In this document: positions 1 to 64,000 of the stretch, piece after piece
Layout of the letters: each line of letters opens with the position of its first letter
How positions within the stretch are numbered: position 1 is the first letter of the stretch
Notes under the pieces: model-generated
The model's database searches: none
Seen by the model: only the letters and a program-made list of their open reading frames with translations
What the model was told of the DNA's origin: nothing
Made by a program: the position numbers and the translations under genes
Source of the DNA: Escherichia coli
GTDB lineage: Bacteria > Pseudomonadota > Gammaproteobacteria > Enterobacterales > Enterobacteriaceae
Length of the DNA: 64,000 bases
Reading direction: 5' to 3' (one strand)
Assembly: GCF_030013595.1 (NCBI RefSeq)
Contig: NZ_CP122769.1

Positions 1-1107
1 CAGGCCATCTACTCCTTCAGATCCTCAGGAGGAGTCAAAATATTTCAACAGTTTGAAAAACACTTCAGACCTAACATATTTTACTTAAACACATGCTTTA
101 GGTGTGAACCTGAAATTTTAGAGGTGGCCGGAGCACTGATAGGAAAGAATGTTTACCGTTATGCCAAAGAGTTACGCTCGGCAAAAAAGGGAGGAGGAAA
201 GGTCACTTTTCGTTCATATGTAGATATGGAGGAACAGATACAGGGTATTTTAAGCCTTATAAATCAGGATCCACATGGATGGGCAATTCTAAGCCGCAAT
301 AATGCTCACTTGGATGAGCTAGAAAGTTTGATCGAACAGCCAGTAATTCGTTACGGAGGTAAATCATTCTGGGATGAAAAAGAAACAAGCGATGTGTTAA
401 GCCTTATGGCCTTTTTCCGACAATCAAATGATCCTCGCTTAATGAAGAGAGTATTGGCATTGTTTGGAGAACAGGAATCAGTTTTGGATGATGTGGCATT
501 GAGTATGAGAGGAAGAAAAGTTACTTTTGGCGACCTTGCCATCCCGGAGGACAGTTCTCTCGAAACAAAAACATTACATTCAAACTTCGTGCGCTTTACC
601 CAGGAAAGTACTGATAAAGTTGAGATAGCAAAACGTTTCGCCAACCTTACGAAATGGATGGAATCGTCGTCAATCAAGATGAGGAGTAATAAAGGTACAG
701 CAACCTTAACAAAAATTGCTTTAGACACTTGTAAACAGTGGGCAGAAAAGACTGGTTGGATGAATATGATCAATCGTGCTGCTGCAATGTCATTAGGCCC
801 TAGGAAGAAGGACGAGGAATACAGCCCAGAGAAAGTAGTCCTATCAACCTTGCATGGTTCAAAGGGTCTTGAGTGGAATAAAGTAATAATAATGAGTTGT
901 AATGCGGATCAGATACCAAGTAAAAGATCAGTTGGGGAGGAGGCAATAGAAGAAGAAAGACGTTTGCTTTATGTTGGATTTACGCGTGCAGAAAAGCAAC
1001 TTTTTGTAATGTGGTATGGTGACCCTTCTTTCTTTTTAAGAGAATGCAGTGAAGAAAAGATAAAAGAAGCAGCTAATATTCGAATTTCTCCAGTTTATAC
1101 AGAATAA
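1..1107 (+). CDS. UvrD/Rep-family SF1 DNA helicase, C-terminal part (5' end lies outside the window)
   Basis: Reading frame is open from nt 1 with no stop. Helicase motifs in translation: IYSFR (motif III-like), LNTCFRCEPEIL (motif IV-like), VLSTLHGSKGLEW (motif V), LLYVGFTRAEKQL (motif VI). Confidence 0.8.
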   Translation, partial: QAIYSFRSSGGVKIFQQFEKHFRPNIFYLNTCFRCEPEILEVAGALIGKNVYRYAKELRSAKKGGGKVTFRSYVDMEEQIQGILSLINQDPHGWAILSRNNAHLDELESLIEQPVIRYGGKSFWDEKETSDVLSLMAFFRQSNDPRLMKRVLALFGEQESVLDDVALSMRGRKVTFGDLAIPEDSSLETKTLHSNFVRFTQESTDKVEIAKRFANLTKWMESSSIKMRSNKGTATLTKIALDTCKQWAEKTGWMNMINRAAAMSLGPRKKDEEYSPEKVVLSTLHGSKGLEWNKVIIMSCNADQIPSKRSVGEEAIEEERRLLYVGFTRAEKQLFVMWYGDPSFFLRECSEEKIKEAANIRISPVYTE

Positions 1108-1501
1108 TTCGATATGGGCATTTACTTATGCTTAAAGCTATAGTATAAAAACAATGAGCTTAAATATCAGCTCCCAAATTTGAGTAACTTTGCTTAAAGT
1201 TACTTTCGCGTTAAGCGTTGATTTAGCCGTGAAAAGCGGCCAGCTTAAACAAGCTGTAAGACACCACCGGCAAAATGTCACCTTTGTCGCTGGTGCACTT
1301 CCCATGCCTGAAAAAGGCAATCTGAATTTACCAAACCGTAACTAATTTAGCTCCTCCTGGAGCTATTTTTGTTGCGTACTTCTAATGCCAGATAGTATAA
1401 ATCAGGCGGTTCATAGCTTACGGGAGATGAATGACAGGCTTTGCCTTCGTGTTGAAACAAAAAATTGTTTCTTCCTTCTTACTATATATAGGTGACCCCA
1501 A

Positions 1502-2374
1502 ATGTCTAAAAATAAAGCTCGCAGTAAAGCCCTTCATCAAACCTTTAGTGAAATTATTCCAGAGATGGATAAGGCGCTAAACAAACAGCTCTTAGAAGTT
1601 CTGATGAAATATACAGAACGTGATAATGAACTGATTGTTATTTTGAATGAGGACGGCCCAAATATCATTGAACTTAAGTCTCTTAAGCCTGTGTCTTTGT
1701 TGGCCGAAAAGCTTTCTGCTTATTCAAGCTATTATCATGTGGATGTTGTGGAGCTCGTGGTCAAGAAAATTGATTTCGAAGGAGCTTATAAGCTTCTTAA
1801 AGCTTCCCCAGATGTACCACTTTTTAAAAGCTTAACTGAACTGGATAAATATCTTGTTGAGGAGTTTGAAAAATACGGATTAAATTCATTTCTTGACGTG
1901 GATAATCTGGATTACTCACTTGAAAAAGCCAGTGAACTCAAAAATGAGCAGTTAATAAATTGGGTTTCGGACATCATTTGCAAACGTGAAAAATTAACTT
2001 TACGTAAGCGTTTTGATGTCGCAGTAAAGGCCCACTACGAAAATGTAGAAAAAATGTATGATACCATTCGTCCGTTAATGAAAAAACTGGGTTTCCCAGA
2101 AGATCTCATGACGCACACCTTTAGTGAGTTAAGCGTTTTTGAAACTAAAGGATGGGACCATGCAATAAAATCGAAAATTGAGACTCTCGCTAAGCGTGAA
2201 ACTCAATATTTAGATGATGCGGCTAAAGCAGAGAATCGACGTCTTGTAACAGAGAAGTTGGAGAACTCTTTAGCGATTGCACCAACTAAACCAACAAGAA
2301 ATTGGTTACATATTGCCGGAATTGCCTGTTTGGTAGTCTGCACGTTCATGTATGTAACTAATAAATTTATTTAA
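1502..2374 (+). CDS. hypothetical protein with C-terminal transmembrane anchor
   Basis: 290-aa ORF, ATG preceded by purine-rich stretch; hydrophobic C-terminus (WLHIAGIACLVVCTFMYV). No recognisable family. Confidence 0.5.
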   Translation: MSKNKARSKALHQTFSEIIPEMDKALNKQLLEVLMKYTERDNELIVILNEDGPNIIELKSLKPVSLLAEKLSAYSSYYHVDVVELVVKKIDFEGAYKLLKASPDVPLFKSLTELDKYLVEEFEKYGLNSFLDVDNLDYSLEKASELKNEQLINWVSDIICKREKLTLRKRFDVAVKAHYENVEKMYDTIRPLMKKLGFPEDLMTHTFSELSVFETKGWDHAIKSKIETLAKRETQYLDDAAKAENRRLVTEKLENSLAIAPTKPTRNWLHIAGIACLVVCTFMYVTNKFI

Positions 2375-2431
2375 TCCTGTTAAGGGGGAACCCTAACGGG
2401 GCTTCTCTTTGAACAAATCGAGGAGCGGAAA

Positions 2432-2809
2432 ATGTCATATCTTGAATATATCAATGAAGTAAAAGTGTCCGGGATAGTTATCAGTGCTGTGGAGAAAAAA
2501 ATGACTGACCAGAGTATAGGTTTGTTAATAAAGCTCAAAAATAGGATGAAGACAGAAGTTGATGGTGAAATCACTGAGAGAGAATTTTCAGTTCAAATCA
2601 AGGTGTCGCCTGAAATGTATTCAACCTGTTTCACTGGTATAAATCAGGGTGATGAGTTGATGGTCTCCGGTTATATTGTTGTCGATACTATTATGATTGA
2701 AGGGAGAGAACATCCTCTTGACTACATGAGAGTGGTAGCAACAAGTAAGTTGGCTCACATACCTAAACCTCTAAAAGGTTTTGGACAAAGTAGCTTTAAT
2801 CAGATCTGA
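2432..2809 (+). CDS. hypothetical protein, possible OB-fold ssDNA-binding-like
   Basis: 125-aa ORF with RBS GAGGAGCGG upstream. Alternating beta-strand pattern (NEVKVSGIVIS ... EFSVQIKV ... ELMVSGYIVV) loosely resembles SSB OB-fold; assignment is weak. Confidence 0.4.
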   Translation: MSYLEYINEVKVSGIVISAVEKKMTDQSIGLLIKLKNRMKTEVDGEITEREFSVQIKVSPEMYSTCFTGINQGDELMVSGYIVVDTIMIEGREHPLDYMRVVATSKLAHIPKPLKGFGQSSFNQI

Positions 2810-2829
2810 CATTAAACCCACCCTAAAGG

Positions 2830-2860
2830 GGAGAAATCCCTTCATGGGATTTCTCCTTTT
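2830..2860 (+). terminator. intergenic stem-loop (11-bp perfect stem GGAGAAATCCC/GGGATTTCTCC, loop TTCAT) followed by TTTT
   Basis: Perfect inverted repeat read directly from sequence, T-run downstream, sits between stop of upstream ORF and RBS of next ORF. Confidence 0.5.
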
Positions 2861-2869
2861 GGAGTCCCC

Positions 2870-3847
2870 ATGAAACAAAAATTTAGGGCTACTGCAATAA
2901 GTAGTAATCAACTTAGTTTTTTTTCTATACTCGATATAGATGAAGATGAAATAACGCAAATAGTTGATTCACCCAAAGAGCATTTAAATGATGCTTACAC
3001 GTCCGGATTAAACTTTAAATCAGAAGAAAGTAACATTTCTGAGATAAATTATGATTCTGAAAGGCGTGAAAATCACCTTTATGAAAAATCCAAATTACTT
3101 AAAAATCAGATTTTGCATACAATTAATTTTGCAGCAGAAACAGATTATCTATATACGGTTGAAGAATATAACCCAGATTTGGGTGGTCTGGTAATAGAAT
3201 GGACCCCTGAGGATGTGTATGTTGTTTTTCTATCCGCTATGGAAGAGTCTTTGGAAATCATTAAAGAACTAGTGTTGAGGAGAAAGTTATTCTTCAAAGA
3301 TGACAATGGTAATATCACAGTGAATCCACTTTTAGAAGCTGAAACACGGTGGTATATGTCAAAATCATTTGAATACACTTGTTTATCTCATGGACTTGAT
3401 GCATGTGAATTTAGAGCGGAATTAAAATCATGGCTCTATTATCATTCGCATCGTTCGATTAGTGAAAACACGAAATTAGCTGAATGCAGGAATGATGATG
3501 AAATCATTTTGCATGATTGCAATGACGATATGGGCTGGGACATCTTCTTTGATCAGGATTATTTAATGTCAGAAAAAAAACTGGCTGTTAAATGGACTGA
3601 CAGGGAAATTATGGATGTTTACATAAAAGCTTTTAAATCCACATTAGAGTTGTTTGACGAGCTTGTTTCATGTGATCTGTTAACTAAACGAAACGCTTTT
3701 GGCAAGTTAGAAATCAATCCAATATTCGAAAATCATTTTGAATGGATCATGTCTGAAGCTTTTGAAATAGTGGGAAATCATCTTGGTTATAATGTGCCTC
3801 AAATCAGGAAACTGATGGCAACTATTTGCCAAATGAATCTCAAATAA
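2870..3847 (+). CDS. hypothetical protein
   Basis: 325-aa ORF, co-directional with neighbours, preceded by stem-loop and GGAG-like RBS. No recognisable motifs. Confidence 0.5.
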   Translation: MKQKFRATAISSNQLSFFSILDIDEDEITQIVDSPKEHLNDAYTSGLNFKSEESNISEINYDSERRENHLYEKSKLLKNQILHTINFAAETDYLYTVEEYNPDLGGLVIEWTPEDVYVVFLSAMEESLEIIKELVLRRKLFFKDDNGNITVNPLLEAETRWYMSKSFEYTCLSHGLDACEFRAELKSWLYYHSHRSISENTKLAECRNDDEIILHDCNDDMGWDIFFDQDYLMSEKKLAVKWTDREIMDVYIKAFKSTLELFDELVSCDLLTKRNAFGKLEINPIFENHFEWIMSEAFEIVGNHLGYNVPQIRKLMATICQMNLK

Positions 3848-3904
3848 AATGCCACTGGCAAACATCTGCCAGAGGGCGGTGTTTGCATTTTACCGGAGTT
3901 AAAA

Positions 3905-4963
3905 ATGTCTAATGCCGCTATGAAGTTAAATGAAACATCTTCTGATGCTTATGAAAAATTAGAAGCTCTTCTTTCCCCGGATGTTATAAAGTTAAAACAT
4001 TATGTGGATAAAGGTGAGTATCTTTTAGTTCTAGCAAAGGACCTTTTTGGTATTCCAGAAATGGATCCAAAGATGGCTGTGCCTGTTTTCAAAACTAAAA
4101 CCTCGTATCGAGCTCCGCTGAACAAAGACTACATACCAAATCCCCGAATACTTGAACAAGTGGTTAAACTGCTTATCAGTCCGGATATAGATTTAAGTGT
4201 GTGTCTTAAAGGTGAGTCCGGTTCTGGCAAGACTGAAATGGTAATGTACATTAGCCACATGATGAATTGGCCGCTGACAATTAAGCAGATCAACAGCAAT
4301 ATTCGAGTTGATGAGCTTGAAGGTGAGCGCAGTCTTAATGGTGGTAATACAGGTTTTGTACACAGCGATTTGGTAACGGGATTTCGTAATGGTCACCTCA
4401 TTCTTCTGGATGAAGTGGACAAAATCGATCCTGATACGGCAGCAAAACTTCACATGCCCATTGAACGTAAGCCCTGGTCACTCAGTGCTAATGGTGGTGA
4501 GGTTATAACTGCTAATGGCTACACGCGATTTATTGGTACTGCAAACACAAACATGAGTGGAGGCGCTCGCCGGTTCGTTTCTTCTCAACGTCAAGATGCA
4601 GCTTTTATAAAGCGGTTCTTGATAGTTGAAATGGAGAAGCCCGACAAAGTTGCTTTAACCAATGTGCTTACTAAACGATATAGCTCTTTGCCTTTTCAGG
4701 TCATTGAGAAGTTCGTAAGAGTAGCGATTGCAGTAAATGACTCTGGTACAGAAGACAGTGTGATGGATATTCGTCAATTAGTAGCTTGGGTTGGCACGTC
4801 GATGACGTTAAAAACCTTTAGTCTTCTTGACACTTTCAAAATAGCTTTTGCTTCTGCTTTACCTTTACATGTGGTCGATCTTGTTCTTCAAGCTATAGAT
4901 CTTTCTCTTGGCGAAGACAAGGATAAATCGCTGGAGTATTTCACAGCAAAAAAGTCGAGTTAG
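3905..4963 (+). CDS. AAA+ ATPase, MoxR/CobS-like
   Basis: Walker A GESGSGKT, Walker B HLILLDEVDK, downstream sensor-like FIGTANT; size and motif spacing typical of MoxR/CbbQ/CobS-type AAA+ proteins. Confidence 0.8.
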   Translation: MSNAAMKLNETSSDAYEKLEALLSPDVIKLKHYVDKGEYLLVLAKDLFGIPEMDPKMAVPVFKTKTSYRAPLNKDYIPNPRILEQVVKLLISPDIDLSVCLKGESGSGKTEMVMYISHMMNWPLTIKQINSNIRVDELEGERSLNGGNTGFVHSDLVTGFRNGHLILLDEVDKIDPDTAAKLHMPIERKPWSLSANGGEVITANGYTRFIGTANTNMSGGARRFVSSQRQDAAFIKRFLIVEMEKPDKVALTNVLTKRYSSLPFQVIEKFVRVAIAVNDSGTEDSVMDIRQLVAWVGTSMTLKTFSLLDTFKIAFASALPLHVVDLVLQAIDLSLGEDKDKSLEYFTAKKSS

Positions 4964-5094
4964 ATGGGATTTGTTATGAAACCTCTGATATTTGTATCTC
5001 AGAGTTATCCCATCTTGAATTTAGTGCGTTTTTAAGTACGGATGGTGCTGCTACCATTGCTATAGCAAAAAACGGAACTAATTTTACTGGACTT

Positions 5095-5268
5095 ATGCAA
5101 CTGAATAACGACTATTCTTTATTGTTTTATCATGATGGTAAAATAAATATGGAAGGTCTGATTAAACAAATGGAATTAAAAGGTTATATGTATCAGGGAG
5201 CAATGGGCAATGATGATGTTGTTGCTGAGTTTCCCGGTATTCTTTTAATTTCACCAGAGAAGCTTTAA
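5095..5268 (+). CDS. possible small ORF (57 aa) in otherwise unexplained 355-bp gap
   Basis: ATG..TAA ORF (MQLNNDYSLLFYHDGKIN...) ending immediately before a stem-loop cassette like those that follow other genes in the array. No RBS checked; speculative. Confidence 0.2.
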   Translation: MQLNNDYSLLFYHDGKINMEGLIKQMELKGYMYQGAMGNDDVVAEFPGILLISPEKL

Positions 5269-5280
5269 TATCAACCCTAT

Positions 5281-5320
5281 CGGGAAATCTTTCCCGTTGG
5301 GGAGGGTTTCCCCTTTTTTT
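5281..5320 (+). terminator. double stem-loop cassette (CGGGAAA-TCT-TTCCCG and GGGGAGGGTTTCCCC) followed by T7
   Basis: Two adjacent palindromes and a T-run read from sequence, immediately upstream of RBS GGAGAAACCC and ATG at 5319. Confidence 0.5.
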
Positions 5321-6458
5321 GGAGAAACCCATGACTTTAAATACTTCAATGCTTAACAAAGTATCTGCAAAACAAATCTCTGAGAATTTTGCAAAATCAT
5401 ATCCAGATTTACTGGAAGGTGCAGTTATAACAAAAATTGAAATAAGTGGCTGTCAAGGATCGCGTCGAACCGATAAAATCGATTTGTCTTATGATGGAGA
5501 TGATATTACGGATCAAAAAAGCGTATCTAAAAGCGAAGTACGCTGGATTGACATAAAAGCCCTTAGCTTCAAAAGTACGATTACCAGCAGAATATCAACT
5601 CTTTGCTCACGCTTGTGCATCCGCTATAGCAATATGTGGATTTTACCAGTATCCAGTATGGAAGAGTTTCTGGAAGGGGCCCAAGAGATTGAACGAGAGT
5701 TTCAGGCAGGTATTCAAAACGTTGTAGACAATTATGAGATGCATATTGAGGCTGAAAAAAATAGAAGCCCAAGAATGTCTTCTTTGATTGATCAGTTGAA
5801 ATTAACTAAAGATGATTTCATAAAATCCTTTAGATTTAATATTGCTCACTTTATTCCTTTTACGCCTATTAGCGTTGAAGGTGATGAAACCCAGGACTAC
5901 TATCAGGAACAATTGATAACAGATCTGGCAGAAGAAGCAATGAAGGTTTATGAAAAAATTAGCAAAAATAACAATTTGCGCTCAAGTACTATTGACCGAC
6001 TGAAGCAAATGCAAAATAAGATCATTAGCTTCATGTTTATACATAAAGAGGCGGCAGTACTTGCAGAAGCTATAAAACACATAATGAATAATTTACCTAA
6101 AGGTGCCATTTCTGAACCTCGCGACGTTGCGGTGTTACAGCAGTGGTTTTATTTCATGAGTGATGCTTCAATGTTAAAGCGTATTATTTCAGGAGAGCAA
6201 AAGGTTACTGACTGGTTGGAATCTATTACCAGATCATTTAATCAAAGCTCACAAACAGAACCGAACGCGCTACAGAACACAGGTATTGAAGCTATTTTAG
6301 ATTCAACAAATGTGTTCCAGGTTGAACCTGTCGTAGAGAACGATATAAATAACAGCACGTTTTCAAACACTGATCCTGTAGCTGAACCTGAGAAATCAGT
6401 TTCGCAACAGGAAGACAATGTTGAAAATTGTTTTGATATCGAGCTCAAAGGCTGGTAA
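5319..6458 (+). CDS. hypothetical protein
   Basis: 379-aa ORF between the AAA+ ATPase and vWA genes; no recognisable motifs. Position suggests it belongs to the same module. Confidence 0.5.
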   Translation: MEKPMTLNTSMLNKVSAKQISENFAKSYPDLLEGAVITKIEISGCQGSRRTDKIDLSYDGDDITDQKSVSKSEVRWIDIKALSFKSTITSRISTLCSRLCIRYSNMWILPVSSMEEFLEGAQEIEREFQAGIQNVVDNYEMHIEAEKNRSPRMSSLIDQLKLTKDDFIKSFRFNIAHFIPFTPISVEGDETQDYYQEQLITDLAEEAMKVYEKISKNNNLRSSTIDRLKQMQNKIISFMFIHKEAAVLAEAIKHIMNNLPKGAISEPRDVAVLQQWFYFMSDASMLKRIISGEQKVTDWLESITRSFNQSSQTEPNALQNTGIEAILDSTNVFQVEPVVENDINNSTFSNTDPVAEPEKSVSQQEDNVENCFDIELKGW

Positions 6459-6477
6459 CTGTTTGCTTTATTAAAAA

Positions 6478-6520
6478 CCCCAGATGGGTACTTCACCATC
6501 TGGGTGAGTACCCCTTTTTT
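6478..6520 (+). terminator. intergenic stem-loop with two mutually exclusive pairings followed by T6
   Basis: CCAGATGG/CCATCTGG and GGGTACTTCACC/GGTGAGTACCC alternative stems, then CTTTTTT; lies between stop at 6458 and ATG at 6536. Confidence 0.5.
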
Positions 6521-6535
6521 ATAAAGAGGTATTCT

Positions 6536-8554
6536 ATGAAATTAGATCTTAAATCATCACCGCGCCATATTAAGCGTTTACAGAATATAGCAAAAGTCAT
6601 TAGCGGCTTAGGCGATGTAAGAGTTGTAATAGACGACAATACCAAAGGACCGTATTTTGATCCTGTAAATAAAGTTTGTGTTTTACCAAACGGCGATTAT
6701 AGCGATGATGACTTTGTCAGTCTGATTGAAGGTTTTACCTGTCATGAAGCTGGTCATGGTCGCTATACCGACAGCGAGGTTTACAGTGACGCCTTTAATA
6801 GTGTTCTCAAGTCATCTGAAGGGTTTACACGCTTCGATGACGGAATGAATGCAGAGTTTGAGAGCCTCGCTGAGAAACGTAAAGCTTATAGCAGGGCAAA
6901 ACGTCTTACCGGGCTTATAAATCTGTTCGATGATGTACAGATGGAAGAGAAGGTTGGTAACGATTATCCGGATGCAAAGCGGCGGCTTGCAGCCACTTAC
7001 GCACTGATGGTTAAAGCCGGAAGGATGACTCCTGATATATCTTCTCGTCCGGAAAATCCTGTCCTATTTATTGAGTGGTATCTGCTTAACTCATTGCGAG
7101 TAAAAGTCCTTCAGCAGGCAGGTCACAAAGAAACACTCGATCCGTTTTTTGACTATGCCCAAAAGATACTTTCTCCAGTAATTTCTGATGTTGAGGAAAT
7201 TTTTCATGATGCTCTTGGTTGTGAAAATACTCAGGGCTGTGAATCCCTTGCTCGTAAGACCCTGGCTCTTTTAGAGAGACTGCGGGATGAGGCAAGGGAA
7301 CAACAGCAGCAGACAGAGCAGGAGGAGCAGGAGGCATATGATGAATCCGAGACCGAGACCGATACCGATACCGATACCGAATCAGAAGATAAATCGCTTG
7401 AGTCGACTGATAGTCGTGAGGATGATTCTGAGGACGATAGTGAAGGTCAGGCAGATACTTCCGATAACTCTGATCTTGCTCAAGAGGGATGTTCTGAGCC
7501 TTCAGAACTTGCTGAAGATAACGAGGGAAATAATGAACCCACCGGTGGCAATCCCACAGGTGATAACATTATTGAAGACGATACTGATGCGATTAACCCT
7601 TCCGAGAGTGAATCAGATGAAGCCAGTTCGACTAACGTTGAAGATGAAAGTAACTTTTCATCGGCTCAATGGGAGATACTGGCAGATTTGTTGGATGCCT
7701 TTCTTGGCAGTGATGAGGATAGCGAAGATTATCACGATGCTTTGGCTAAAGAGATTGAAGGTATTGCATCAAAAGTATCCGATGACGTGAAAGCCGAATT
7801 CGGTGCTTCTGAATGGGATATCCCTGATCTCCTTATCGATTTGAATGTTTACAATGAGGCTTTGTCTCTGAGTCATTCAATCGGTAGCGACTTGTCTGTT
7901 TTACAGCAGGTTAAAATGCGTGGCCGAAACAAAACTCATGAGCGTGGAATTACCTTCGATGGAAATCGATTAATTCTGTCACCAATGGGAGTTCGTGATG
8001 TCTTCAGAGCTCAAAGCGAATCTAAAAATAGAGGGCATGTTGGCCTCGTATTAGTTCGTGATATTTCAGCGTCAATGGCTAATGATGAAAGATATATTCA
8101 TGCCATTAAGTCAGATCTTGCTTTATCGATGGCCGCTGAAAGTTTGTCAAAAATGCATGTCTCCAATATAGTCTTTCCCTTCAAGGAAAGTGAATTTGAG
8201 ATTATCAAAACGTTTGATCAAAGCGTTGAGGAATCTCTATCGAAATTCACTCTTGGATGTAAGGGTTATTATACCCCTACGGGATCGGCTTTAATGGCAG
8301 CTGTTGATCTGTTACTTGACAGCCAATTCGATAGGAAAATAATTTTTCTTATAACTGATGGTTATCCGAATAAATCGGAATTTACTATCGGCGAAGTTAT
8401 GGAAAAGGCTAAATGTAATGGAATAGAAATCGTTGGTGTTGGTATTAAGACTGATGAAATAATTGGTTTTGAAACGGACACTTTCGTAACAGTTGATGAT
8501 ACTTCTTTATTGTCTATTGAAGTCAGTAAGCTAGTTCATCAAATACTTTCTTAA
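6536..8554 (+). CDS. von Willebrand factor A (vWA) domain protein, CobT-like, with N-terminal HExxH motif and central acidic low-complexity region
   Basis: C-terminal MIDAS-like motifs LVLVRDISASM and FLITDGYPN; N-terminal CHEAGHGRY (HExxH); central D/E/S/T-rich stretch including ETETDTDTDTESED encoded by hexanucleotide repeats. Confidence 0.75.
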   Translation: MKLDLKSSPRHIKRLQNIAKVISGLGDVRVVIDDNTKGPYFDPVNKVCVLPNGDYSDDDFVSLIEGFTCHEAGHGRYTDSEVYSDAFNSVLKSSEGFTRFDDGMNAEFESLAEKRKAYSRAKRLTGLINLFDDVQMEEKVGNDYPDAKRRLAATYALMVKAGRMTPDISSRPENPVLFIEWYLLNSLRVKVLQQAGHKETLDPFFDYAQKILSPVISDVEEIFHDALGCENTQGCESLARKTLALLERLRDEAREQQQQTEQEEQEAYDESETETDTDTDTESEDKSLESTDSREDDSEDDSEGQADTSDNSDLAQEGCSEPSELAEDNEGNNEPTGGNPTGDNIIEDDTDAINPSESESDEASSTNVEDESNFSSAQWEILADLLDAFLGSDEDSEDYHDALAKEIEGIASKVSDDVKAEFGASEWDIPDLLIDLNVYNEALSLSHSIGSDLSVLQQVKMRGRNKTHERGITFDGNRLILSPMGVRDVFRAQSESKNRGHVGLVLVRDISASMANDERYIHAIKSDLALSMAAESLSKMHVSNIVFPFKESEFEIIKTFDQSVEESLSKFTLGCKGYYTPTGSALMAAVDLLLDSQFDRKIIFLITDGYPNKSEFTIGEVMEKAKCNGIEIVGVGIKTDEIIGFETDTFVTVDDTSLLSIEVSKLVHQILS

Positions 8555-8625
8555 TAAACTCTACCCAATCGGGGCAAAAGGCCCCGGTGGGTCTTTTTGC
8601 TCCATGAAGGAATAAGGAGCAAAAT

Positions 8626-8847
8626 ATGACTCAGATAAAAACTTACCGTGTAGAACATGAAAAAGTCGGTGCGATGCATAAAGTCCGTATTTTCGGACGT
8701 GTTGGTGAAGTTATAAGCAATGATAGCCCTCAGGAAAGAATCTTCCGCGAAGTCACTATAGCGGAGGGTAATAGCCAGCAGGCTGCGTTACTTGTAGATA
8801 ACTACATACAGCGTCTTGAGAATAATGGCTTCACGACTGAAGCATAA
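8626..8847 (+). CDS. hypothetical small protein (73 aa)
   Basis: ORF with strong RBS AAGGAG upstream; no recognisable motifs. Confidence 0.4.
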   Translation: MTQIKTYRVEHEKVGAMHKVRIFGRVGEVISNDSPQERIFREVTIAEGNSQQAALLVDNYIQRLENNGFTTEA

Positions 8848-8852
8848 ATGTT

Positions 8853-8876
8853 GAGGGCCCCCGGGCCCTCTTTCTT
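8853..8876 (+). terminator. palindrome GAGGGCCCCCGGGCCCTC followed by TTTCTT
   Basis: Perfect GC-rich palindrome directly after the stop at 8847, followed by a T-rich run. Confidence 0.45.
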
Positions 8877-8960
8877 AAATTCTGCGTTGTGGGTTTCTCC
8901 CTGTCTTCTGCACCGCAGAAGGCATTGAGAAACTCACAATGCCAGATAAGAGAGATCATC

Positions 8961-10193
8961 ATGACTTATGCATCCCCGGCTCTTCGTCGTAATCCACAGG
9001 AAGTATCTGAACACTTTATTAAACTCGTTCATGCTCGAATTGCTGAAGTGTCTGGCTGGAAGTATATATTCGAAAGAATACCTGCTTTCAAAGACGCTTG
9101 TGCAAAAGCCCCGAGCCAGGTTCCTTGCCCGTTTACTGGCGCAGGGAAATCGAAGTTTCGTTTCCGACAAAAAGACCTTTATACCGGATGTGCGATCCAT
9201 AATGACTTTCCGGTAAATGAGTTTTGCGACGGAATTGATGTTCTGGCGAAATATTATGAATTAAGTAAAACGCAGACTTGCAAAAAGATTCTCTCAGATT
9301 TTTTCGGGATGGATCTGCATGCTCCGTTAACTGACGCCGACATTGAAAATGAACGACGCTATAAATCAGCAGTTCGTGCCACAGAAACTCTTGACCGAGA
9401 GGAAGTGGCAAAGCGAATGCGAAAACTTGATGTGATGTATCACTATACCGGTGAAATCAAGCCTAATACTCCTGTTGCTTTGTACCTCCGTAATCGTGGG
9501 ATCTCCCGCTTACTGAGTCACTTACCAAAGGATTTAGGCTTTAATAACCGGATCTACTATTGGGATAAAGATAAGCAGAAATCGATTATCTATCCGGGAA
9601 TGATTGCGATCTATCGTGACACCCGAGGTCGGCCTCTGACTATTCATAGAACATACGTAGACAAAAATGGTGATAAGGCACCTGTAGAAAATCCAAAGCT
9701 GATGATGAAGCCTCCTGCCGATATGACAGGTGGCTCAATTCAGTTGTTTGACCCTCACTATGATTCAGGTAGTTCGACCTGGACACTGGGAGTGGCTGAA
9801 GGGATCGAGAACGCGCTTTCTGTTGTAGAAGCGACTTCAACACCATGCTGGGCAGCCAGCTCCGCATGGTGCCTTGAAAACGTTACTGTTCCTGATTTTT
9901 TACTGCCTCCGCCGGATGTAAAATCTATAAACTTTTATATCTGGGCGGATAAGGATATTGCTAACTCACAAGGCACTCGTGCCGGTATTGAAGCTGCTCA
10001 GCGACTTCAAAGCCGCATGGTTGAGTTTTTGGCTAAACGATATCCCGCATCAAAGCTGACAATTGAAGTCTTCGAACCAGCACAAGATATTCCTGATGGG
10101 AAAAAGGGTATCGACTGGAACGATGTTCTCCAGTTAACAGGGCAGGATGGATTCCCGATTCACTGGGCTCCTGAATGTCTTAATCAGCTGTAA
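8961..10193 (+). CDS. Toprim-domain protein, putative primase-like
   Basis: Toprim-like motifs LGVAEGIENALSV (acidic E) and IWADKDIANSQG (DxD), Cys/His-rich N-terminus. Start chosen at ATG 8961 (MTYASP...); ORF extends to 8889 upstream. Confidence 0.55.
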   Translation: MTYASPALRRNPQEVSEHFIKLVHARIAEVSGWKYIFERIPAFKDACAKAPSQVPCPFTGAGKSKFRFRQKDLYTGCAIHNDFPVNEFCDGIDVLAKYYELSKTQTCKKILSDFFGMDLHAPLTDADIENERRYKSAVRATETLDREEVAKRMRKLDVMYHYTGEIKPNTPVALYLRNRGISRLLSHLPKDLGFNNRIYYWDKDKQKSIIYPGMIAIYRDTRGRPLTIHRTYVDKNGDKAPVENPKLMMKPPADMTGGSIQLFDPHYDSGSSTWTLGVAEGIENALSVVEATSTPCWAASSAWCLENVTVPDFLLPPPDVKSINFYIWADKDIANSQGTRAGIEAAQRLQSRMVEFLAKRYPASKLTIEVFEPAQDIPDGKKGIDWNDVLQLTGQDGFPIHWAPECLNQL

Positions 10194-10226
10194 CAACGAT
10201 AACTCCCCCGCTTTTTGCGGGGGGGG

Positions 10227-10270
10227 TTATCTTATCAATATTATATTTTAAAATTGTATTGATAAGATAA
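10227..10270 (+). promoter_or_regulatory. 14-bp perfect inverted repeat TTATCTTATCAATA / TATTGATAAGATAA separated by 16-bp AT-rich spacer; candidate operator
   Basis: Read directly from sequence; follows the hairpin CCCCCGCTTTTTGCGGGGG (10205-10227) inside a 270-bp ORF-free gap. Confidence 0.4.
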
Positions 10271-10463
10271 CCGCTTTCCTTCGTGATAATTACCTGCCTT
10301 TAAGGTCTTTTCACGGCTGAGATGCTTGCTCAGTTAAATAAATGTGCGGTACTACTGGCTATGGTCGGTTGTATGACATGGTTATTCCATAAACTATTAA
10401 AACCCATAACGGGAGTATTACCGTTATGGTGATGCTCGTCGTTTTACATCGGAGAGCATTTTA

Positions 10464-10985
10464 ATGAATTTTCAAATTAACGAAGTTTTTAATAAATTTG
10501 CTGCTGTTATAAAATCGCGCATCGTCAATGAACCATCGTCATGCTATTTGCTGCATGATAATGAGATAGATATAACGATTTTGAAACATAGCATATTAGA
10601 AAATGACAGAAACCTGTTGTACGTAGTTCGTCCTTCAGGAACGTGTTTGTTGCGTTGTGACAAATATTTCTATCCGAAATATTATCTTCGTTGCCGTGGA
10701 GATTATAAGTCATTCATATATGTCCATCTTGATCTACATAGTGGTGAAGCTAAAGAAATCACATGGGAGCAAGCAGACGATATGCTGTCTAGTCCAGGAA
10801 AACCCCCATTAAAAGGGAATCTTGGACGATTTGAGTATATAAAAGTTGTGGTTGAGGACCTTCGTATTCGAGGTTACGCTGATTATCTTCCTGCGTATAA
10901 TCTTGATGACCTTCGCCGTTTTGCCTTACAGGACGACCGCCCATCCCTTGTCAGATACATTGACAATGTCATGGCAACGGTCTGA
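10464..10985 (+). CDS. hypothetical protein
   Basis: 173-aa ORF with RBS GGAGAG upstream; no recognisable motifs. Confidence 0.45.
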   Translation: MNFQINEVFNKFAAVIKSRIVNEPSSCYLLHDNEIDITILKHSILENDRNLLYVVRPSGTCLLRCDKYFYPKYYLRCRGDYKSFIYVHLDLHSGEAKEITWEQADDMLSSPGKPPLKGNLGRFEYIKVVVEDLRIRGYADYLPAYNLDDLRRFALQDDRPSLVRYIDNVMATV

Positions 10986-11063
10986 TTGATTGCTAATTGA
11001 TTTACATATTTTCCCTGATGGCCAACCTGCATCAGGGAGGCCTCAATAACGAATGGAGGCTGT

Positions 11064-11942
11064 ATGAAGTTAGCTACGGACCTGGTAAAAGCTATTTTGA
11101 TTAGAAATGGCGTTGAACCAGTAAATATAAGCGAATCATCTAAGTTATCTTTGAAACAACCACTGACAGAACTTAAATTCAGTTTATATTTGCGAACTGA
11201 GCATTTATCTCACTTCCTACCCGGTTATGTTTATTCTATAAAAGAATGTCCACTGTCATATGACATCGGGATCGAAATTCAGAAAATCTTCGAAAGTTTA
11301 CATTTGTTAAACGAAGAATTTGAATCCCTCGGTTTTGTTTCTGTATGGATAGAAATGCATCAAAGCATTTTTGAACAAAGTCGGTTTAAGAAAAGTAACT
11401 TTACTTTTCGGGAGGAAGAGGTCGAGCTTGCTAAAGGGCTTGTTTGTTCTCACAATTCACAAATAAGTAATGCGGCTTATTTCTGGCTTCAGCACTTTGA
11501 GGAGTTTATGATTTATGTTCGTAATAAGCTTATCGACCTCTTTCGAGAGGCCTATGACCTGATCCTTGGAATGCAGCAAGTATTTTTCATTCGGGAAAAG
11601 GAAGAGCTGTTGAAAACTATAAGTTATGGCGATGAGCTGTATGAGGTGAAATTCATGGCGGCTGAGCTTTACTCTATCGAACAGAACTTAAAGTGTTCTG
11701 AATCGATAAGTACAAAATCTCAAGCTTCGGCATATATTAACCGCATCCGTGAGTTTGTGCGTTCGGGGTGGAGGCAGGGCTATATAGTCTGCCATCATAA
11801 GCGAAGTAATCAAATTTCATCATTGTCATTACCGATGTACTTGAAAGATACGTCAGGCCGAAGTGCTCGAAAGCGAGTAAAACGTCTTATATCTTCTACA
11901 GTTTGTGGTAGAAATAAAGATTTAGGTCTTACAGATTTTTAA
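11064..11942 (+). CDS. hypothetical protein
   Basis: 292-aa ORF with RBS GGAGG upstream, preceded by stem-loop CCCTGATG...CATCAGGG; no recognisable motifs. Confidence 0.45.
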   Translation: MKLATDLVKAILIRNGVEPVNISESSKLSLKQPLTELKFSLYLRTEHLSHFLPGYVYSIKECPLSYDIGIEIQKIFESLHLLNEEFESLGFVSVWIEMHQSIFEQSRFKKSNFTFREEEVELAKGLVCSHNSQISNAAYFWLQHFEEFMIYVRNKLIDLFREAYDLILGMQQVFFIREKEELLKTISYGDELYEVKFMAAELYSIEQNLKCSESISTKSQASAYINRIREFVRSGWRQGYIVCHHKRSNQISSLSLPMYLKDTSGRSARKRVKRLISSTVCGRNKDLGLTDF

Positions 11943-11960
11943 TTAAATTATACCCATGTG

Positions 11961-11996
11961 GGGATCACACCCCATATGGGAGTGATCCCTTTTTTT
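11961..11996 (+). terminator. stem-loop GGGATCAC...GTGATCCC with nested palindrome CCCATATGGG, followed by T7
   Basis: Inverted repeats and T-run read from sequence, between stop at 11942 and ATG at 12013. Confidence 0.5.
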
Positions 11997-12012
11997 ATTG
12001 AGAGAGGATCAC

Positions 12013-12948
12013 ATGAAAATTATCGAAAAAATCATTAATGCCTTTTTGGTTGTTCAACATAAAAAAATACAGGTTAAAAACATTACATTTTTAGACAATG
12101 GGCAGGGCATGTTCTCTGGTATGTCTTTTGATGCTGATGTTTCACTGGAGTTTATGTATGAATCAGCAAAAGCATATAGTTCTTGTTTCTTTGATATTCC
12201 CTTTCCAGGTTTTGAAGATGCAAATCTGGAGGAAATTACGAAATTTCAATTAGATGCTTTGAAGCAAAGAAAGAATCATTCTTTCTTTGTTAACCATTTG
12301 AGGTTTCCTATAGTTTTAAGGGAAGGGTGCAAAATCGAAAGAGGAGAAGTCTATTCAATTTCGAATTGCACTTATAATAAAGAAAGATTGCAGTATCTTT
12401 TTTCTCAGGATATTTACGGTAAGTTGTATAATTCCTTAGAGAAAGAATTAAGCTCGTTTTTCTCATTTATCAATGTTGAGGTGCACGAGTTGTTAAAAGA
12501 TGCTGTATGCTTTGCATTAAAAATCCTGAATAAGATATCTTTGGATACACCTGAAAGACTTATTAAAGCTTTTAATTATCGTGACTGGTATTGTAGTTAC
12601 GATGTTGAGCTTTTTAGGAAAGGCTTACCTGGTCATATTCTGGAAGAGCTCATTGCTCCAGATATCTTACTTTCAGACCTTAACGGTTGTAGAAAAATAC
12701 TTAGAAATGCAAAACGATTTCTAAATGGACATACACAAACCAATTGTGTTTATATTAAATATGAATGGTGGTTGGGGCCTGTTGATACCTCACACTCAGC
12801 TAAGTTGATGTCTGACAAAGAAATTAATAACCGAAGTGACTTGAAGAATTTTTCAAAGGTCTTTTTCAAAGAGTGTTTAAGTTCTGGTAAGTCGGAATAT
12901 GAAAACCATCTTAGTGAAAAAGAACATGCGCTTCGCTATAATTATTAA
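12013..12948 (+). CDS. hypothetical protein (~312 aa), first of a tandem array of similarly sized genes
   Basis: ATG at 12013 preceded by RBS GAGAGAGGA (the listed ORF starts at an upstream TTG). No recognisable motifs. Confidence 0.45.
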   Translation: MKIIEKIINAFLVVQHKKIQVKNITFLDNGQGMFSGMSFDADVSLEFMYESAKAYSSCFFDIPFPGFEDANLEEITKFQLDALKQRKNHSFFVNHLRFPIVLREGCKIERGEVYSISNCTYNKERLQYLFSQDIYGKLYNSLEKELSSFFSFINVEVHELLKDAVCFALKILNKISLDTPERLIKAFNYRDWYCSYDVELFRKGLPGHILEELIAPDILLSDLNGCRKILRNAKRFLNGHTQTNCVYIKYEWWLGPVDTSHSAKLMSDKEINNRSDLKNFSKVFFKECLSSGKSEYENHLSEKEHALRYNY

Positions 12949-13016
12949 TTAAAATTATTTTCTCCCATAGGGATTTCTCCCTATGGGAGAAATCCCTCTA
13001 TTAAGAGGGTATTGAA

Positions 13017-13688
13017 ATGAATGCTATACAAAAGTTAGTTGAATCTATTCTTGTTAAAATGGGTTTTGTTGGCGCTGTAGTGGAAAATATATATTTGGAT
13101 TCAAAACCATTTCGGCATATTCGATTTGTGGCTGATATTCCAGTAATATCTTTTCTACCTCATTTGGTGAAATATCTTAAGGGTGCAGACCATCTTTACA
13201 GTGGTAACGATGATTTGCATCCTCTTTTCATTTATTTTTCCGAAGCGGCTACATTAAAAGCAGGTCCTGTAAATCTCGCGAACTTTCGTTTTGAAGTTTC
13301 TATAGCTTCAACTCATTTACGACTGGTCTCAGAGCAGCCTGATTTGCTTTTCAAAGGATTTAACCGGGATAATCTAGAATACGTTTATTACCGCTCAGAT
13401 TTGGCCTCTAGGGATCTTATACTAGGCCTTGTTGAACACGGTTCTCCTTTCATAAAACATCTACATGGACTTATACAAAAGCGAATTTTAAACGAGTTCT
13501 CTCTGATTTTTTCTGTTCTTGAAAAGATTTTAGAAAGCGCGAAGCCACAAATTCTTGCTTGCTTCCATAGTGTTGATTATGAAATGAACGTAAAAATAAT
13601 AGCCGAAGCTATACCTGAAACTGTATCTAATCAGATAGTCACATCTGATTATATAGTTAATGTTAGCGCCAATGATATAAGACTGTAA
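13017..13688 (+). pseudogene. 5' part of a gene interrupted by the IS21-family element
   Basis: Stop codon TAA (13686-13688) lies inside the first bases of the IS end TGTAATTCGCC; the reading frame resumes in the same frame after the element (15787 onward). Confidence 0.5.
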
Positions 13689-13761
13689 TTCGCCATTTGG
13701 GTTGTCCGCTCCACCCAACATGTTGTTTCCTTGAGGTTCTCACACCAGAAAGGACATCGAC

Positions 13762-15731
<1,970 letters not shown>

Positions 15732-15786
15732 TCAAATAGCGGACATTAAAAATGGCGAAAACCGGCCATAAATCTTGGCGTTGACA

Positions 15787-16067
15787 TTAATTCTATATCA
15801 GATGCGGACAAGTTTATAAATCATGTTCGTCGCTATTTAGCAGGCAGGGTAATGAAGAGGCGGATATACGCTGAATTAGATGTTTGTGAAGAAACATCAA
15901 GTATTTCACTAGTGAACTTAGGATGCTTTACGTCTCCTCTGCTCGTTACGGAATATCAAATGTTTAAGCCACACTCTTCAGGGTTATATCGAAAAGCTAT
16001 AAACAACTCCTTAAAACAGTTCAAACCAGAAATGCATGTACCTTCTGAAGAACTCTTTTATAATTAA
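15787..16067 (+). pseudogene. 3' part of the gene interrupted by the IS21-family element
   Basis: Frame is open from the IS end to stop at 16067 and is the same frame (mod 3) as the 5' part; combined length about 316 aa, matching neighbouring genes. Confidence 0.45.
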
Positions 16068-16078
16068 TCTAACCCATC

Positions 16079-16115
16079 CGGGAACCTGCTTCCCGGTGGG
16101 AAGCACTTCCTTTTT
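16079..16115 (+). terminator. stem-loop cassette CCGGGAACCTGCTTCCCGG / GGGAAGCACTTCC followed by T5
   Basis: Inverted repeats and T-run between stop at 16067 and RBS/ATG at 16134. Confidence 0.5.
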
Positions 16116-16133
16116 AGTCATGAGGTAGTGTAA

Positions 16134-17072
16134 ATGTTTAAAGAATCTGACCACGTGGAATTTGTTAGTGCCTTTCTTTATCAAAATTTAGGCCTTAATG
16201 TTTCCGCTGACGATATAACCGTTCAATTATCTGATACTTCGTTCGACAAAGTAACCTTTGATTACGATGTAGATATCGATAATTTAAATTGTATGTTGGA
16301 TCTCTACATATCTGAGCTAATAAAGCACAACGCATCTTACTCCGATTCTATTCTTTTGAAACAAAAAATAATTTATTTTCTTGGAGTATTTAAGAATTTC
16401 GGATTTTTTACGTTTGATATTCGCGGATATAGTAATACTTTAAGCCCAGTTAAAGTTATTGATATTGTTTCAATGATTATTAATGACTGTGAAGAGTTAT
16501 CTAAAGCTAATTCTTCTACTGATGCTATAAGAAATCTTTATCTCGATAAAATGAAGGTGGATGGGAAAGTGTTAGTTGCGAAATTTGCACTTAAACAGTT
16601 TTTTCATTCCGACTTTGGTGACTTTATCTCATTTGTCGAGAAAAGAATTACAGATTGTCTTAATGAAACTTTAAGGATTATCAAAGCTGTTGAACATGGC
16701 TTTGTACGTGTAGGGCAGCATAAGATTAATCGCCGTATTAATGATGACTTAAAGTTATGCATTGATTTCAATACTGATGATTATCCGGCAAATATGCCAG
16801 ATATATATATTAAGTTTAACGATACATTTGATGGGAACGGGGCGTTATATTGTGACAATGATGCCCTCATATCCCTCTATACCGATGTTGCTTCAATTAT
16901 CAATGTGCCGGTGATGATGGAAGTAAGATTGATCAATAAAAGAGGGCGTGTTGTCTGTGATTCTTCGCATTCAACTTACGTATCTCTCGAAAGTAATGAC
17001 CGATACAGAGTAACTGATCGCACATTACTAATAACTGAAGCTTTTGACGATTTTCGTAACGCGTCTCAATGA
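16134..17072 (+). CDS. hypothetical protein, paralogue A of tandem pair
   Basis: 312-aa ORF with RBS GAGGTAGTG. Shares colinear blocks with next gene (KVLVAKFALKQFFHSDFGDFISFVEKRIT vs QVMIARFALQQFWDTHFIGLITFVSESIT; EAFDDFRN vs EVFDNLRN). Confidence 0.5.
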   Translation: MFKESDHVEFVSAFLYQNLGLNVSADDITVQLSDTSFDKVTFDYDVDIDNLNCMLDLYISELIKHNASYSDSILLKQKIIYFLGVFKNFGFFTFDIRGYSNTLSPVKVIDIVSMIINDCEELSKANSSTDAIRNLYLDKMKVDGKVLVAKFALKQFFHSDFGDFISFVEKRITDCLNETLRIIKAVEHGFVRVGQHKINRRINDDLKLCIDFNTDDYPANMPDIYIKFNDTFDGNGALYCDNDALISLYTDVASIINVPVMMEVRLINKRGRVVCDSSHSTYVSLESNDRYRVTDRTLLITEAFDDFRNASQ

Positions 17073-17237
17073 TCCTTTTGCTTCAGTCCAAAAAAGTAAC
17101 TTTGGTTGGCTGAAGACACTTGTCTATGACAATGTAAAATCTGTCGCTGGCATCTTCTTTTAGCTTAACCAAATTTTTATCTAACCCAGTGGGGAAGTCG
17201 CTTCCCTTCTGGGGCACTTCCTCTCAAATTCGAGGTA

Positions 17238-18200
17238 GTGTATATGACACATTCATCTGATGATAAAAACTATGTCCGAGCAGTTCTGAGTTATCTTGGC
17301 ATAGATTTTGATGAGGCGGATATAGTATTAAGTGTTTGCCATTGTCAAAGTGACGAGCTTTCTTTTACCTGTAATATCAAAGCTATTGAACTCAAGAATG
17401 CTGTTGATTTATATGTCGATAGTATCTCTGAGAATGAAATAGAAGCTTTAAACAGAGAATCTTTAAAATCGCGACTCTGTTACTTTCTTGAGGTGTTTGA
17501 CGCAGTCTCTGGTCAGTACCTTGAAATTTCAGGAAAACACTTTGCAACTAGTCGTTTTGAATATGATGATGTTTGTAGTGAAGTTCTTAGCATGTCTAAT
17601 GATGTTTCTCAGTCGAAAGGTTATGACCGGGATGAATATAACAGACTGATGCAGGTTGATGGTCAGGTTATGATTGCCCGTTTTGCTTTGCAACAGTTCT
17701 GGGATACTCATTTTATTGGACTAATAACATTTGTATCTGAGTCTATAACATCGAGCCTCTATAAAGCTTATGAAACTTTTAGTGATATTAGTTTGGCTTG
17801 CTATAAACTGAGTGAATATTCTTATTCACGCTCTATCAACAGTGAATTGACCCTTAATATTTCACTTAAAGAAAATGACTTCTGTGAGGACCTATCTGAT
17901 TGCTATATGGAAGATGAGGCTTTACCTTCTGGTAGGGTAATTTCTCGACGCAACAATGACTCCATAATAAGTATTTATGAGAGCTATGCTGCGGCTTCTT
18001 ATATTCCGATGATTGCATCTTTGGAAGTCGTTGATGAATACGGCGAAGTGGTTACTGACCTCTGCCATACCGTTTATGTTTCAGAGTTAACCGGTGGGCG
18101 GATTAAAATCCACGACCGTAATGACTTAGTATCTGAAGTTTTCGATAACCTAAGAAATTTAAATCTTGCAGTTGGAGATTCAGTTTCACAAGCTGCTTGA
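17238..18200 (+). CDS. hypothetical protein, paralogue B of tandem pair
   Basis: 320-aa ORF with identical RBS context (GAGGTAGTGTATATG); colinear similarity to 16134-17072 product. Confidence 0.5.
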   Translation: MYMTHSSDDKNYVRAVLSYLGIDFDEADIVLSVCHCQSDELSFTCNIKAIELKNAVDLYVDSISENEIEALNRESLKSRLCYFLEVFDAVSGQYLEISGKHFATSRFEYDDVCSEVLSMSNDVSQSKGYDRDEYNRLMQVDGQVMIARFALQQFWDTHFIGLITFVSESITSSLYKAYETFSDISLACYKLSEYSYSRSINSELTLNISLKENDFCEDLSDCYMEDEALPSGRVISRRNNDSIISIYESYAAASYIPMIASLEVVDEYGEVVTDLCHTVYVSELTGGRIKIHDRNDLVSEVFDNLRNLNLAVGDSVSQAA

Positions 18201-18239
18201 TTCTTTCCCTGATTTTGATTTTTTCTCACATACTCTTAT

Positions 18240-18263
18240 GGCACGGTTTCCGTGCCTTTTTTT
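18240..18263 (+). terminator. Rho-independent terminator GGCACGGTTTCCGTGCC + T7
   Basis: Perfect 7-bp stem with 3-nt loop followed by TTTTTTT, 40 bp after stop at 18200. Confidence 0.6.
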
Positions 18264-18462
18264 GCCTCGCTTACAAGCGTCTACTCCTCTTCTACCTATC
18301 CCACCTTACATCACCACTTAAAATCTATCTTTCTAATTCCATTATCCTTTTCGTAGCCTCTAATGCTCTGGTATGAACATACTCTTTAAACTCAAAAAAG
18401 TGCTATTAACGAAAAAAAATCCCTAAAGAGATTTGTATACTGTTCTCAACCAAGGAGAGCTC

Positions 18463-18738
18463 ATGAATGAACTAAAATCCAAAAACGAGAACAGTACCAA
18501 AAGCAACTTTCCCCCGGTTGATAATCAGTTTTGCTTTTACCATGTTGATTTCAGCATAGAACGACTACTTTCTACGGCCGAGGATCTCCAGCTTGAGTAC
18601 ATCTTCCAGAAACCTGGAAGTGAAGTAAGAAAGGATTTGGTTGAGCGATTTGAACGTGGAGAGCGCTTTGTTACAGCTTCACACTGTGACAATTTCTGTG
18701 AAATCCTTGGTTGTCAAGGCCATCAGGAAAATGCATAA
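18463..18738 (+). CDS. hypothetical small protein
   Basis: ATG at 18463 preceded by RBS AAGGAG (listed ORF starts at upstream TTG). No recognisable motifs. Confidence 0.35.
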   Translation: MNELKSKNENSTKSNFPPVDNQFCFYHVDFSIERLLSTAEDLQLEYIFQKPGSEVRKDLVERFERGERFVTASHCDNFCEILGCQGHQENA

Positions 18739-18782
18739 ACCCATAAACCTACATTTCCACTTTTAAGGATGTTCACTAAAGA

Positions 18783-19373
18783 ATGATTGGAGAAAGTATT
18801 TTTGACTGGGTAATTTACGGAATATCCATTTTGATATTTGCCTCAGCACTAATTGAAGGAAAGACAACTCGCTACCCAGCACTTTTTTTCTATGGGAGTT
18901 TAATTTTAATGTTAATCCTGATAGTTGCTGGAGGCCTTAACTGGTGGTTCTACAGGTCAAAATATGGCGCAGTAATCGTTATCTTCACAGTGGTTTCTTT
19001 ACTGATGACTCGATTCCGCCTGGTCATATATAAATTAAGATTAAGAAAGTTAGTTTCAGAGATCAGATTTCGTATAAAAACGGGTTTTCGTATAATTCTT
19101 GTTTTGTCGGATAATGAGGATGAGCGTAATGTTCTGCTGTCTATGCTTAGCAACGTATTGCCAGAGCAAACGCTTATTCACACGCGTGATGCTCTCGGAC
19201 CTCATTCAGGGCCTATCCTAAAAGCTCTTGAGCTACATCATCAACAGGGAACAGGTTACATACTCGTCTGTGAACAACAAATCTCAGCGCGTACGTGGTT
19301 GAGTATCGTAGAAAATGGGAAACCTGATACATCTATAGCTGTTAATTTTCATTCGATCCCAGAAATGGAGTGA
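18783..19373 (+). CDS. hypothetical membrane protein
   Basis: 196-aa ORF with three predicted hydrophobic segments in the N-terminal 75 aa. Confidence 0.45.
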   Translation: MIGESIFDWVIYGISILIFASALIEGKTTRYPALFFYGSLILMLILIVAGGLNWWFYRSKYGAVIVIFTVVSLLMTRFRLVIYKLRLRKLVSEIRFRIKTGFRIILVLSDNEDERNVLLSMLSNVLPEQTLIHTRDALGPHSGPILKALELHHQQGTGYILVCEQQISARTWLSIVENGKPDTSIAVNFHSIPEME

Positions 19374-19380
19374 TTTTTCA

Positions 19381-19638
19381 ATGAGTAGAACCGTTTCACA
19401 AAGTGTCACAGAAGATTGTCTTTTTGATACCCGCACACAAGTCAGATTACAACTAAGTCGAAGCGTTCATAAAACGCTGGCATCTGCTAAAGAAATTTTA
19501 CAGGGAAGGGGGGTTGATTCGGTCTCTATTGAAGATCTTGTGCGAGCCTGTCTTGAAGAGAACCAGCCAATTGATCTCGCCTCACTTTACCTTGAAAATC
19601 TCTTAAAACAGAAAGGTACCAGCATTTGCGATTTTTAG
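19381..19638 (+). CDS. hypothetical small protein
   Basis: 85-aa ORF starting 8 bp after previous stop; no recognisable motifs. Confidence 0.35.
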   Translation: MSRTVSQSVTEDCLFDTRTQVRLQLSRSVHKTLASAKEILQGRGVDSVSIEDLVRACLEENQPIDLASLYLENLLKQKGTSICDF

Positions 19639-19711
19639 TGTTTTCAAACCTATTAGATAAAATGCCGGTTGTGTTTATATAACATCAATAATTTCATGCA
19701 ACAGGTAAAAC

Positions 19712-20248
19712 ATGAGTACTCAAAAGCAACTTTCCAGAACAACCGGCACTGAACGTATGTTTAAGGAAGAGCTGGCGTTATCCTTAATTTGTTGGGTTTT
19801 CACCAGTCCATTTACCAACTGGACCGATAAAGTCTTCAGTGGTATTGAAGTTCCGTCTGAAGGACCGTCAACATTACTGGGTGAGGCTGAAAAATTCTTT
19901 CGTTTTGTCGTTAATGAAGAAGGCTACGACGCAGGAAGGGCTGCTCTTGGTCTTGACCTATGTTGTTTTTCACTTCCGTCGTGTTTGTTCCCGGACGCTG
20001 CCCTGTCTGAGGAAGAGGTTATGAGTAAGTTAACCGGAGAAGTTATCCATGGGATTCTTCTTTCCTTACCTGAATTTATTGATATGCCAGAAGTGCTCGC
20101 TTACCAGGTCAGGGATGAAATTCTTGCTTTTAACACTCGCTGTGGAGACGGGATCTTTCATGGTTGGAACACGGCTTCAGAATTGTGGAAGTTTGAAATC
20201 TTTCCCCGCACCACCATCATGATGCAGCATACTTCGGCAATACATTAA
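19712..20248 (+). CDS. hypothetical protein
   Basis: 178-aa ORF; no recognisable motifs. Confidence 0.4.
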   Translation: MSTQKQLSRTTGTERMFKEELALSLICWVFTSPFTNWTDKVFSGIEVPSEGPSTLLGEAEKFFRFVVNEEGYDAGRAALGLDLCCFSLPSCLFPDAALSEEEVMSKLTGEVIHGILLSLPEFIDMPEVLAYQVRDEILAFNTRCGDGIFHGWNTASELWKFEIFPRTTIMMQHTSAIH

Positions 20249-20264
20249 AATTAGGCGGGGCAGA

Positions 20265-20711
20265 ATGCATAAAAAACTTTTTCTTCTCGAATGGAAACCC
20301 TGTCAGAGCCGCGTATGGGCCGGTTGGATGGCCCTGTGGTTGACTATCAGTTTTCTGATGTTATCTGCCTTGCTTATGACAGATCATCTCCTGAACAAAG
20401 TCATCCTGCCGCCAACATGGTTGTTGATCTGGTTTTCGCCAATGCTGGGGTTTTTGATAAAAGTTCGCGTCGTCGAAACTCAACATTTCCTGGAGCATGA
20501 CCTCTGTGTTGCAGGTTTCTCTTTTTACCGCTGGAAGAGGTTAGTTTCTCCCGGGCTTTGGTCAGTTGACTGTATAAATGGTCGTTTTCGCCTCAATCGG
20601 ATCACCCAGGTGGGTAAGACTATCCACTATCCATGGCGTCTCCATTATCATCCTTTGTTCATGAGCCCTATCGAACATAAATCGCATGCTGTGAAAGCTG
20701 TTTCAAAATGA
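20265..20711 (+). CDS. hypothetical membrane protein
   Basis: 148-aa ORF with hydrophobic N-terminal segments (WMALWLTISFLMLSALLM). Confidence 0.4.
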   Translation: MHKKLFLLEWKPCQSRVWAGWMALWLTISFLMLSALLMTDHLLNKVILPPTWLLIWFSPMLGFLIKVRVVETQHFLEHDLCVAGFSFYRWKRLVSPGLWSVDCINGRFRLNRITQVGKTIHYPWRLHYHPLFMSPIEHKSHAVKAVSK

Positions 20712-20783
20712 CTTCTTTAGAGGTTTACATGACATTTATGTTCTGCAAGGTCAGCCAGGGCAGCAAAATTGATTTGAAATAAC

Positions 20784-21764
20784 ATGAGCCTGGAGAAACG
20801 TATGAGTTATGACGATTTGCCCTATTTTCGTGACCAGATTCTGGAACGTATCGACTCGCTTAAGTGTTTTCTTTCGAACACCCCCCCGCTGATGGCAAAC
20901 CTGATGACTGTCTCCACCGTATCTCGAACAGAAGAGCGACTGAAGCAGGTTAAACCCATCAGGGTTAGTGTTAAAGACGATGCTTCGGTTGAGGAAATTA
21001 TTCAGGCACTTACTGACATCTGTGTGGATGACATAGAGTCATTAAGTCATGATTCCACCAAAGTGACCACTAAATACCCGGGTCTTATCATTGTCCCAGA
21101 AAGAGCAGATCTTCTCGAAAGCTTGATCACATCTATAAATGAAGCAAAAAATGATTTTGCTGCGGCAATGAGGCGTATCGATAATAAAAAGAATGTCCGT
21201 TTTGATAAAGTGCACAAGAAGCTCCCGGGCCTTGTCGCTATGCACTCAACAAGAAATGTCCTTTTCATCAAGTCCCAGCTTAAAAAAGTTACTTTTTCAT
21301 GGCGGCTAAACCGAAACCAGGAAGTTAAAACAGCAGAGCAACTTGTGAGTTTGTTGGAGCGCAGGAGAGCCTCAGAAGTAAAAAATGTAGCAACTACCAA
21401 TTTGAATGTCGTGTCTAATATCGATAAGGCTTTACACCGTCTTGAATTTCACCCACTGAAGCAGGGCGAATCTTATCGCCTTTGTCGAACTAACTCTTTC
21501 CCTGTTCCGATTGCTCACATTTTTGCATTTAGGCCTGAAGGGCAGGAACGAAACGGGAATAAATATGCTGAGACTGATTATTCAGTAGTAAAAGCATCCT
21601 TGCCCATTTTCGCAGCAGGCAACATACCTCAATTAAAAACGCTCTCTGACTGGGCTCCTGAAAACAGCCAGGGCCCGTCCAACCAACGGAAGCTGAGCCT
21701 GAAATATACAGAACTCGTGCCGGGGGCTGAGCTGGGCATTTTCATTGTCAGCCCCGAAAATTAA
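20784..21764 (+). CDS. hypothetical protein
   Basis: 326-aa ORF; alternative start at ATG 20823 has a better RBS (GGAGAAACG). No recognisable motifs. Confidence 0.45.
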   Translation: MSLEKRMSYDDLPYFRDQILERIDSLKCFLSNTPPLMANLMTVSTVSRTEERLKQVKPIRVSVKDDASVEEIIQALTDICVDDIESLSHDSTKVTTKYPGLIIVPERADLLESLITSINEAKNDFAAAMRRIDNKKNVRFDKVHKKLPGLVAMHSTRNVLFIKSQLKKVTFSWRLNRNQEVKTAEQLVSLLERRRASEVKNVATTNLNVVSNIDKALHRLEFHPLKQGESYRLCRTNSFPVPIAHIFAFRPEGQERNGNKYAETDYSVVKASLPIFAAGNIPQLKTLSDWAPENSQGPSNQRKLSLKYTELVPGAELGIFIVSPEN

Positions 21765-21773
21765 GGAACAACA

Positions 21774-22679
21774 ATGCAATGGATTTCCACAGCCAGCCAG
21801 AAAATCGATGAGCGTCTCTATCGTGTCTGCGTCTGGGTAAAAAAATATCACGCTGATGCGATTAACCGCGTTGTGCTTACCGTTGATCTAAGTAAAGCCC
21901 GACATGACCCTGACGAGGACCAGGTAAGAGCAGAGCTGCTGTGCGGCCATTATTTTTTGCTTCGTAAGGAAAACGCTTCGAACTCTGCGCCTGACGATCA
22001 AAAGTTTGCTTTCCTGCCTGACGGGCGCAATCTGTGTTGGCAGACCGCAACCCCGGTGCTTCAGCATCTCCTGCTCAATAAAAACGTTCCTGAGTCGCTG
22101 AGGTTGCTTACGGACTACATACATATGCGTCTGGCCAGGCTGACAATGGTACCAATGTCCGGAACCATCATGAACGAGGCTCTGCTGGACAGCATCAGCT
22201 GGGTTAAGGTGGATTTGACCTACTTCTGGCAGTATGAACAGCTCAGCTCTCATCTGGGACCCATCCAGATAACCCACAAGGCACTAGTACGCTTCGGGCA
22301 TCTGGCAAAGAATGATGAAAACTCCAGTGCCATAAGAATCCTGCGTCAGCGTCTGTCTTCAGAATTCTTACAAGAATTTCAGATGGCTGAGGATGAGCTA
22401 AAGCGCAAACAGTCGTTGATGGGCACCATGGACGTGAAAATGCTGTTTCATGCTCATTACCCCAGCCAGAAGATGCTGGTGGCTCGATATAAAAATGGTT
22501 GGGTAATGGTGGATTGTTTTCTGTTTCATCATACCAAACCTAAGAAAAAAGCAAAAAACAAAACTACTGTGGCTAAGCCTCAACTTAAAGAGACTAAAAG
22601 AGAAGGGAGTGAAAATGGAACTGGGCATTATGGTGTGCATCGTGTTGTTACTCTCCGTGGCGGCGGCGTGGATCAGTAA
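21774..22679 (+). CDS. hypothetical protein
   Basis: 301-aa ORF with RBS AAGGAA upstream; basic C-terminal tail. Confidence 0.45.
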   Translation: MQWISTASQKIDERLYRVCVWVKKYHADAINRVVLTVDLSKARHDPDEDQVRAELLCGHYFLLRKENASNSAPDDQKFAFLPDGRNLCWQTATPVLQHLLLNKNVPESLRLLTDYIHMRLARLTMVPMSGTIMNEALLDSISWVKVDLTYFWQYEQLSSHLGPIQITHKALVRFGHLAKNDENSSAIRILRQRLSSEFLQEFQMAEDELKRKQSLMGTMDVKMLFHAHYPSQKMLVARYKNGWVMVDCFLFHHTKPKKKAKNKTTVAKPQLKETKREGSENGTGHYGVHRVVTLRGGGVDQ

Positions 22680-22959
22680 TAAGACAGTTGATTTGCTCGA
22701 AAGATTCTATTTCAAGCGTCCGCTGAGCATGGAGTACGCGGCATGGCTACGTGTAATGTGTGCAGGCTTGTTATTGGTTTTTATTCAGGTTGCTCCACAA
22801 TTTACACTTCTGTATACCCTTAAACTTGTCACGCTTATTAATCTTGGAATCCAGACAATGAAATTAAATGGCGTGTACAAATATAAAAGAACGGGAATTT
22901 TGCCTCCGGGAGGGGCACTCTCTAATCTCACCAGACTTAACCCGTTCAAGAAAAAATAA
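22615..22959 (+). CDS. hypothetical small membrane protein
   Basis: ATG at 22615 with RBS GGGAGTG; two hydrophobic segments; overlaps 3' end of previous ORF in another frame. Confidence 0.35.
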   Translation: MELGIMVCIVLLLSVAAAWISNKTVDLLERFYFKRPLSMEYAAWLRVMCAGLLLVFIQVAPQFTLLYTLKLVTLINLGIQTMKLNGVYKYKRTGILPPGGALSNLTRLNPFKKK

Positions 22960-22965
22960 AGTTAT

Positions 22966-22981
22966 GCGCCCGTGAGGGCGC
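22966..22981. terminator. palindrome GCGCCCGTGAGGGCGC between convergent genes
   Basis: Perfect 6-bp stem with GTGA loop flanked by A-run upstream and T-rich sequence downstream; positioned between plus-strand stop (22959) and minus-strand stop (22981). Confidence 0.4.
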
Positions 22982-24171
22982 TATTCATCAAAGGCATTTC
23001 GCATAAGCTTGATCATTGCTTTTTTACCAGCTTCAATATTACGAATGTAGCGCATAACCATTTCTTCATTCGACCAGTTCCCCATTTCCATAATCTGTGG
23101 TAGCGAGTAACCTTCAATATTTAGCTGTATCGCTCCGCCTACACGAACGCTGTGCCCTGTCCAGTAACGAGTTTTAGTCTCATTTGGATAAAGCTCATTC
23201 CACATCTCTTTAAATGCTCGTAAAAGGGAATTTTTGCTGAGCATACCGGCATCGTCCACAGTGTCTTCTTCATCTTCATCTTCATCGTTCAGAAGACTTT
23301 GCTTAGCACGATAGGGTAGGTTATGCCTTTTAAGAAGTTCAGATAGCTCATTCCCCTTACTCCGAAGCTTCCAGCCGGGTGGCATATAGCCTGTATCATG
23401 GAAATTTACGGCCTGGAAAAGGAATTCATCCGGATGACTGTGCTGATCCATTTTCACGAGGTTCATCAATCTCAAGAGGCAGTTAGTTAACTGACGTGTC
23501 AGCCGGTAGGTAAGAAGTGTACTAATGTTCGTTTTTGTACGGTATACCGTCAGGTTAAATTCACCGGTCATACTATCCAGAGACAGATCTTTCAGACGTA
23601 TACGTCGAATTTCGGATGAACGGAGCAGTGTTTCAAAGCCTGTCCAGATCAGGCACAGGTCACGAAGTTTACGAACTGAGTTTGTAGTACTGCGTAACTT
23701 TATCAGAGCCTTGAGATCGCCAATAAGAAAGGGAGTTGCCTGTTTAGTCGTCTTTCGCTTCCGGGCTTCCGATTGTTTTAAGGCTTCCAGCATGTACCAT
23801 GCTTCAGACGTAATAATCCCGGGCAGGTTAAGCCCTTTTTTATGGATACTATTTAAGGCCTGAAGACAGCTGTTTATGCTGCTTCGTGACAATTTGCCTT
23901 CAAGATGCCCCATAAACGCAAGCAGAGCGTCCTCAGACACGGGGAGCGAACTTACTGGCCAGTCTGTATGCAACCGGGCATTCGCCAGATACCATTCGTT
24001 CCATACTCGTAGCCAGTGCAGATAGGTTTTAGCAGTGTTGTATCTCAGATGGGAAAAGTAACGGATCAAGCGTGAAAGCTGTTTATCATGGTTGCCGAAC
24101 GTTTCCAGCTGCTGATGCAATTCGCTTTCCGAAAACTGTCTGATCACTGATTGATTCTTCATCCTGCTCAC
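22981..24171 (-). CDS. tyrosine site-specific recombinase (phage-integrase family)
   Basis: C-terminal catalytic signature: LRSSEIRRIRLKDL (Arg), WTGHSVRVGGA (HxxR), MVMRYIRN (Tyr). Confidence 0.75.
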   Translation of the reverse strand: MSRMKNQSVIRQFSESELHQQLETFGNHDKQLSRLIRYFSHLRYNTAKTYLHWLRVWNEWYLANARLHTDWPVSSLPVSEDALLAFMGHLEGKLSRSSINSCLQALNSIHKKGLNLPGIITSEAWYMLEALKQSEARKRKTTKQATPFLIGDLKALIKLRSTTNSVRKLRDLCLIWTGFETLLRSSEIRRIRLKDLSLDSMTGEFNLTVYRTKTNISTLLTYRLTRQLTNCLLRLMNLVKMDQHSHPDEFLFQAVNFHDTGYMPPGWKLRSKGNELSELLKRHNLPYRAKQSLLNDEDEDEEDTVDDAGMLSKNSLLRAFKEMWNELYPNETKTRYWTGHSVRVGGAIQLNIEGYSLPQIMEMGNWSNEEMVMRYIRNIEAGKKAMIKLMRNAFDE

Positions 24172-24326
24172 CGGGATACACTGGTTTTAATTACAGGTCA
24201 TTTTAGCACTCATGTACCTGGTTATGAACAGGGTGGAAACAACGAAAAAGGTTGTGAAATCGTTAGGCTTAAGTGAAAAATGATATTAAGATTATCCTTG
24301 GCCAGTTGAGGCCTGTCTAAAGAAGG

Positions 24327-24545
24327 TTGATTATGTCTGACACAAAGCAGTCTTATTTAATGAAATTCCGTAAGTGTAGTTCGTTCGAAACGCTCGAAAA
24401 AGTATTTGAAAGGTTATGTGAAAAAAACTCGGGTGTCGCCTCTCTTGAAATTTCTGGTGCTTATGATCATCGTAAAGCCGAACTGACAATGAAAAAGTTA
24501 TATGACAAAGTTCCTGCGAGTGTGTGGACCTTTGTTCGCGAGTAA
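24327..24545 (+). CDS. hypothetical small protein
   Basis: 72-aa ORF followed by hairpin GCCCCTTTCGGGGC; no recognisable motifs. Confidence 0.3.
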   Translation: MIMSDTKQSYLMKFRKCSSFETLEKVFERLCEKNSGVASLEISGAYDHRKAELTMKKLYDKVPASVWTFVRE

Positions 24546-24875
24546 TTATTAATATTGGCACAACAAAAAGACTGTGCCTGGATTTGAAAATAGTTTATGC
24601 CCCTTTCGGGGCTAAAGGCATTGTAATAGCCTGTCTTTTAAAGTTGTTTATTAAGTTCGGAGAAAAACTTTAATCATAAGCCAAGCCCACTGCTAAATAC
24701 ATCCGATATTCTCCTTCATTTTATTAGAAGTGATAAAAGTTACTTTACCTAAACTTCTCTCTCAATATTTGTAAGGCTCTCATTTGATTTTTGTCAAACA
24801 TTAATCTGGAAGACGGAAAAATCATTTCTTTTAATACGTTTTACAGAAATCCTCCTCCGTTATTTCGGATATAGT

Positions 24876-25988
24876 TTGAATCATTATCAAAAACGGGGTG
24901 CAGCCATGCGTAAGAGTTATACATTTGGTATTCCATTTGGACTCCAGCGTGAATCAGGACTCTTTTTAGATATTACAGAGGTCAGCCGGGGTATTGACTG
25001 TAACTGCATCTGCCCCGCTTGCAAAACTGATCTGTTAGCAAAGCAGGGGGAGGTCAAGCTTTGGCATTTCTCACACAGTACAGCTGTAGCCGGTGACTGT
25101 GATGGTCTGATGGAAGCCATCCGGGGAAAGATTATTGAAGTCATCAACGAGCACCAGGTTCTTGGTTTCCCAAATCTTCTCGCTGGCGACGATGGTGGGC
25201 CGGTTTCACTGAATGAGGTTAGTGGAAGCGGCAGTATGTTCGGAGGCACAGCTGATCTGTTCGTAAAGGTTAATGATTTATGTGTGGCCGTCTTTCTGGA
25301 CAGGGATCGCAGCATTTCAGAGAAGTTAACCTTTGACCATCTTCATCCTTCCGAAAGAGTTGCCGCATTGCGTATCGATCTTCCTGATATTGAATATGAA
25401 ATCAGTCAGGTGCAGCTCGGGCGACGTAAAACAACATACAGTGAGTGCATTGAAAGCCTGATCATTGATGAGACCAGTTCCCGGGAATGGCTATATCATC
25501 CATTAATGCATGAACTTGAATCTGAACCTCTTCAGGAGTATCGGGGACGGGAGCCTTCAGAGGAAGGGCCTCTTCTTCAGCGCCTTGCTGACTGTAAGAT
25601 GAAATTGCCTGATATCCTTCCGGGCAGTCATAACGCGCTAGTCAGGTTACAGCAGGATACGATTGTATGTCTGTGTCGGTTAACGGTTCGGGCTTATGAC
25701 ATCGCTCAGACCGATGAATTTCCTTTGTTCCTTCGCTATTTCAGGTTGCACTGCCTGGAAAACAGCGAACATGTCAGTTACGAAAGACTGATCTGCTGGC
25801 AGGAAATGATTTCAAAAACCCAGGAAGGCCAGTCCTTGACACAAAACGAACTTGAATATCTTCATGAGATTGTCCGCATCGCCTTTTACAATCACCGGCT
25901 TAACAATGTCAGTATTTCAGATGTTAAAAACCATGACACTGGAAAGAAGAGCGGCAGGGTAGAGTCACAAAACTATTCACTTTTATAA
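24876..25988 (+). CDS. hypothetical protein with N-terminal Cys/His motif, possibly CoiA-like
   Basis: Motif CNCICPACKTDLLAKQGEVKLWHFSH resembles the zinc-finger/HFxH signature recalled for CoiA-family proteins; remainder unassigned. Start may be the internal ATG (MRKSYTFG). Confidence 0.35.
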   Translation: MNHYQKRGAAMRKSYTFGIPFGLQRESGLFLDITEVSRGIDCNCICPACKTDLLAKQGEVKLWHFSHSTAVAGDCDGLMEAIRGKIIEVINEHQVLGFPNLLAGDDGGPVSLNEVSGSGSMFGGTADLFVKVNDLCVAVFLDRDRSISEKLTFDHLHPSERVAALRIDLPDIEYEISQVQLGRRKTTYSECIESLIIDETSSREWLYHPLMHELESEPLQEYRGREPSEEGPLLQRLADCKMKLPDILPGSHNALVRLQQDTIVCLCRLTVRAYDIAQTDEFPLFLRYFRLHCLENSEHVSYERLICWQEMISKTQEGQSLTQNELEYLHEIVRIAFYNHRLNNVSISDVKNHDTGKKSGRVESQNYSLL

Positions 25989-26154
25989 ATAACTTGGGCT
26001 TTGCGCATTAAACCCTTGCCGCAGGCGGTGTACCGCATATCCGGCACAGACAGTCAGTTTTTTCTGGCAGCTTAAATTTGACACTGCTTAATATAGTGAT
26101 TCATTAAACAGGTTCAGTATGCTGCCAGAACGTTTTAGTCGTAATGGGCGTCCG

Positions 26155-27708
26155 TTAGTTTTCAACTAACTGAACGACGACCAGCCTGCCGCCTTCCTCC
26201 TTTGACAGAACAAACTGAGCGTTATTCGTCAGTTCAATTTTTTCCCCAATGGCAATCTGTCGTTTATCCGGTAATGACATAAGCCCATTTATGCCTTCAT
26301 TTACTAACCACCACTGATCGTTATGGAAAACAAAATACCCAACTCGTTTCCTTTGTGCATCGGTTGTGCGCTCATTTGGCGCAATGAGGCGATTCACATG
26401 CCACGCATAGATTGACTGCCCGCTCCACACCATCAACCGGTGGTCGTCAGGACGATAACTGCCTTCCTTTCGGGATGAATATAAATTTAGAACCGGTAAT
26501 TTACCCTTGTATGGCGTACCGCAGTAGGGACAAACCGGCTTTGTCTTACCTGAGAAAACGTACCATTTCTGTTCACACGCCTTGTTCTGGCAGGGCTGTA
26601 TCAGATCGACTGTTTTAACCAGGGCACTTTCCCACTCATCGGCGGTCGGGCGTTTATTGGCATCGTGTAAGCCATCAATAAAGGCGCGTTCAAACAAAGG
26701 CGTCAAATAAGGGCCCATGATGGTGTAAGGAATTTTCTCCGGGTCAGCCCAGGGCAGTGAAAAGGAGGATATCTGACTGACTTTGACTGCATTGCTTTTG
26801 TCTGTCGGATGTTCAATGAAGAGTGCCTTCTCACCCATAGATAAGGTCTCATCACGTACTTCATCCGACATGTCATGTATTTTTCCGCCACGTAGCGGAT
26901 GACGGAAGAACAGATACATGTAGATAAGCACCGACAGCGCATGACGGTCAGTAGAAATGCTTGGCAATACGCGGTTCGGATCCTCTTTGGAAAGATGGCT
27001 GGTTTTCACCACTTCCGGAGCGATAAAATCCGGGGTGCCCACGACGTCGGGAGGATACTTTCCAGGGACAACCAGGCCGTCTACGTCAATGATGCAGGCA
27101 TGTCCCATTTCTGGATCGATAAGCACGTTTTTATAGCTTAGATCGCTGTGACAGAGACCTGCCGCATGCATCCTTCTGACGGCTCTTGTTAGCAGCAGAC
27201 AGACCTTGAGATAGGTAAGCGTATTGCCTCGTTCACGTGGGTCGAGAAATTTATTCTGGTTGCTGGCGCTGGCAAACCATTTGCCTTCCTTTTCACGGCC
27301 TTTTATGCCAAGAAAATCATCGTTTTTAGAGCCGTATTTAAAGAAAAAGTAGCTTTTGTAGGTTGGAACCACGATGCCGATTTTATCCCCATGCTCAACA
27401 ACGTGGGTCGGCCAGCAAAACAGGTCCTTCCAGTATTCACCTCCGGACTGGCCAAAAATGTTTTGCCTGTAGCGTCCGGTGATCATATCAATCCGATCCC
27501 GGGCCTGCTCGTTCTGCGGTTTATGATAAAAAGCGACGACGTATGATTTATCAGGCGAGAAGTAAACATCCTTCATCGAGCCCGAACCAATTACCTCGTC
27601 AACATACTGGACTGTTTCGCCGTCCTTTGTTTTGCACGTAACAATATTTGCCATATTGATCACCGAAGAAGCGTATCCCTTACCACAACACCGCAATAGT
27701 GCGGTCAT
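26155..27708 (-). CDS. Hanks-type serine/threonine protein kinase with C-terminal zinc-ribbon
   Basis: Gly-rich loop VIGSGSMKDVYF, catalytic loop HSDLSYKNVLI, IDVDG (DFG-equivalent), GTPDFIAPEV (APE motif); CQNKACEQ...CPYCG zinc ribbon. Alternative start at 27654 (MANIVTCK). Confidence 0.8.
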   Translation of the reverse strand: MTALLRCCGKGYASSVINMANIVTCKTKDGETVQYVDEVIGSGSMKDVYFSPDKSYVVAFYHKPQNEQARDRIDMITGRYRQNIFGQSGGEYWKDLFCWPTHVVEHGDKIGIVVPTYKSYFFFKYGSKNDDFLGIKGREKEGKWFASASNQNKFLDPRERGNTLTYLKVCLLLTRAVRRMHAAGLCHSDLSYKNVLIDPEMGHACIIDVDGLVVPGKYPPDVVGTPDFIAPEVVKTSHLSKEDPNRVLPSISTDRHALSVLIYMYLFFRHPLRGGKIHDMSDEVRDETLSMGEKALFIEHPTDKSNAVKVSQISSFSLPWADPEKIPYTIMGPYLTPLFERAFIDGLHDANKRPTADEWESALVKTVDLIQPCQNKACEQKWYVFSGKTKPVCPYCGTPYKGKLPVLNLYSSRKEGSYRPDDHRLMVWSGQSIYAWHVNRLIAPNERTTDAQRKRVGYFVFHNDQWWLVNEGINGLMSLPDKRQIAIGEKIELTNNAQFVLSKEEGGRLVVVQLVEN

Positions 27709-29320
27709 CGTGGTTCCCTGTGGAGAAAAAGTTAAGCCAGTCGCCTAACCTCTCAGGCGCAATACTGGCGTCTGTAAGGACAGGGATGAGCTCATCAAGG
27801 AGACGGGTCCATTTTTCGTCACTGCGAAGCCCGTTATCTGTCTCAAACAGAGGGTCTGATACGCCATCTGTCATGAGGATCAAGTGAGATACATCATTCC
27901 ATTTACCCACGCTGATGCGGCCGCTAAACGAGGGGTCTGCGATAATGCTCTGGTCAAGAAAGCGGGTTTGTCCTGCGTATTCTCCGCTATCGGGATTTCC
28001 CAGTATCCTGACTTTACCGGAAGGGCTGTATGCACCTATCGCACCATCACCAAGCCAGAATGCAGCCGCAAACAGCTCGTTATCAGTTCGTAGCGCTACA
28101 GTTGCCAGTAGGGTTGTTGAATAGGATTTCACAGGTTGTTCTGCACAAATGGCTTCGTTCTGGATACTGTTGACCGCGAGCGTAGCTGCCTGTTTAAAAT
28201 GATGAAGCATGGCGTTTATGGTTGCCTGCTGATCGCTCCCTTCCCACGCCGTGATGTGCTGCTTTAGATGGACGCCTTTCAAACCACTGAGCTGATTGAA
28301 AAGGTAATCGCCAGCCGTTTGGACTGCAATCCGGGAGCCTTCCCGGGAATTTACCGCACTACCGGCCCCGTCTGCGACCAGCATGACAGACCATCCTGTT
28401 TCCTGGCAGTGGTTGATATAGAAGTCGTCATCTCTGAAGCTCCCGGCATGCTCATGAGATCGTCCCCGGCGACTGGCGGCAGCAATACGTATGTCACCCC
28501 TGACCAGGCCAGCAGCGTCCAGATGGGACTTAGGGTAGGAAGCGTCTGCTGGTGGCTCTACCACCTTCCACAGGCTTCTCGGATCGGGATTGACTATAAA
28601 AAGCTGTTTTGTTTCGCATTCGTCGTGCGAAGCGCATGACCAGAGTACTGAAAGCTCTATATCGCCGCTTTCGGTGGGTGTACCTGTCAGCAACTTATGC
28701 TCTTTGTCAAAGGTCAGGCCAATGTTCCTGGGAAAGACAACGTCCCTGACAGTAGCCTGCTGGCCCTCATCCAGAACTATAGCAACCGGCGAAGAGAAAC
28801 GTTCGCCTGCGCGGGCGTTGGGAATAACTATTTTAGCTCTCGGGGGAACGGCAGGTGGCACAGCTAATCCGGCCCGCTGCTGGCCTGTCGGTATCTGCCC
28901 GGGTTTTAATACCAGGGAAGACAGGTTTTCGTCTTCCCTCTGTGCTGGTTTATCAAATTCGTAATAAGGCATCAGCTTCCAGAACGGAGGATGAGGTTCA
29001 TTTTCTGGCAGGGGTTGCAGTAATGGTGTATCGGTAGCGTCAATGCCCGGGTTATCAGCATCACTTACGACCGTTTGTTGCTGATCGGAAAGGCTGGATG
29101 CTGACGAGGGGGCGATCTCTGCGTCGTTATAACCTTCGCTAACCCGCGCAGATAAACCCTGTGCAAGGCTCTCAATCCGCTCTTTAAGCCGCATAATCTC
29201 TTCAGTAAGGGAAGGGTCGTGCGATAGAAGAAAAAGCCGCTCACCTTCTACAGGGTGGCCCAGCTCAGACAGCACTAAGCGGATAATCTTCTCTTCAAGT
29301 AAAACATTTTGCGACATCAA
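27680..29320 (-). CDS. PP2C-family serine/threonine phosphatase with N-terminal extension
   Basis: PP2C-like motifs MLVADGAGSAVNS and LILMTDGVSDPL; stop overlaps kinase start region and start overlaps upstream vWA gene stop. Confidence 0.75.
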   Translation of the reverse strand: MMSQNVLLEEKIIRLVLSELGHPVEGERLFLLSHDPSLTEEIMRLKERIESLAQGLSARVSEGYNDAEIAPSSASSLSDQQQTVVSDADNPGIDATDTPLLQPLPENEPHPPFWKLMPYYEFDKPAQREDENLSSLVLKPGQIPTGQQRAGLAVPPAVPPRAKIVIPNARAGERFSSPVAIVLDEGQQATVRDVVFPRNIGLTFDKEHKLLTGTPTESGDIELSVLWSCASHDECETKQLFIVNPDPRSLWKVVEPPADASYPKSHLDAAGLVRGDIRIAAASRRGRSHEHAGSFRDDDFYINHCQETGWSVMLVADGAGSAVNSREGSRIAVQTAGDYLFNQLSGLKGVHLKQHITAWEGSDQQATINAMLHHFKQAATLAVNSIQNEAICAEQPVKSYSTTLLATVALRTDNELFAAAFWLGDGAIGAYSPSGKVRILGNPDSGEYAGQTRFLDQSIIADPSFSGRISVGKWNDVSHLILMTDGVSDPLFETDNGLRSDEKWTRLLDELIPVLTDASIAPERLGDWLNFFSTGNHDDRTIAVLW

Positions 29321-30357
29321 CCTCTCCCTCTGTTTACGTCGAAGTTAGTGTTTCCGCCATCATTGCTGAATGACAGACCTGTTTCACACCACGGGCAGAT
29401 CACGTCATCCGGGCCGTCAATGCACAGCAATTTTCCGCATGAGCACAGGGCAAACGCACTGGCATTACCGCAGTGAGGGCAACCCGGTACGCCATGCAGT
29501 TCGCTGGTGTTTACCTGCAAACCGGTAGCGGTGGCATCTGACCATGCAAAATAGTCCTCATCGATGGGATAGCATCCGGCAATATTAAAGCTGTTCAGGT
29601 TCAGGCTGAAATCGAGCCCGGAAATCCTTGCTGGTGGCCGTTCATACTTCATCAGATACGGACGACGGGTCTTGCTGCAACGGCCGGTAAGCGTAACGCA
29701 GTTTTCGTCGTACGCTTTTACTGGCTCGTCCTTGGCCAGCCGGACTATGTATTCAGTCTGGCTGAGCTCAGGTTGTTTGTCGTCTCCGACGCTGCGGCTG
29801 TGCGCCGTAACCGAGGCTGTGATCCATTTGATGAAGCGGGTAAAGTCCCCTTCCTGAGACTCGGTGAACAGCATGACATTCTCTGTCAGTTGCCGCAGGG
29901 TATTCAGGTCCGCTGACGGCCCCAGGCCAACGGCAATGAGATTCACTTTACTCGCGTAGTGATCCTTCCAGCGCTTCACTTCTGCGGTTGTGTCGTCAGT
30001 CGGACGTCCGTCGGTAAGGAGATACACGACGGGTTTCCAGTCGCCTTTAGCCTCATGAGTGGTTTTTCTGACCTGGGTATCAATTTGTACGGTCAGCTCA
30101 CGCAATGCGGCCCCAAGGCTCGTACCGCCGCCAACGGGAAGGCGGGGAGGGTAGAACGAGGCAATTTCGTGAAGAGGTACAATCGTACGGGCTACACCGG
30201 CAAATGCGATTACCGAAACCCAGGCTGTTTCAAGTGCGTGTGGATCCTTTCTTAAATCTCCGATGATCATTTGCAGACCATCAGTCATTTTTTTCAGGTT
30301 TTCACCAATCATGGACTCTGAACAGTCCAGGACAAAAAACACGGGAAGGCGTCTCAT
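29317..30357 (-). CDS. TerY-like vWA protein with C-terminal zinc ribbon (third TerY paralogue)
   Basis: Start set at MRRLPVFFVLDCSESM (RBS GAGGAAA); MIDAS motifs DCSES and YLLTDGRPTDD; C-terminal CPHCG...CSCG...CPWC. Confidence 0.75.
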   Translation of the reverse strand: MRRLPVFFVLDCSESMIGENLKKMTDGLQMIIGDLRKDPHALETAWVSVIAFAGVARTIVPLHEIASFYPPRLPVGGGTSLGAALRELTVQIDTQVRKTTHEAKGDWKPVVYLLTDGRPTDDTTAEVKRWKDHYASKVNLIAVGLGPSADLNTLRQLTENVMLFTESQEGDFTRFIKWITASVTAHSRSVGDDKQPELSQTEYIVRLAKDEPVKAYDENCVTLTGRCSKTRRPYLMKYERPPARISGLDFSLNLNSFNIAGCYPIDEDYFAWSDATATGLQVNTSELHGVPGCPHCGNASAFALCSCGKLLCIDGPDDVICPWCETGLSFSNDGGNTNFDVNRGRG

Positions 30358-30442
30358 AATTTTCCTCGTACGGCTGGTACGGCCAGCAGAAAACGTTGCT
30401 GTACAGAAAGGTGCTGCCCGGAAAGCAGCACCTTTCTGTCTG

Positions 30443-31084
30443 TCAGAGCACCAGCTGGATTTCTGGTGGAGGAGGGGGAAGGGTATCAGTTCCGTTATTG
30501 ATCCCCGCGCTTGTGCTGCCGGAAGACACGCTGGCCGATACCCATTTAAAGAAACCTGCAAACGCGGTTGAATCTAGCGTCTCCAGAGACACAACCTTAT
30601 CGGTGAGCTGTTTTAAGTGCTCATGGCCTGCTTTAGGACCAACGGCGCAGGCAATGATGGATCCGAATCCCCGGCCGCGAATCGCTTTTACCGCTTCACC
30701 GTACGCCAGGGCATCAGAAGGGGTTCCATCAGTCATCAGGAATACCAGAGGACGCCAGTCTCCTTTTGTATCACCATCTGAGCGACGTACATCCCGTTCA
30801 ACACACTGCATCAGACATTCAAGGGCAGCACCGGTGAACGTCCCGCCTGCGCTTGGCACAACGATGTCAGAAAACTGGAAGTCTTCCAGCGGCGTGAGAG
30901 GAATGAACTCACGCGCCTCATTGTCATAGGTGATAATGGAGATATGAACGCTTTCGAGGGCGTAGGGATCCTGGCGAAGAGCGCTAAGCATCGCCTGAAT
31001 TCCAACGTTAACGGAATGGATGGACTCACCGCGCATCGAGCCGGATGTGTCGATAACAAGGTAAACAGGCAGGCGGCGCATCAC
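30443..31084 (-). CDS. TerY-like vWA protein (second TerY paralogue)
   Basis: MMRRLPVYLVIDTSGSM and FLMTDGTPSD MIDAS motifs; 213 aa; start overlaps terX stop. Confidence 0.8.
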   Translation of the reverse strand: MMRRLPVYLVIDTSGSMRGESIHSVNVGIQAMLSALRQDPYALESVHISIITYDNEAREFIPLTPLEDFQFSDIVVPSAGGTFTGAALECLMQCVERDVRRSDGDTKGDWRPLVFLMTDGTPSDALAYGEAVKAIRGRGFGSIIACAVGPKAGHEHLKQLTDKVVSLETLDSTAFAGFFKWVSASVSSGSTSAGINNGTDTLPPPPPEIQLVL

Positions 31085-31722
31085 ATGTAATTCCTCAGGT
31101 GCGAGACAAACGAATCTGATTCTGAAGGCTCACCAATTGCCCTGAGTTTCCAGCCTGTAGCCTCGCGTATCAGCTCGGCAAAAACCATGGAGCGCTGGCT
31201 GGCGAAGGCGGGTCCGCCAGAAAGATCGAATCGTGCCATTTCAATATTACGGGCATCTACTGCCCGGATGAAGGCATTCTGAACTTTACCAAAGTGCTGC
31301 TGGAGCTTTTCACCATTGTAGATCTGAACGATGAACACAATTTTCTCGTACTGAGCGTCAAGGGAATTCAGGCGCACAATAATTTGCTCATCGTCACCAT
31401 CACCGGCTCCGGTTCGGTTATCGCCCGTCAGCCAGATATTTCCTGACTTATGGCGAAGGCTGTTGAAAAAGATGATATCGCCATTCACAAGCGTTGGTTT
31501 ACCATTTTCCACATTGCCGAGATCGGTCACCTTTCCGGCTGAATTACACAGGAAAGCGATCACATCAAGGTCGTATTCTTCTTCTTTTTTACCAAAGATC
31601 CCGCCGAGGAAACCTTTCTTTTCCTCATTAATATCCCAACCCAGGCCGATAGTAACGGACGAGAGATCGTATTCATTTTTTTTCAGGCTTACGCCCTGGC
31701 CTTTGCTCAGACTGACAGACAT
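31081..31722 (-). CDS. terX: TerD-family protein TerX
   Basis: TerD-domain signature GDNRTGAGDGDDE and N-terminal [13 protein letters not shown] typical of TerD/TerX proteins. Confidence 0.85.
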   Translation of the reverse strand: MSVSLSKGQGVSLKKNEYDLSSVTIGLGWDINEEKKGFLGGIFGKKEEEYDLDVIAFLCNSAGKVTDLGNVENGKPTLVNGDIIFFNSLRHKSGNIWLTGDNRTGAGDGDDEQIIVRLNSLDAQYEKIVFIVQIYNGEKLQQHFGKVQNAFIRAVDARNIEMARFDLSGGPAFASQRSMVFAELIREATGWKLRAIGEPSESDSFVSHLRNYM

Positions 31723-31744
31723 GACATCCCCTTAATTAATAAAA

Positions 31745-32383
31745 TTATAAGACCACGTTTACTTCTGGCGGCGGCGGTGGCAGGTCTTCAAGACCGATCA
31801 CTTCTTTTTTGCTGGACTCCACTTTCTGACTGCCTACCGAAATGCTCGCACTGACCCATTTAAAGAAAGCTTTAATCGTCGAACTGTCAGCTGTATCGAG
31901 CTGAACCACGATTTCAGTGATTTCTTTGAGGACGCTGGTATCGGCATCATGCCCGGCTGCACATGCCACAACAACGCCGGTTCTGGCCGCTTTAAAGTCA
32001 TTCAGGCCTTTACGCCAGTCATCATTCGGACTTCCATCCGTCATCAGGAATACAAGGGGACGCCAGTCACCTTTAGTGTCAGCCGTCGTTTTCTGTACTT
32101 CTTTGGCAATGGAGCTGGCCGTCAGGGTAAGCGCTGCGCCAAGAGAGGTGGTGCCGCTGGCTGTTAGTGCTGGCATCTGGAAACTCAGGAGGTCTGTCAG
32201 GGGGACTGCCTGTCGGGCTGAAGAATCAAAGGTGATCACTGACACGTAAGCCGTTTCGAGTGCATACGGATCCTGTTTCAGCGTGGTAAGCAGCGTCTGA
32301 ACGCCATTCTTAACCGCTTCGATAGGCTCTCCGTGCATAGAGCCGGACGTGTCGAGTAGCAGATATACGGGTAAGCGTCTCAA
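31745..32383 (-). CDS. terY: TerY vWA protein (first TerY paralogue), TTG start
   Basis: LRRLPVYLLLDTSGSM and FLMTDGSPND; no in-frame ATG at the conserved N-terminus, but TTG at 32383 is preceded by AAGGA at proper spacing. Listed ORF extends to 32464. Confidence 0.7.
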   Translation of the reverse strand: MRRLPVYLLLDTSGSMHGEPIEAVKNGVQTLLTTLKQDPYALETAYVSVITFDSSARQAVPLTDLLSFQMPALTASGTTSLGAALTLTASSIAKEVQKTTADTKGDWRPLVFLMTDGSPNDDWRKGLNDFKAARTGVVVACAAGHDADTSVLKEITEIVVQLDTADSSTIKAFFKWVSASISVGSQKVESSKKEVIGLEDLPPPPPEVNVVL

Positions 32384-32846
32384 ATGTAATTCCTTCTTAA
32401 GAGATCGGAAGAGGAGAGTAGTTTCAGGAAGAGGCCAGAGTTTGTAGATTTGATAAAACGGCACGACATCTGTCGGGTGGAGATTAAATACTCAGAAGCG
32501 GCATTAAAGAAATAAGTTAACCACCATTGAATTACCGACATGTGAATGGCCTCTTATCAGAGAAAAAAATTCAGACCGTACTGGAATATAAAATTTCTGA
32601 AAAAAACTCCGGCAAAAATAAACTTTCTTATGTATGAAAATCATCATACATCACAGATCTGCATGAATGGAGTGTAAATCGCCCAAAGATTGATGTGTAG
32701 CACAAGAGGATGTCAAGACACCAGGTTTTGTAGGCAGAAAGGCGCTGCTGACATTGCGGGAGGAGAATAGATCAAAACTCCGTCACGCAGATACAGAGGT
32801 GAAATATGACAAAACCGGGGTTTTCACCCCGGTCTGAGATTTAGCG

Positions 32847-33314
32847 TCAGGACTTTTTAGCGCTGTATTCTTTTATCAGTTCATCAACGGAGTGCAGAGC
32901 CAGCTTCTCTACCGCTTCACTTCGGGTCGAGCCACTCAGCGCAGCCAGACGGTCAATTTTTCTTAAAATCCGCATGCGTAGCGATAATGACACGGCTGTT
33001 TTTTTATCCTTATCGAGTACGACCTTCCCTGTGGACTCACCGGTTTTCAGTTCAGCATTCTGTGCGAGCGCTTCATTCATCCGGCGAAGGGTCTTTTTAT
33101 CCAGCTGGCCCGGATTAACGAGATGGTAGGAATGACCTGCCTTGCTGTATTTGATCTCCGCAGAATATGACTCGCGTAGCTCTTTGAGTGCCCGGGTTAA
33201 TGTCGGCTCTGAGCATTCCAGACTGGTTATAATGTCGGCAGCGGAAACGGGCTTGCCGGTGCCCAGTAAGTTGGCAAGCTTAAAAATCCGGGCCTGTCTG
33301 GTATTTAATTGCAT
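32847..33314 (-). CDS. terW: winged-helix regulator, TerW-like
   Basis: 155-aa product with HTH-like segment ADIITSLECSEPTLTRALKEL; position immediately upstream of terY/terX as in described ter loci; followed by hairpin CCGGGGTTTTCACCCCGG. Confidence 0.55.
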   Translation of the reverse strand: MQLNTRQARIFKLANLLGTGKPVSAADIITSLECSEPTLTRALKELRESYSAEIKYSKAGHSYHLVNPGQLDKKTLRRMNEALAQNAELKTGESTGKVVLDKDKKTAVSLSLRMRILRKIDRLAALSGSTRSEAVEKLALHSVDELIKEYSAKKS

Positions 33315-33331
33315 CGTAAGATTTAGCCTGC

Positions 33332-34540
33332 TTAAAGGGTTAGTGGTTCAATAGGCTGAAAAATGAAGGTACTGCTCATCTTTCGAATAACCGGGTGATC
33401 GCCTAACGCTTCAACCGGATCAATGTGTTCTAAGCCTGCAAAATTTACTGACGACATCTGGCTGCGACTGCATTTGCAGGACAGGATATACTCATCCTCC
33501 AGATAGCCGGTCCGCTTACTGACCCGTTGCGTAAAGCCTGACACAATCACGTTGTCGAACGGTAGCGTATGTAAAACGATACCGACCAGGCGGAACAAGC
33601 AGCCATGGACGTGGCGGGCATAGTTTTCGCGTACGGCTTTTTGCGTCATGGCTTTTTCCGTCAGCTCCGTGCCCCGGGCATTAACGCCGTAAATCTTATC
33701 AGGGAAATCTTCAATCTCAGCTAAATCAACATCCAGCAGGACTGCTGATAGCTCCGGCTTTACTTCAAATGCAACAAGCGTTTCACGCGGCCATTCAGTT
33801 TCTGCCAGCACACCCGCCAGGTATGATTCGAAAAACGCGGCGTCTGTCCGGAACTGCTGCCGGGCATCTGCCTGAGCCGTGGCGAGCCGTTTTTCATGTT
33901 CTTCAGCCTCAAACTTCCAGTTTGCATACTGTTCGGCCCAGGCCGTCCGTTGTTGCTGGTACCGGTGCTGTCGAAGGGTATTCTCACGCTCCACATCAAT
34001 CAGCTCCTGCTGCCACCGGCGAAGATTTTCGGCGTGGCGCTCAGCTTTAGCTGATTCCGATTCAAACCATTTACCCAGAAAACTAATGCCTTCGCTCTCG
34101 GCAGGCTTTTCCGGCAATGCAAGATAGTCTGGCTTTTCTGGACGCACCGGTGCCGGAACCTGAAAAGGCGACGTTCTGTTATGCAGGTATACTGCTTCCA
34201 GCTCTGCCCAGCTGATGCCTGTTTTAGGATCCGGCGTCAGCTCGTGAATATTACGGATTGCGGTCACCGCTGACATGAGATCAGCGGCTTCCTCCTCAAG
34301 CGCCTGTCTGAGCCCCGGGTCGGTAGCCGTCCGGTTCCCACCTCCGGAACGCGCGGCCCGATCAAGCCGGGTACGGTAACTCAGCCCGGTACCGGGCAAG
34401 CCCAGATTGGCATAGGTCCCCCGGCTTCCAAAAGAAACGGAAGCACCTCTCGGCCCGACACTCAGGCTCGGTGCACCGTTACTCAGGTTGAGGCGAACAC
34501 CAGGAATAATGTTGATCGACTTTCTGAATCTGAACCCCAT
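33332..34540 (-). CDS. DUF4236-like N-terminal domain protein, function unknown
   Basis: N-terminal Gly-rich motif MGFRFRKSINIIPGVRLNLSNGAPSLSVGPRGASVSFG; charged helical middle region. Confidence 0.5.
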   Translation of the reverse strand: MGFRFRKSINIIPGVRLNLSNGAPSLSVGPRGASVSFGSRGTYANLGLPGTGLSYRTRLDRAARSGGGNRTATDPGLRQALEEEAADLMSAVTAIRNIHELTPDPKTGISWAELEAVYLHNRTSPFQVPAPVRPEKPDYLALPEKPAESEGISFLGKWFESESAKAERHAENLRRWQQELIDVERENTLRQHRYQQQRTAWAEQYANWKFEAEEHEKRLATAQADARQQFRTDAAFFESYLAGVLAETEWPRETLVAFEVKPELSAVLLDVDLAEIEDFPDKIYGVNARGTELTEKAMTQKAVRENYARHVHGCLFRLVGIVLHTLPFDNVIVSGFTQRVSKRTGYLEDEYILSCKCSRSQMSSVNFAGLEHIDPVEALGDHPVIRKMSSTFIFQPIEPLTL

Positions 34541-34550
34541 TATGATTTCC

Positions 34551-35510
34551 TTAATGATGCTGGGTCACGGTAAGTAATCTGATTCCATCAGCGCTTTGCT
34601 CGTTCTGTAACCCATAAAAACGAGCTCTGTCCAGAATGCCAGCCGCCCAGCGGCGATGTGTGGCGGGTTCACACATTGCTCCCTGCGACTTAAACACGGC
34701 CTGGGTAGAGTTCAGGATCCGCAGAGCGTCAGAATGCTCACCCTGAGTGACCATCAGCGCGTTTTGAATGACCTCTATCTGACCCGGGTGAATGGCCGTT
34801 TTCCCAACAAGCCCATGTGCCATATCAAGAGCCAGCTCTCTGGCCATTACGGCATGATCGTCAATATGCTCACATACGGGCGCGGTCAGGGCAAAATCAC
34901 GCGGGCCGAAGACCGAAACGAGCATTTTGATGACGTAGCCCATCGGGCTGTCATACAGCGTCAGGTCCCGGGGACGGCGAAGCGACACAACGTTCATAAG
35001 ATCGTTGCCGCCGATTCGAAGCGCAATAATGCGGTCGTGGCAGGGATGTTCCACCAGACGGGTGGCCAGCTCCCGCATCTGAACCACGTCAAAGACGTCT
35101 TCTGTTTCCAGCGTTGGCATCATGCACAGGTGAGTCCCGCCCATGATATCCCACCATTCAGCTAACGAACTGAGGGTAAATTTCGGCAACACAAACCCGT
35201 CGACAGCGGAAAGATCATAATGCGCTTTTAACCATCTGCCCATTTCGGCATGCCGGGGGCGAATGAACACCAGAGGCCAGTCATTTTTACCCAGGCTATG
35301 CATGCTGTTACTGAGCTCGTGCAGCAGGTGCTCCAGATTTTTGAGGGCGACGGGGATGTCTGCTTCACTGACAGCATCCTCCAGGCAAATCACCAGAGAG
35401 CGCAAACCCGGGATTTTCCCGTGCAGGACGGCATCAGCAATATCTTCCCGTGTTGCAGGCATGTATAGCGTGGCTCCCAGATTCCAGGGAGAAAGACGAT
35501 TTTTCATCAA
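34551..35510 (-). CDS. HpcH/HpaI aldolase / citrate-lyase beta-subunit-like TIM-barrel enzyme
   Basis: 319-aa product with CitE/HpcH-like features (LVICLEDA, ...RIGGNDL...); start overlaps upstream stop. Family assignment by recollection, not search. Confidence 0.6.
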   Translation of the reverse strand: MMKNRLSPWNLGATLYMPATREDIADAVLHGKIPGLRSLVICLEDAVSEADIPVALKNLEHLLHELSNSMHSLGKNDWPLVFIRPRHAEMGRWLKAHYDLSAVDGFVLPKFTLSSLAEWWDIMGGTHLCMMPTLETEDVFDVVQMRELATRLVEHPCHDRIIALRIGGNDLMNVVSLRRPRDLTLYDSPMGYVIKMLVSVFGPRDFALTAPVCEHIDDHAVMARELALDMAHGLVGKTAIHPGQIEVIQNALMVTQGEHSDALRILNSTQAVFKSQGAMCEPATHRRWAAGILDRARFYGLQNEQSADGIRLLTVTQHH

Positions 35511-36586
35511 AGTACCTTCTTGATAATGGTTACAGCCCGATACTGGCCGAGGGTTCCCCCCATTTCTGTAACAACTATTCCCTTTTCACGAGCAAGCCCT
35601 ACAAGCAAGGCAACGTCCGGGTCGTCAATAGAACGCACAAATACATGGTCCGGTACCCGACGTAATACAGCCCGGGTTGCTTCAGCAATACCGGGTTTTA
35701 TACGATTGACGCTGTCCACTTTAAATTCATCGGCCAGGAACGCGATAACGTCGCGACTTGTCTGCCATAAGATCCGGGCTGACTCCGTATTCCAGCTCAG
35801 GGGAGCGAGGGATGACGGGGTTAACTTCTTACGGAAATGAGCGACGGTATCGACAAGCATCCGGCTGCATTCGAATTCACTGAGATGCTCGCAAACCATG
35901 CACCCGTGTAATCCTTCAGAGGACCACACTGACCGGGAGATCAGGCCTGACACCGGCGCACCCATGATGCCAAAAGGAATGAGCCAGTCATCATCACTGG
36001 CTGCAAGCCAGGAGCAGCCACAGGGATCGGCCAGGACAACCAGTCGCGGCTGCTCAGGATAGCCCGGGCGATCTTTCAGTGCGCGTACAAGCTCTCCGGT
36101 AATTGCGCCTTTACCTGTCCATCCGTCAACAAAGACAATACCGCTGGTACCATGCCGCTCTTCAATGACGTCGAGGGCTGCACCGTCAATTCCACGATCC
36201 CGGATAATGCTGATACCGTAATGCCATGAGGTTTTCCCCATGTCACGCAGGGCCTGGTGCAGCATAACGCCGAGCGGCACGCCAGCCCTGACAAGACTGG
36301 CCAGTACAATGGGCTCATCACCAAAGCGTTTGGCCAGAGCAATAGCGAGCTGTGTGACTTCTTTTGCAAGTCTCTCTGCGCCCCGATCCAGCGCCCGGTG
36401 AAACAAATCAAGATGCCATTGTGTTGGCGCTGGCTCCTGACTGAGCATGTCCGAATAATGTTTCTTCCCTGACTGAATCAGCTCTTCTTTTTGCTCAACC
36501 GGCGTCATCTCAATGACAACCGGCTTTAGCAGAAATTCCACGTCACCGGGCTGGTATGAGCCGGTAAATGTGTCATGTGGCTGCAT
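35507..36586 (-). CDS. conserved ter-associated protein with degenerate phosphoribosyltransferase-like motif
   Basis: Start set at ATG 36586 (MQPHDTFTG), one nt after the HAD gene stop; motif GIVFVDGWTGKGAITGEL resembles a PRTase PRPP loop. Listed ORF extends to 36652. Confidence 0.5.
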   Translation of the reverse strand: MQPHDTFTGSYQPGDVEFLLKPVVIEMTPVEQKEELIQSGKKHYSDMLSQEPAPTQWHLDLFHRALDRGAERLAKEVTQLAIALAKRFGDEPIVLASLVRAGVPLGVMLHQALRDMGKTSWHYGISIIRDRGIDGAALDVIEERHGTSGIVFVDGWTGKGAITGELVRALKDRPGYPEQPRLVVLADPCGCSWLAASDDDWLIPFGIMGAPVSGLISRSVWSSEGLHGCMVCEHLSEFECSRMLVDTVAHFRKKLTPSSLAPLSWNTESARILWQTSRDVIAFLADEFKVDSVNRIKPGIAEATRAVLRRVPDHVFVRSIDDPDVALLVGLAREKGIVVTEMGGTLGQYRAVTIIKKVL

Positions 36587-36587
36587 T

Positions 36588-37361
36588 TTAATTTTCTCCA
36601 AAAATTCGCTGTGAAATGGCATCTGCAAACTGACTCTGACGCGGGATGCCAAACCAGCTGCACAGTTTCATAAAACGATGATCGCTCAGGCTGTCGCCCA
36701 GGCCAATTACGGGGAAGACTCCGCGTTCAGCCCGAAGTTTTTCAAGCAGCCATCTGACTGCCAGCCCTTTCTCAACCGGGGTGGGAAGCCAGGCCACGTT
36801 ATTACTGTTGCGGTGGATGTAGAAGCCCTCGGTCGGAAACACCGTTTCTATCTCATCTGCAATGGCATTGAGCTCGTCAAGGCGGGTGCTGTCGCGGTGC
36901 TTCATCACCATATAAACCGCCGTTTCACAGTATTCGAAGTTCAGCCTTGCCCAGGCATTGATCCCTTTTGCGTCCATCATTTCAGTGATCAGACGCTGCA
37001 TCGATGTCAGCTTTTCCTGGTAGGGAGCCAGCTGGCCAAGCATATGGGCCTTCCACTCCTCGTCGGGTTTGCCTTCAGGCGTGAGAATGACGGCCCCGTG
37101 CGTGGTGATTGCCCAGGAGTGGAAAGGGATCCGGACGCGGCTGATTTCTTCAGTTCCCCGGGCGGTAACAGGTATGAGTTCAGCCTGCTCCAGGAGCCAG
37201 TCCACCAACATGGACTGTTCTTCCGTCATAAAGCTTCGTGGATTCAGGGTGCGATCAACGGCACCGGTACGGAATGGCTCCAGGGCCAGCTCGTCCACCA
37301 TTTTACGACGGGTCTGAAAGAGCGTGTCGTCAAGGTCGCTCAGAACAACGGGTTTATTCAT
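36588..37361 (-). CDS. HAD-superfamily hydrolase
   Basis: Start set at MNKPVVLSDLDDTLFQ (HAD motif I DxDxT) with RBS GGAGA; listed ORF has a 112-codon upstream extension overlapping the PRTase gene. Confidence 0.65.
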   Translation of the reverse strand: MNKPVVLSDLDDTLFQTRRKMVDELALEPFRTGAVDRTLNPRSFMTEEQSMLVDWLLEQAELIPVTARGTEEISRVRIPFHSWAITTHGAVILTPEGKPDEEWKAHMLGQLAPYQEKLTSMQRLITEMMDAKGINAWARLNFEYCETAVYMVMKHRDSTRLDELNAIADEIETVFPTEGFYIHRNSNNVAWLPTPVEKGLAVRWLLEKLRAERGVFPVIGLGDSLSDHRFMKLCSWFGIPRQSQFADAISQRIFGEN

Positions 37362-38502
37362 AGGTAACAATCTCCACGACGGGCGCAACCTCAGCCAGGG
37401 CTTTAAGAAGCTGCGTGTCAATACTTTCTGCGGGTGTCTCAGTACACACAAGAATACGGTCAAACTGCTGGTGGGCGACGTTATAGACAAAATTGGGGAT
37501 GCCCAGCCCGTAGTTATCCGTAAAGGAAATGGCGGACTCAATGGCATAACCAACGGCGATAGGGGAGCGGGTGGTCGAACCATAAAGTGCCTGTGCTCCG
37601 GCAGCTTCGAGCCGTTCAGCAAGCAGGAACGGCTCCCAGACGAATTCCCCGGTCCCGAGAACCAGAATACGTTCCCCCTTGCGGACGGAGACCTCATGGC
37701 CGAGATCGGCCGCAGGTGCGAGCATCCCCAGTCGACCCCAGGACTGTTTTCCCAGGATGTCCCATTCTCCGCGTGAAGTTACGTTGACTTTCGGCATGTC
37801 CGGGACAGGTGCATCAGGTAATGGGGTCCATCCCCACTGACCGCTTACAAGCGAAACCGAAGTGACGGGCAAGGATGTGCGCTCCGACAGGGCGTTGCTA
37901 CTCCAGTCGGTAAGCGTAACGGCGATAACCTGTTCAATATGTTGAAGCTTGCCGGTATTACGCAGGGCAGAAAGCAGGTTAATAAAGGTATTACCGGTGG
38001 TTGCCTCGTCATCAATCAAAACCAGCGTTCGTGCGTTGGTAACACGACGTCTTTTCTCTTCATCATCTGGCAGATAGATCAGATGATCGGTGGCGTGGCT
38101 GTGTTCTTCCTTGAACTCGCAAAGTAACGTGCCATCAACCGGGTGACGGGTAGAGGTCAGATAGACAGATTCACGATGCTGGTGGCGCACTTCATCAAAC
38201 ACACCGGCCCCTAGCCCAACGGCGGTTTCAGCCATACCGATAAAAAGTACGGGCCCTGTCAGCGTTGCGGGGAACTGGCTGGCAAGCTGTCTGTAGGCCT
38301 GCCGCATGACTGAGGGTGGCACGGGAATGTGCCTGCCGAGTACTTTGCTGACAAACAGAAAGGCGCGTTTCGGGTTACGTCTTTCAGCGATATCAAACAG
38401 GTCATCGAGCGAAACATCACCCTGGTCGCGGGTTACCTGTATCGTACCGCATGAGAGGGTACGGCGATAAATCATATCTTCGAGGGTATCAGACATAAAC
38501 AC
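37354..38502 (-). CDS. phosphoribosyltransferase (PRTase) family protein
   Basis: PRPP-binding motif RTLVLIDDEATTGNTF. Confidence 0.7.
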   Translation of the reverse strand: MFMSDTLEDMIYRRTLSCGTIQVTRDQGDVSLDDLFDIAERRNPKRAFLFVSKVLGRHIPVPPSVMRQAYRQLASQFPATLTGPVLFIGMAETAVGLGAGVFDEVRHQHRESVYLTSTRHPVDGTLLCEFKEEHSHATDHLIYLPDDEEKRRRVTNARTLVLIDDEATTGNTFINLLSALRNTGKLQHIEQVIAVTLTDWSSNALSERTSLPVTSVSLVSGQWGWTPLPDAPVPDMPKVNVTSRGEWDILGKQSWGRLGMLAPAADLGHEVSVRKGERILVLGTGEFVWEPFLLAERLEAAGAQALYGSTTRSPIAVGYAIESAISFTDNYGLGIPNFVYNVAHQQFDRILVCTETPAESIDTQLLKALAEVAPVVEIVTYE

Positions 38503-38505
38503 GCC

Positions 38506-39564
38506 TTAATTCAGATGGTTAGAGAGTGATTCCGGGTAAACGATGACATCTGTGATGGATCTCACTGCAACCGGAGAAAAGGTATTTCTGGCGCTCTGGA
38601 TCACCGCATCTTCAGACATCAGACCGAGCTTAAAGGCAGCAAACAACCCGGGAAGGTTCACCCCGCTGTGAAGGGTATAACCCACCCCGCCTGACGGACG
38701 CATGTTGGTTTCAAGCAGCACCGGGTTGCCATTCACATCGTTTCGCGTCTGAACATTCACCAGCCCGTCGGCCTTCATAACCCGGGCGCAGTCACAAGCC
38801 AGTTCCCAGGCGCTTCCTTCGTTTACCAGATACTGGATAGCCCCTTCCTTACGGCGTCCCACGGCTGCGAGTATTTCGCCCTTATCCGCGAGGATATCGA
38901 CGGAAAATTCCGGGCCTGGCAGGTACGGCATCAAAACAAGGGGTTTAAACGACTCAGAAGCCGATGCTGCTGCAATATACTGTTGCGGACTGACCAGACG
39001 ATGTTCGGGATGATTAAAGACGGCCATGGGCGAAGCACTGTCATCAAAGCGCCAGAATCCCATGCCATAGATACCCGTCACCGGCTTCACGCATACCGGG
39101 CTGTCCGAGAACGGCGGGGCCGCGAGGTGCGTCTTTAATTCTGCCAGCGTATTCACCCGCCAGGACGGTACGACCGGGAGCCCGTTTTGCTCCATAAACT
39201 GAGCAAAAGTAACTTTTTCGTCAGCCAGAGTTAACCAGTCGACGCCTGTTGCACCGGTAGTAAGGGTGGCTCCGGTCGATTCAATGGCTGAACGGTGTTC
39301 TTCAAACCACTGGCTGTTACGGCCAGTATGAATATGGTGGATGCCGTAGGTCTGAATGGTTTCCTGAATAAACTGAAGACGTTTTTGAGGATCTTCAGGT
39401 TCAGTCAAAGAATAATCGGCAACGGAAAGAATTTCATGTCTTTCGTTACGGTGGGAGGCAAATACGGTAATAGCAAAATTATTTTTTTGTGCAAATGATT
39501 TTACCCCCTGAATAATATCTCGCTGGGAGGACAAACCTTCCATAAACCAAATTTTCTTGTTCAT
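38506..39564 (-). CDS. ATP-grasp family enzyme
   Basis: 352-aa product with ATP-grasp-like organisation; first gene of the minus-strand operon, divergent from terZ. Family assignment by recollection of ter-linked clusters. Confidence 0.6.
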   Translation of the reverse strand: MNKKIWFMEGLSSQRDIIQGVKSFAQKNNFAITVFASHRNERHEILSVADYSLTEPEDPQKRLQFIQETIQTYGIHHIHTGRNSQWFEEHRSAIESTGATLTTGATGVDWLTLADEKVTFAQFMEQNGLPVVPSWRVNTLAELKTHLAAPPFSDSPVCVKPVTGIYGMGFWRFDDSASPMAVFNHPEHRLVSPQQYIAAASASESFKPLVLMPYLPGPEFSVDILADKGEILAAVGRRKEGAIQYLVNEGSAWELACDCARVMKADGLVNVQTRNDVNGNPVLLETNMRPSGGVGYTLHSGVNLPGLFAAFKLGLMSEDAVIQSARNTFSPVAVRSITDVIVYPESLSNHLN

Positions 39565-39793
39565 TTTTTTTAATTATCCGGAACGCCATGCAAATTTATG
39601 ATTGAGAAGTGAGTCTATGAGTGTCTACGCTACATGTCAATCATAATATGATTAATAACTTCAGTGGTTATGGAGTGCGTCAGTGTTTTTTTAGTACCTT
39701 ATAACGTATTGATATTTAAATTAAAAATAGAAAAATGAACACCATGAAAAGGATTTATTTTTGTGTTTTTGAAGAAAACTACCAAAATTTCCC

Positions 39794-39821
39794 TTGTCAG
39801 AGAACTTCATCATGATATGAT
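39794..39821 (+). promoter_or_regulatory. candidate sigma70 promoter for terZABCDE (TTGTCA - 16 bp - TATGAT)
   Basis: -35 TTGTCA (39794-39799) and -10 TATGAT (39816-39821) in the AT-rich 320-bp divergent intergenic region upstream of terZ. Confidence 0.35.
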
Positions 39822-39886
39822 TTTCTTCGTCAGTTACTAAATATACCTTTGATTGTCTCGGTCATTACCATTTTAAGGAATAAAAC

Positions 39887-40468
39887 ATGGTTTCATTAGT
39901 TAAGAACCAGACGGTATCACTCAGCAAAGAATCAGCTGCATTAAGCCAGCTTCATTTCGGTCTCGGTTGGGATCCGGTTAAGAAAAAAGGTCTTCTTGGA
40001 GGATTGTTTGGAGGCAACGACTCAATCGATCTCGATGCTGGCTGCGTATTAATGGACAGCACCGGTAAAACAATTGACACCATCTGGTTCCGCAAACTGG
40101 AATCCACCTGCGGCGCTGTTGTGCACAGTGGCGATAACCTGACCGGTGAGGGTGACGGTGACGATGAGGTGATTAAGGTCAACCTCTCCCGACTGCCTGC
40201 AAACGTTGAATACCTGGCGTTTACGGTAAACAGCTTCCGTGGTCAGTCGTTCAATGACGTCGAAAACGCGTTCTGCCGCGTTGTCGATCAAACCGGCAAA
40301 GAGCTGGCTCGCTACAAGCTGACTGAGCAGGGCTCACATACCGGGATCGTTATTTCTTCGCTGCGCCGTAATAACGGCAACTGGGACTTTACCGCCCTTG
40401 GCCATGCCTGTCGCGGCCGCACAATTGACGATATGCACTCCGATATCGTTTCAGCGGTTATTCGCTAA
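39887..40468 (+). CDS. terZ: TerD-family protein TerZ
   Basis: TerD signature [13 protein letters not shown]; first gene of terZABCDE. Confidence 0.9.
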   Translation: MVSLVKNQTVSLSKESAALSQLHFGLGWDPVKKKGLLGGLFGGNDSIDLDAGCVLMDSTGKTIDTIWFRKLESTCGAVVHSGDNLTGEGDGDDEVIKVNLSRLPANVEYLAFTVNSFRGQSFNDVENAFCRVVDQTGKELARYKLTEQGSHTGIVISSLRRNNGNWDFTALGHACRGRTIDDMHSDIVSAVIR

Positions 40469-41625
40469 TGAACCTGACGCCGGGGGGCAATGCCCCCGTT
40501 CCAGCCCAGGAGTTGCGGGTCCGGATCACCTCGGGCGGCCAGGTGGATGCTTCGGCGTTTCGCCTGTATGCCGACGGGAAGGTGCAGGGTGATGCGGACA
40601 TGGTGTTTTATGGTCAGCCACGTAACGATGATGGTACCGTCAGCCTGGTCAGTGAAGGCCAGTACTCAACCTTTACTGTCGCGCTCAACCGGCTGAAACC
40701 TGATGTCCAGAAAATTGCGTTCACCGTGACCTGTGACGGTGGGCAGACGGTGTCCGGTCTTCGTAATCTTTCCATCGACGTGGAGCAAGGGGCTACCGGC
40801 CTGGTTAGCGGCAGTGTCGAACTGAGCGGCCGTCAGGAAGCAGCCTTAATTCTGGGTGAATTTTACCGTCGTAATAATGACTGGAAATTCCGCTTCGTTG
40901 CGCAGGGGTTCAACGGTGGACTTAAACCGCTGGCAGAGCATTTCGGCGTAAATATTGCCGACGAACCGGCTCCCGCAGCCCCGACTCCTCCGGTTGTAAC
41001 CCCTCCGCCAGTTGAGACAAAAATCAGCCTGAGCAAGGTATCGCTGACAAAAGAGAAGCCTGCAATCAGCCTGACCAAACGGGATAACTTCGGTGAAATC
41101 CGGATCAACCTGAACTGGCACCGGGGCAGCGGCAAATCAGGCTTTGCAGGCATGTTCGGCTCCAAAGGAATCGACCTGGATCTGGGGGCCTTTGTTGAGC
41201 TTCAGGACGGGTATAAATCGGTCATTCAGGCGCTCGGTAATGCATTCGGTAATTATCGCGATGAACCGTATGTTCAGCTCAAGGGCGATGACCGGACGGG
41301 TGATGTATCAGACGGCGAGTGGCTGCATATCAATGGACGTGAATGGAAGCATATCCGCGAAGTGCTGATTTACGCCTTTATTTATGAAGGTGTTCCCAGC
41401 TGGGACAAGACTGATGGTGTGGTCACCATTCATGTGCCGGATCAACCGCCCATTGAGACCCGCCTGACCGAAGGTGAAAACCGTCGCACATTGTGCGCCA
41501 TTGCCAGACTCGTAAACGAAAACGGCGCAATTAAAGTCGAGCGAATTAACCAGTACTTCAAAGGCCAGGACGAAATGGACCGGGCATTTGGCTGGGGATT
41601 TCGCTGGAGCGCCGGTTCTAAATAA
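40468..41625 (+). CDS. terA: tellurite resistance protein TerA
   Basis: 385-aa TerD-like protein at the TerA position; start overlaps terZ stop (TAATG). Confidence 0.85.
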   Translation: MNLTPGGNAPVPAQELRVRITSGGQVDASAFRLYADGKVQGDADMVFYGQPRNDDGTVSLVSEGQYSTFTVALNRLKPDVQKIAFTVTCDGGQTVSGLRNLSIDVEQGATGLVSGSVELSGRQEAALILGEFYRRNNDWKFRFVAQGFNGGLKPLAEHFGVNIADEPAPAAPTPPVVTPPPVETKISLSKVSLTKEKPAISLTKRDNFGEIRINLNWHRGSGKSGFAGMFGSKGIDLDLGAFVELQDGYKSVIQALGNAFGNYRDEPYVQLKGDDRTGDVSDGEWLHINGREWKHIREVLIYAFIYEGVPSWDKTDGVVTIHVPDQPPIETRLTEGENRRTLCAIARLVNENGAIKVERINQYFKGQDEMDRAFGWGFRWSAGSK

Positions 41626-41647
41626 CACAGCAACAAAGGAAACAGGT

Positions 41648-42103
41648 ATGAGCTTTTTCGACAAGGTAAAAGGTGCCATTAACTCTGGCCGGGACGAACT
41701 GACCCGCCAGGTTGGTCGTTTCAAAAACAAAAAATTTATGCACGGCACCGTTGCTGTATGTGCCCGTATTGCCGTATCGAGTGACGGCGTGAGTTCGGAA
41801 GAAAAGCAGAAAATGATGGGCTTTCTTCGCTCTTCAGAAGAGCTGAAGGTCTTCGATACCAATGAGGTGATCGAGTTCTTCAATAAACTGGTTTCAAGCT
41901 TCGATTTCGATGTTGAAATCGGCAAGGGCGAAACCATGAAATACATCCTGGCGCTGAAAGATCAGCCTGAGGCCGCTCAGCTGGCCTTACGTGTTGGTAT
42001 TGCCGTTGCGAAAAGTGACGGTAACTTCGATCAGGACGAGAAACTGGCCTCCCGCGAGATCGCTATCGCGTTGGGCTTCGACCCGGCTGAATTTGGCCTC
42101 TGA
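41648..42103 (+). CDS. terB: tellurite resistance protein TerB
   Basis: Start set at MSFFDKVKGA with RBS AGGAAACAGG; TerB-like sequence; listed ORF has a 20-codon upstream extension. Confidence 0.85.
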   Translation: MSFFDKVKGAINSGRDELTRQVGRFKNKKFMHGTVAVCARIAVSSDGVSSEEKQKMMGFLRSSEELKVFDTNEVIEFFNKLVSSFDFDVEIGKGETMKYILALKDQPEAAQLALRVGIAVAKSDGNFDQDEKLASREIAIALGFDPAEFGL

Positions 42104-42125
42104 TCCACATCCCTAAGGGTAAAAT

Positions 42126-43166
42126 ATGGTTTCCACACACATCGGCTTCCCGACTGAAACGGTCATTGTTTTCATTGCGCTTTCAGTCGGTGCCATCTTT
42201 ATTGACCTGTTTATGCACCGTGATGACAAGCCCATTTCCCTGAAGAGTGCGGCGCTCTGGTCCGTATTCTGGGTTGTGGTTGCGATGGCATTTGCCGGTT
42301 TCCTCTACATCCACCACGGTGCTGAGGTTGCCAGCCTGTTTGTAACGGGTTATGCGCTGGAGAAAGTGCTGTCGGTCGACAACCTGTTTGTCATGATGGC
42401 CATCTTCTCCTGGTTCGCCGTTCCTGATCGTTACCGCCACCGTGTTCTCTACTGGGGGATCATTGGTGCCATCGTCTTCAGGGGCATCTTTGTCGCCATC
42501 GGTACGAGCCTGCTGAGTCTGGGGCCGTATGTTGAAGTTGTCTTCGCTATCATCGTCGCCTGGACGGCGGTCATGATGCTTAAAAGCGGTGATGACGATG
42601 ATGAAATTGAGGATTATTCCCAGCATCTGGCTTACCGCATGGTTAAACGCTTCTTCCCTATCTGGCCGAAGCTCAGAGGTCATGCTTTCCTGCTTAACCA
42701 GAAGGAAGTGGATGCCGAACTGGCGAAACCAGAAAACAGCGATGTCACCATTGGCCGTGGTAAAAAGGCGGCGCTGTATGCGACCCCTCTGTTCCTGTGT
42801 GTGGCCGTGGTTGAACTCTCGGATGTTATGTTTGCGTTTGACTCGGTACCGGCAATCATTGCCGTCAGTCGTGAACCGCTTATCGTCTATAGTGCCATGA
42901 TGTTTGCTATCCTGGGCCTGCGTACTCTGTACTTTGTCCTTGAAGCACTGAAACAGTACCTGGTTCATCTGGAGAAGGCCGTTATCGTGCTGCTGTTCTT
43001 CATCGCGGCAAAACTGGGCCTGAATGCGACCGATCACATTTGGCATCATGGTTACAGCATCGCGGCGACAACCAGCCTGTATGTTGTACTGGGTGTTTTG
43101 GCGCTGGGCATTCTCGCAAGCGTCATGTTCCCGGGCAAACCTGAATCTGAGGAAAAGGGGAGCTGA
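42126..43166 (+). CDS. terC: integral membrane protein TerC
   Basis: 346 aa, multiple hydrophobic helices, conserved TerC-family sequence. Confidence 0.9.
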   Translation: MVSTHIGFPTETVIVFIALSVGAIFIDLFMHRDDKPISLKSAALWSVFWVVVAMAFAGFLYIHHGAEVASLFVTGYALEKVLSVDNLFVMMAIFSWFAVPDRYRHRVLYWGIIGAIVFRGIFVAIGTSLLSLGPYVEVVFAIIVAWTAVMMLKSGDDDDEIEDYSQHLAYRMVKRFFPIWPKLRGHAFLLNQKEVDAELAKPENSDVTIGRGKKAALYATPLFLCVAVVELSDVMFAFDSVPAIIAVSREPLIVYSAMMFAILGLRTLYFVLEALKQYLVHLEKAVIVLLFFIAAKLGLNATDHIWHHGYSIAATTSLYVVLGVLALGILASVMFPGKPESEEKGS

Positions 43167-43214
43167 TCCCCTGAAGTGTTAACCTGAACAATTACTAATC
43201 GAAGAGGTTATTTT

Positions 43215-43793
43215 ATGAGTGTTTCTCTTTCCAAAGGCGGGAACGTCTCCCTGAGTAAAGCAGCTCCGTCAATGAAAAACGTCCTGGTGGGCCTTGGCTG
43301 GGATGCGCGTTCAACAGACGGTCAGGACTTTGACCTGGATGCTTCAGCATTCCTGCTGGCCGCAAATGGCAAAGTGCGCGGCGATTCAGATTTCATCTTC
43401 TATAACAACCTGACGTCATCTGACGGTTCCGTAACCCATACCGGTGATAACCGTACCGGTGAAGGTGATGGTGATGATGAATCGCTGAAAATTAAACTGG
43501 ACGCCGTCCCGTCTGATGTTGACAAGATCATCTTCGTTGTCACTATCCATGATGCTCAGGCTCGTCGCCAGAGCTTTGGTCAGGTATCCGGTGCGTTTAT
43601 TCGCCTGGTCAATGACGATAACCAGACTGAAGTCGCTCGCTACGATCTGACCGAAGATGCGTCCACTGAGACTGCCATGCTGTTCGGCGAGCTGTATCGC
43701 CACAATGGTGAGTGGAAATTCCGCGCAGTGGGCCAGGGTTATGCTGGTGGTCTGGCATCTGTATGTGCTCAGTACGGCATTAACGCGTCCTGA
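43215..43793 (+). CDS. terD: tellurite resistance protein TerD
   Basis: [14 protein letters not shown]-terminus and [13 protein letters not shown] signature. Confidence 0.9.
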
Positions 43794-43860
43794 TCGAAAA
43801 GTAACTTTTCACCCGGGGCTGTTAATGCAGCCCTCATTCAACTGTTTGCAGGAGCTAAAA

Positions 43861-44436
43861 ATGGCAGTTTCTCTCGTAAAAGGCGGCAACGTATCTCTGA
43901 CCAAAGAAGCACCAACCATGAATATCGCTATGGTTGGCCTCGGCTGGGATGCCCGTGTAACTGACGGTCAGGCTTTTGACCTGGACGCTTCCGTGTTCGC
44001 AGTAGGCGAAGACGGTAAAGTGCTGTCAGATGCGCATTTCATTTTCTTCAATAACAAAACCAGCCCTGATGGCGCGGTAGAGCACCAGGGCGACAACCGT
44101 ACCGGTGAAGGCGACGGTGACGATGAGCAGGTCAAAATCGATCTGACCAAAGTCTCAGCAGATATCAAAAAACTGGTGTTTGCCGTTACCATCTATGATG
44201 CAGAAGCGCGTAAACAAAACTTCGGCATGGTGAGCAACAGCTTCATGCGCGTTTACAACAACGACAACGGCACGGAAATTGCCCGTTTCGATCTGTCTGA
44301 AGATGCCTCAACCGAAACCGCTATGGTCTTCGGTGAACTGTATCGTCATGGCGCTGAGTGGAAGTTTAAAGCTGTCGGTCAGGGCTTTGCCGGTGGCCTG
44401 GCGGCTCTTGCCTCCCAGCACGGCGTTAACATCTAA
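43861..44436 (+). CDS. terE: tellurite resistance protein TerE
   Basis: Start set at [13 protein letters not shown] with RBS CAGGAG; [13 protein letters not shown] signature; listed ORF has a 68-codon upstream extension overlapping terD. Confidence 0.9.
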
Positions 44437-44453
44437 AACAACGCTGAATCATA

Positions 44454-44478
44454 CCCCGGCAATGCCGGGGTTTTTTTT
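44454..44478 (+). terminator. Rho-independent terminator CCCCGGCAATGCCGGGG + T8
   Basis: Perfect 7-bp GC stem, 3-nt loop and TTTTTTTT, 18 bp after terE stop. Confidence 0.65.
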
Positions 44479-44864
44479 GGTTGCGATCCGCTTTCAGGAG
44501 GGAGTAGTAGAAAGGGGACTGGAAATTTCAGAAAGCAGGTCATGTTAATTCAGACCTGAGCCTTTTAAAGGCAGGAAACGGATTTATCTCTGGTTGCTGG
44601 TTAAAGCCGGTATTCCGTGCCTTTTATCAACAGAATGCCCCTCTGATATATGTTACTTTTGCGGTTTATGAAGGAACGGGATCTGGAACATAAGATACCC
44701 GGTCAATCAAAATTCCAGTTCAACAGGTATAGAAACTTCAGCGTGATGAAATATGGTGTCACACCATATATACGCCTCACCAGAAATCCAGCGTCCTGAA
44801 CTAAGCCTGGGGAACATATATAAGCGCTGCGCTTTAAAAATAATCAAAAATCAGGAGAGTTAAT

Positions 44865-46106
44865 GTGAATCTACAATCCGGACAAAACATACCGCTTCAG
44901 CAATCTGCGATCAGGCTGAATCTTCAGTACCCTGCCAAATCCGGCTTTAAAGGCGAACCCGATACCTGCCTCTTCCTGCTTAATGCTCAGGGAAAGGTAA
45001 CCGGCGATTCTGACTTTATCTTTTATAATAATCTGTCTTCTCCTGAAGGGGCAGTAAAGCTCGTTACCGGTTCTCAGCAGTCCAGCATTGAGATAGCACT
45101 GGATCGTGTTCCGGCGAACGTCAGTAAGATTGCGATCACCGTTGTCATTGATGGTGAAGATACTATCAGTGGGCTCAGTTTATTGAGCATTCAGGCTCCT
45201 GGTATCGCTGATTTTCAGGCTGAGACTCAGGGCCGCAGTGAGAAAGCAATCATCCTGGGTGAAGTATATCGGCACAATGGCGCCTGGAAGCTTCGTGCGC
45301 TCGGGCAGGGTTTCAACGGTGGTCTTGAGCCTCTGGCCATTAGCTTTGGCGTTGATGTCGCACAGCCAGCTCCGCAGCCAGCAAAGCCCGCTCGTATCAG
45401 TCTGGAAAAGAAACTTGAAACCAGATCTCCGCGCCTCGTAAGCCTCGCTAAAAAAGCCTCGGTCAGTCTCACTAAAAATAAACTGGACACCCTTGAGGCA
45501 GCGGTTGCATTTGTACTTGACGCATCCGGCTCAATGAGTGGCCAGTTCAGTAAGGGCAACGTTCAGTCTGTGCTGGACCGCATCGCCGTTCTTGCCGCCC
45601 AGTTCGACGACGACGGTGAAATGGATGTCTGGGGATTTGGAGAGAAGCACAAGAAGTATCCAAACGTCACACTGGACAACCTGGACACATATATTCAGTC
45701 CATTCGCGGGTCTGGAAAGCGTTCAGCCTGGGAGAACCTGCCGGGACTTGGTGGGACAAACAATGAGCCCCCTGTGATGGAAGAAATTGTCGACTACTTT
45801 AAGGACTCGAAAATCCCGGTATATGTTGTATTTATTACCGATGGCGGGATCAGCAAGACCCGGGCGATTAAAGATGCAATCCGGCGTTCTGCCAACTACC
45901 CCATCTTCTGGAAGTTTGTCGGCCTGGGTGGTTCAAGCTACGGTATCCTCAAAAATCTGGATGACTTTACTGACCGCCGGGTTGATAACACCCACTTCTT
46001 TGCCATGGATGATTTCGGTTCGATCAGCGATGAAAAGTTATATGATAATTTACTGGAAGAATTCAGACCGTGGATCGATGAAACAAAAAGGTTAGGCATC
46101 CTGTAA
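44865..46106 (+). CDS. terF: TerF: TerD-like N-terminal domain fused to vWA-like C-terminal domain, GTG start
   Basis: GTG start with RBS CAGGAGAG; N-terminal TerD-like region ([14 protein letters not shown]); C-terminal MIDAS-like LDASGSM and FITDGGIS. Confidence 0.8.
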
Positions 46107-46668
46107 TACGCACAGTTTTCGCATGGTTAAAGGAGCTCTACAGCAGCTTAATACTGTAGAGCCTTTGTTCACTGGAAATCGTACAGGGAGGAGCATATGG
46201 ACCGCATCAAGTACCTGAAATGGATAGCTGAAGAATCACCAACTGATGATGAAATCGACAACTACGATAGTATCATTAGTCGGGGCGCAGAAAGGGCCGA
46301 GAAGGTTCAGTTGTCTTTAAGACGTTAATATACGGGAGTTTAAATGTTCGCAGAAATCAAAGATAATTATTCGTTAGGTGGATAAAGAAAGGTTGCCATT
46401 ACCAGCTTTCGACGAGTCGAAAATAAAAACCTTATTTATAGTGACAGGGAGTATGAGCTGACGCTTGCCAATGGAACAATAATTAAAAATGTACTTAGAA
46501 AAGAAGAGTGGGAACTGTTAGAAAGCAATTCAATTAAGGTTATATTATAACGAAAATATATTTACAGTTTTGGATAGGTTTCAAACGAGTCCGGACATTT
46601 GTACCTGAAGTATCTGACATTACAGTTAAGTGACGATTATGTCAGCACGTCTGTTGCTGGCAGCTTAG

Positions 46669-46950
46669 CTATCGGTCTAAAAGCTGATCCATTAATAATT
46701 CTTCGTAAAGCCCAGAGGTATCGGGCTTTATTACAATATCCGTTATTTCGAAGCGTTCAAGTACAAATTGCAGATATTCCGGAGTAACGTAGTAGGGATC
46801 AGGTTCAGCCAGATTAGTATAGAGTGGGTCTTCTGCTGCATTAATGTCATAATCAATGCACATATGAAACCACTGCAAAGGTGGATCCCAGCCTAACATC
46901 ACCTGAACAATTCCCTGATTGCTTTTCACCTCATACCAGTGCTGGCTCAT
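46669..46950 (-). CDS. hypothetical small protein
   Basis: 93-aa ORF; no recognisable motifs. Confidence 0.3.
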   Translation of the reverse strand: MSQHWYEVKSNQGIVQVMLGWDPPLQWFHMCIDYDINAAEDPLYTNLAEPDPYYVTPEYLQFVLERFEITDIVIKPDTSGLYEELLMDQLLDR

Positions 46951-46999
46951 ACTTAGTCCTTAAGAAAATTTGTCATCGGAAAATAACACGAAGCCTGCA

Positions 47000-47191
47000 T
47001 CATCGAGGCGCATAACCTTCTTCCCTTAACGCCTGTTGTAATTTATCAACTGCGCTTTTCATTACCCAGGCTTCTTCGTCACTCACAGCACAACCACGTA
47101 GATCGCTCCAGCTCAGACGTTTAACAAATTGAGCAAGGGCCATAGTTTCGTTCTCATCAAGCCGCAAACTCAGTGTCTCAATACCTTCCAC
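47000..47191 (-). CDS. hypothetical small protein
   Basis: 63-aa ORF upstream of and co-directional with 46669-46950; no recognisable motifs. Confidence 0.3.
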   Translation of the reverse strand: MEGIETLSLRLDENETMALAQFVKRLSWSDLRGCAVSDEEAWVMKSAVDKLQQALREEGYAPR

Positions 47192-47282
47192 TATCTAACC
47201 TCCCTTATAATGAAAAATGGCGCTTTACTTCTGACCAGATGCCGAAGCCTTGAATGCAGCCGGAACTGTCGTTGTTTCTACT

Positions 47283-47654
47283 TTACAGAAATGGAATTAA
47301 AAAGTGGTGATGCTGGGCACGTTTCTTTTCCAGCCGGGGTTTAAGCCAGAGCTGAAACTCATTCAACTTCTCAGCAGCCAAAACCGCTTCAACGGGGAAA
47401 ACTTTATATTTACCCTGTTGCTGAGGTTCACCCAGCCATCGCCTGATGGCTCCGTCAGTCCATAAACGAGTCTCTTTTAGCCTAGTTACAGTGACCCATT
47501 TTCTGGACCATTCATCAAATTGTCGCTGGCGATCCCGATAACGTTGTTCTTCCTGCTGCCGAAGCCACTCGCGATCAACAGCAAATTTTCGGTATCCAAC
47601 AAAGAGCCCTTGTACTTTGGCCATGTCATATTCCGGTTGCTTAGAGTTACTCAT
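47283..47654 (-). CDS. hypothetical protein
   Basis: 123-aa ORF, basic and Arg/Gln-rich; no recognisable motifs. Confidence 0.35.
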   Translation of the reverse strand: MSNSKQPEYDMAKVQGLFVGYRKFAVDREWLRQQEEQRYRDRQRQFDEWSRKWVTVTRLKETRLWTDGAIRRWLGEPQQQGKYKVFPVEAVLAAEKLNEFQLWLKPRLEKKRAQHHHFLIPFL

Positions 47655-47957
47655 TCAACCAAAACCTAAACGTCGATACAAACTCTGTTTCATAACCAGG
47701 GTTTTATCCTTACCGCGACAGTAAGTAACAGGGGCTGCATAAACCGGTCATTTAGTCCGTTATGCAAAAATTATTGAGGATCCGGGCTGTTAAACTGTTC
47801 TTCCTCTTTCGCTTCCGGTGAAAAGGGGAGGTGTCACCCTGCGAGCCCGTGTAGTGAAAGGGATTCGTCGTAATACAGGCCAAAGGCTAACATGACCGCA
47901 AAGGACGCCCGGGCGACCGGATACCTGCCGGGTTGTGCGATGTAAAATCCGGAAGCA

Positions 47958-48389
47958 GTGATAACACAAACAGGCCCCTACAGCGTAAGGATTGTGATGG
48001 ACGATAAAGAGCAGTTTACGAATCTTGTGGCAAAGCATGCCTCCGGACTCACCGAAGAGCAGCTGGCCGGGTACGATGCCTGTTCCCTGGATGGTGAATG
48101 CGTCACGCCTTCATACGAGGTTTTCCGGGGGTATCGTACCCGCCACACACTGGATGAATTTCTGGAGATGGCCATATCGCTGAATGCCATCCACCCGGAT
48201 GAATATTTAACGGATATGCTGCTGAAGCCTCATGAGGTGATCGGCGCTCTGGCCGATGAAGGCGACCAGCTGAACAACGCCACCCCGGTTTATTTCTTTC
48301 CGGATACCGGCGTCTATGCAGCGGCCGTTAGTGAAACCCGGGTGCTCGATGCCTGGCTTTGCTGGCCATGCTACCCGGCGAACTGGTAA
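47958..48389 (+). CDS. hypothetical protein
   Basis: 143-aa ORF; the internal ATG (MDDKEQF) may be the true start. No recognisable motifs. Confidence 0.3.
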   Translation: MITQTGPYSVRIVMDDKEQFTNLVAKHASGLTEEQLAGYDACSLDGECVTPSYEVFRGYRTRHTLDEFLEMAISLNAIHPDEYLTDMLLKPHEVIGALADEGDQLNNATPVYFFPDTGVYAAAVSETRVLDAWLCWPCYPANW

Positions 48390-48457
48390 CGCGGCCGTTG
48401 GAATTGCACCGGCCGGATACGAATTTAACCGACCCCGTGGCGGGAAGGCTATCAGAG

Positions 48458-48710
48458 TTGCATGTCCTCATCCCTCAAGCCCCCTGCCAGGCCCCAACGT
48501 GCTGTCAGGCTTCGCCTGATTCCCGATCTGCGCCGATACTTCAGCCGATAACTTTTTGTTTTCTTTTTATTTTCTTCCCATCTCCTCAAAAATCGCGGGC
48601 GGCGTGGACAGGGCACCATTGCCGCATGTGGGGTCTTAATAAGGGCAGGGTGGTCAGTTTTGCTCGATGCCAGGGGTAGGCCCTCCCCTTCATGGGATGA
48701 GGACATGCAA
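48458..48710. repeat. 253-bp segment bounded by a perfect 17-bp inverted repeat (TTGCATGTCCTCATCCC / GGGATGAGGACATGCAA)
   Basis: Inverted repeat read directly from sequence at 48458-48474 and 48694-48710; interior is non-coding. Confidence 0.35.
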
Positions 48711-48862
48711 GTAAGCTAACTATCTGAAATGACGAAGGTTCATTTGGTGAATGTCGCTTCATATTAATGTTGTGTCACTTATGATCGTATGTAGCTGGTT
48801 GCAAAGAGGAGCGATGAGACAATAAAGTTGTATCGCTAACAAGATTTATGCTGCCACATAGT

Positions 48863-48960
48863 AACAGCCTAAAAGTTGTACGCCCTATTTAACAGCTTTT
48901 AGGCTGTTAATTTGATATTACAGCTTTTAGGGTGTATGTTTAGGAAACAGCCTGCAAGGT
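48863..48960 (+). promoter_or_regulatory. hipBA promoter/operator region with repeated ACAGCYTW-type palindromes
   Basis: Palindromes AACAGCCTAAAAG..., AACAGCTTTTAGGCTGTT, ACAGCTTTTAGGGTGT, AACAGCCTGCAAGGTGT; embedded TTGATA - 17 bp - TATGTT (48912-48940) promoter-like hexamers. Confidence 0.45.
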
Positions 48961-48989
48961 GTATCAGAGGAAACTACTGAGGCCAGCTT

Positions 48990-49286
48990 ATGATCAATAA
49001 TGATTACCCGTTAAACACGCTCAACCAGCTGCGTCCCTTGCTCATTGGTTTTCGCAAGGCGAATGGCCTGACGCAAAAAGACCTGTCCGAAAGGTTAGGC
49101 GTCACTCAACAGACATACTCACGTCTGGAAGCCAACCCTGCCAGTGCGAGCATTGAACGGCTATTCAAGGTGTTTTCCATCCTGGGCGTAAAAATCAGCT
49201 TCTCCTCGGCAACCACCTCTTCAGAGAGGAAGCAGACGGAAGAAATGCTTAAATCAAACTCACCTGCACGACAGGAGGATTGGTAA
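48990..49286 (+). CDS. hipB: HipB antitoxin (Cro/C1-type HTH)
   Basis: HTH segment GLTQKDLSERLGVTQQTYSRLE; immediately upstream of hipA with 4-bp gap. Confidence 0.85.
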   Translation: MINNDYPLNTLNQLRPLLIGFRKANGLTQKDLSERLGVTQQTYSRLEANPASASIERLFKVFSILGVKISFSSATTSSERKQTEEMLKSNSPARQEDW

Positions 49287-49290
49287 CGAT

Positions 49291-50616
49291 ATGAGCCGGA
49301 AACAGCAACGTCTGGTAATTTGGATGAACGGCATCAAAGTCGGGTACTGGGAAAAAAGCAAAGGGGTAGACAGCTTAGAATACCTTCCTGAATGGGTTGC
49401 TGACGAACAGGGAAGGCCGCTGTCATTGTCCCTTCCTTTTACTCCCGGGAACCAGGTCTGGCGTGGAAATGTGGTACGTGACTATTTTGATAATTTACTG
49501 CCGGACAGCGAAGGCATACGCAGACGTCTGGCAATGCGTTACAAGGCCGATAGCCTGGAGCCTTTTGATCTGCTGACGGAGCTGGGAAAAGACTGCGTGG
49601 GCGCGATACAGCTGCTTCATGACGGAGATGAACCCACTGATTTATATTCCGTGAAGTATCACCCGCTTACTGAATCAGAAATTGCGGCAACTTTGCGTAA
49701 TACCACGGAGACATTGCTACCGGGCAGGCCAGAAGATAACGACGACTTACGTTTATCTATTGCCGGTGCTCAGGAGAAAACAGCCCTACTGTGGCATGAA
49801 GATCGGTGGTGTATGCCGGAGGGTAATACACCAACGACGCATATATTCAAGCTACCGCTCGGACTTGTGGGGAACATGAAAGCCGACATGAGCTCGTCGG
49901 TTGAAAATGAATGGCTCTGCTCGGTACTTCTCGGCCAGTACGGGCTCCCCGTGGCAAGAACGCAGATTGCTCACTTTGAAGATCAGAAAGCGCTGGTGGT
50001 AGAACGTTTTGACCGAAAATGGTCAGGAGACGGACAATGGATCATTCGTTTACCCCAGGAGGATATGTGTCAGGCCCTGGGCGTTTCGCCATTACGAAAA
50101 TATCAGGCGGACGGCGGGCCAGGTATATCGGAAATTATGGAGGTTCTGAGTAATTCAGACCGTGCTGAGCGTGACAAAGCGCAGTTTTTTATGACGCAGA
50201 TAATTTTCTGGATGATGGCCGCAACAGATGGCCACGCTAAAAATTTCAGTATTTCTATTGGGCCACAGGGACGTTATCACCTTACACCAAACTATGATGT
50301 GTTGTCGGCATGGCCGGTGATCGGTCATGGGAACAATCAGATATCCTGGCAGAAGTGCAAACTGGCGATGGCCGTACGTGGCAGTAGCAACTATTACCAG
50401 ATATATCGAATACAACGACGCCACTGGATCAGGCATGGTGAGATAACCGGCCTGAGTAAACAGCAGACAGAGGCGATGATAGAGGAAATCATCGCCAGAA
50501 CCCCGGGTGTCATTGAACGTGTTAGCGGGCTTCTTCCGGACCAGTTCCCCCAGCAGCTTGCGGAAAGTATTTTTGATGGAATGAGGCAGCAATGCAGGCG
50601 CCTGGCTGAGAAATGA
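49291..50616 (+). CDS. hipA: HipA serine/threonine kinase toxin
   Basis: Colinear with E. coli HipA including SIAGAQEKTALL, VERFDR, RLPQEDMCQ and ATDGHAKNFS motifs. Confidence 0.9.
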   Translation: MSRKQQRLVIWMNGIKVGYWEKSKGVDSLEYLPEWVADEQGRPLSLSLPFTPGNQVWRGNVVRDYFDNLLPDSEGIRRRLAMRYKADSLEPFDLLTELGKDCVGAIQLLHDGDEPTDLYSVKYHPLTESEIAATLRNTTETLLPGRPEDNDDLRLSIAGAQEKTALLWHEDRWCMPEGNTPTTHIFKLPLGLVGNMKADMSSSVENEWLCSVLLGQYGLPVARTQIAHFEDQKALVVERFDRKWSGDGQWIIRLPQEDMCQALGVSPLRKYQADGGPGISEIMEVLSNSDRAERDKAQFFMTQIIFWMMAATDGHAKNFSISIGPQGRYHLTPNYDVLSAWPVIGHGNNQISWQKCKLAMAVRGSSNYYQIYRIQRRHWIRHGEITGLSKQQTEAMIEEIIARTPGVIERVSGLLPDQFPQQLAESIFDGMRQQCRRLAEK

Positions 50617-50676
50617 CAGCCGCAATTTATAGTGTGCATGTTTTCAGAATAGCTGATGTAAGCGTGAGGATTCAGT

Positions 50677-50883
50677 ATGACTGAAGAACAAAAAAGAATA
50701 GAGCGGGCTATTGAGTTGGCTTGTCGTTACGGCGGAACCGATGAAATGCATCATCTGCAATGGGTCGTGGATCAGATGGTAAGAGAACTTGCTGGAGAAC
50801 GTTATGCACAGATTGTAGCTGATGCCACCAGCGGAGAAGATGGGCCTGATACTTACAAATGGAGTGTTGGGATCGCGCCTTAA
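50677..50883 (+). CDS. hypothetical small protein
   Basis: 68-aa ORF with RBS GAGGA upstream; no recognisable motifs. Confidence 0.35.
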   Translation: MTEEQKRIERAIELACRYGGTDEMHHLQWVVDQMVRELAGERYAQIVADATSGEDGPDTYKWSVGIAP

Positions 50884-50984
50884 CAGCTGTCGGTCTGGGG
50901 GTGAAAACGTATTCTTCATTCAGCGAATTCCCAGGCTTCACATTAAGACTAAAGCGGCGGCCGCAGTAACGTAAGAGAAAATAA

Positions 50985-51395
50985 ATGGCTATTTTAGCAA
51001 TCATTGCAGTTATCGCCCTGGGTGGGTACGCCTACGGATTTATTAAAACCCGTGAGCTGAGCGCTTTGCGTAAAGAAATGAAACTATACGTGGATCGCAT
51101 GGAAGCGGCGGAGCTGGACTTACACGCAATCAGAAGTGTAGCGGAGCACCGGTTGCACGGTGCAGGTAAACAGTTTGCCGACCTTTACAGCCGTATCGAC
51201 GGTGCAACTGTGACGCTGACACCCGAAGATCAGCTGTTACTGGCAACGATGCCATTTAATATTCAGGATGTAGAAGACATCGTAAACGAGCGCGGTCCAA
51301 AGACAATTAGCGGCCGTCCATTCTGGGAAGTTGAGCCAGGCCTGCATGATTATGAATATGGCCCGCAATATCCGTATTTCCCAGACCAGCGCTAG
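50985..51395 (+). CDS. hypothetical protein with N-terminal transmembrane helix
   Basis: 136-aa ORF; N-terminus MAILAIIAVIALGGYAYGFI; 12 bp upstream of HNH gene. Confidence 0.4.
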   Translation: MAILAIIAVIALGGYAYGFIKTRELSALRKEMKLYVDRMEAAELDLHAIRSVAEHRLHGAGKQFADLYSRIDGATVTLTPEDQLLLATMPFNIQDVEDIVNERGPKTISGRPFWEVEPGLHDYEYGPQYPYFPDQR

Positions 51396-51407
51396 GAAGA
51401 GATCAAG

Positions 51408-52223
51408 ATGAGAGAGCCAAGACCACGCCATACCTTGCAGGTCATTCGTGTACCTTCTCTGGAGGTTCAGGACCTGGGGCTGACCAGCTTTGATAGCTGG
51501 CTTGACGAGCACGGGTATGACAAAACGAATGCCAGAAATAACCGTACCATCTGGGCGAGAGAAGGCGGATGGCATCTGAAACGTTGCAGAAATCTTGAAA
51601 CTGGCACGGACGATTTCTGGTTTATCGCTTTCGATGGTAAAGGCGGGAAGATTTACCCGCTGAAAACCCAAAGAGACTACCGGGCTGCATATCGTAAGCT
51701 GGAAGCAGAAGGTTATGCGCCTGCGGTCATCGAGCAAATGACCACAGGCGCAGCATATAACCTGGCCTATCCACGTTCCACCCTAAAACAAGCTGAGACG
51801 GCCACCAGCGAGCCAATTCGGAAACCTGACGTAGATATCCAGGGTGAGCACTGCGAGCGCGTAGTGACGCAACGTAGTGGCGTGGCACAGGGTAAATTCA
51901 AAGCTCTGCTCATCGAGAATTTCGCAGGCCGTTGTGCGGTAACCGGTTGGGTTAATGGAGGTGTCCTGGATGCGGCACACATTGAACATGGAACCCGGTA
52001 CAATCCGTCTAATGGCATCCTGATGACTCCAACAATGCATGCGCTGTTTGATGCCGATCTTATGGGCATAGATCCGGCCACCCTGACCGTTCATTTTAAG
52101 CCAGGCATTGAGGTGGGCGAGCTGTTTGAAGGCCGTAAAATCACACCGCTGGTGTACGATCTGGACTTAGAGCGGCTGGCCGTACGCTGGGCAGAATACC
52201 AGGGCCTTGCTCAGGACCAATGA
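51408..52223 (+). CDS. HNH-family endonuclease
   Basis: C-terminal HNH signature CAVTGW...DAAHIEHGTRYNPSNGILMTPTMHALFD. Confidence 0.65.
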   Translation: MREPRPRHTLQVIRVPSLEVQDLGLTSFDSWLDEHGYDKTNARNNRTIWAREGGWHLKRCRNLETGTDDFWFIAFDGKGGKIYPLKTQRDYRAAYRKLEAEGYAPAVIEQMTTGAAYNLAYPRSTLKQAETATSEPIRKPDVDIQGEHCERVVTQRSGVAQGKFKALLIENFAGRCAVTGWVNGGVLDAAHIEHGTRYNPSNGILMTPTMHALFDADLMGIDPATLTVHFKPGIEVGELFEGRKITPLVYDLDLERLAVRWAEYQGLAQDQ

Positions 52224-52476
52224 AGGGTGACAGCCAGGTTGTGCCTAAACCTGGCAGTAAAACCTGCATGCCACAAACCTTTAAATTCTGACTCAAGAGC
52301 CTGGCACAAGATAAAAGCGAAATGAAAAGGTTAAAACCGGTGCACCAGACCTCTTAGGTTTAATACCTGAGCCAGTATACTGGCAGTCTCAGGTAAGTGG
52401 GTATCATACACTTCAGAAATATCCACACCGAGATAACCGCAACAGTTAAAGAGCTAAAAAGGACGGTTTTAATTTT

Positions 52477-52598
52477 ATGAATAAAACAGCTTTAATTATG
52501 ATTCTGGGAATCCTCGGATGTGGTAAAGCATTTGCAGCCACTGAATTACAGCTCCAGCAAAAACGCGTTATGCATTTCTGTGCCAATGCCAGCCTTCC
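52477..52598 (+). pseudogene. 5' end of a small lipoprotein gene truncated by IS1
   Basis: ATG with RBS AAAAAGGA; signal peptide with lipobox ILGC; coding frame runs into the IS1 left end. Confidence 0.3.
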
Positions 52599-52654
52599 GG
52601 GTGATGATGCCAACTTACTGATTTAGTGTATGATGGTGTTTTTGAGGTGCTCCA

Positions 52655-52930
52655 GTGGCTTCTGTTTCTATCAGCTGTCCCTCCTGTTCAGCTACTGACG
52701 GGGTGGTGCGTAACGGCAAAAGCACCGCCGGACATCAGCGCTATCTCTGCTCTCACTGCCGTAAAACATGGCAACTGCAGTTCACTTACACCGCTTCTCA
52801 ACCCGGTACGCACCAGAAAATCATTGATATGGCCATGAATGGCGTTGGATGCCGGGCAACCGCCCGCATTATGGGCGTTGGCCTCAACACGATTTTCCGC
52901 CATTTAAAAAACTCAGGCCGCAGTCGGTAA
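52655..52930 (+). CDS. insA: IS1 InsA
   Basis: 91-aa product with zinc-finger [10 protein letters not shown]...CSHCRK and HTH, matching IS1 InsA. Confidence 0.9.
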
Positions 52931-53352
52931 CCTCGCGCATACAGCCGGGCAGTGACGTCATCGTCTGCGCGGAAATGGACGAACAGTGGGGATACGTCGG
53001 GGCTAAATCGCGCCAGCGCTGGCTGTTTTACGCGTATGACAGGCTCCGGAAGACGGTTGTTGCGCACGTATTCGGTGAACGCACTATGGCGACGCTGGGG
53101 CGTCTTATGAGCCTGCTGTCACCCTTTGACGTGGTGATATGGATGACGGATGGCTGGCCGCTGTATGAATCCCGCCTGAAGGGAAAGCTGCACGTAATCA
53201 GCAAGCGATATACGCAGCGAATTGAGCGGCATAACCTGAATCTGAGGCAGCACCTGGCACGGCTGGGACGGAAGTCGCTGTCGTTCTCAAAATCGGTGGA
53301 GCTGCATGACAAAGTCATCGGGCATTATCTGAACATAAAACACTATCAATAA
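52849..53352 (+). CDS. insB: IS1 InsB (expressed as InsAB' by -1 frameshift)
   Basis: 167-aa frame overlapping insA 3' end; sequence matches IS1 InsB. Confidence 0.85.
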
Positions 53353-53510
53353 GTTGGAGTCATTACCGGCAGCATCAACTACATCGCAAGCAGTAAGAGT
53401 AAGTGACGATGCCACAGCAAGACACAATAAAGAAAATCTGTTTTTGAACATATTTGAGACCTTTTATAAAAATAAAATAACAGGAGAATTGTATCATTAA
53501 CAGTCTAGTT

Positions 53511-54176
53511 CTAACGACTACCACTTTTAAGTATGTATTGAGCCAGTTTTATATTCAGGCACACCATATTGCACTCTAGCTCTTTCATCATTCTTGAAGA
53601 ACTCTTAATTAAGTATTCTTCAAGTGGGCCAGCATATGCCCCTGATGTCACGATCGTTAGTTGCGTAAGAGGATGAGTCAAACTCTCAATGCCCTTCAGG
53701 ATGTCATTCTGGACAGCAGCAATATAAACAGGCGAAGCCGCAATCAAATATTCATCATTCGGGCTGGACTGCATTAACTGGCTTATAGTTGCGCAACGGT
53801 TATGCTTACCTAGTGATTTTGTGATGGCTTTCCACCAGAGATCATGCCTGAATGGTACTTGATGAAATGTCGCCTCGTAAGAGGGCACCCGATCTCGACT
53901 ATTTAAAAACCCCATCCCGGCAGAGATTATCCACAACTCCAGATTTCTGGTTGAGTTTAAAATTTCCTTTGCCGTAGACCAGTGATTACCTGAATACAAG
54001 GACAATGCCGGTACCGCCTGATTACTTCTGGCGTCGTCTACAATGTTACTCCAGGCATATGCTGCGTCGTCCGGGGTTTGTTTTGGATCTATGTCCAATG
54101 TCGGCCAGACGTGGCCCTGATGATTCTTGCCCTTTGTACAGGAAGTGATTAAGTGTACTGAGCGTTCAGAGAACAT
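53511..54176 (-). CDS. hypothetical protein
   Basis: 221-aa ORF downstream of and co-directional with 54234-54614; no recognisable motifs. Confidence 0.45.
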   Translation of the reverse strand: MFSERSVHLITSCTKGKNHQGHVWPTLDIDPKQTPDDAAYAWSNIVDDARSNQAVPALSLYSGNHWSTAKEILNSTRNLELWIISAGMGFLNSRDRVPSYEATFHQVPFRHDLWWKAITKSLGKHNRCATISQLMQSSPNDEYLIAASPVYIAAVQNDILKGIESLTHPLTQLTIVTSGAYAGPLEEYLIKSSSRMMKELECNMVCLNIKLAQYILKSGSR

Positions 54177-54233
54177 TATCTTCCTTACATACCCATAGAA
54201 CAGCTTTCTAAGAACGGTGGGCTCGCCTGAAAA

Positions 54234-54614
54234 TTACAAATCAGCCCCTTTCACGGCATCATTTTGATTCTTCGCGTCTGCCCCCAGTAAGATGACCGGT
54301 TTTCTGCATGACAGTGTTATTCCTAACAAACGCAACACAAAACCACGCCAGCCAGAGCAAATTTTTTCATTTGCTGCGTAAAGCCTATTGTTTTCTCTTT
54401 TAAGCTTCGCCCACTCGTTACAGAGGGTAACATCATCAAGCGCTGTTATATGCTTCGCCTCACCTTCGACGATAACGGTATGGATACCGTATGCTGTAAA
54501 TCTCATACTATTTTCCAGAACCCAGTTGCGGTATTCGTCGAGTCCACCTTCGGAACCGGTAGCTCTGCGCCACATTTCAATTTGCTTGTGTGATGGGTCA
54601 AGTGTACTTGTCAT
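54234..54614 (-). CDS. hypothetical protein
   Basis: 126-aa ORF; no recognisable motifs. Confidence 0.45.
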   Translation of the reverse strand: MTSTLDPSHKQIEMWRRATGSEGGLDEYRNWVLENSMRFTAYGIHTVIVEGEAKHITALDDVTLCNEWAKLKRENNRLYAANEKICSGWRGFVLRLLGITLSCRKPVILLGADAKNQNDAVKGADL

Positions 54615-55207
54615 TGAAGCCTCGTCTCAGCGATAACGCTTGAAATAGCCCGCTTTGGTCATCATGAAATTAGCCATCTGACTGGCGATTTGATTGTATC
54701 TTACTCATAGTGCCCTACCTATAGGTTAAAAAGGGGCATTTTCGCTTTATAGCGTGTTCAGCAGCATCAATCCTCCCAAGAAAGGCTGGCTTATTAAGCC
54801 GGTCCATCATTTTCTGTATATCTCTCATCAATTTTTATATCCGCCCTGGAGTGCACCGTTCAAGCACACCGATTAGGCAGATAGTCACTAGTTAACTCTT
54901 TACTAGTGACTAAATTCCATTGATATACGTGACAACGTCACGTCATGAAAGCTTTTAAATGCCTATTTTTCATACAATGGGATTTAATTAGGAGTAAATC
55001 CCATAGGCTTACATAAGGATGACAATTAAAAGCGTTAAATATCAACCAGATAGAATGATTACCCCCAATTAATGGGCTCATCACATTATTTCACTGGCTG
55101 GGGTTATTGCTGGCATATCTGAAAGTGCTAATATGTTAGTCATTAGTAATTAGTAAAGCCTTTACTAAACGCGTTTCTACGTAAATTCTATAGGTTTTAT
55201 AGGGTCC

Positions 55208-55290
55208 TGTCCGAGGACAATAAAGTTGTACACAAAGCACTAAAGTTGTAACCATTCTCAAAAAACGACGCTAATGTTGTATACTTACTG
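55208..55290 (+). repeat. Tn7-like end with three TnsB-binding-type repeats (AAAGTTGTA core)
   Basis: GACAATAAAGTTGTACAC, CACTAAAGTTGTAACC, CGCTAATGTTGTATAC in direct orientation within 80 bp of the TGT terminus. Confidence 0.6.
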
Positions 55291-55365
55291 AATGTGTGGT
55301 TATAGGGTTGGAGACTATAAAATGCACATATAGGTACGTATCAATGTCGTTTTTAGGGTACGATC

Positions 55366-56208
55366 ATGGCTAGGGGTAGGCGTCTCAAATCCTATTTGGA
55401 TTATGAAAATGCGCTAGGTGACGGCATAGGAGTGGGCTATGGCCAAAGTTATCAGCCCTGGCTTAGAGCTCAGGACGTTAAATCCCGTGGAAACCGTTCG
55501 ATAGTCTTTGGCCTTAAGACGTTTCGAAACCATCATCTCCTTTCTTCTGTCGAAAGTAACTTTTTCTATCTGGCTGAGTTTAATGACTCGGTGATTGATA
55601 TCCGGGAACAATTCCCACTCTTTCCTCTCCGGCTTACCCAACAAATAGCAAATCATCTACATTTTCAACATCCTATGGTGAGGGGAGTAAGAGGAGTACC
55701 TGTCGAAGTTCTGAATGTTATGACAACCGATTTTTTACTGACCTTGAGAACTCCTGAAGGCGGACTTCGATACAAAGCTATAGCAGTAAAACATAACGAG
55801 AGCATACCTGAACGCGAAGCCCAAAAACTTGAAATAGAGAGGATGTTTTGGCAGTTGATTGATGTTGAGTTTCAAATTTATGTTGGCTCGGAACTCAATA
55901 ACGTCGTCGGTAAAAACATTTGCTGGGCTACTTCTGTATTAAGAGATGGTTCTGAATTTTATGATAAATATCCTCTTGATAAAATCCTATGGAAGCTTAA
56001 ACCAGATGTTTATCCCATAGTAGGACTACGTGCAATGATTTCATCAATCTTTGGGGTAGATGCACAAGAAGCGATGATGTTATTGCAGGCAATGATTGGA
56101 TTAAAAATGATAAATGTTGATTTATCATATCCAATACTCGAAACCGGTCTGATAAAGATAATTTCCAATGACCACTATATAGGACTGAACGCAAATGGAT
56201 ATTATTAG
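55366..56208 (+). CDS. tnsA: TnsA-like endonuclease
   Basis: Colinear with Tn7 TnsA (YQPWLRAQDV..., HLLSS, IDIREQFPLFPL, LEIERMFWQ). Confidence 0.85.
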   Translation: MARGRRLKSYLDYENALGDGIGVGYGQSYQPWLRAQDVKSRGNRSIVFGLKTFRNHHLLSSVESNFFYLAEFNDSVIDIREQFPLFPLRLTQQIANHLHFQHPMVRGVRGVPVEVLNVMTTDFLLTLRTPEGGLRYKAIAVKHNESIPEREAQKLEIERMFWQLIDVEFQIYVGSELNNVVGKNICWATSVLRDGSEFYDKYPLDKILWKLKPDVYPIVGLRAMISSIFGVDAQEAMMLLQAMIGLKMINVDLSYPILETGLIKIISNDHYIGLNANGYY

Positions 56209-58318
56209 GAATTCAGTCTGGCTCTCTCAAGGCACTGATTTGCTTGCAGAGGGACTTTACCGTGTTTTGGATTTTGACAGAAAGGTCGATTTGTTAATTT
56301 TGTTTAAAATAAAATCAGAAAGAACGGGTAAGCCAATCCCTTTCTCATTTTCAATGTTTAAATATTATATTGAATCAAATAGCATAACTTGTAAAGATTA
56401 TATATATCCTTCATATATGTTAGTAGATGAGAAAGAATTAACAGATAAAGACAGAGGAAGGCGAGATGAAAATTACAATATCATTAAAGATCTTGTAGAT
56501 GACAGAATGTTTCTGTTCGACTATGCATTACATAAAAAGTCGCACCTTTTAATGGATTACTCAAGAAATAAAAAAATATCACAATATACTATCAGAACGC
56601 TTCTGGCGTTGTATTGGCGACATGGGCAGGATATTTATGCATTGCTACCCGCATTCTCGAACTGTGGCGCCGCTGGGAAAAGTAGAATCAAACATGAAAT
56701 TAAACTTGGGAATTCCAAAAAAAACAGAGCATTACCTAATGAACGATCACGTGTTTTCATTCTTAATGAAAGAGATATAAATAATATTAGAAAATCTCTC
56801 ATTACGTATCATTATAAAGTTAACGGAGATACGATAAAGAAAACATTAGAGAGACATATTGATTTGTATTTTAGGGATGAAATTAAAACAGCAAACCTAG
56901 AAAATAGAGCTCCATATGTTCCTTCTTTAAAACAATTTTCATACTGGAATAAAAAACTCTTCACTAAAGATTTCTCGATAAATAAGAAGAACACGAAAAA
57001 AGAAATAGACCTCAAAATGCGGGCGCTTTTAGGTAGTGTGGCTAATACAACTGTTTTGCCGGGTGATGTTTTCGAAATAGACTCAACTGTCGCTGATGTA
57101 CATCTTATTTCGAGTTTAAACAGACGAAAAGTCATTGGGCGTCCTACTATTTATACAGTGGTGGATCGTGCAACAAGAATGATTGTTGGCCTTCATGTTT
57201 CTTTATACCATGCTTCATGGCGAGCCGCCCGACAAGCGTTAGCAAATTGCTTTATGCCAAAAAAAGAATATTGTAGATTATTTGGAATCTCTATTACTGA
57301 TGATGATTGGCCTTGTTCTCACATTCCATTAACATTGATGTGTGACAACGGGGAGATGATTGGTCTTAAACCTCAGGAAGAGATGACCCCCCTGACAAAA
57401 CTTGAGTTTGCGCCAGTCGGTAGAGGCGACAGAAAAAGCATTGTTGAACGCTGTTTCGGCATTCTGAATGATGAGGTTATTCATAGGCTTATTGGAACAA
57501 CACGAAGGGGAAAGATTGTTAAAGGAGAGCCAACACCGCAATCCAGGGCTTGTTTAACGATTCAGGAGGTCACGTCTTTACTGATTCGGGAGATACTTGC
57601 ACATAATCAGAGAACGTATGAGGAACTGGCTTATATCAATCCCTTACTGATTGAAAATGATCTCGTAATATCACCAAAAAATAGTTGGATGATAAGCTTA
57701 AAGCACGGGAGATTCAGCGCAAGAGCCGTTGGGGCCGACGAAGTGATCGCACGATTGTTAATCCCTGTGAACGCTAACATTACCGCCGGTGGGATTCAGT
57801 ACAATAATCTTTTTTATGAATGTGATCCTGAAATTGCATCAGGTGTCAGAGTATTTGGAAGAACCACTTGTGAAGCAAGAATAGATGACAATTGCGTAGA
57901 TTATATATATGTAAGATTTGACAAAAATAGCATTTTCAAAAAACATTACCTACTTAAGAAAAGAGATGTATTTAAAGGGAAAGCTCATCTTGATACAGAT
58001 GTAATGGCTGATTGGGTAGATACTCAAAAAGAAATTAATTTATTTACTCTGGATTCGCTCAGCAATATCAATAATAAAGATGAATTTAACAGGAAAGGTA
58101 ACGAAAGATTAAATGAAATATACGAATCTCGCCGGGTACATGGTAAAGATATTAAAAAGAACAGAAAAAATGAACTTGATTCATTAGGGCGAACTCATGT
58201 TGCTAATGGAAGATCTGAACCCCTACTTCCTTCATCCAGTAATGTTCTGCTTTTGCCTGGCCGGGAGGAGAAACAAAGATGGTTAAAAGGTAAGAAGAAG
58301 ACTGAGGACGCAGAATAA
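56195..58318 (+). CDS. tnsB: TnsB-like DDE transposase
   Basis: 707-aa product in TnsB position, overlapping tnsA stop; Mu/Tn7-type transposase organisation. Confidence 0.8.
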   Translation: MDIIRNSVWLSQGTDLLAEGLYRVLDFDRKVDLLILFKIKSERTGKPIPFSFSMFKYYIESNSITCKDYIYPSYMLVDEKELTDKDRGRRDENYNIIKDLVDDRMFLFDYALHKKSHLLMDYSRNKKISQYTIRTLLALYWRHGQDIYALLPAFSNCGAAGKSRIKHEIKLGNSKKNRALPNERSRVFILNERDINNIRKSLITYHYKVNGDTIKKTLERHIDLYFRDEIKTANLENRAPYVPSLKQFSYWNKKLFTKDFSINKKNTKKEIDLKMRALLGSVANTTVLPGDVFEIDSTVADVHLISSLNRRKVIGRPTIYTVVDRATRMIVGLHVSLYHASWRAARQALANCFMPKKEYCRLFGISITDDDWPCSHIPLTLMCDNGEMIGLKPQEEMTPLTKLEFAPVGRGDRKSIVERCFGILNDEVIHRLIGTTRRGKIVKGEPTPQSRACLTIQEVTSLLIREILAHNQRTYEELAYINPLLIENDLVISPKNSWMISLKHGRFSARAVGADEVIARLLIPVNANITAGGIQYNNLFYECDPEIASGVRVFGRTTCEARIDDNCVDYIYVRFDKNSIFKKHYLLKKRDVFKGKAHLDTDVMADWVDTQKEINLFTLDSLSNINNKDEFNRKGNERLNEIYESRRVHGKDIKKNRKNELDSLGRTHVANGRSEPLLPSSSNVLLLPGREEKQRWLKGKKKTEDAE

Positions 58319-59766
58319 TGAATCTTATACGGCGCGTTTCAGCGATATATAAAGAACAGGAGTTACCTGAGTATCGTGGCAATCCCTTAATTGAAGCACT
58401 TCCTGAAGCGCTTACGGAAGATGAAGTACTTCTGGAAATGAGTTATTTCCCCGAAATTGACGAAAAAATCCGCTGGACTGCCCCGGCGAATGTTAGAGAG
58501 CAGTATGTCGAACGTATAAAGAAATTCCGTTGCCCTCAAACCAATCTTATCCAGGCTTATAAGATGATCTTACGGGCACTTAGGGAAAGCTATGCAGCTC
58601 GTAATCCTTTAAAAAGCGGAACAATTCAATATCTTCATTACTATGGAAATGAGCGTCCTGATATTGAGCCAGAAAGTGGATATTTTAAATCCCAGGCTGA
58701 AACTATTACGATAGTTGGAATGAGTGGTTCTGGAAAAACTACCATGATTGAGCAAGTCATGGAACATTTCCCTCAGATTATAGAACACAGCAGCTATAAA
58801 GGAGTTTTTCCCGGCTTCAGTAAGCAAATTGTATGGGTAAAGATTAATTGTCCATACAATTCAAGTGTGAGAGACCTTTGTGAAGAGATTTTACAAAAAT
58901 TAGATGATGCAATTGGTATTGAACGAACTACACCTGAGATTAGAAATGGTGCTCTGGCTCGCCAGATTGCACAAAGAATTAAATCATCATTTTTGGGTAT
59001 CCTTGTTATTGATGAAATGCAGAGGCTTAAATTTTCAAGAACCGGGGGTGAGAGTAAGTTGATTGATTTTTTACATGAAATTGTAGATTCCATGGGGGTA
59101 TCTATGGTTTTTTGTGGAAATCATCCTTTTGACGAGACGCTGACAAAGAAAATGAGAATTGCCAGGCGGGCAGAGTCTGGTGGTTACATGAAAATTAAGA
59201 ATGTTAGATACGATTCACAAGACTGGCAATCGTTTATTCATTATTTATGGCCATTACAATGGACAAATGTTGAAACTCCATTAAATGATGAGTTAAACGA
59301 AAAATTATTCATTTTATCTAAAGGCAATATTGGATTGGCTCAGATGATTTATCGGGGGGCACAATTAAAGGTTATCGGTAGCGGCAATGAAATCATCACT
59401 GGCGCAGTCTTGTCGGCCTCTGTACCGGTACTCGTGAGTCATACGGAGGAATATAAGGATACTCCACTCCCGGGGGCCGCGACTGAAGATGAGGAAGCTA
59501 AATGGCTCTCTGCATCTAATGAGGGTGATGCTTCGGCTAAAATCATGGCAGAGAAGTCCCTAAAGTCTTTGATCCCTGGGGATATAGACAGGCCACAGCA
59601 CAAGGAATTCGTAGGAAAAATAGACGAGGTTTTGCGCAATTTCGACGAGAAAATACTGTCTCTTGACCACGATCTTGTTATCAACAGAACAGCTGAAAAG
59701 AAAAATACCTACGATGCTCTTCAGCGTTGCGGGCTTATAAATATAGATCCACTTAATAAATTGTAA
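58318..59766 (+). CDS. tnsC: TnsC-like AAA+ ATPase
   Basis: Walker A GMSGSGKTT, Walker B LVIDEMQRL; start overlaps tnsB stop. Confidence 0.85.
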   Translation: MNLIRRVSAIYKEQELPEYRGNPLIEALPEALTEDEVLLEMSYFPEIDEKIRWTAPANVREQYVERIKKFRCPQTNLIQAYKMILRALRESYAARNPLKSGTIQYLHYYGNERPDIEPESGYFKSQAETITIVGMSGSGKTTMIEQVMEHFPQIIEHSSYKGVFPGFSKQIVWVKINCPYNSSVRDLCEEILQKLDDAIGIERTTPEIRNGALARQIAQRIKSSFLGILVIDEMQRLKFSRTGGESKLIDFLHEIVDSMGVSMVFCGNHPFDETLTKKMRIARRAESGGYMKIKNVRYDSQDWQSFIHYLWPLQWTNVETPLNDELNEKLFILSKGNIGLAQMIYRGAQLKVIGSGNEIITGAVLSASVPVLVSHTEEYKDTPLPGAATEDEEAKWLSASNEGDASAKIMAEKSLKSLIPGDIDRPQHKEFVGKIDEVLRNFDEKILSLDHDLVINRTAEKKNTYDALQRCGLINIDPLNKL

Positions 59767-59797
59767 TGAGGTAACAGTTCGTAACGGTCAAAGAGAG

Positions 59798-61363
59798 GTG
59801 TGGGAAATGAGAATGTTGCCTGTTTTGCCTGATGAATCCTTGTTCAGCCGGTTTTGTCGGACAACTACCGTGTACGGTATGTCCCCATCTTCTCTGTTAA
59901 CGATCATTTTCAACAAACCTGATATGAACGTCCATCCAATTCTCAATTCAGGATTAAAGGCTATTTCTCTTCATACATCCGAAAGTGCAGATCAGCTCTG
60001 GCATGAACAGACTTTACTCCCTCTTTTTGCCTGGGCACTACCAATCAGTCGTAATGAAATTATGGATTTCAACACGACCCCTGCCAGGCTTAATCGATTG
60101 TGCCGCCTTAGTAATTTTTCACTAGGGCAGCGCACACTATTGAAGTTTTGCCCGGTTTGCGCTCGTGAAGATACTTTTCATTATGGTGTTACTTATTGGC
60201 ATCTGGCGCATCAGCTTCATGGGGTTACAACCTGCCATCGGCATCCGGTAGCGCTTGAAAGCATCCATGTCCCTTCTTCACCGCACATACGTATTGGACT
60301 GATGCCTCCTGTTTCGTATACAGAACAACTTAGCAATGAGATAGACTTCGATTTTGCTAAGTTTTGTTATGAGTCCCTAAATATAATCAGAAGAAAAGAT
60401 ATTACACACCCCAATTACATGGATGTACTTAAAAAGTTGAATTTATTATCATTGGATGGAAATTTAAAGAAAAATGTATTCTACGCACATGTTTATGCTA
60501 AGTGCCAGTTATTTGGGGAGGGTTCATCGGGACTTATACCAACATCCCTAACTGATTATCATTACTGGGAGCCTATACTCAAAGACAAATGTTGTCAGCA
60601 TCCCACAAAGCATCTTTTGCTTTGTTATTGTTTGTTAAATACTTGCTGGCCAACGTATGCAGGAAGTCGTACTAATAAAAAGAAAGAAATCTTTAAAAGT
60701 CATAAGAAATACAGTTTTCATATAGTTGAAAATAATACTAGTGTTAGCAACCTTGGGAAGGAATTTAGTCGCAGCAGATGTTACATTAAAACACTTATTT
60801 ATAAAAAATACCTGAGGGCGTTTAAGCGAAACACAAAAATTAATATATTCACTGAATTGCTTATCAAGTCTATGGCTGTAAGGGGGTTTAGTCTGGCATC
60901 CATAGCTGAGAAAAACTCATTATCGGAAGGAGCTGTATCCTCTGTAATTTCATCTTGTTACGGTTTATGCTCATGGCGTAAAAAATGTAAAAAAGATTCT
61001 TTAAGACGGCGTCATAAGCAGAAAATATTAAGATTTATACATAATCAATCCGTTTCTATAACACGAAAGTTAGTCAAAGAAAGTTGTTATGCAAGTTTCT
61101 ATTGGCTAAATAAACATGAATGTGACTGGCTTAATTCCTGTCTTCCTAAAACAATACGATGCTATAAAAATAAAAGAGTAGACTGGAGCGAGAGAGATAT
61201 TATCTCATCATCATTAATAAATGATGTTTTATCTCAGGGGCAGTACTCGATGTCACTTACAAGTCTAGATGCTTTACTGGGAGGGCATGGCTGGCTTTTG
61301 AAATACAGAGATAAACTACCAATGACAATGATACTTCTCAGAAAAATGGAACTAATTAAATAA
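59798..61363 (+). CDS. tnsD: TnsD/TniQ-family target-selection protein
   Basis: N-terminal zinc-finger pattern CPVCAREDTFHYGVTYWHLAHQLHGVTTCHRHP characteristic of TniQ/TnsD. Confidence 0.7.
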   Translation: MWEMRMLPVLPDESLFSRFCRTTTVYGMSPSSLLTIIFNKPDMNVHPILNSGLKAISLHTSESADQLWHEQTLLPLFAWALPISRNEIMDFNTTPARLNRLCRLSNFSLGQRTLLKFCPVCAREDTFHYGVTYWHLAHQLHGVTTCHRHPVALESIHVPSSPHIRIGLMPPVSYTEQLSNEIDFDFAKFCYESLNIIRRKDITHPNYMDVLKKLNLLSLDGNLKKNVFYAHVYAKCQLFGEGSSGLIPTSLTDYHYWEPILKDKCCQHPTKHLLLCYCLLNTCWPTYAGSRTNKKKEIFKSHKKYSFHIVENNTSVSNLGKEFSRSRCYIKTLIYKKYLRAFKRNTKINIFTELLIKSMAVRGFSLASIAEKNSLSEGAVSSVISSCYGLCSWRKKCKKDSLRRRHKQKILRFIHNQSVSITRKLVKESCYASFYWLNKHECDWLNSCLPKTIRCYKNKRVDWSERDIISSSLINDVLSQGQYSMSLTSLDALLGGHGWLLKYRDKLPMTMILLRKMELIK

Positions 61364-61374
61364 GAGGGAGTTAT

Positions 61375-62301
61375 ATGGTTTACGAAAATGAATTGTGGCA
61401 CAGTTTTCTTCTGCGTTCACAGATAATGTATAACTTATCCAATTGCAGGAACATAATATCAAAGCATGGCGCACTAAGGTACGATGCCTTTCCTCGTTTC
61501 GAACTGATTGATATGTACAAATTGCATAGCTTGCAGGATATATATGACATTCTTGCCACTAGAAATGGTTATATACTAACTTCCAATATAGTGTCGTTAT
61601 CTTCTGGTGTTTACGGGTATTTTAACGCTGTTGAAGATGCCTGTCGGAAAAATTTTCACATAACTAATTCATATCCATTGGTAAACATCTCAAACATTCG
61701 TTACTGTCACAAATGTATTGTTGAAGATATACACTCTAAAGGCATTGGTTATCTGCGTCATAGATGGTTGTTTGAATCTAAATGTGCAGTTCATAGTACC
61801 AGTTTATATGAGGTTTGTTTTGATAACTATTTGAATGCAGTGAAAGGACTTAGTGACTTAATTATAAGTGGAATAAATCCTCATGGTTATTGTTCCCTTG
61901 TGGTTGACGTTTCAAACCCTTTCAAAAATCCAGTGTATATATTACCATGTGCACGTAATAAAATTTTAAAATGGATTTCGGACAATAAAAATATGCTGAT
62001 TTACTTTCTCTTTGATCTCTTCAAATGTAAGTCGCATTCAAGTTTATCTAAGGTTATCGAAGTCAAGATAATGCATGATAGATATATTTCTGCGGTGTTC
62101 AAGATGTTAAGTGAAGTTAATTTTTGTAATTTCAACTCATTTATTTCTGATATTTTTGAGGACGTAAGTTATGCCTCTATCGGACTTGATGATTATTCTG
62201 TTAATGTGCATTTTCTCAGGCTAAGGGCTGCAGATTGTAAATTTTGCCAGTTGAATGGTAAATATTTTTGCTCACTTTACAATGTAAAATTTCTTCGCTA
62301 A
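61375..62301 (+). CDS. second TniQ-like protein (308 aa) in the position normally held by TnsE
   Basis: Repeats the TniQ-type pattern CHKCIVEDIHSKGIGYLRHRWLFESKCAVHS; too short and dissimilar to be Tn7 TnsE. Confidence 0.45.
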   Translation: MVYENELWHSFLLRSQIMYNLSNCRNIISKHGALRYDAFPRFELIDMYKLHSLQDIYDILATRNGYILTSNIVSLSSGVYGYFNAVEDACRKNFHITNSYPLVNISNIRYCHKCIVEDIHSKGIGYLRHRWLFESKCAVHSTSLYEVCFDNYLNAVKGLSDLIISGINPHGYCSLVVDVSNPFKNPVYILPCARNKILKWISDNKNMLIYFLFDLFKCKSHSSLSKVIEVKIMHDRYISAVFKMLSEVNFCNFNSFISDIFEDVSYASIGLDDYSVNVHFLRLRAADCKFCQLNGKYFCSLYNVKFLR

Positions 62302-62653
62302 TTTCACTTCATTTATAAAATACTAAGAAAGCTAGTTAGATAAGGTTTTATATTTTGACTGGGGCAGGAATAAATTATCACTCATAGAGTTTCCCTGGGG
62401 GTTACCACCTGTGTATGATGCCGGTTAGCAACAACGTCTAAAAGACCTGCGATCACGTGGGTCCCTCTCCAGCAAAGGGGCAAGGGGTGCTATATAACGG
62501 TGTACTGCTTACCCAATACGGCCTTGTATTTGAAAGATGCCGCATCTTGGCAGGATTCGTATTACAGCCTATAGTCTGTTAATGAGCATTACAGCCTATA
62601 TGCTGTAAATCCCTGCGTTATGCTTGTTAACTCGTCGATACGGAAGGTCACTT

Positions 62654-62953
62654 ATGAACACTCAATACGCTTTGAAGACTTTGAATCAGTTACGTCCTGT
62701 TTTAATCGGCTTTCGCAAAGCCAATGGACTGACGCAAAAAGATGTTTCTGAACGTTTGGGTATAACACAGCAAACTTATGCCCGACTAGAGGCCAACCCT
62801 GCAAGTGCGGGTTTTGAGCGTTTGTTTAGGGTGTTCAGCGTCCTTGGAGTGGAGATCGTACTTTCATCCAGGGAACCATTGTCAGATGCAAAGCCCGAAT
62901 ACGGAGCTATGCACAATTATTCTTCACTTCCAGCCAGGCGGGAGAAATGGTGA
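62654..62953 (+). CDS. hipB: orphan HipB-like HTH protein inside the Tn7-like element
   Basis: About 80-85% identical by eye to the HipB at 48990-49286 (LNQLRPVLIGFRKANGLTQKDVSERLGITQQTYARLEANPAS); upstream palindromes ACAGCCTATAGTCTGT / ACAGCCTATATGCTGT; no hipA follows. Confidence 0.7.
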   Translation: MNTQYALKTLNQLRPVLIGFRKANGLTQKDVSERLGITQQTYARLEANPASAGFERLFRVFSVLGVEIVLSSREPLSDAKPEYGAMHNYSSLPARREKW

Positions 62954-63516
62954 CGCCTGGCGCTTCCCGGTCTAATTTTTCTTCAACAAGATTAACCCCT
63001 TAGCGGCCTGAAGTATCAGGTTGCGATAGAGCCTTTCATTTCTTCTGTTATGTTAAATACACCATTTTGAGCTATTTCGCTCGGCCTTAAATTATCTCTT
63101 CATTCTTCAGTGAAAATTTTATGTCGATCACATTATCGATGAATTTAGGAAATAATCCGTAAATGAAAATCTATCTTCTTTTAAATTCATCAGTGTCAGT
63201 AGCAAATATTACGCATAAAAGAATGGTTATTATTATCATTTAAATTATAAAGCTCATGAGTCAATTCCAAAAAATATAATAAGCATTGAAATCATTACCC
63301 GTGATTCTGGAGTTTTAACTTTGCCATGTAACCAACCACAAGTTAGTTTCCGGTGTTTTGAGGGGCAGTAAAGTTCTGAAAGCGCGACCAGATCATAATC
63401 CCGAAATGTCGTTAAGATATTCTGAATAACGGTTATCCCTGCTTGTTGGCAGGCATTTGAAAATATATTTTGTATTCAGGTTGCAGCAAAACGCTTTCTT
63501 ACACACAGGACTTCAT

Positions 63517-64000
63517 ATGCGGCTCAGAAAATTAAAACTGAAAAACTTCAGAGGCTACAGAAACTCTACTGAAATCATTATTGATGAAAGCATGACGGGT
63601 ATTGTCGGTCGTAATGACTTTGGGAAATCAACGCTTCTGGAAGCGCTGGCTATTTTTTTTGAAACAGAAGGAATGAAGGCTGACAAGAATGACATGAACT
63701 GTTTCAGCCTAAGAGAAGGGGACGGCCGTTTTGAAATAGCCTGTGAATTTGATGACCTGCCCGATTTTATCATGATCGACGACAGGGTGCAGACCACGCT
63801 CGCCTCAGAACATCTGCTGAATGAGGACGGCAATTTTGAAATCGTCAAAACGTTTAAAGCAACGACCTCAGGAAAACCGGAGCAGACCTGCATCCGCTGC
63901 ATCCACCCGGATGAGGAGCCCCTGAGAAATTTACTGGGCATGAAAATTTCTGAGCTCAAGGCGGTGGGAAAAGAAGTTGAAAAAAATGTGGCGGATAAAC
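63517..64000 (+). CDS. OLD/ABC-type (AAA_15/21-like) ATPase, N-terminal 161 codons; 3' end outside window
   Basis: ATG with RBS CAGGA; N-terminus MRLRKLKLKNFRGYRN...GIVGRNDFGKSTLLEAL (Walker A) typical of OLD-family/defence-associated ATPases; no stop before window end. Confidence 0.65.
   Translation, partial: MRLRKLKLKNFRGYRNSTEIIIDESMTGIVGRNDFGKSTLLEALAIFFETEGMKADKNDMNCFSLREGDGRFEIACEFDDLPDFIMIDDRVQTTLASEHLLNEDGNFEIVKTFKATTSGKPEQTCIRCIHPDEEPLRNLLGMKISELKAVGKEVEKNVADK

Follow-up and report, generated by a model that had tools for sequence, protein, structure and literature searches.

In chelatase-type vWA subunits, such as CobT and the BchD/ChlD subunits of Mg-chelatase, an acidic low-complexity linker joins an N-terminal domain to a C-terminal vWA/integrin-I domain. 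Together with the NorQ-NorD complexes, these subunits are the closest described counterparts of the vWA protein studied here. For the hexanucleotide repeat found within its gene, the nearest parallels are the phase-variable contingency loci and the repeats of the Salmonella virulence plasmid pSLT, whose 9-bp in-frame traD VNTR and STTR10pl locus have been used to study plasmid evolution (PMC6459517). The repeat resembles both pSLT loci in its short tandem units, its location on a large enterobacterial plasmid, a copy number that varies between close plasmids and its suitability for following plasmid sublineages, and, like the traD VNTR, it lies in frame. Unlike them, it belongs to a vWA gene of IncHI2 plasmids, is far shorter (2–6 units) and combines, in one compound array, two variants of the unit that are one base apart. 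With the contingency loci it has in common a simple coding repeat that changes its copy number, presumably by slippage; unlike in those loci, the length of its unit is divisible by three, so that frameshifts do not occur and the full open reading frame (ORF) is kept, and the tract is short. Literature on DUF3150, on IncHI2 and von Willebrand, and on IncHI2 and tandem repeats yielded neither this gene nor this repeat, and the tract is apparently undescribed for the vWA gene.

The window, namely the whole 64-kb stretch of DNA that was analysed, corresponds to an IncHI2 plasmid backbone. Its vWA gene (Table 1) is 100% identical to that of the 'VWA domain-containing protein' WP_000762697.1 of IncHI2/IncHI2A conjugative plasmids (e.g., pM160133_p1) and has matches in 1,120 PLSDB plasmid records and in 273 of 5,426 complete E. 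coli genomes. Downstream of trhI, the genes follow the order AAA_5 ATPase, small ORF, DUF3150, vWA, small ORF and Toprim/DUF7146 primase-like gene, and the succession AAA_5 ATPase, DUF3150 and vWA is conserved in a relative with 91% identity. The RefSeq coding sequence of the DUF3150 gene begins 12 nt downstream of the ORF start. A Ser/Thr kinase/PP2C pair is also encoded by the plasmid, ~15 kb downstream.

Table 1 Features of the vWA locus and their positions in the window.
Feature	Position	Strand	Evidence
AAA_5 (MoxR/CobS-like) ATPase gene	3905..4963	+	PF07728 (5e-28); phrog_249; TIGR01650 (weak)
DUF3150 gene, between the ATPase and vWA genes	5319..6458	+	PF11348 (2e-23)
vWA-domain protein gene (672 aa)	6536..8554	+	ORF; PF00092; homologue conservation; structure model
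Acidic Asp/Glu/Ser-rich linker (~residues 256–372)	7301..7651	+	Composition; model; alignment
9-nt repeat GAGCAGGAG x2.1 (EQEEQE)	7316..7334	+	Tandem Repeats Finder
Polymorphic hexanucleotide array (ETETDTDTDT)	7349..7378	+	Sequence; Tandem Repeats Finder; allele comparison
Toprim/DUF7146 primase-like gene	8889..10193		

The locus thus contains an AAA_5/MoxR-type ATPase gene together with a MIDAS-bearing vWA gene, as in MoxR-class gene pairs, and the ATPase is the presumed partner of the vWA protein. The two resemble a MoxR/CobS-type AAA+/vWA pair but are not a cobaltochelatase, since the profile scores fall far below the family cut-offs (33.8 bits against a cut-off of 779 for TIGR02442, and 34.4 against 558 for the CobS profile TIGR01650) and the context is a plasmid backbone, where trhI, the Toprim primase-like gene and hypothetical IncHI2 backbone genes occupy the neighbourhood instead of cobN and other cobalamin-biosynthesis genes. 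A match to phrog_17276, annotated as 'CobT', was weak. As in the case of CobT and BchD/ChlD, the protein has the layout of two domains joined by an acidic linker, and a gene for a small CobS/BchI-like AAA+ ATPase lies nearby; in contrast with them, cobalamin or chlorophyll genes are missing from the locus, the backbone is conjugative, a DUF3150 gene is intercalated and the N-domain carries a conserved HExxH-like motif. The likeness to NorQ-NorD consists in the match of the modelled C-domain to the NorD vWA domain and in the presence of the AAA_5 ATPase gene 1.6 kb upstream. A search with the PADLOC anti-phage defence profiles retrieved none for vWA or DUF3150 proteins, and AAA matches remained at noise level.

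An alignment of 18 homologues (44–100% identity) divided the vWA protein into three parts: an N-domain, an acidic segment and a C-terminal region. The N-domain (~residues 1–255) is conserved, with an invariant HEAGHGRYT motif that includes H70, E71 and H74, as is the C-terminal region (~residues 372–672), which holds the vWA domain. The assignment of the gene to the vWA family, proposed in an earlier note on this DNA, agrees with its Pfam match to PF00092 (31.7 bits, above the gathering threshold of 23.8), and the MIDAS-type residues D509-x-S511-x-S513, T580/T582 and D608 are invariant in 18 of the 18 homologues. The AlphaFold2 model (mean pLDDT 63.5) showed a confident N-domain, a long helix at residues 232–274 and a vWA domain of only moderate confidence. 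In the Foldseek comparison, the C-domain resembled integrin I domains as well as the vWA domain of NorD in NorQ-NorD complexes (E ~1e-4); among the Foldseek matches listed, there was no PDB match for the N-domain. When PDB sequences were searched with the profile of the family, the vWA matches obtained were all weak, CobT (9uka, E = 0.06) among them.

Between these two conserved parts, the linker is strongly acidic (net charge of −53 over residues 256–420). Residues 272–372 had pLDDT values below 50 and are predicted to be disordered, which places the repeat tract at the exact border between order and predicted disorder. In the 18 homologues, the linker segment could not be aligned and ranged from ~45 to ~170 residues in length; its acidity was kept across the family and its sequence was not. 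Close relatives elsewhere in the family differed in length only by linker indels and polyQ changes. For instance, two homologues (P0043 and P0046) with ~98% match at aligned positions differed by a 40-residue DAEGE-type block and a six-residue polyQ change, and a 43-residue linker insertion separated two others (P0030 and P0031). The linker is thus an indel hotspot elsewhere in the family too. The ET/DT repeat is confined to IncHI2-type proteins (at least 91% identity), and farther homologues have unrelated acidic sequence at this place. The low-complexity region also contains two ORFs overlapping the vWA gene, at 7287–7790 (+) and 7086–7337 (−), which are most likely artefacts.

The tract itself is an in-frame array, (GAGACC)2(GATACC)3, that encodes E272 to T281 in the context AYDES-ETETDTDTDT-ESEDK. 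The earlier note had read this array, followed by GAA, inside the acidic region of the gene; that reading matches positions 7349–7381 exactly, the peptide that it gave, TETDTDTDTE, is a correct substring of the translation, and the tract does lie in the acidic region, whose segment of residues 272–372 it opens. The range of 7320–7390 indicated there also takes in a separate 9-nt repeat, GAGCAGGAG. Tandem Repeats Finder delimited the hexanucleotide tract at 7347–7380, with a period of 6, 5.7 copies, 96% matches and a score of 54, the highest among all tandem repeats of the window. Such an arrangement of short head-to-tail units, as found in VNTRs, exceeds chance expectation: when the synonymous codons of the gene were permuted, the observed 28-nt run of period 6 with one mismatch was matched in 1 of 2,000 permutations, and ([DE]T)x5 never appeared in 5,000 shuffles of the residues of the acidic region. 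Moreover, all five Thr codons of the tract are ACC (P ~0.001 compared with the usage of the gene outside the tract). That the units are identical as DNA is a sign of recent unit duplication and not of selection for a peptide pattern.

The number of units varies among IncHI2 plasmids. Using a 151-nt query around the tract, we retrieved 1,117 plasmid records with match lengths of 151, 157, 145, 139 and ~133 nt. We denote as a+b the allele (GAGACC)a(GATACC)b, with compositions read from the fetched sequences. Two units (1+1) were present in a plasmid of Salmonella Cubana CFSAN002050, in p13E573-HI2 and in the 91%-identity relative, which comes from SRR1749613; three (1+2) in R478, pC309-VIM4, p15-0756.1 and p2018-18.25CC; four in pMCR1-PA, pAPEC-O1-R and the plasmid of S. 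Typhimurium 81741 (1+3) and, in a different combination, in GCA_011120605.1 (3+1); five (2+3) in the window, pM160133_p1, pSE08-00436-1, pYps.F1, pRIVM_C019752_2 and pP136-1; and six (3+3) in three Japanese Serratia marcescens plasmids, including pQC11_1, and one E. coli plasmid. Both sub-blocks, GAGACC and GATACC, therefore vary between 1 and 3 copies. An approximate census of PLSDB, based on identity bands for the 2-, 5- and 6-unit queries and on ~100 listed match lengths and not on every sequence, gave ~11 plasmids with two units, ~438 with three, ~588 with four, ~74 with five and 4 with six. A 7-unit query found none with more than six units in PLSDB; we used 6- and 7-unit queries instead of an artificial 9-unit one, whose ranking was uninformative because BLAST broke most of its alignments in two. 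With one exception discussed below, length differences always corresponded to whole 6-nt units between identical flanks, as in VNTRs, and the ORF was intact in every allele, with annotated coding sequences of 2001, 2007, 2013, 2019 or 2025 nt. Both the copy-number differences between alleles and the length-variable acidic linker foreseen in the earlier note were thus borne out: far from being identical in all homologues, unit numbers differ among the ~1,117 IncHI2 plasmids, and the changes are in frame, by whole units, at the start of the predicted disordered acidic segment.

These length differences occur on a very uniform background. The window (5 units), pMCR1-PA (4), pQC11_1 (6), p15-0756.1 (3) and p2018-18.25CC (3) have zero SNPs over ~1,800 nt of the gene, so that four length classes coexist on a single SNP-free gene background; R478-type plasmids have ~17 differing sites over the same ~1,800 nt. 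We extended the comparison, in 12 plasmids of lineage A and R478, to a backbone segment of 29.8 kb that starts at trhF and ends upstream of the integrase gene, with distances normalised to SNPs per 30 kb. Within lineage A (n = 12), the SNP table contained 43 substitution sites in 29.8 kb against at least 4 changes of the tract. On a neighbour-joining (NJ) tree including R478, parsimony required 6 tract events, or 7 unit steps. Because this tree was distorted for three taxa of partial coverage (the window, L002 and L013), we relied on the SNP table and quote 4–6 events. From the 43 sites, 0.04 substitutions are expected in any 30-nt stretch, and comparison of this value with the at least 4 tract changes puts the frequency of change in the tract some 100-fold above that of an average 30-nt stretch, an estimate that comes from a small flank sample and from counts with recombination left in. 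With the counts taken in this way, the tract changes more often than its surroundings, as VNTRs do. The 9-nt repeat provided an internal control: its copy number was constant in 23 of 23 fetched sequences. One error-laden assembly (L005) has one base of this repeat absent.

A slippage-made and tolerated length polymorphism in a disordered linker is, on these sequence comparisons, very probably the best explanation. From the allele pattern, we infer replication slippage as the likely mechanism and near-neutrality of the copy-number changes. The process would have started from a two-unit seed, GAGACC-GATACC (ET-DT), likely ancestral, which some IncHI2 plasmids and the 91%-identity relative still carry. 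During replication, nascent and template strands may misalign across identical 6-nt units, by slipped-strand mispairing or an equivalent short-homology misalignment, and this misalignment would add or remove whole units in either sub-block. As the unit equals two codons, all such changes would be in frame. Because the tract opens a disordered, strongly acidic linker that joins the N-domain to the vWA domain, the protein would tolerate one to four ET/DT dipeptides more or fewer, and the resulting alleles would persist, carried along with the plasmid sublineages. The outcome is a linker of variable length and not an expression switch. Two observations speak against this explanation: compared with a classical slippage hotspot, the tract is short, with 1–3 copies per sub-block, and the 9-nt repeat beside it is invariant in copy number.

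Alternatively, the length classes might be old stable alleles, each arisen once and then inherited or moved by homologous recombination, in a tract that is not especially mutable. Repeat length does correlate with sublineage: R478-type plasmids have mostly 3 units, the pMCR1-PA type has 4, and the window groups closely with four other 5-unit plasmids (distances of no more than 3.6 SNPs per 30 kb) in a clade that is uniformly 5-unit and has five or six derived SNPs private to it. There is also some conflict in the SNP patterns, compatible with recombination. The 5-unit plasmid pP136-1, at a distance of 10–13 from the window clade, shares with it one SNP and, within the integrase gene, the 3-copy allele of another repeat, and the 5-unit allele may thus have a single origin; even if pP136-1 is joined to the window clade, lineage A still requires at least 4 events. 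However, six alleles occur among plasmids in which the rest of the gene is identical or ~99% identical, and the positions of individual plasmids also speak against this alternative. The 3-unit plasmid p2018-18.25CC is nested by 2–3 SNPs among 4-unit plasmids, at ~2 from pMCR1-PA (4 units) and at ~8 from p15-0756.1, another 3-unit plasmid, and the nearest relative of the 6-unit pQC11_1 is pAPEC-O1-R, with 4 units. Plasmid recombination, instead of repeated mutation, could account for some of the allele sharing across SNP backgrounds, but recombination only moves existing lengths and cannot create new ones. We therefore regard a set of old stable alleles as unlikely.

A second alternative is that copy number is under selection, the count of ET/DT dipeptides tuning the linker of an AAA+/vWA machine, according to the host, in its spacing, its charge or its number of Thr sites. 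The conservation of linker acidity in the family despite sequence divergence is in line with such a role, as is the uneven host distribution, with 3-unit alleles mainly in Enterobacter and 4- and 5-unit alleles mainly in E. coli and Salmonella. Nevertheless, the effect of the host cannot be separated here from that of plasmid lineage, and the changes concern 2–8 residues of a ~115-residue linker in a family where the variation amounts to tens of residues. In addition, the vWA gene is split by IS elements in some circulating plasmids and, hence, is not strictly required. Host-dependent selection on copy number appears highly improbable in view of these observations. We give scarcely more credit to the related idea that the tract is a tunable element for which sublineages or hosts favour different copy numbers; in that case, tract length or Thr number could adjust the presentation of the vWA domain to the AAA+ ATPase, or the Thr residues could be targets of the Ser/Thr kinase/PP2C pair of the plasmid.

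The suspicion that sequencing or assembly errors in low-complexity DNA have produced the length variation is hardly tenable. In its favour, pFORC82_1 might be invoked, the sole case not a multiple of 6 nt; around the tract, this record shows scattered 1-nt indels and an interrupted ORF, as uncorrected long-read assemblies typically do. Against it, the tract measures 12–36 nt, below any read length, the differences are exact multiples of 6 nt between identical flanks, and every length class is represented by tens to hundreds of complete assemblies that different laboratories produced independently. Phase variation was ruled out because the changes involve whole in-frame units and the ORFs remain intact at 2001–2025 nt.

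Slippage in a tolerant linker, the explanation that we favour, makes the tract an in-frame coding length polymorphism that is ordinary in kind, and its weight for general biology is low, as in-frame repeat polymorphism in disordered linkers is already familiar. Its interest is modest and practical, for the plasmids that carry it. As vehicles of mcr-1, mcr-9 and carbapenemase genes, IncHI2 plasmids are of major importance, and the strong conservation of their backbones leaves few SNPs (~43 in 30 kb in the set of relatives that we compared). The tract already separates sublineages and could sharpen resolution in plasmid epidemiology; together with the second 6-nt repeat, that of the integrase gene, it is a possible fast two-locus marker for the mcr-1/mcr-9 IncHI2 sublineages. 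It also draws attention to an uncharacterised and widely conserved module of IncHI2-type plasmids, in which three genes encode an AAA_5 ATPase, a DUF3150 protein and the vWA protein.

The in-frame hexanucleotide repeat of the vWA gene, (GAGACC)2(GATACC)3, is not the only one of its kind in the window. A tyrosine recombinase/integrase gene carries another, (TCTTCA)n on the plus strand, which reads (TGAAGA)n on the coding strand and is translated as DEDEDEED. This repeat is likewise polymorphic among the compared IncHI2 plasmids, with either three copies and a CDS of 1182 nt (the window, pSE08-00436-1, pYps.F1 and pP136-1) or two copies and a CDS of 1176 nt (pMCR1-PA, pAPEC-O1-R, the STm 81741 plasmid, p2018-18.25CC and pQC11_1). 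In these plasmids, the 5-unit vWA allele was found together with the 3-copy integrase allele. The vWA-gene repeat is also read, in a different frame, as RPRPIPIPIP by a second ORF overlapping the acidic region; this ORF is most likely a by-product of low complexity.

Features located in and around the vWA gene and along the IncHI2 backbone of the window.
Feature	Position	Strand	Remarks
HExxH-type motif C-HEAGH-GRYT, N-domain of the vWA protein	6743-6757	+	residues H70-E-A-G-H74; homologue alignment
167-aa ORF overlapping the acidic region of the vWA gene	7287-7790	+	frame +2
~2.1-kb insertion	13662-15786		absent from pYps.F1 and pSE08-00436-1; alignment to these plasmids
In-frame hexanucleotide repeat, tyrosine recombinase/integrase gene	23267-23291	gene on -	(TCTTCA)n on + strand
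Kinase/PP2C/TerY-C/vWA cluster, IncHI2 backbone	~26000-30700 (by mapping of the loci)		~15-20 kb downstream of the vWA gene; plasmid loci L014, L015, L017, L021, L022

Upstream of the acidic region, the vWA protein contains an HExxH-type motif that is unchanged in all 18 aligned homologues, at identities down to 44%. It sits in the helical N-domain, which was modelled with confidence and had neither a Pfam hit nor a PDB fold match among those listed. This site might be metal-binding or metallopeptidase-like. In nr, the entry P0050 (Salmonella enterica, 584 aa) bears a class I/II aminotransferase annotation and shares 100% identity with the vWA protein across 35% of the query; this entry is probably chimeric or misassembled.

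The IncHI2 backbone also carries a separate vWA-containing module, in which, according to the annotation, a second vWA protein is accompanied by an InaA-family kinase or 'protein kinase', a PP2C Ser/Thr phosphatase and a TerY-C metal-binding protein.

The alignments on either side of the ~2.1-kb insertion overlap by 5 bp, which suggests a target-site duplication, and the insertion truncates a backbone ORF starting at 13017. It codes for two proteins of 390 and 266 aa, the second with a Walker A motif (GPPGVGKT); from a reading of their translations, they look like IstA and IstB of the IS21 family.

In some circulating IncHI2 plasmids (NZ_CP119741.1, NZ_CP119735.1 and AP022520.1), the vWA gene itself (6536-8554 in the window) is broken by insertion sequences. 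In two bovine E. coli plasmids the interrupting element is IS903B; in pSTN0717-73-1, the repeat is followed immediately downstream by transposase genes. The vWA gene therefore appears to be dispensable for plasmid persistence in the hosts of these plasmids.

Follow-up and report, generated by a model that had tools for sequence, protein, structure and literature searches.

The locus described here raises the question of what a row of co-directional genes of nearly equal length is doing in the backbone of a conjugative plasmid, and how such a row has evolved. The window, that is, the whole stretch of 64,000 nucleotides that was analysed (Escherichia coli, NZ_CP122769.1), belongs to an IncHI2 plasmid and shows 100% identity to NZ_CP117034.1. 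An initial annotation had described four orphan genes in this DNA, two of them clearly paralogous and one split by an insertion sequence (IS), and had suggested that they diverge rapidly under diversifying selection, as anti-defence or host-specificity factors do. According to our analysis, the array comprises five distantly related paralogues (g0-g4) on the + strand, with gA as the first gene of the unit.

Layout of the array and kinship of its genes

The array is located downstream of the Tra2 transfer region. Genes for a MoxR-like AAA ATPase, a DUF3150 protein and a VWA protein lie upstream, and the gene adjoining the unit encodes a DUF7146/Toprim_3 protein. The features of the unit are the following:

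10194-10463, + strand: spacer between the toprim gene and gA (terminator, then conserved block, then two-hairpin module)
10203-10225: strong intrinsic terminator in this spacer
10464-10985, + strand: gA, 173 aa, first gene of the unit, in all 8 lineages
11010-11066, + strand: two-hairpin module before g0
11064-11942, + strand: g0, 292 aa, fifth paralogue, detected with hhalign
11951-12015, + strand: two-hairpin module before g1 (66 nt upstream: MFE -35.0 kcal/mol, z -8.2)
12013-12948, + strand: g1, 311 aa, g1/g2 clade (hhalign g1-g2)
12957-13019, + strand: two-hairpin module before g2 (z -10.1)
13017-13660, + strand: 5' part of g2, codons 1-214 (by comparison with the intact 306-aa allele, L001:8618-9538)
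13661-15786, + strand: IS21-family IS, 2126 bp, istA and istB
15787-16067, + strand: 3' part of g2, codons 215-306
16071-16136, + strand: two-hairpin module before g3
16134-17072, + strand: g3, 312 aa, net charge -14
17183-17246, + strand: two-hairpin module before g4
17244-18200, + strand: g4, 318 aa, pI 4.3, net charge -30

It is likely that g1 and g4 start at ATG 12013 and ATG 17244, and not at TTG 11998 and GTG 17238, since RefSeq, the N-termini of the orthologues and the position of the Shine-Dalgarno (SD) hairpin agree on the former. The four genes first described are present as consecutive, co-directional + strand genes of near-equal length (311 aa, interrupted, 312 aa and 318 aa), and the last two share their ribosome-binding context, GAGGTAGTGTA being followed by 1 nt and ATG ahead of both g3 and g4. 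These two genes are indeed clear paralogues, with 26.9% identity over 309 aa (blastp E 4e-37, hhalign probability 99.9%). The description of a four-gene array containing two paralogues was right about the tandem family but too narrow, since all four genes are homologous and a fifth, g0, had been missed.

Profile alignment with hhalign links all the clades, with E values from 5e-14 to 6e-5, against at least 0.02 for reversed and column-shuffled control profiles and at least 0.035 for unrelated neighbour genes. The g1-g2 comparison gives 98.2% probability (E 5e-14); g0 aligns colinearly over ~230 columns both with g2 (96.1%, E 3e-9) and with g3/g4 (88%, E 3e-6), bridging the g1/g2 and g3/g4 clades, which match each other directly with E 6e-5 over 277 columns. 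All between-clade profile similarities are significant and colinear, showing that g0-g4 constitute one protein superfamily. A sixth paralogue was sought in gA, a proposal that is unsupported (hhalign E 0.035-0.45 against the array families).

Structure prediction gives the same picture. The AlphaFold models of g4 (pLDDT 90.2, pTM 0.84) and g2 (pLDDT 83.6) present the same order of elements, namely an N-terminal alpha-beta-beta-alpha unit followed by a beta-hairpin and a long central helix, and then a C-terminal beta domain that precedes a terminal helix, and have at least 8 AFDB neighbours in common in Foldseek searches; proteins of 292-308 aa consistent with g0 and g1 match the g2 model with TM 0.55-0.70 (TMq/TMt). 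Further AFDB neighbours include A0A5B8HP55, A0A421DJK9, A0AAJ1YHK3, A0A6L9JU38 and A0A6G8F409. The models thus show a predicted fold shared by g0-g4, as judged by element order and common neighbours.

Near-invariance over the 43 members is limited to A13, L15, Y57 and F160, every one of them a hydrophobic residue; together with empty family and PDB searches, this argues against an enzyme signature. The maximum Kyte-Doolittle hydropathy over 19 residues stays below 1.6, so the proteins should be soluble. They are therefore predicted to be soluble, two-domain alpha/beta proteins of ~300 aa, with a new fold and without conserved catalytic residues. Net charge is kept per paralogue across lineages (-29 to -31 in g4, -10 to -14 in g3, around 0 in g0-g2), the acidity of g4 is spread over both domains, and all g4-type proteins end in -AA. 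With single array proteins, NCBIfam, PHROGs, PADLOC and Pfam yielded no significant match; the same holds for Pfam with all 43 members and for a PDB sequence search with two profiles. The superfamily is absent from Pfam, NCBIfam and PDB, and from PHROGs beyond one weak possible link; whatever its function, the array defines a new protein superfamily. Literature searches returned no functional work on the array ORFs or their protein accessions, and only unrelated acronyms for 'NgrC', the name of one Foldseek neighbour.

Distribution, selection and insertions

Judged by sequence, the family is found only in IncH-like plasmids, where the array is always flanked by a toprim gene and a Tus-like gene; 18-41 family clusters were recovered among the 1.8-5.8 billion proteins searched. 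A word-index search with a 43-sequence profile produced no further distant relatives, and when g3 and P0044 were compared by tblastn with 50,697 phage records, only chance matches appeared. P0063, a 2078-aa LPXTG repeat protein from the exhaustive search, was rejected as a motif-level or repeat-summed match, not homology. The term 'orphan' applies to these genes in the sense that they are unannotated, but they are conserved core genes in every IncH-type backbone examined, and ~5 kb of invariant IncHI backbone are devoted to the five paralogues.

Both similarity of sequence and structure among the genes and variation of the array were found. Across 8 deep IncH-like lineages the array contains 2, 4, 4, 4, 5, 5, 5 and 5 genes. 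Type I genes (g0, g1, g2) always precede type II genes (g3, g4), in the combinations 1+1, 2+2, 2+2, 2+2 and 3+2, with at least one of each type per lineage; orthologues of g1 occur in IncHI1, IncHI1B-type, L011 and L019 plasmids. The variation in copy number expected by the initial annotation is seen between deep lineages (2, 4 or 5 genes) but not within IncHI1 and IncHI2, where the number is fixed at 5; the array is at least 99% identical in 1111 of 1124 IncHI2 records, with no change in copy number.

Pairwise dN/dS of the array genes was 0.15-0.24 between IncHI1 and IncHI1B-type plasmids, 0.11-0.25 between lineages L012 and L022, and 0-0.29 between two IncHI2 sublineages, far below 1 and at most 1.5-2.5 times the values of neighbouring genes (this range being that of omega for L012 vs L022). 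The lengths of orthologues are the same across IncHI1, IncHI1B-type and IncHI2, and the frames remain intact and unchanged in length across lineages whose synonymous sites are saturated. The gene-wide dN/dS values show that the array is under purifying selection.

An arms-race family, with fast turnover of sequence and copy number under diversifying selection, would account for the divergence from IncHI1 to IncHI2, where no other large genes of the block differ as much as those of the array (47-53% amino-acid identity for g0-g3 vs 58-80% for neighbours), for the raised omega between L012 and L022 and for the different copy numbers of deep lineages. Nevertheless, we consider this explanation improbable, and the claim of rapid divergence under diversifying selection lacks support: the gene-wide dN/dS stays within 0-0.29 at each of three time depths, lengths and charges of orthologues are invariant, copy number is constant within IncHI1 and IncHI2, and ~1100 IncHI2 plasmids carry near-identical arrays. 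An anti-defence or host-specificity role of the array is possible.

The splitting of g2 by an IS was correctly recognised. The 2126-bp element contains istA (13762-14934, 390 aa) and istB (14934-15731, 265 aa), which carry an IS21-family annotation, its ends are TGTTAGCGCCAA...TTGGCGTTGACA, its terminal inverted repeats, TGTTAGCGCCAA and TGTCAACGCCAA, agree in 10 of 12 bases, and it is flanked by a TTAA target duplication at 13657-13660 and 15787-15790. With istA, istB, terminal repeats and short duplication all present, it is a member of the IS21 family. The GC content of the element is 50-55%, against 33-40% in the flanks. The 5' ORF of the interrupted gene reads into the IS and stops at 13688, and precise excision restores a 306-aa g2, the length found at this place in uninterrupted plasmids.

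Other circulating plasmids also carry single disrupted members (g4 in R27, g1 in pMCR_915_C1, g2 in pLS149-1), and the persistence of such plasmids shows that individual members are dispensable. Four independent insertions might be tolerated by functionless, decaying remnants, an idea to which we give hardly any credence: the frames are intact and of unchanged length despite saturated synonymous sites, dN/dS is well below 1, and 1107 of 1124 IncHI2 records have the array in one piece.

Expression in R27 and the two-hairpin RNA module

In plasmid R27, the orthologues (R0198-R0203, numbers assigned here by gene order and the position of IS2) are not expressed in the wild type at 25 or 37 °C according to microarrays (PMC7366339); in an htdA mutant their level rises 38-115-fold at 25 °C, while at 37 °C they stay unexpressed (PMC7366339, Tables S3/S4). 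In this mutant the array signals lie between 2740 and 6669 units and so differ by less than 2.5-fold, and the signal falls across the toprim-gA spacer, 8-fold in the wild type and 3-fold in the mutant (PMC7366339). These data, obtained in R27 donors only, show that the R27 orthologues fit the HtdA/TrhR-TrhY transfer regulon, their derepression by the htdA mutation being confined to the permissive temperature. In the toprim-gA spacer, the terminator is followed by a block of ~70 nt kept in 7 lineages, which is a candidate promoter/operator for the gA-g4 unit.

Large plasmids often carry defence genes, and the MoxR-like AAA ATPase, DUF3150 and VWA protein genes upstream would suit an array whose task on the plasmid is defence or exclusion, directed at phages or at rival plasmids. 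However, PADLOC finds nothing, the proteins contain neither a nuclease or NTPase domain nor that of another effector, and none of their conserved residues is polar (Pfam; 43 members), and the R27 genes are silent at rest and turned on only with the transfer genes, which is the opposite of a standing defence. This proposal seems to us very improbable.

A conserved two-hairpin RNA module was observed upstream of every array gene, and also before gA. In its predicted design, a GC-rich hairpin carrying an SD mimic is followed by a second hairpin which sequesters the SD sequence located 0-7 nt ahead of the start codon; the mimic is predicted to equal the SD itself in the strength of its pairing with the anti-SD arm. 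Alignments made per orthologue group recover both hairpins, while RNAalifold on a single MAFFT alignment of 42 modules gave no structure, the stems being mis-registered. The module was discarded as an array-specific marker, as it also precedes the genes at 2431, 6536 and 8626 and, near threshold, that at 5331.

Translational coupling through the terminating ribosome was considered as a general trigger and rejected: hairpin 1 lies anywhere between 2 and 152 nt from the upstream stop codon, and ~210 nt from it at gA, so simple ribosome-driven coupling cannot be general. With its SD paired in a hairpin, the module resembles translational-coupling hairpins and the ROSE and fourU RNA thermometers; IncH transfer, too, depends on temperature. 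Unlike them, it has an upstream hairpin with an SD mimic, and Rfam gives no relevant match at E <= 1 (window 1-24000). We regard the SD-mimic/anti-SD/SD module as a candidate for a new element of translational control.

Possible roles of the array proteins

Our tentative reading, which we favour with low confidence, is that the array proteins are transfer-coupled, non-enzymatic binders of host factors. According to it, g0-g4 are five ancient tandem duplicates of one gene, conserved in the backbone of IncH-type conjugative plasmids; the HtdA/TrhR-TrhY circuit keeps them silent in R27 until transfer is derepressed; and the proteins would then bind cellular factors stoichiometrically during plasmid transfer or establishment, either in donors competent for transfer or, as a burst, in fresh transconjugants where HtdA has yet to build up. 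The paralogues may each be specialised for a different partner, and g4, being strongly acidic, could imitate nucleic acid or some polyanionic ligand. What we infer here is the binding or inhibition of host factors, when it takes place in the recipient, and that every paralogue has its own target. This binder reading is favoured by transfer-coupled expression, the modular arrays of 2, 4 or 5 genes, paralogue-specific charge, the lack of an enzyme signature, the restriction to one plasmid family, a divergence above that of neighbours and the disruption of single members. Against it, the array lies off the leading region, the proteins exceed typical inhibitors in size, a dN/dS of 0-0.29 together with near-identity in >1000 IncHI2 plasmids is not arms-race-like, and the co-occurrence of both clades in fixed order fits a complex at least as well.

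Such a complex is the main rival explanation: the paralogues would be subunits of a hetero-oligomeric, transfer-associated assembly, with types I and II balanced from one operon. The presence in each lineage of at least one gene per clade, type I before type II, agrees with it, as do conserved lengths, purifying selection, the similar array signals in the R27 htdA mutant (<2.5-fold spread) and the identical SD-gating module ahead of every gene. We consider it rather doubtful, since copy number is not fixed and plasmids deprived of one member persist; R27 itself, which lacks g4, is presumably transfer-proficient.

As for the binder reading, its closest known parallel would be the leading-region islands, which mix unrelated genes (ArdA, KlcA/ArdB, PsiB, SSB) encoding proteins of <200 aa. 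Anti-defence and establishment islands in plasmid leading regions were reportedly described by Samuel et al. 2024. The array is like them in being plasmid-only, accessory, co-directional, linked to transfer in its expression, non-enzymatic, singly dispensable and variable in number by plasmid lineage, and differs in consisting of five paralogues of one family, of ~300 aa each, which form a fixed backbone core under purifying selection. A leading-region location was also considered. In the R27 map, mobI and the MobH relaxase gene occupy 103.9-108.1 kb, a divergent spacer 108.1-108.9 kb and the array 166.2-172.6 kb; oriT, which we take to adjoin mobI as in MOBH elements, would lie in that region, and with the array ~58-64 kb away from it, this location was discarded and the array is not a leading-region island.

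Neither in sequence nor in fold do the array proteins match a known anti-defence family. The extreme acidity of g4, with a pI of 4.3 and a conserved charge of -30 spread over both domains, recalls the DNA-mimic antirestriction proteins T7 Ocr and ArdA. The DUF7146/Toprim_3 neighbour recalls recipient-directed proteins of the ArdC, Sog and TraC types, which the array proteins do not resemble in that they have no DUF1738, protease or primase domain; Foldseek returned a 708-aa DUF1738 (ArdC N-domain) protein, A0A5Y2S904, whose remainder is weakly like the array fold (E 4.5e-4, TM 0.41).

A wider proposal, speculative and unlikely to hold as a whole, is that gA-g4 and the upstream trhI-to-toprim block form one transfer-coupled unit in which a hitherto undescribed SD/anti-SD/SD-mimic RNA switch controls each gene separately; the five paralogues, of new fold, would make up an IncH-specific machine or a set of proteins interfering with several host targets, needed for establishment in new hosts, and would be an IncH host-range determinant overlooked because all of these genes are annotated as 'hypothetical'.

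Plasmids of the IncHI1 and IncHI2 groups are major carriers of multidrug resistance in typhoid, and of mcr-1, mcr-9 and carbapenemase genes in Enterobacterales. If the array proteins aid establishment or hit host factors, they would be relevant to host range and candidate targets against plasmid spread. In one IncHI2 plasmid, an mcr-1-pap2 cassette sits in the array itself.

Layout and paralogy of the array

The array encodes an undescribed, plasmid-restricted protein superfamily, which is regulated together with conjugation. The window starts within trhI, the final named gene of the transfer region Tra2, and a run of co-directional genes extends for 23 kb downstream of it. These are, in order, three hypothetical genes, a MoxR-like AAA ATPase, a small ORF, a DUF3150 gene, a VWA protein, a 73-aa ORF, a toprim gene, gA, five genes of 292-318 aa (g0 to g4), several small genes and a Tus-like gene. 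Positions 10400-18400 are 100% identical to the IncHI2 plasmids NZ_CP117034.1 and NZ_OY754830.1, and many further IncHI2 plasmids are identical here apart from a 2.1-kb gap. Nine genes lie at 1501-10193, from trhI to the post-toprim terminator, including those for the MoxR-like AAA ATPase, DUF3150, VWA and DUF7146/Toprim_3 proteins. Farther downstream, 26155-46106 and 48993-50000 hold a tellurite-resistance region (terZABCDE, terW, terY-type VWA genes, an ATP-grasp/PRTase cluster, a PP2C phosphatase and a kinase) and a HipA-type toxin-antitoxin pair, both ordinary IncHI2 cargo.

Features of the array region (window coordinates; the two-hairpin RNA module upstream of each gene in brackets)
8961-10193, toprim gene (DUF7146/Toprim_3 protein)
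10464-10985, gA, 173 aa (module 10402-10466)
11064-11942, g0, 292 aa (module 11010-11066)
12013-12948, g1 (module 11951-12015)
13017-16067, g2, interrupted (module 12957-13019)
13661-15786, IS21-family element inside g2, with istA, istB and a TTAA duplication
16134-17072, g3 (module 16071-16136)
17244-18200, g4 (module 17183-17246)

The initial annotation had described a tandem array of four genes, the last two clearly paralogous and one split by an insertion sequence. The four are present, but a fifth member, g0, had been missed, and the likely starts of g1 and g4 are ATG at 12013 and 17244, instead of TTG at 11998 and GTG at 17238. The paralogy is borne out, g3 and g4 sharing 26.9% identity across 309 residues (blast E 4e-37), as is their common upstream context, GAGGTAGTGTA-N-ATG. 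Besides this clear link, BLAST alone finds a weak one between g1 and g2 and none other. Profile comparison by hhalign extends the homology to all five, with profiles built from orthologues of IncHI1 (L003), IncHI1B-type (L004) and five IncH-like backbones of greater divergence that came from homologue searches. Thus, g1-g2 (98.2% probability, E 5e-14), g0-g2 (96.1%, E 3e-9), g0-(g3/g4) (88%, E 3e-6) and (g1/g2)-(g3/g4) (E 6e-5, 277 columns) all align colinearly starting at residue 1, while reversed or column-shuffled targets give E values of at least 0.02, and unrelated neighbour genes at least 0.035 over short stretches. No relation of gA to the array proteins is detectable by hhalign. By profile homology, g0 to g4 are five ancient homologous paralogues.

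Predicted fold and relatives

AlphaFold models were made from a 43-sequence alignment for g4 (pLDDT 90.2, pTM 0.84) and g2 (pLDDT 83.6, pTM 0.79). In both, the predicted elements follow one order: first an N-terminal alpha-beta-beta-alpha unit, then a helix, a beta-hairpin and a central helix of ~45 residues, and finally a beta-rich C-terminal domain with a terminal helix. In Foldseek searches of AFDB each model's own orthologues rank first, followed by a second tier common to both models, consisting of ~300-aa uncharacterised proteins (TM 0.6-0.7, 10-17% identity). Among those found with g2 are proteins of 292, 293 and 308 aa, which agree with g0 and g1 in length and host. According to these models, the array proteins share one new fold. 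Second-tier proteins at TM 0.6-0.67 and 10-14% identity belong to Dickeya, Brenneria, Serratia, Photorhabdus, Pectobacterium, Salmonella and Pasteurellaceae, and the tier also has a 'Phage protein' of 323 aa and a DUF1738 (ArdC N-domain) fusion of 708 aa.

Array members have no match in NCBIfam or PADLOC, none of the 43 has one in Pfam, and no PDB sequence matches either of the two profiles. The g3/g4 profile, searched exhaustively as an HMM against 1.84 billion cluster representatives, found 41 proteins only, mostly fragments, and every full-length match that was located lies within the same IncH-like synteny. One weak hint of phage relatives comes from phrog_10163 (303 positions, unknown function), which gives colinear matches to the g3 N-terminus (E 0.005) and to the C-terminus of P0044, a protein from the homologue searches (E 0.15); tblastn against phage genomes found no relatives. 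Taking into account the second Foldseek tier and these weak matches, the fold may exist in ICEs and phages. Another search product, P0063, a 2078-aa LPXTG surface protein, was rejected as a homologue: its overall E of 3e-8 probably sums motif similarity over nine repeats, each a weak match to positions 194-293 of the g3/g4 profile (DDYLLxLYN versus NDALISLYT).

Near-invariant residues across the 43 aligned members are only A13, L15, Y57 and F160, and the array proteins have no hydrophobic segments of transmembrane strength; we infer that they are probably soluble and non-enzymatic. All g4-type proteins end in -AA (window 18189-18200 and orthologues: SQAA, FDAA, SVAA, AIAA, AQAA, SKAA, SEAA, SRAA), reminiscent of an ssrA-like ClpXP degron, so that g4 may be short-lived by design.

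Evolution and disruption of the array

The position of the array is invariant, between toprim-gA and the small genes ahead of the Tus-like gene, and both clades (g0/g1/g2 and g3/g4) occur in every lineage in unchanged order, with a content that reveals modular gain and loss across deep time.

Array content by backbone
L007: g0-type and one g3/4-type, 2 genes
L012 and L022: g0, g2, g3, g4, 4 genes
L011: g1, g2 and two g4-like genes, each other's closest, 4 genes
IncHI1, IncHI1B-type, IncHI2 and L019: g0-g4, 5 genes

Copy number thus varies between deep lineages, but within IncHI2 the array stands at an identity of at least 99% in 1111 of 1124 records, and it is unbroken in 1107. The proposal of rapid divergence under diversifying selection, made in the initial annotation, is not supported gene-wide. 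Pairwise Nei-Gojobori dN/dS, a gene-wide measure, is 0.15-0.24 for the array and 0.07-0.20 for its neighbours between IncHI1 and IncHI1B-type, 0.11-0.25 against 0.04-0.10 for most neighbours between L012 and L022, and 0-0.29 between two IncHI2 sublineages, a value resting on just 3-6 substitutions per gene. Between IncHI1 and IncHI2, where synonymous sites are saturated, identity is 47-53% for g0-g3, 63.5% for g4 and 58-80% for most larger neighbours. Each paralogue keeps its length (292, 311, 306, 311-312 and 318 aa for g0-g4 in IncHI1, IncHI1B-type and IncHI2), provided that three wrongly called starts in L012 and L022 are set right. These gA/g0 calls (L012 7394 and 7986, L022 6950) begin 33-42 nt before the correct start, within hairpin 1 of the RNA module, and after correction g0 has 292 aa in all lineages but L007 (271 aa). 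Net charge is also kept per paralogue, from -29 to -31 in g4, from -10 to -14 in g3 and near zero in g0-g2. The dN/dS values, identities and IncHI2 survey therefore describe a family somewhat faster than its neighbours yet clearly under purifying selection, and the dN/dS data contradict the disfavoured view of functionless, decaying genes. As judged from sequence comparison, the array is an old, sub-functionalised set and not a fast-turnover one.

The insertion recognised in g2, which is 306 aa when intact in uninterrupted plasmids, is an IS21-family element with the termini TGTTAGCGCCAA / TTGGCGTTGACA and TTAA duplicated on both flanks. Three other plasmids carry independent disruptions: the prototype R27 has IS2 within its g4 orthologue (L017 10238-12530), pMCR_915_C1 an ISSso4-like IS21-family element in g1 (L024 1215-4795), and pLS149-1 an mcr-1-pap2 cassette in g2 (L025 2219-5746). 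Circulating plasmids thus tolerate the loss of one member.

Control of expression and proposed role

Two adjacent hairpins lie upstream of all 42 array-unit starts (gA, g0-g4; 8 lineages). Hairpin 1 is GC-rich (CCCnnnGGGG...CCCCnnnGGG), and the 3' arm of hairpin 2, which closes 0-7 nt before the ATG, is the Shine-Dalgarno (SD) sequence. RNAalifold recovers both within orthologous groups, with 2-9 pairs per group changed on both sides. The 5' arm and loop of hairpin 1 form an SD mimic computed to pair with the anti-SD arm of hairpin 2 in 42/42 cases, with a mean duplex energy of -10.2 kcal/mol (-10.5 for the true SD) and z-scores against composition-matched shuffles below -1.5 in every case (mean -3.4). 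This suggests a two-state switch: with both hairpins formed the SD would be buried (OFF), and with the mimic paired to the anti-SD arm it would be freed (ON). Unwinding by a terminating ribosome is not a general trigger, since the upstream stop codon lies 2-152 nt away. Rfam holds no family matching this repeated candidate translational control element. The module also lies upstream of the window genes that begin at 2431, 6536 and 8626. At 5331 both hairpins likewise stand side by side but fall slightly under the SD-pairing criterion, as they do at the g0 start (11064), and none of the 34 other annotated starts examined from 18463 onward has the module. Therefore, it marks the whole trhI-downstream block and not the array alone. 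In the toprim-gA spacer (10194-10463), a strong terminator (10203-10225) is followed by a ~70-nt block kept in 7 lineages, with an inverted repeat CTGAG..CTCAG and a TTGCTC-N18-TAnnnC motif, a candidate promoter/operator for the gA-g4 unit.

Downstream of trhI, the R27 record has the R0002 and R0001 counterparts and, past the record origin, the AAA, DUF3150, VWA, toprim, gA and array genes. R-numbers were assigned by counting down the gene order, backed by the IS2 position (R0195 = insD) and consecutive UniProt accessions, giving R0204 as toprim, R0203 as gA, R0202 to R0199 as g0, g1, g2 and g3, and R0198 as the 5' fragment of g4. Q9L5E9 and the g3 orthologue of IncHI1 are identical in sequence, and Q9L5F0 and Q9L5F1 (Salmonella Typhi, 183 and 149 aa), g4 matches in the Foldseek search, have lengths fitting the two g4 fragments on either side of IS2. 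The array lies 58-64 kb from the mobI/MobH-relaxase region, the part that contains oriT in MOBH elements; it is therefore not a leading-region island.

A nine-gene cluster, R0204 to R0002, is induced at 25 °C in R27 (Gibert et al. 2020, PMC7366339), and it matches the nine window genes between trhI and the post-toprim terminator. In wild-type R27, R0198-R0203 do not exceed the expression threshold (27-129 units at 25 °C, 9-61 units at 37 °C), and in the htdA mutant at 25 °C they reach 2740-6669 units, 38-115-fold up; at 37 °C they are unexpressed in both (PMC7366339). For R0204 and R0205 the increase in the mutant is 35-40-fold (PMC7366339). Thus, the array is among the parts of the plasmid most tightly repressed by HtdA and shares its regulation with the transfer genes. 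Its silence in resting R27, and the lack of effector domains in its products, make a standing defence system unlikely.

The array comprises ancient paralogues that show no catalytic signature and each conserve an electrostatic character of their own. They evolve under purifying selection, are expressed along with transfer in R27 and vary modularly in content, and the loss of single members is tolerated. From this we tentatively infer that it may be a panel of stoichiometric binders of cellular factors during transfer or establishment. The main rival, in which type I and type II subunits form a hetero-oligomeric assembly associated with transfer, would account for the obligatory co-occurrence of both clades, the fixed gene order and the similar expression levels, but appears rather doubtful given that copy number varies and single-member losses are viable. 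The remaining probability falls to roles of some other kind. If the proteins are binders, they could act within transfer-competent donors, or in a burst within fresh transconjugants, which at first lack HtdA, and g4 is possibly a polyanion or DNA mimic.

Follow-up and report, generated by a model that had tools for sequence, protein, structure and literature searches.

The window, by which we mean the whole 64-kb stretch of DNA analysed, is IncHI2 resistance-plasmid backbone, and nucleotide comparison and RefSeq annotation show it to be 100% identical to hundreds of plasmids. Eight co-directional ORFs, which we call o1 to o8, follow one another on the plus strand between positions 18463 and 22959, as the original prediction had it, and their starts agree with the RefSeq annotation of identical plasmids (Table 1). 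The gaps between them (44, 7, 73, 16, 90, 9 and -65 nt from o1 to o8) are operon-like. Given this spacing and the two hairpins that bound the block, o1 to o8 are the tightly packed last operon of an array of about 22 kb; they are the tail of this unidirectional array, which starts after the transfer helicase gene trhI, and not a separate unit.

Table 1. Features at the locus, with positions in the window
Feature	Position	Strand	Description
Intrinsic-terminator-like hairpin	18240-18256	+	GGCACGG-TTT-CCGTGCC then T7 (terminator scan)
o1	18463-18738	+	Acidic orphan, 91 aa
o2	18783-19373	+	Membrane protein, 196 aa; three N-terminal hydrophobic segments, soluble C-terminal half (hydropathy)
o3	19381-19638	+	Orphan, 85 aa; starts 7 nt past o2
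o4	19712-20248	+	Acidic orphan, 178 aa; 25 D/E versus 13 K/R
o5	20265-20711	+	Basic membrane protein, 148 aa; two hydrophobic segments
o6 (tus)	20802-21764	+	Putative Tus-family replication terminus site-binding protein, 320 aa; homologue of R27 R0186; named by PGAP
o7	21774-22679	+	Orphan, 301 aa; starts 9 nt past tus; homologue of R27 R0185
o8	22615-22959	+	Basic membrane protein, 114 aa; homologue of R27 R0184; stop TAA at 22957-22959
Bidirectional terminator-type hairpin	22966-22981	both	GCGCCC-GTGA-GGGCGC; common to the convergent o8 and recombinase transcripts
Tyrosine recombinase, Cre-type by sequence	22981-24162	-	393 aa; homologue of R27 R0183; mechanical ORF reaches GTG at 24171
Predicted recombinase promoter, sigma-70-type	24200-24228	-	TTCATA, 17 nt, TG-TAAAAT; in the divergent recombinase-hha control region
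hha (Hha/YmoA family)	24333-24545	+	PF05321, E=9e-19; divergent from the recombinase; homologue of R27 R0182

The upstream hairpin closes a preceding array of paralogs and marks the 5' edge of the block; it folds with -12.5 kcal/mol (z -3.4), and none of 200 shuffled sequences folded equally well. At the other end, the shared hairpin that had been predicted sits between the stop codons of o8 and of the recombinase (22981-22983), and folds with -13.7 and -13.1 kcal/mol on the two strands (z-scores -2.2 and -2.7). IncHI1A and a Pantoea plasmid conserve its stem but differ in the loop sequence (GTGA, GCAG, GCAT). The block containing the predicted recombinase promoter is likewise conserved in an alignment of IncHI2, IncHI1A and Pantoea sequences, and the recombinase gene is linked to hha in all lineages examined, with one gene in between in the Rahnella type.

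Kyte-Doolittle hydrophobic segments occur in exactly three ORFs, the number expected from the original prediction: o2 has three, o5 two and o8 two to three. Neither o1 nor o2 has a match in Pfam, NCBIfam or PADLOC, and the sole family signal of o3 is a sub-threshold Pfam match to TetR_N (E=0.076). Homologues of o1, 41 to 57% identical, occupy the same position in four other lineages; the identity of o2 is 61 to 63% in IncHI1A, Pantoea and L012 and 38% in the Rahnella type, that of o3 is 64 to 65% in three lineages, and that of o5 is 36 to 58% in four. The small ORF with the most distant conservation is o4, for which a confident fold without relatives is predicted. For o7 we found only 13 homologue clusters and the AF2 model is poor (pLDDT 50); its identity is 78% in IncHI1A and 31% in the Rahnella type. 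An mcr-1 insertion truncates this gene in many successful plasmids. The last 65 nt of o7 overlap o8, and this 5' end of o8 shows 100% nucleotide identity in three lineages (54 to 80% across lineages for the whole protein). The seven orphans, that is, all but o6, are restricted to IncHI plasmids and belong to no recognisable family, and three of them are membrane proteins. They would be co-transcribed accessory genes.

The exception concerns o6, for which the claim that the array carries no recognisable motifs had to be abandoned. It matches the Tus profile PF05472 with E=4.6e-19 and 69 bits (cut-off 22) over profile positions 10 to 208 of 296, and the PGAP name agrees; one of the nearest known systems is the E. 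coli Tus/Ter replication fork trap. However, it falls short of the NCBIfam equivalog level (NF002810, 53 bits versus 323; TIGR02648, 21 bits versus 178), its pairwise match to the sequence of the E. coli Tus structure is marginal (E=0.08), and its identity across lineages is 59%, 46% and about 25%. Judged by these profile matches, o6 is a divergent member of the Tus family. In E. coli, TerB lies immediately upstream of tus. Here, in contrast, the gene belongs to an operon with orphan membrane proteins, and no E. coli-type Ter with an intact core and G6 is present in the 64-kb window, including beside tus. Three GTTGTAAC cores occur in the 64 kb versus 1.5 expected by chance, none with Ter-like flanks and none near tus, and GC skew gives no terminus signal at the tus/recombinase locus. 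A divergent, plasmid-specific Ter site may exist; for the IncHI2 plasmid pSTM6-275, published annotation lists tus together with a putative ter site.

The convergent gene does encode a tyrosine recombinase, as predicted: it scores 50.9 bits against PF00589 (cut-off 27.1, E=2e-13). Structures of Xer, lambda Int and integron integrase have been solved and are expected to lie within a search of PDB sequences, and all 17 matches with E<=1 are nevertheless Cre or Tre variants (best E=2e-23). The alignment with Cre spans both domains (query residues 40-256 and 334-392), and in the HMMER-aligned motifs R181, K210, H337, R340, W363 and Y372 correspond to Cre R173, K201, H289, R292, W315 and Y324. By sequence, then, the enzyme is of Cre type and not Xer, has all six catalytic residues and is predicted to be catalytically intact. 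The two-domain alignment and the catalytic hexad are the features it has in common with P1 Cre/loxP and also with Dre, Vika, Panto, Nigri, VCre and SCre. It differs from Cre in being only about 25% identical and about 50 residues longer: its N-terminus is extended, and ahead of the H-x-x-R motif it carries the acidic insertion DEDEDEEDTVDD. Its own homologues range from 99% down to 35% identity. Leaving transposons and integrons aside, the one IncHI2 plasmid read from end to end, pCFS3292-1, which lacks the Tra1 region, has no other site-specific recombinase.

In R27 (IncHI1), earlier annotation had likened R0183 to P1 cre and R0186 to Tus, and R27 R0182 to R0186 and the R478 (IncHI2) backbone hold orthologues in the same order (hha, Cre-like gene, o8, o7, Tus-like gene); protein identity is 59 to 78%. 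A gene order of paralog array, small ORFs, tus, o7, o8, convergent recombinase and divergent hha is common to six lineages. The block and both its flanks are syntenic in IncHI2, IncHI1A, a Pantoea IncHI1B plasmid, L012 and Rahnella-type plasmids, and Klebsiella IncFIB/HI1B plasmids retain a reduced core. Across the syntenic lineages recombinase identity is 66%, 63%, 53%, 37% and 36%. In R27 an IS1-flanked RepFIA-like replicon adjoins hha; IncHI2 is without it. The region is therefore long-annotated, conserved core backbone of a conjugative IncHI2 plasmid and not a mobile island.

What could a Cre-type enzyme do there? IncHI plasmids are large and low-copy and have several replicons, and this one has at least two replication initiator genes. 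The natural role of Cre in P1 is plasmid dimer resolution, and the carriers are alike in being large, low-copy, extrachromosomal replicons. From this comparison, resolving plasmid multimers or cointegrates appears to be the most likely role of the recombinase: like P1 Cre, it would act at a single plasmid site and turn them into monomers. The reading that we favour, if by a narrow measure of confidence, joins the two recognisable proteins: the recombinase would resolve multimers or cointegrates, the Tus-like protein would arrest forks at plasmid Ter sequences, and the two would make up a maintenance module that serves the end of replication. Of the roles offered by the original prediction, that of a resolvase for the replicon has thus fared best, as a candidate role for a Cre-type enzyme complete in its catalytic residues. 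The proposed role, a recombinase and one cis site keeping a replicon monomeric, is that of ColE1 cer/XerCD, F ResD/rfsF and RK2 ParA/res. Those systems differ, however, in having a known site beside the gene or in using host Xer, and the IncHI2 recombinase, unlike Xer, ResD or serine resolvases, is of the Cre type.

Characterised Cre-type enzymes have lox-like sites within 1 kb of their genes (PMC10250229). In contrast, no 13-8-13 lox-like site was found within 1 kb or 10 kb of this recombinase. More broadly, none of six lineages has a lox-like dyad with arms of 11 to 15 bp and a spacer of 6 to 8 bp up to about 10 kb from the gene (18-25 kb of the window, and about 10 kb around the gene in the IncHI1A, Pantoea, Klebsiella, L012 and Rahnella types), and apart from the intergenic hairpins no dyad was positionally conserved across the lineages. 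The target site could be asymmetric or distant.

The strongest competitor, which we nevertheless regard as unlikely, is that host XerCD resolves dimers at a cer/dif-like plasmid site and that the Cre-like enzyme has another job. It might process intermediates of conjugative transfer or of multi-replicon replication, or resolve cointegrates that arise by conduction. If XerCD did the work, the lack of a stability phenotype on deletion of the recombinase would be explained. This agrees with R27, in which single deletions of R0183 (recombinase), R0184, R0185 and R0186 (tus) did not explain instability; deletions spanning 183-186 and 185-186, and Del17 next to them, were made as well, and the instability mapped to incC instead (PMC4853401). 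The assay was insensitive, with colony picking, about 100 generations and toxin-antitoxin systems present (PMC4853401); even so, the results argue against a large contribution of R0183 to R0186 to stability. A candidate XerCD site whose XerD arm is perfect (pCFS3292-1, 109779-109806) occurs in 662 plasmids and could do the same job as the recombinase. However, its XerC arm has three mismatches, shuffled sequence also yields matches at a looser threshold, no dif/cer-like site is found in the window, and the candidate occurs in only about half of IncHI2 plasmids (662 records versus about 1400 with the block). As for another job, the recombinase gene ends an array that starts at trhI, but we found no link between recombinase and transfer.

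The same uneventful R27 deletions, and the mcr-1 truncations of o7, might be taken as a sign that the recombinase and the orphan ORFs are passengers, either in decay or without function. We think this quite improbable: all nine genes (o1 to o8 and the recombinase) are intact and syntenic and their proteins are conserved down to 25 to 40% identity across lineages, the catalytic hexad is whole, and the promoter and terminator are conserved.

Still less probable is the other role first offered, that of a Fim-, Rci- or shufflon-like DNA invertase, which would switch expression by flipping a promoter or a gene segment, with hha, the recombinase-hha control region or o8 as candidate targets. The conserved divergent arrangement of the recombinase and the regulator gene hha would suit it, and there is a weak match to the NCBIfam model for tyrosine-type DNA invertases (E=0.028), yet this reaches 14 bits versus a cut-off of 221 and the nearest relatives are Cre-type. 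Moreover, no segment lies between inverted repeats that exceed chance, either in the 15-27 kb interval or at short range; across 1094 plasmid records one aligned place accounts for at least 80% of a 7-kb query, and the split alignments inspected were IS or mcr-1 insertions and no inversions. The invertase finds no support.

An island integrase with o1 to o8 as its cargo, which a tyrosine recombinase that closes a run of orphan genes naturally brings to mind, is hardly credible. The block and both flanks keep their order in six divergent plasmid lineages, direct repeats around the block occur only at chance level, and the window has no tRNA gene. Nor does composition set the block apart: the array had been called AT-rich, but its GC content (43.9%) equals that of the window (44.9%), and the array upstream is more AT-rich than the block. 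The enzyme is Cre-type and not of the lambda- or P4-integrase type, and a copy on the chromosome of E. coli PJ-T13 stays collinear for 20 kb or more to either side of the recombinase gene, with no junction near it. By its own terms the original prediction would be refuted by an Xer-type enzyme together with a lack of flanking repeats; the repeats are indeed missing, but the enzyme groups with Cre. A homologue of the Xer-type housekeeping resolvases is accordingly a reading to which we give next to no credit: the NCBIfam matches to XerC (E=0.0027) and XerA are sub-threshold, XerC at 17 bits versus a cut-off of 335, the PDB matches are confined to Cre and Tre variants, and the window lacks a dif/cer-like site.

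The maintenance module of recombinase and Tus-like protein may also be drawn more widely, with tus, o7, o8, the Cre-like recombinase and hha acting as a single 'terminus organiser', a proposal that we hold to be improbable as it stands. Forks would be stalled by the Tus-like protein at a plasmid-specific Ter that has escaped recognition, after which the Cre-type enzyme would act at a non-palindromic or distant site. Coupling or licensing of the reaction would fall to two IncHI-only proteins, o7 and the membrane protein o8, in roles much like those of FtsK or ArgR/PepA in Xer recombination. Were the enzyme dependent on accessory factors in this way, the failure of standard palindrome searches to find its site would also be explained. 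If true, the terminus organiser would represent an accessory-factor-dependent enzyme of the Cre family with a new target-site architecture.

The segment from 18000 to 25000 of the window is 100% identical to many conjugative plasmids of 190 to 290 kb, hosted by E. coli, Salmonella, Klebsiella and other Enterobacterales. It matches 1419 plasmid records (1094 with at least 80% query coverage in one place) and 395 of 5426 complete E. coli genomes, in which 406 matching places lie on plasmids and 9 on the chromosome. The RefSeq annotation of identical plasmids, together with a full reading of one of them, pCFS3292-1, identifies the plasmid type as IncHI2: pCFS3292-1 carries annotated repHI2, IncHI-type trh and htd transfer genes, the ter tellurite cluster, hha and hns, and the window begins in the interior of trhI. 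The block of eight consecutive ORFs (o1 to o8) and the convergent recombinase gene are known, conserved IncHI backbone, annotated in thousands of records. The Cre-like and Tus-like labels are already found in the R27 annotation reproduced in PMC4853401 (R0183, 'put. cre protein, phage P1'; R0186, Tus-like), and tus is recorded in one published annotation of an IncHI2 plasmid.

Coordinates of the o1 to o8 block, its neighbours and the mobile elements of the window
Feature	Position	Strand	Basis	Remark
o1	18463-18738	+	ORF call and PGAP start	
o2	18783-19373	+	ORF call and PGAP start	hydrophobic segments
o3	19381-19638	+	ORF call and PGAP start	
o4	19712-20248	+	ORF call and PGAP start	
o5	20265-20711	+	ORF call and PGAP start	hydrophobic segments
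o6	20802-21764	+	ORF call and PGAP start	Tus family
o7	21774-22679	+	ORF call and PGAP start	
o8	22615-22959	+	ORF call and PGAP start	hydrophobic segments
Recombinase gene	22981-24162	-		Cre-type
hha	24333-24545	+		
IS21-family insertion	13762-15731			
Tn7-like transposon	55366-62301			

The original prediction of eight plus-strand ORFs, three of them encoding membrane-type proteins, agrees with the PGAP starts in identical plasmids and with the hydrophobic segments of o2, o5 and o8. The ORFs are separated by gaps of 44, 7, 73, 16, 90, 9 and -65 nt, in order from o1 to o8, and are preceded by a strong terminator hairpin (18240-18256). At the protein level, homologues of all eight are found at matching positions across lineages, and all eight are therefore real genes. 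The block had also been described as AT-rich, which its composition contradicts (43.9% GC, against 44.9% for the window), and as devoid of recognisable motifs. The latter description holds for seven ORFs, which have no match in Pfam, NCBIfam, PHROGs or PADLOC, and fails for o6, which matches the Tus family well over the gathering score (E=4.6e-19) and is 59% identical to one homologue in the cross-lineage comparison. Homologues of the seven orphans are limited to IncHI-type plasmids (13 clusters for o7, 22 for o4). The AF2 model of o7 is poor (pLDDT 50); one orphan has a fold that is predicted with confidence but no relatives.

The hairpin predicted to be shared by the block and the recombinase gene is present between the o8 and recombinase stop codons (GCGCCC-GTGA-GGGCGC, 22966-22981), with a folding energy of about -13.5 kcal/mol on either strand (z-scores of -2.2 and -2.7). 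In IncHI1A and in one Pantoea plasmid the stem is kept and the loop varies, which fits a real bidirectional terminator. No Rfam match was found anywhere in the window.

Gene order around the block is conserved: toprim/DUF7146 gene, array of paralogs of about 300 aa, o1 to o5, tus, o7, o8, convergent recombinase, divergent hha and CoiA-like gene. This order is shared with a Pantoea IncHI1B plasmid, IncHI1A, a metagenomic plasmid and Rahnella-type plasmids, in which the recombinase is 66, 63, 53 and 36% identical, respectively. Klebsiella IncFIB/IncHI1B plasmids have a reduced core, composed of an o4-like gene, tus, the recombinase (37% identical) and hha.

That the convergent gene encodes a tyrosine recombinase was confirmed, and it is of the Cre type. 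Among all PDB sequences, Cre and its engineered variants are the sole matches (E=2e-23), with an alignment spanning both the N-terminal and catalytic domains, and residues R181, K210, H337, R340, W363 and Y372 are the equivalents of Cre R173, K201, H289, R292, W315 and Y324. The NCBIfam models for XerC, XerA and invertases score far under their thresholds. Judged by its residues, the recombinase is catalytically intact, and it is kept across all IncHI-like lineages; its homologues fall into 22 clusters. Its promoter, of the sigma-70 type with an extended -10 element, is kept in three lineages.

As candidate recombination sites, lox-like dyads with arms of 11 to 15 bp and spacers of 6 to 8 bp were sought in the window, in a complete IncHI2 plasmid and in five further lineages; none was found near the recombinase gene in any of them. 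The matches elsewhere were hairpins of terminator-like or regulatory character, palindromes of the RepHI2 iterons, or belonged to an intergenic region with multiple hairpins (10230-10267). The intergenic DNA between recombinase and hha, and that downstream of hha, is conserved at the promoter level only, and the cross-lineage comparison revealed no conservation upstream of tus. A 34-bp 13-8-13 palindrome, TTAATGCTAATG-TATGCGTC-CATTAGCTTTAA, lies near hha in IncHI1A, Klebsiella and Pantoea plasmids. We rejected it as the specific site of the recombinase: neither the window nor the IncHI2 plasmid contains it, and the 4227 plasmids that carry it belong to many types, among them an IncP-type plasmid that has no Cre-like gene.

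This near-palindrome, of the form TTAA(T/G)GCTAATG-TATGCGT(A/C)-CATTAGC(A/T)TTAA, has lox-like geometry and is mostly present in 2 to 6 copies per plasmid (in our comparison sequences, L002 3504-3537; L004 3170-3201 and 3716-3747; L009 3444-3478 and 3989-4020). One IncP-type plasmid and one Klebsiella plasmid each have a 160-aa gene flanked by two copies whose spacers are mutually inverted. It could be either an operator or a recombination/inversion cassette.

What, then, could the recombinase do? By analogy with P1 Cre, the most economical reading is that it probably resolves multimers or cointegrates of a plasmid that is large, low in copy number and multi-replicon, and the Tus-like protein o6 would handle fork arrest. 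In pCFS3292-1, a plasmid lacking the Tra1 region, the recombinase is the only site-specific one outside transposons and integrons among the genes read. No E. coli-type Ter site is present in the window, and GC skew indicates no terminus at the locus. Tassinari et al. deleted the R27 genes R0183, R0184, R0185 and R0186, singly and combined, and likewise the neighbouring Del17 segment (PMC4853401). The single deletions of these orthologues, in 2016, gave no stability phenotype, and R27 instability was explained by none of these deletions and mapped to incC instead (PMC4853401). Although the assay was coarse, these data argue against a large effect on stability. The resolvase role proposed in the original prediction is therefore somewhat weakened by the deletion data; it is plausible, if unproven.

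Alternatively, resolution may proceed through host XerCD, acting at a candidate site elsewhere on the plasmid (pCFS3292-1 109779-109806), a possible route on the roughly half of IncHI2 plasmids that carry this site. The site, AGTACATATAA-CAAAGA-TTATGTTAAAT, is directly followed by a near-consensus LexA box, TACTGTATGTATGTACAG (both within L007 9779-9830, that is, pCFS3292-1 109779-109830); the 662 plasmids that carry it make up about half of the IncHI2 set, and the window does not contain it. The other proposal, that the recombinase is the integrase of an island with o1 to o8 as cargo, is refuted: besides the order kept across lineages, a search for att-like repeats on either side of the block gave no direct repeats beyond chance level, the window has no tRNA gene, and in E. 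coli PJ-T13, which has a copy on its chromosome, the recombinase is embedded in collinear IncHI2 backbone that extends 20 kb or more on each side.

Several neighbouring elements were recorded. Between trhI and the first array gene, a noncoding stretch (1183-1543) is about 88 to 95% identical between IncHI2 and IncHI1A, against about 64 to 74% for adjoining coding DNA. All 1396 records with this stretch are IncHI1 or IncHI2 plasmids. It lacks an Rfam match and contains several small dyads, among them a 13-8-13 dyad (1262-1295) identical in IncHI2 and IncHI1A; it could be a regulatory leader, an origin-like element or a protein-binding site. Downstream of the toprim/DUF7146 gene, 10194-10463 has a layout common to IncHI2, IncHI1A and Rahnella-type plasmids: a GC hairpin, an AT-rich dyad (10230-10267) whose symmetry is kept while its sequence differs by lineage, conserved blocks and further hairpins. 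The tandem paralog array (11064-18200; genes of about 290 to 320 aa, no family match) has conserved GGGAGAAATCC-type hairpins in its spacers (for example, 11950-11991 and 12957-13000), and its third paralog is split by the IS21-family element (istA/istB). In R27, repeated attempts failed to yield the deletion Del18, which spans the upstream portion of the array through the VWA gene (PMC4853401). In the terY-associated cluster, a perfect inverted repeat with 15-bp arms and a spacer of 7 nt, ACAGAAAGGTGCTGC-CCGGAAA-GCAGCACCTTTCTGT (30403-30439), is probably a terminator. The Tn7-like module comprises a TnsA-like gene, a 707-aa gene, a TniB/AAA gene and two TniQ/TnsD genes. Two dyads (54879-54915 and 54975-55006) and a lone GTTGTAAC core at 55245 lie in the 750-bp intergenic region (54615-55365) that precedes the module.

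Many IncHI2 plasmids with mcr-1 have the ISApl1-mcr-1-pap2 unit inserted exactly at the 3' end of o7, just 5' of o8 (window position about 22590; L015 2419-6092), and the insertion cuts the annotated o7 CDS to 876 nt from 906 nt. The colistin-resistance cassette has therefore landed in this region recurrently. In pCFS3292-1 the unit lies elsewhere, after the CoiA-like gene.

As a finding this adds little, the genes having long been annotated and their R27 orthologues already deleted. If active, the recombinase could provide a new orthogonal recombinase/site pair. Because IncHI plasmids are major vehicles of resistance to multiple drugs, to colistin (mcr-1) and to heavy metals, their maintenance functions are potential anti-plasmid targets.

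Follow-up and report, generated by a model that had tools for sequence, protein, structure and literature searches.

The gene considered here lies on the plus strand of a 64-kb stretch of DNA (hereafter the window), which is backbone of an IncHI2 plasmid. Its coding sequence extends from 24906 to 25988 and specifies 360 amino acids and a stop codon (RefSeq WP_001232449.1). In the program-made list of open reading frames the frame begins at 24876, and the original prediction treated all of 24876-25988 as a 370-aa protein. The frame exists, but its start is almost certainly ATG 24906 (360 aa) rather than TTG 24876 (370 aa), because the N-terminus of every homologue reads MRKSY, a conserved Shine-Dalgarno-like GGGG (24895-24898, plus strand) stands 7 nt 5′ of this ATG, and RefSeq annotates WP_001232449.1 from the same position. 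Alignment of the upstream regions of five lineages demonstrated that this GGGG/GGAG element is the sole well-conserved feature there. The gene is real and under purifying selection: comparison of two IncHI2 lineages yielded a dN/dS of 0.125 (13 synonymous versus 6 non-synonymous changes), and against IncHI1 and remoter relatives the synonymous sites are saturated while protein identity is still 34-73%.

Plasmids of types IncHI1 and IncHI2 rank among the major vehicles of multidrug, mcr and heavy-metal resistance, and the function of most IncHI backbone genes is unknown. By tblastn, the protein is encoded in 2,809 plasmid records (2,494 at a coverage of at least 80%), mostly from Klebsiella, Escherichia, Salmonella and Enterobacter, and the gene is intact in most of these roughly 2,800 records. 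Many IncHI2A plasmids of E. coli and Salmonella match the surrounding 1.8 kb at 100% identity, and 1,212 plasmid records contain this segment. Databases name the protein “hypothetical protein” or, in newer NCBI records, “competence protein CoiA family protein”, and UniRef has [quoted passage not shown]. With these UniRef and newer NCBI names, a link to CoiA is already on record as annotation. A search against NCBIfam gave no match, and a search against PHROGs returned only noise.

Genomic neighborhood and upstream region

The neighborhood to the left of the gene comprises a Tus-like gene (20784-21764; Pfam Ter, E 5e-19), two hypothetical proteins, a tyrosine recombinase (22981-24171, minus strand) and hha, encoding a member of the Hha/YmoA family (about 24333-24545, plus strand; Pfam HHA, E 9e-19, and RefSeq annotation). 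A hairpin follows hha, and an AT-rich spacer of 360 bp (GC about 36%) leads from hha to the gene. To the right, the kinase, PP2C phosphatase and TerY/vWA genes of the ter region are convergent with the gene. Between the stop codon and the convergent kinase gene lies a GC-rich hairpin (25996-26015; no strand assigned), which a terminator scan found to be terminator-like on the minus strand only.

The order Tus-like gene, recombinase, hha and the gene of interest is kept in lineages L002-L004, where the protein shares 58-62% identity, and in a Klebsiella IncFIB/IncHI1B plasmid at 34% identity, with a gap of 85 nt between hha and the gene in the latter. The right-hand neighbors differ in every lineage, so the link with the kinase and ter genes is incidental. 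The original prediction had placed the gene alone between the recombinase and a ter-linked kinase; hha in fact precedes it on the same strand, and it is conserved together with hha, the recombinase and the Tus-like gene instead of with the ter genes, a point not captured by the existing annotation. A literature search for TerY together with CoiA, or for CoiA-like plasmid genes, returned nothing relevant.

A promoter belonging to the gene itself had also been proposed; a consensus scan of 24546-24905 on the plus strand found no sigma-70-like promoter. The hexamer TATAGT (24870-24875, plus strand) is a candidate -10 element, partly conserved as part of a GATATAcTG block common to L002 and L004. 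In plasmid R27 (IncHI1), a RepFIA replicon and IS1 separate hha from the homologue, so co-transcription with hha cannot be a requirement. A toxin-antitoxin pairing linked to Hha was considered and dropped, given this intervening replicon and IS1 in R27 and the 360 bp with its hairpin in the window.

The R27 homologue (WP_001232452.1; 154,290-155,363) shares 73% identity with the IncHI2 protein and has the same neighbors, save for the RepFIA/IS1 insertion beside hha. Gene order identifies it most probably as R0176, which immediately precedes IS1 insB/insA (R0177/R0178) and has been described as an ORF of unknown function. R0176 is expressed 5.2-fold higher at 37 °C than at 25 °C, is the sole gene down-regulated at 25 °C in the transfer-derepressed htdA mutant, and falls 7.4-fold in that mutant at 37 °C (PMC7366339). 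The convergent neighbor R0175 rises 10-fold in the htdA mutant at 25 °C (PMC7366339), which offers transcriptional interference as a simple alternative explanation for the drop in R0176. Deletion Del15 (150,566-156,499) did not reduce the stability of R27 in E. coli (PMC4853401); the deleted interval takes in the homologue whichever R-number applies to it.

The spacer downstream of hha also contains a palindrome, AAAAGTTACTTTA (24735-24747; strandless), a copy of AAAGTWACTTT located about 165 nt 5′ of the ATG. The window has 10 copies of this 11-bp palindrome, where 0.01 would be expected for the 12-mer AAAAGTWACTTT; a 50-kb segment of a Klebsiella IncHI1B-type backbone has 23, and 45 kb of non-IncHI loci have none. 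It is by far the commonest palindrome of the form 5-N-5 in both plasmids, and its copies are spaced every 2-6 kb over IncHI backbones. The copy upstream of the gene is present at a matching position in four lineages (the window, R27, L002 and L004) and is a candidate operator; the Klebsiella IncHI1B-type plasmid has no copy between hha and the gene. All five lineages carry a second copy inside the Tus-like gene, at similar offsets, and in the four aligned lineages it forms the longest invariant run of that gene. The idea that the palindrome serves the Tus-like protein as a Ter site was rejected, since the sequence is symmetric and occurs far too often. No description of the sequence, or of an IncHI operator, was found in the literature, and its over-representation may point to an as yet undescribed DNA-binding system that acts across whole IncHI plasmids.

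Zinc finger and predicted domains

The N-terminal domain (residues 1-65; 24906-25100, plus strand) consists of a beta-hairpin and a Cys/His zinc finger of the CoiA_N type. Numbered from ATG 24906, the motif reads C32-N-C34-I-C36-P-A-C39-K ... W53-H54-F55-S56-H57 ... C65, in which C36, C39, H54, H57 and C65 are the candidate zinc ligands. Pfam CoiA_N (PF25164) matches residues 33-59 with 32.5 bits (cut-off 26.3; E 6e-8), and the Pfam scan detected no domain besides this one. Comparison with real CoiA proteins by hhalign (probability 96%, E 3e-9) aligned the finger region alone, pairing C36/C39/H54/H57/C65 with CoiA C26/C29/H44/H47/C53. Across 123 relatives, C34, C36, C39, H57 and C65 are invariant, as are G29 and W195, and C32, P37 and H54 are almost so; this conservation of the Cys/His motif lies far above chance. 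On these profile matches we identify the motif as a CoiA-type zinc finger. The CxCICPACK...WHFSH motif singled out in the original prediction is thus present as described, with CoiA_N above its curated cut-off, and the HMM comparison with the CoiA family that it proposed returned a significant result; because CoiA_N is significant, the prediction does not fall for want of any match to CoiA or nuclease families.

The finger is followed by a central alpha/beta domain (residues 66-200; 25101-25505, plus strand) with a predicted restriction-endonuclease-like fold and a WxYHP motif at residues 195-199. The C-terminal domain (residues 222-343; 25569-25934, plus strand) is all-helical and occurs in the plasmid clade only; the conserved segment IAQTDEFPLFLRYFRLHC lies within it. 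AlphaFold2, run with the 123-sequence alignment as input, returned a pLDDT of 90 for the full length and 94 (pTM 0.91) for residues 1-215, a prediction of high confidence for the central domain. In the model, N-terminal beta-hairpins bear the Cys/His ligands and a long helix (67-83) comes next; the mixed sheet contains a tight hairpin (118-122/125-132) and further strands at 152-158 and 193-197. Structural matches of the central domain are weak and nearly all to restriction-endonuclease-like (PD-(D/E)xK) nucleases. Foldseek against the PDB listed the same nuclease families and nothing significant, and sequence searches of the PDB, whether started from the one protein or from a profile, gave no match; there is no solved structure of a close relative. 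The modeled domain contains the alpha-beta-beta-beta-alpha-beta core of the PD-(D/E)xK superfamily, and we regard this assignment as consistent yet not strong, since the structural matches are almost all restriction-endonuclease-like but weak. Structure prediction, suggested at the outset as a check, yielded the expected type of fold but weak structural scores. The D ... (D/E)xK motif of that superfamily is incomplete: the first Asp is kept, and the beta3 positions are occupied by F130-L-D132.

Relation to CoiA and to the wider superfamily

CoiA is a D-loop resolvase of natural transformation with a role tied to Bacillota competence and RadA, and the substitutions D95A and E105A abolish its function in S. 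pneumoniae (Hardy et al., bioRxiv 10.1101/2024.02.06.579203). Two sets of CoiA proteins were used for comparison: a streptococcal set of real database proteins, found with an approximate query about 83% identical to them, and a diverse set of 12 plasmid-borne proteins from Bacillota, Proteobacteria, Archaea and Streptomyces. The nuclease model CoiA_nuc (PF06054) has no match in the IncHI2 protein even at E values up to 10, and CoiA_C (PF25166) has none either; as a positive control, PF06054 scored above cut-off in all ten of the 12 diverse CoiA-family proteins that were scanned.

In a 15-sequence CoiA alignment that combines the two sets, C26, C29, H44, F45, H47, E60, H64, K68 and D95 are invariant, together with E105, Q107 and W132. 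The positions of CoiA E60/H64/K68/D95/E105/Q107 correspond to M69/R73/I77/D117/F130/D132 in the IncHI2 protein, in which the beta2 Asp (D117, in tADlfv) aligns with CoiA iADvfv. The assignment of F130 to the Glu position derives from the MAFFT alignment, from an Asp-to-Glu spacing of 13 residues, as in the class A proteins described below, and from a predicted two-residue hairpin turn, hhalign having left the stretch around F130 unaligned. By this alignment, D117 is the only one of the seven invariant CoiA core residues, which run from E60 to W132, that the protein keeps.

Exhaustive phmmer searches recovered 2,369 representative proteins at E values up to 1e-3, many of them aligned across residues 9-210, and place the protein in a large, uncharacterized, mostly proteobacterial CoiA_N superfamily. 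CoiA_N was detected in all 43 relatives scanned and CoiA_nuc in none of the 43; matches to DUF7828 and DUF7830 in relatives overlie the zinc finger and add no further domain. The features of the superfamily that the IncHI2 protein exhibits are the CxCxCPxC ... WHFxH ... C finger, the homologous core and the WxYHP motif. Three groups can be distinguished by their core residues. Class A, an uncharacterized sister group that takes in 22 of the 123 relatives, carries the helix-1 motif ExxxHxxxK, PD on strand beta2, a beta3 Glu and ExD on beta4. Most relatives fall into class B, characterized by R...KQ, D and Y-x-T-H-G-R. The third group, the IncHI clade, shows M69, R73, I77, E78, D117, F130, D132, D134, R135, R156 and D158. 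Of these, D132, D134, R135, R156 and D158 are the clade-specific invariant residues of the central domain; the invariant charged residues of the clade are E/D78, D132, D134, R135, H147, E150, R156, D158, D161, E163 and E165. The position of D117 is Asp in 120 of the 123 relatives, and is Pro in P0010, within the IncHI clade, and in P0013, its closest outgroup (44% identity).

The class A proteins connect the IncHI clade with CoiA. At full length, class A aligns with the diverse CoiA set over 124 columns through beta4 (probability 98.2%, E 6e-14), and the alignment pairs the helix-1 triad, the Asp and the Glu. With the finger excluded, the IncHI core (residues 66-215) matches the class A core with a probability of 98.3% (E 1.5e-14), and the class A core matches the diverse CoiA core with a probability of 82% (E 1e-5). 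Direct comparison of the IncHI core with the diverse CoiA core is not significant (E 0.085) and aligns just tADlfv with aDv.i. Against a profile of streptococcal CoiA only, hhalign aligned the finger of the IncHI clade and nothing else, and the class A core was likewise not significant (E 0.17) against this shallow profile. Since the comparisons are significant through class A but not directly, the profiles mark the central domain as a remote relative of the CoiA nuclease domain whose kinship is demonstrable only transitively.

We conclude that the protein is a distant relative of CoiA and not a CoiA orthologue or family member. The description “CoiA-like nuclease” in the original prediction is borne out for the finger, but not for the nuclease, with CoiA_nuc and CoiA_C unmatched and Glu105/His64/Lys68 replaced by Phe130/Arg73/Ile77. 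The database label “competence protein CoiA family protein” is misleading for the same reason, as the finger is shared and the catalytic residues are not. Beyond the annotation already on record, the present comparison adds that the resemblance of the finger is real, that the resemblance of the core is remote, and that the IncHI clade has lost most of the catalytic set.

Possible functions and comparison with known systems

Because the CoiA catalytic residues are nearly all replaced in the IncHI branch, our preferred reading, to which we assign about an even chance, is that the product may be a nuclease-derived DNA-recognition protein that dispenses with canonical catalysis. It is a conserved backbone protein of IncHI-type conjugative plasmids made of three parts: a CoiA-type zinc finger, a predicted restriction-endonuclease-like core and a clade-specific helical C-terminal domain. 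The superfamily shares ancestry with the competence nuclease CoiA, and the IncHI branch has swapped nearly all catalytic residues, several of them to hydrophobic ones (M69, I77 and F130), while keeping D117. The finger and the nuclease-fold scaffold would then bind DNA, recognizing either a structure or a specific sequence, with no canonical cleavage, and this recognition may serve some plasmid DNA transaction or a regulatory role.

Relocated active sites are a known phenomenon in the PD-(D/E)xK superfamily, and the clade-specific invariant charged residues could form one. A possible, though on balance unlikely, alternative is that the protein is an active nuclease with a remodeled, non-canonical site, built for example from E78, D117, D132 and D134 with R135 or R193 standing in for the lysine. 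Such an enzyme would cut single-stranded or branched DNA as CoiA does, and would act on recombination or replication intermediates of the plasmid or attack incoming foreign DNA, as part of defense or of competition between plasmids. The predicted restriction-endonuclease-like fold, the retention of D117 in nearly all relatives and the clustering of the clade's invariant acidic residues on and after beta3 and beta4 all agree with this, as do the strong purifying selection on the gene and its position near the Tus-like gene and the tyrosine recombinase. Against it, no member of the clade retains the Glu of beta3 or the His and Lys of helix 1, D117 itself is missing from P0010 and P0013, CoiA_nuc is unmatched, and Del15 removes the R27 homologue with no loss of plasmid stability (PMC4853401).

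A role in defense, which the original prediction had raised and which an active nuclease could fill, finds an echo in two distant members of the superfamily: the P0029 gene follows that of an LmuB-like SMC ATPase at a distance of 25 nt, and P0097 is surrounded by Cap4, TIR and DruA genes. These members from defense-island-like settings belong, however, to other classes of the superfamily than the IncHI protein. A search of the IncHI2 protein against PADLOC-DB 2.0 matched no known defense-system protein and gave just a spurious CorA-like match in the helical tail (E 0.002), which speaks against the proposed defense factor, and the same search with nine relatives gave none except a weak DruB zinc-finger match in P0097 (E 0.007). 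As candidates for study, the superfamily nonetheless offers class A members that appear catalytically competent from their residues, and a pairing with a Lamassu-type ATPase.

A more specific version of the DNA-recognition reading holds that the protein is a nuclease-dead, restriction-enzyme-like zinc-finger dimer that reads the palindrome AAAGTWACTTT and regulates or organizes the whole plasmid; we consider this improbable. The logic would resemble that of KorB and its OB sites on IncP plasmids, with expression inverse to that of the transfer genes, an analogy that is itself hardly likely to apply. PD-(D/E)xK-fold proteins typically read short palindromes as dimers, and both the gene and the motif are confined to IncHI-type backbones among the loci examined. 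The frequency of the motif in the window (10 copies, 0.01 expected) and in the 50-kb Klebsiella backbone (23 copies), together with the copy 5′ of the gene in four lineages, would also suit such a binder. Any link between palindrome and protein is nevertheless speculation: it amounts to pure co-occurrence, which dozens of other uncharacterized backbone proteins display equally, and the Klebsiella plasmid has no copy between hha and the gene. Finally, a true CoiA orthologue that resolves transformation D-loops in natural competence, as the CoiA_N match and some NCBI and UniRef names might suggest, is effectively refuted by the absence of CoiA_nuc, of CoiA_C and of equivalents of E105, H64 and K68, and is further opposed by the unrelated C-terminal domain and by a plasmid-borne setting in Enterobacterales instead of the Bacillota competence and RadA context of CoiA.

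If the preferred reading is correct and a CoiA-type nuclease has been inactivated and put to new use in DNA recognition, the IncHI protein would represent a clear case of pseudo-enzyme evolution on plasmids. Compared with CoiA of Streptococcus pneumoniae and Bacillus, it has the CPxC ... HFxH ... C finger with significant sequence homology and the same layout of finger, predicted PD-(D/E)xK-fold core and C-terminal extension. It differs in having two extra invariant cysteines (C32 and C34) that are absent from CoiA, an insertion of about 25 residues of beta-hairpins ahead of the catalytic hairpin, and a helical C-terminus unrelated to the CoiA C-terminal domain. CoiA is a competence-regulated chromosomal gene of Bacillota, whereas the IncHI gene resides on conjugative plasmids of Enterobacterales and has no competence link. 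Class A members of the superfamily (e.g., P0050, P0097 and P0111) share the CxCxCPxC ... WHFxH ... C finger and the WxYHP motif with the IncHI protein; they have a CoiA-like catalytic set and lack the helical C-terminal domain of the IncHI protein. One class A member is located in a defense island on a large assembled contig and not on an IncHI backbone. The small, structure-specific PD-(D/E)xK nucleases Hjc, YraN/UPF0102, Vsr, NucS and Bax1 match the predicted core with weak scores and no sequence similarity; unlike the IncHI protein, they keep D...(D/E)xK and have neither a CoiA-type finger nor the C-terminal bundle.

Flanks of the CoiA_N gene

Upstream of the CoiA_N protein gene lies a gene for a Tus-like replication terminus-binding protein (window 20784-21764; Pfam Ter, E 5e-19), which keeps the same neighbors in all IncHI-type relatives examined. 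Between hha and the CoiA_N gene, 56 nt 3' of the hha stop codon, a GC-rich hairpin without a T-run (GCCCCTTTCGGGGC, window 24601-24614) may act as a transcript-end or processing element. Directly downstream, on the minus strand and convergent with the gene, is a TerY-P-type module (window 26155-31084) encoding a protein kinase and a PP2C phosphatase together with two vWA proteins, one of which bears a TerY-C metal-binding domain. This module is not kept beside the gene in other lineages.

R27 (L007 1291-6403, equivalent to R27 154,290-159,402) has a RepFIA-like replicon (repE) and IS1 separating hha from the homologue. In a Klebsiella plasmid (L006 3661-5148), hha is separated from the tyrosine recombinase gene by an inserted group II intron reverse transcriptase/maturase. 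In an R27 htdA mutant at 25 °C, R0175 was up 10-fold and R0176, the probable homologue, was down 2.5-fold (PMC7366339); the two ORFs are convergent, and their shift in opposite directions suggests transcriptional interference.

CoiA-type proteins in other settings

The closest outgroup, P0013, shares 44% identity and is encoded on a Salmonella plasmid (L011 3521-8038) as the last member of a tight four-gene cluster, after a 552-aa protein of unknown function, an AAA_16/STAND-like NTPase and a DUF6933 protein. The cluster looks like an operon, and hha is absent from it. Two more distant superfamily members are found among defense-type genes. P0029, of the majority class B, starts 25 nt past an LmuB-like SMC ATPase (L010 4295-7954; PADLOC LmuB, E 4e-26), with HipBA, an integrase and a restriction-modification helicase/endonuclease next to it. 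A CoiA_N/nuclease-fold effector may here be paired with the ATPase in a Lamassu-like arrangement. P0097, a class A protein with the CoiA-like catalytic set, is encoded on a Candidatus Accumulibacter contig (L009 1-15053), where it shares an island with genes for a Cap4 nuclease and a TIR_2 protein, as well as with a DruA-like gene, IS66 and integrase genes.

CoiA_nuc (PF06054) matches above the cut-off were obtained from plasmids or megaplasmids (L017, L018, L019, L021, L022, L023 and L024) of Variovorax, Vibrio parahaemolyticus, Ralstonia, Rhizobium, Thermococcus, a haloarchaeon and Streptomyces. This nuclease domain therefore extends beyond Bacillota, although the competence role of CoiA may be confined to that phylum.

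A palindrome recurring in IncHI-type backbones

The 11-bp palindrome AAAGTWACTTT occurs ten times in the window (517-527, 1196-1206, 7647-7657, 11392-11402, 17093-17103, 21285-21295, 24736-24746, 39206-39216, 43798-43808 and 55553-55563), a massive over-representation against 0.01 expected for the 12-mer. It recurs in L002, L004, L006 and L007 and reaches 23 copies in 50 kb of a Klebsiella IncFIB/IncHI1B backbone (L025), with zero copies in 45 kb of non-IncHI loci. Copies are intragenic and intergenic alike: the Tus-like gene carries an internal copy in five lineages, and another sits within an ORF with a TnsA-like endonuclease N-terminal domain (window 55366-56208, E 1e-15), itself suggestive of a Tn7-like element. 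A literature search found no description of the palindrome. We regard it as a candidate plasmid-wide operator, resembling the OB sites of KorB.
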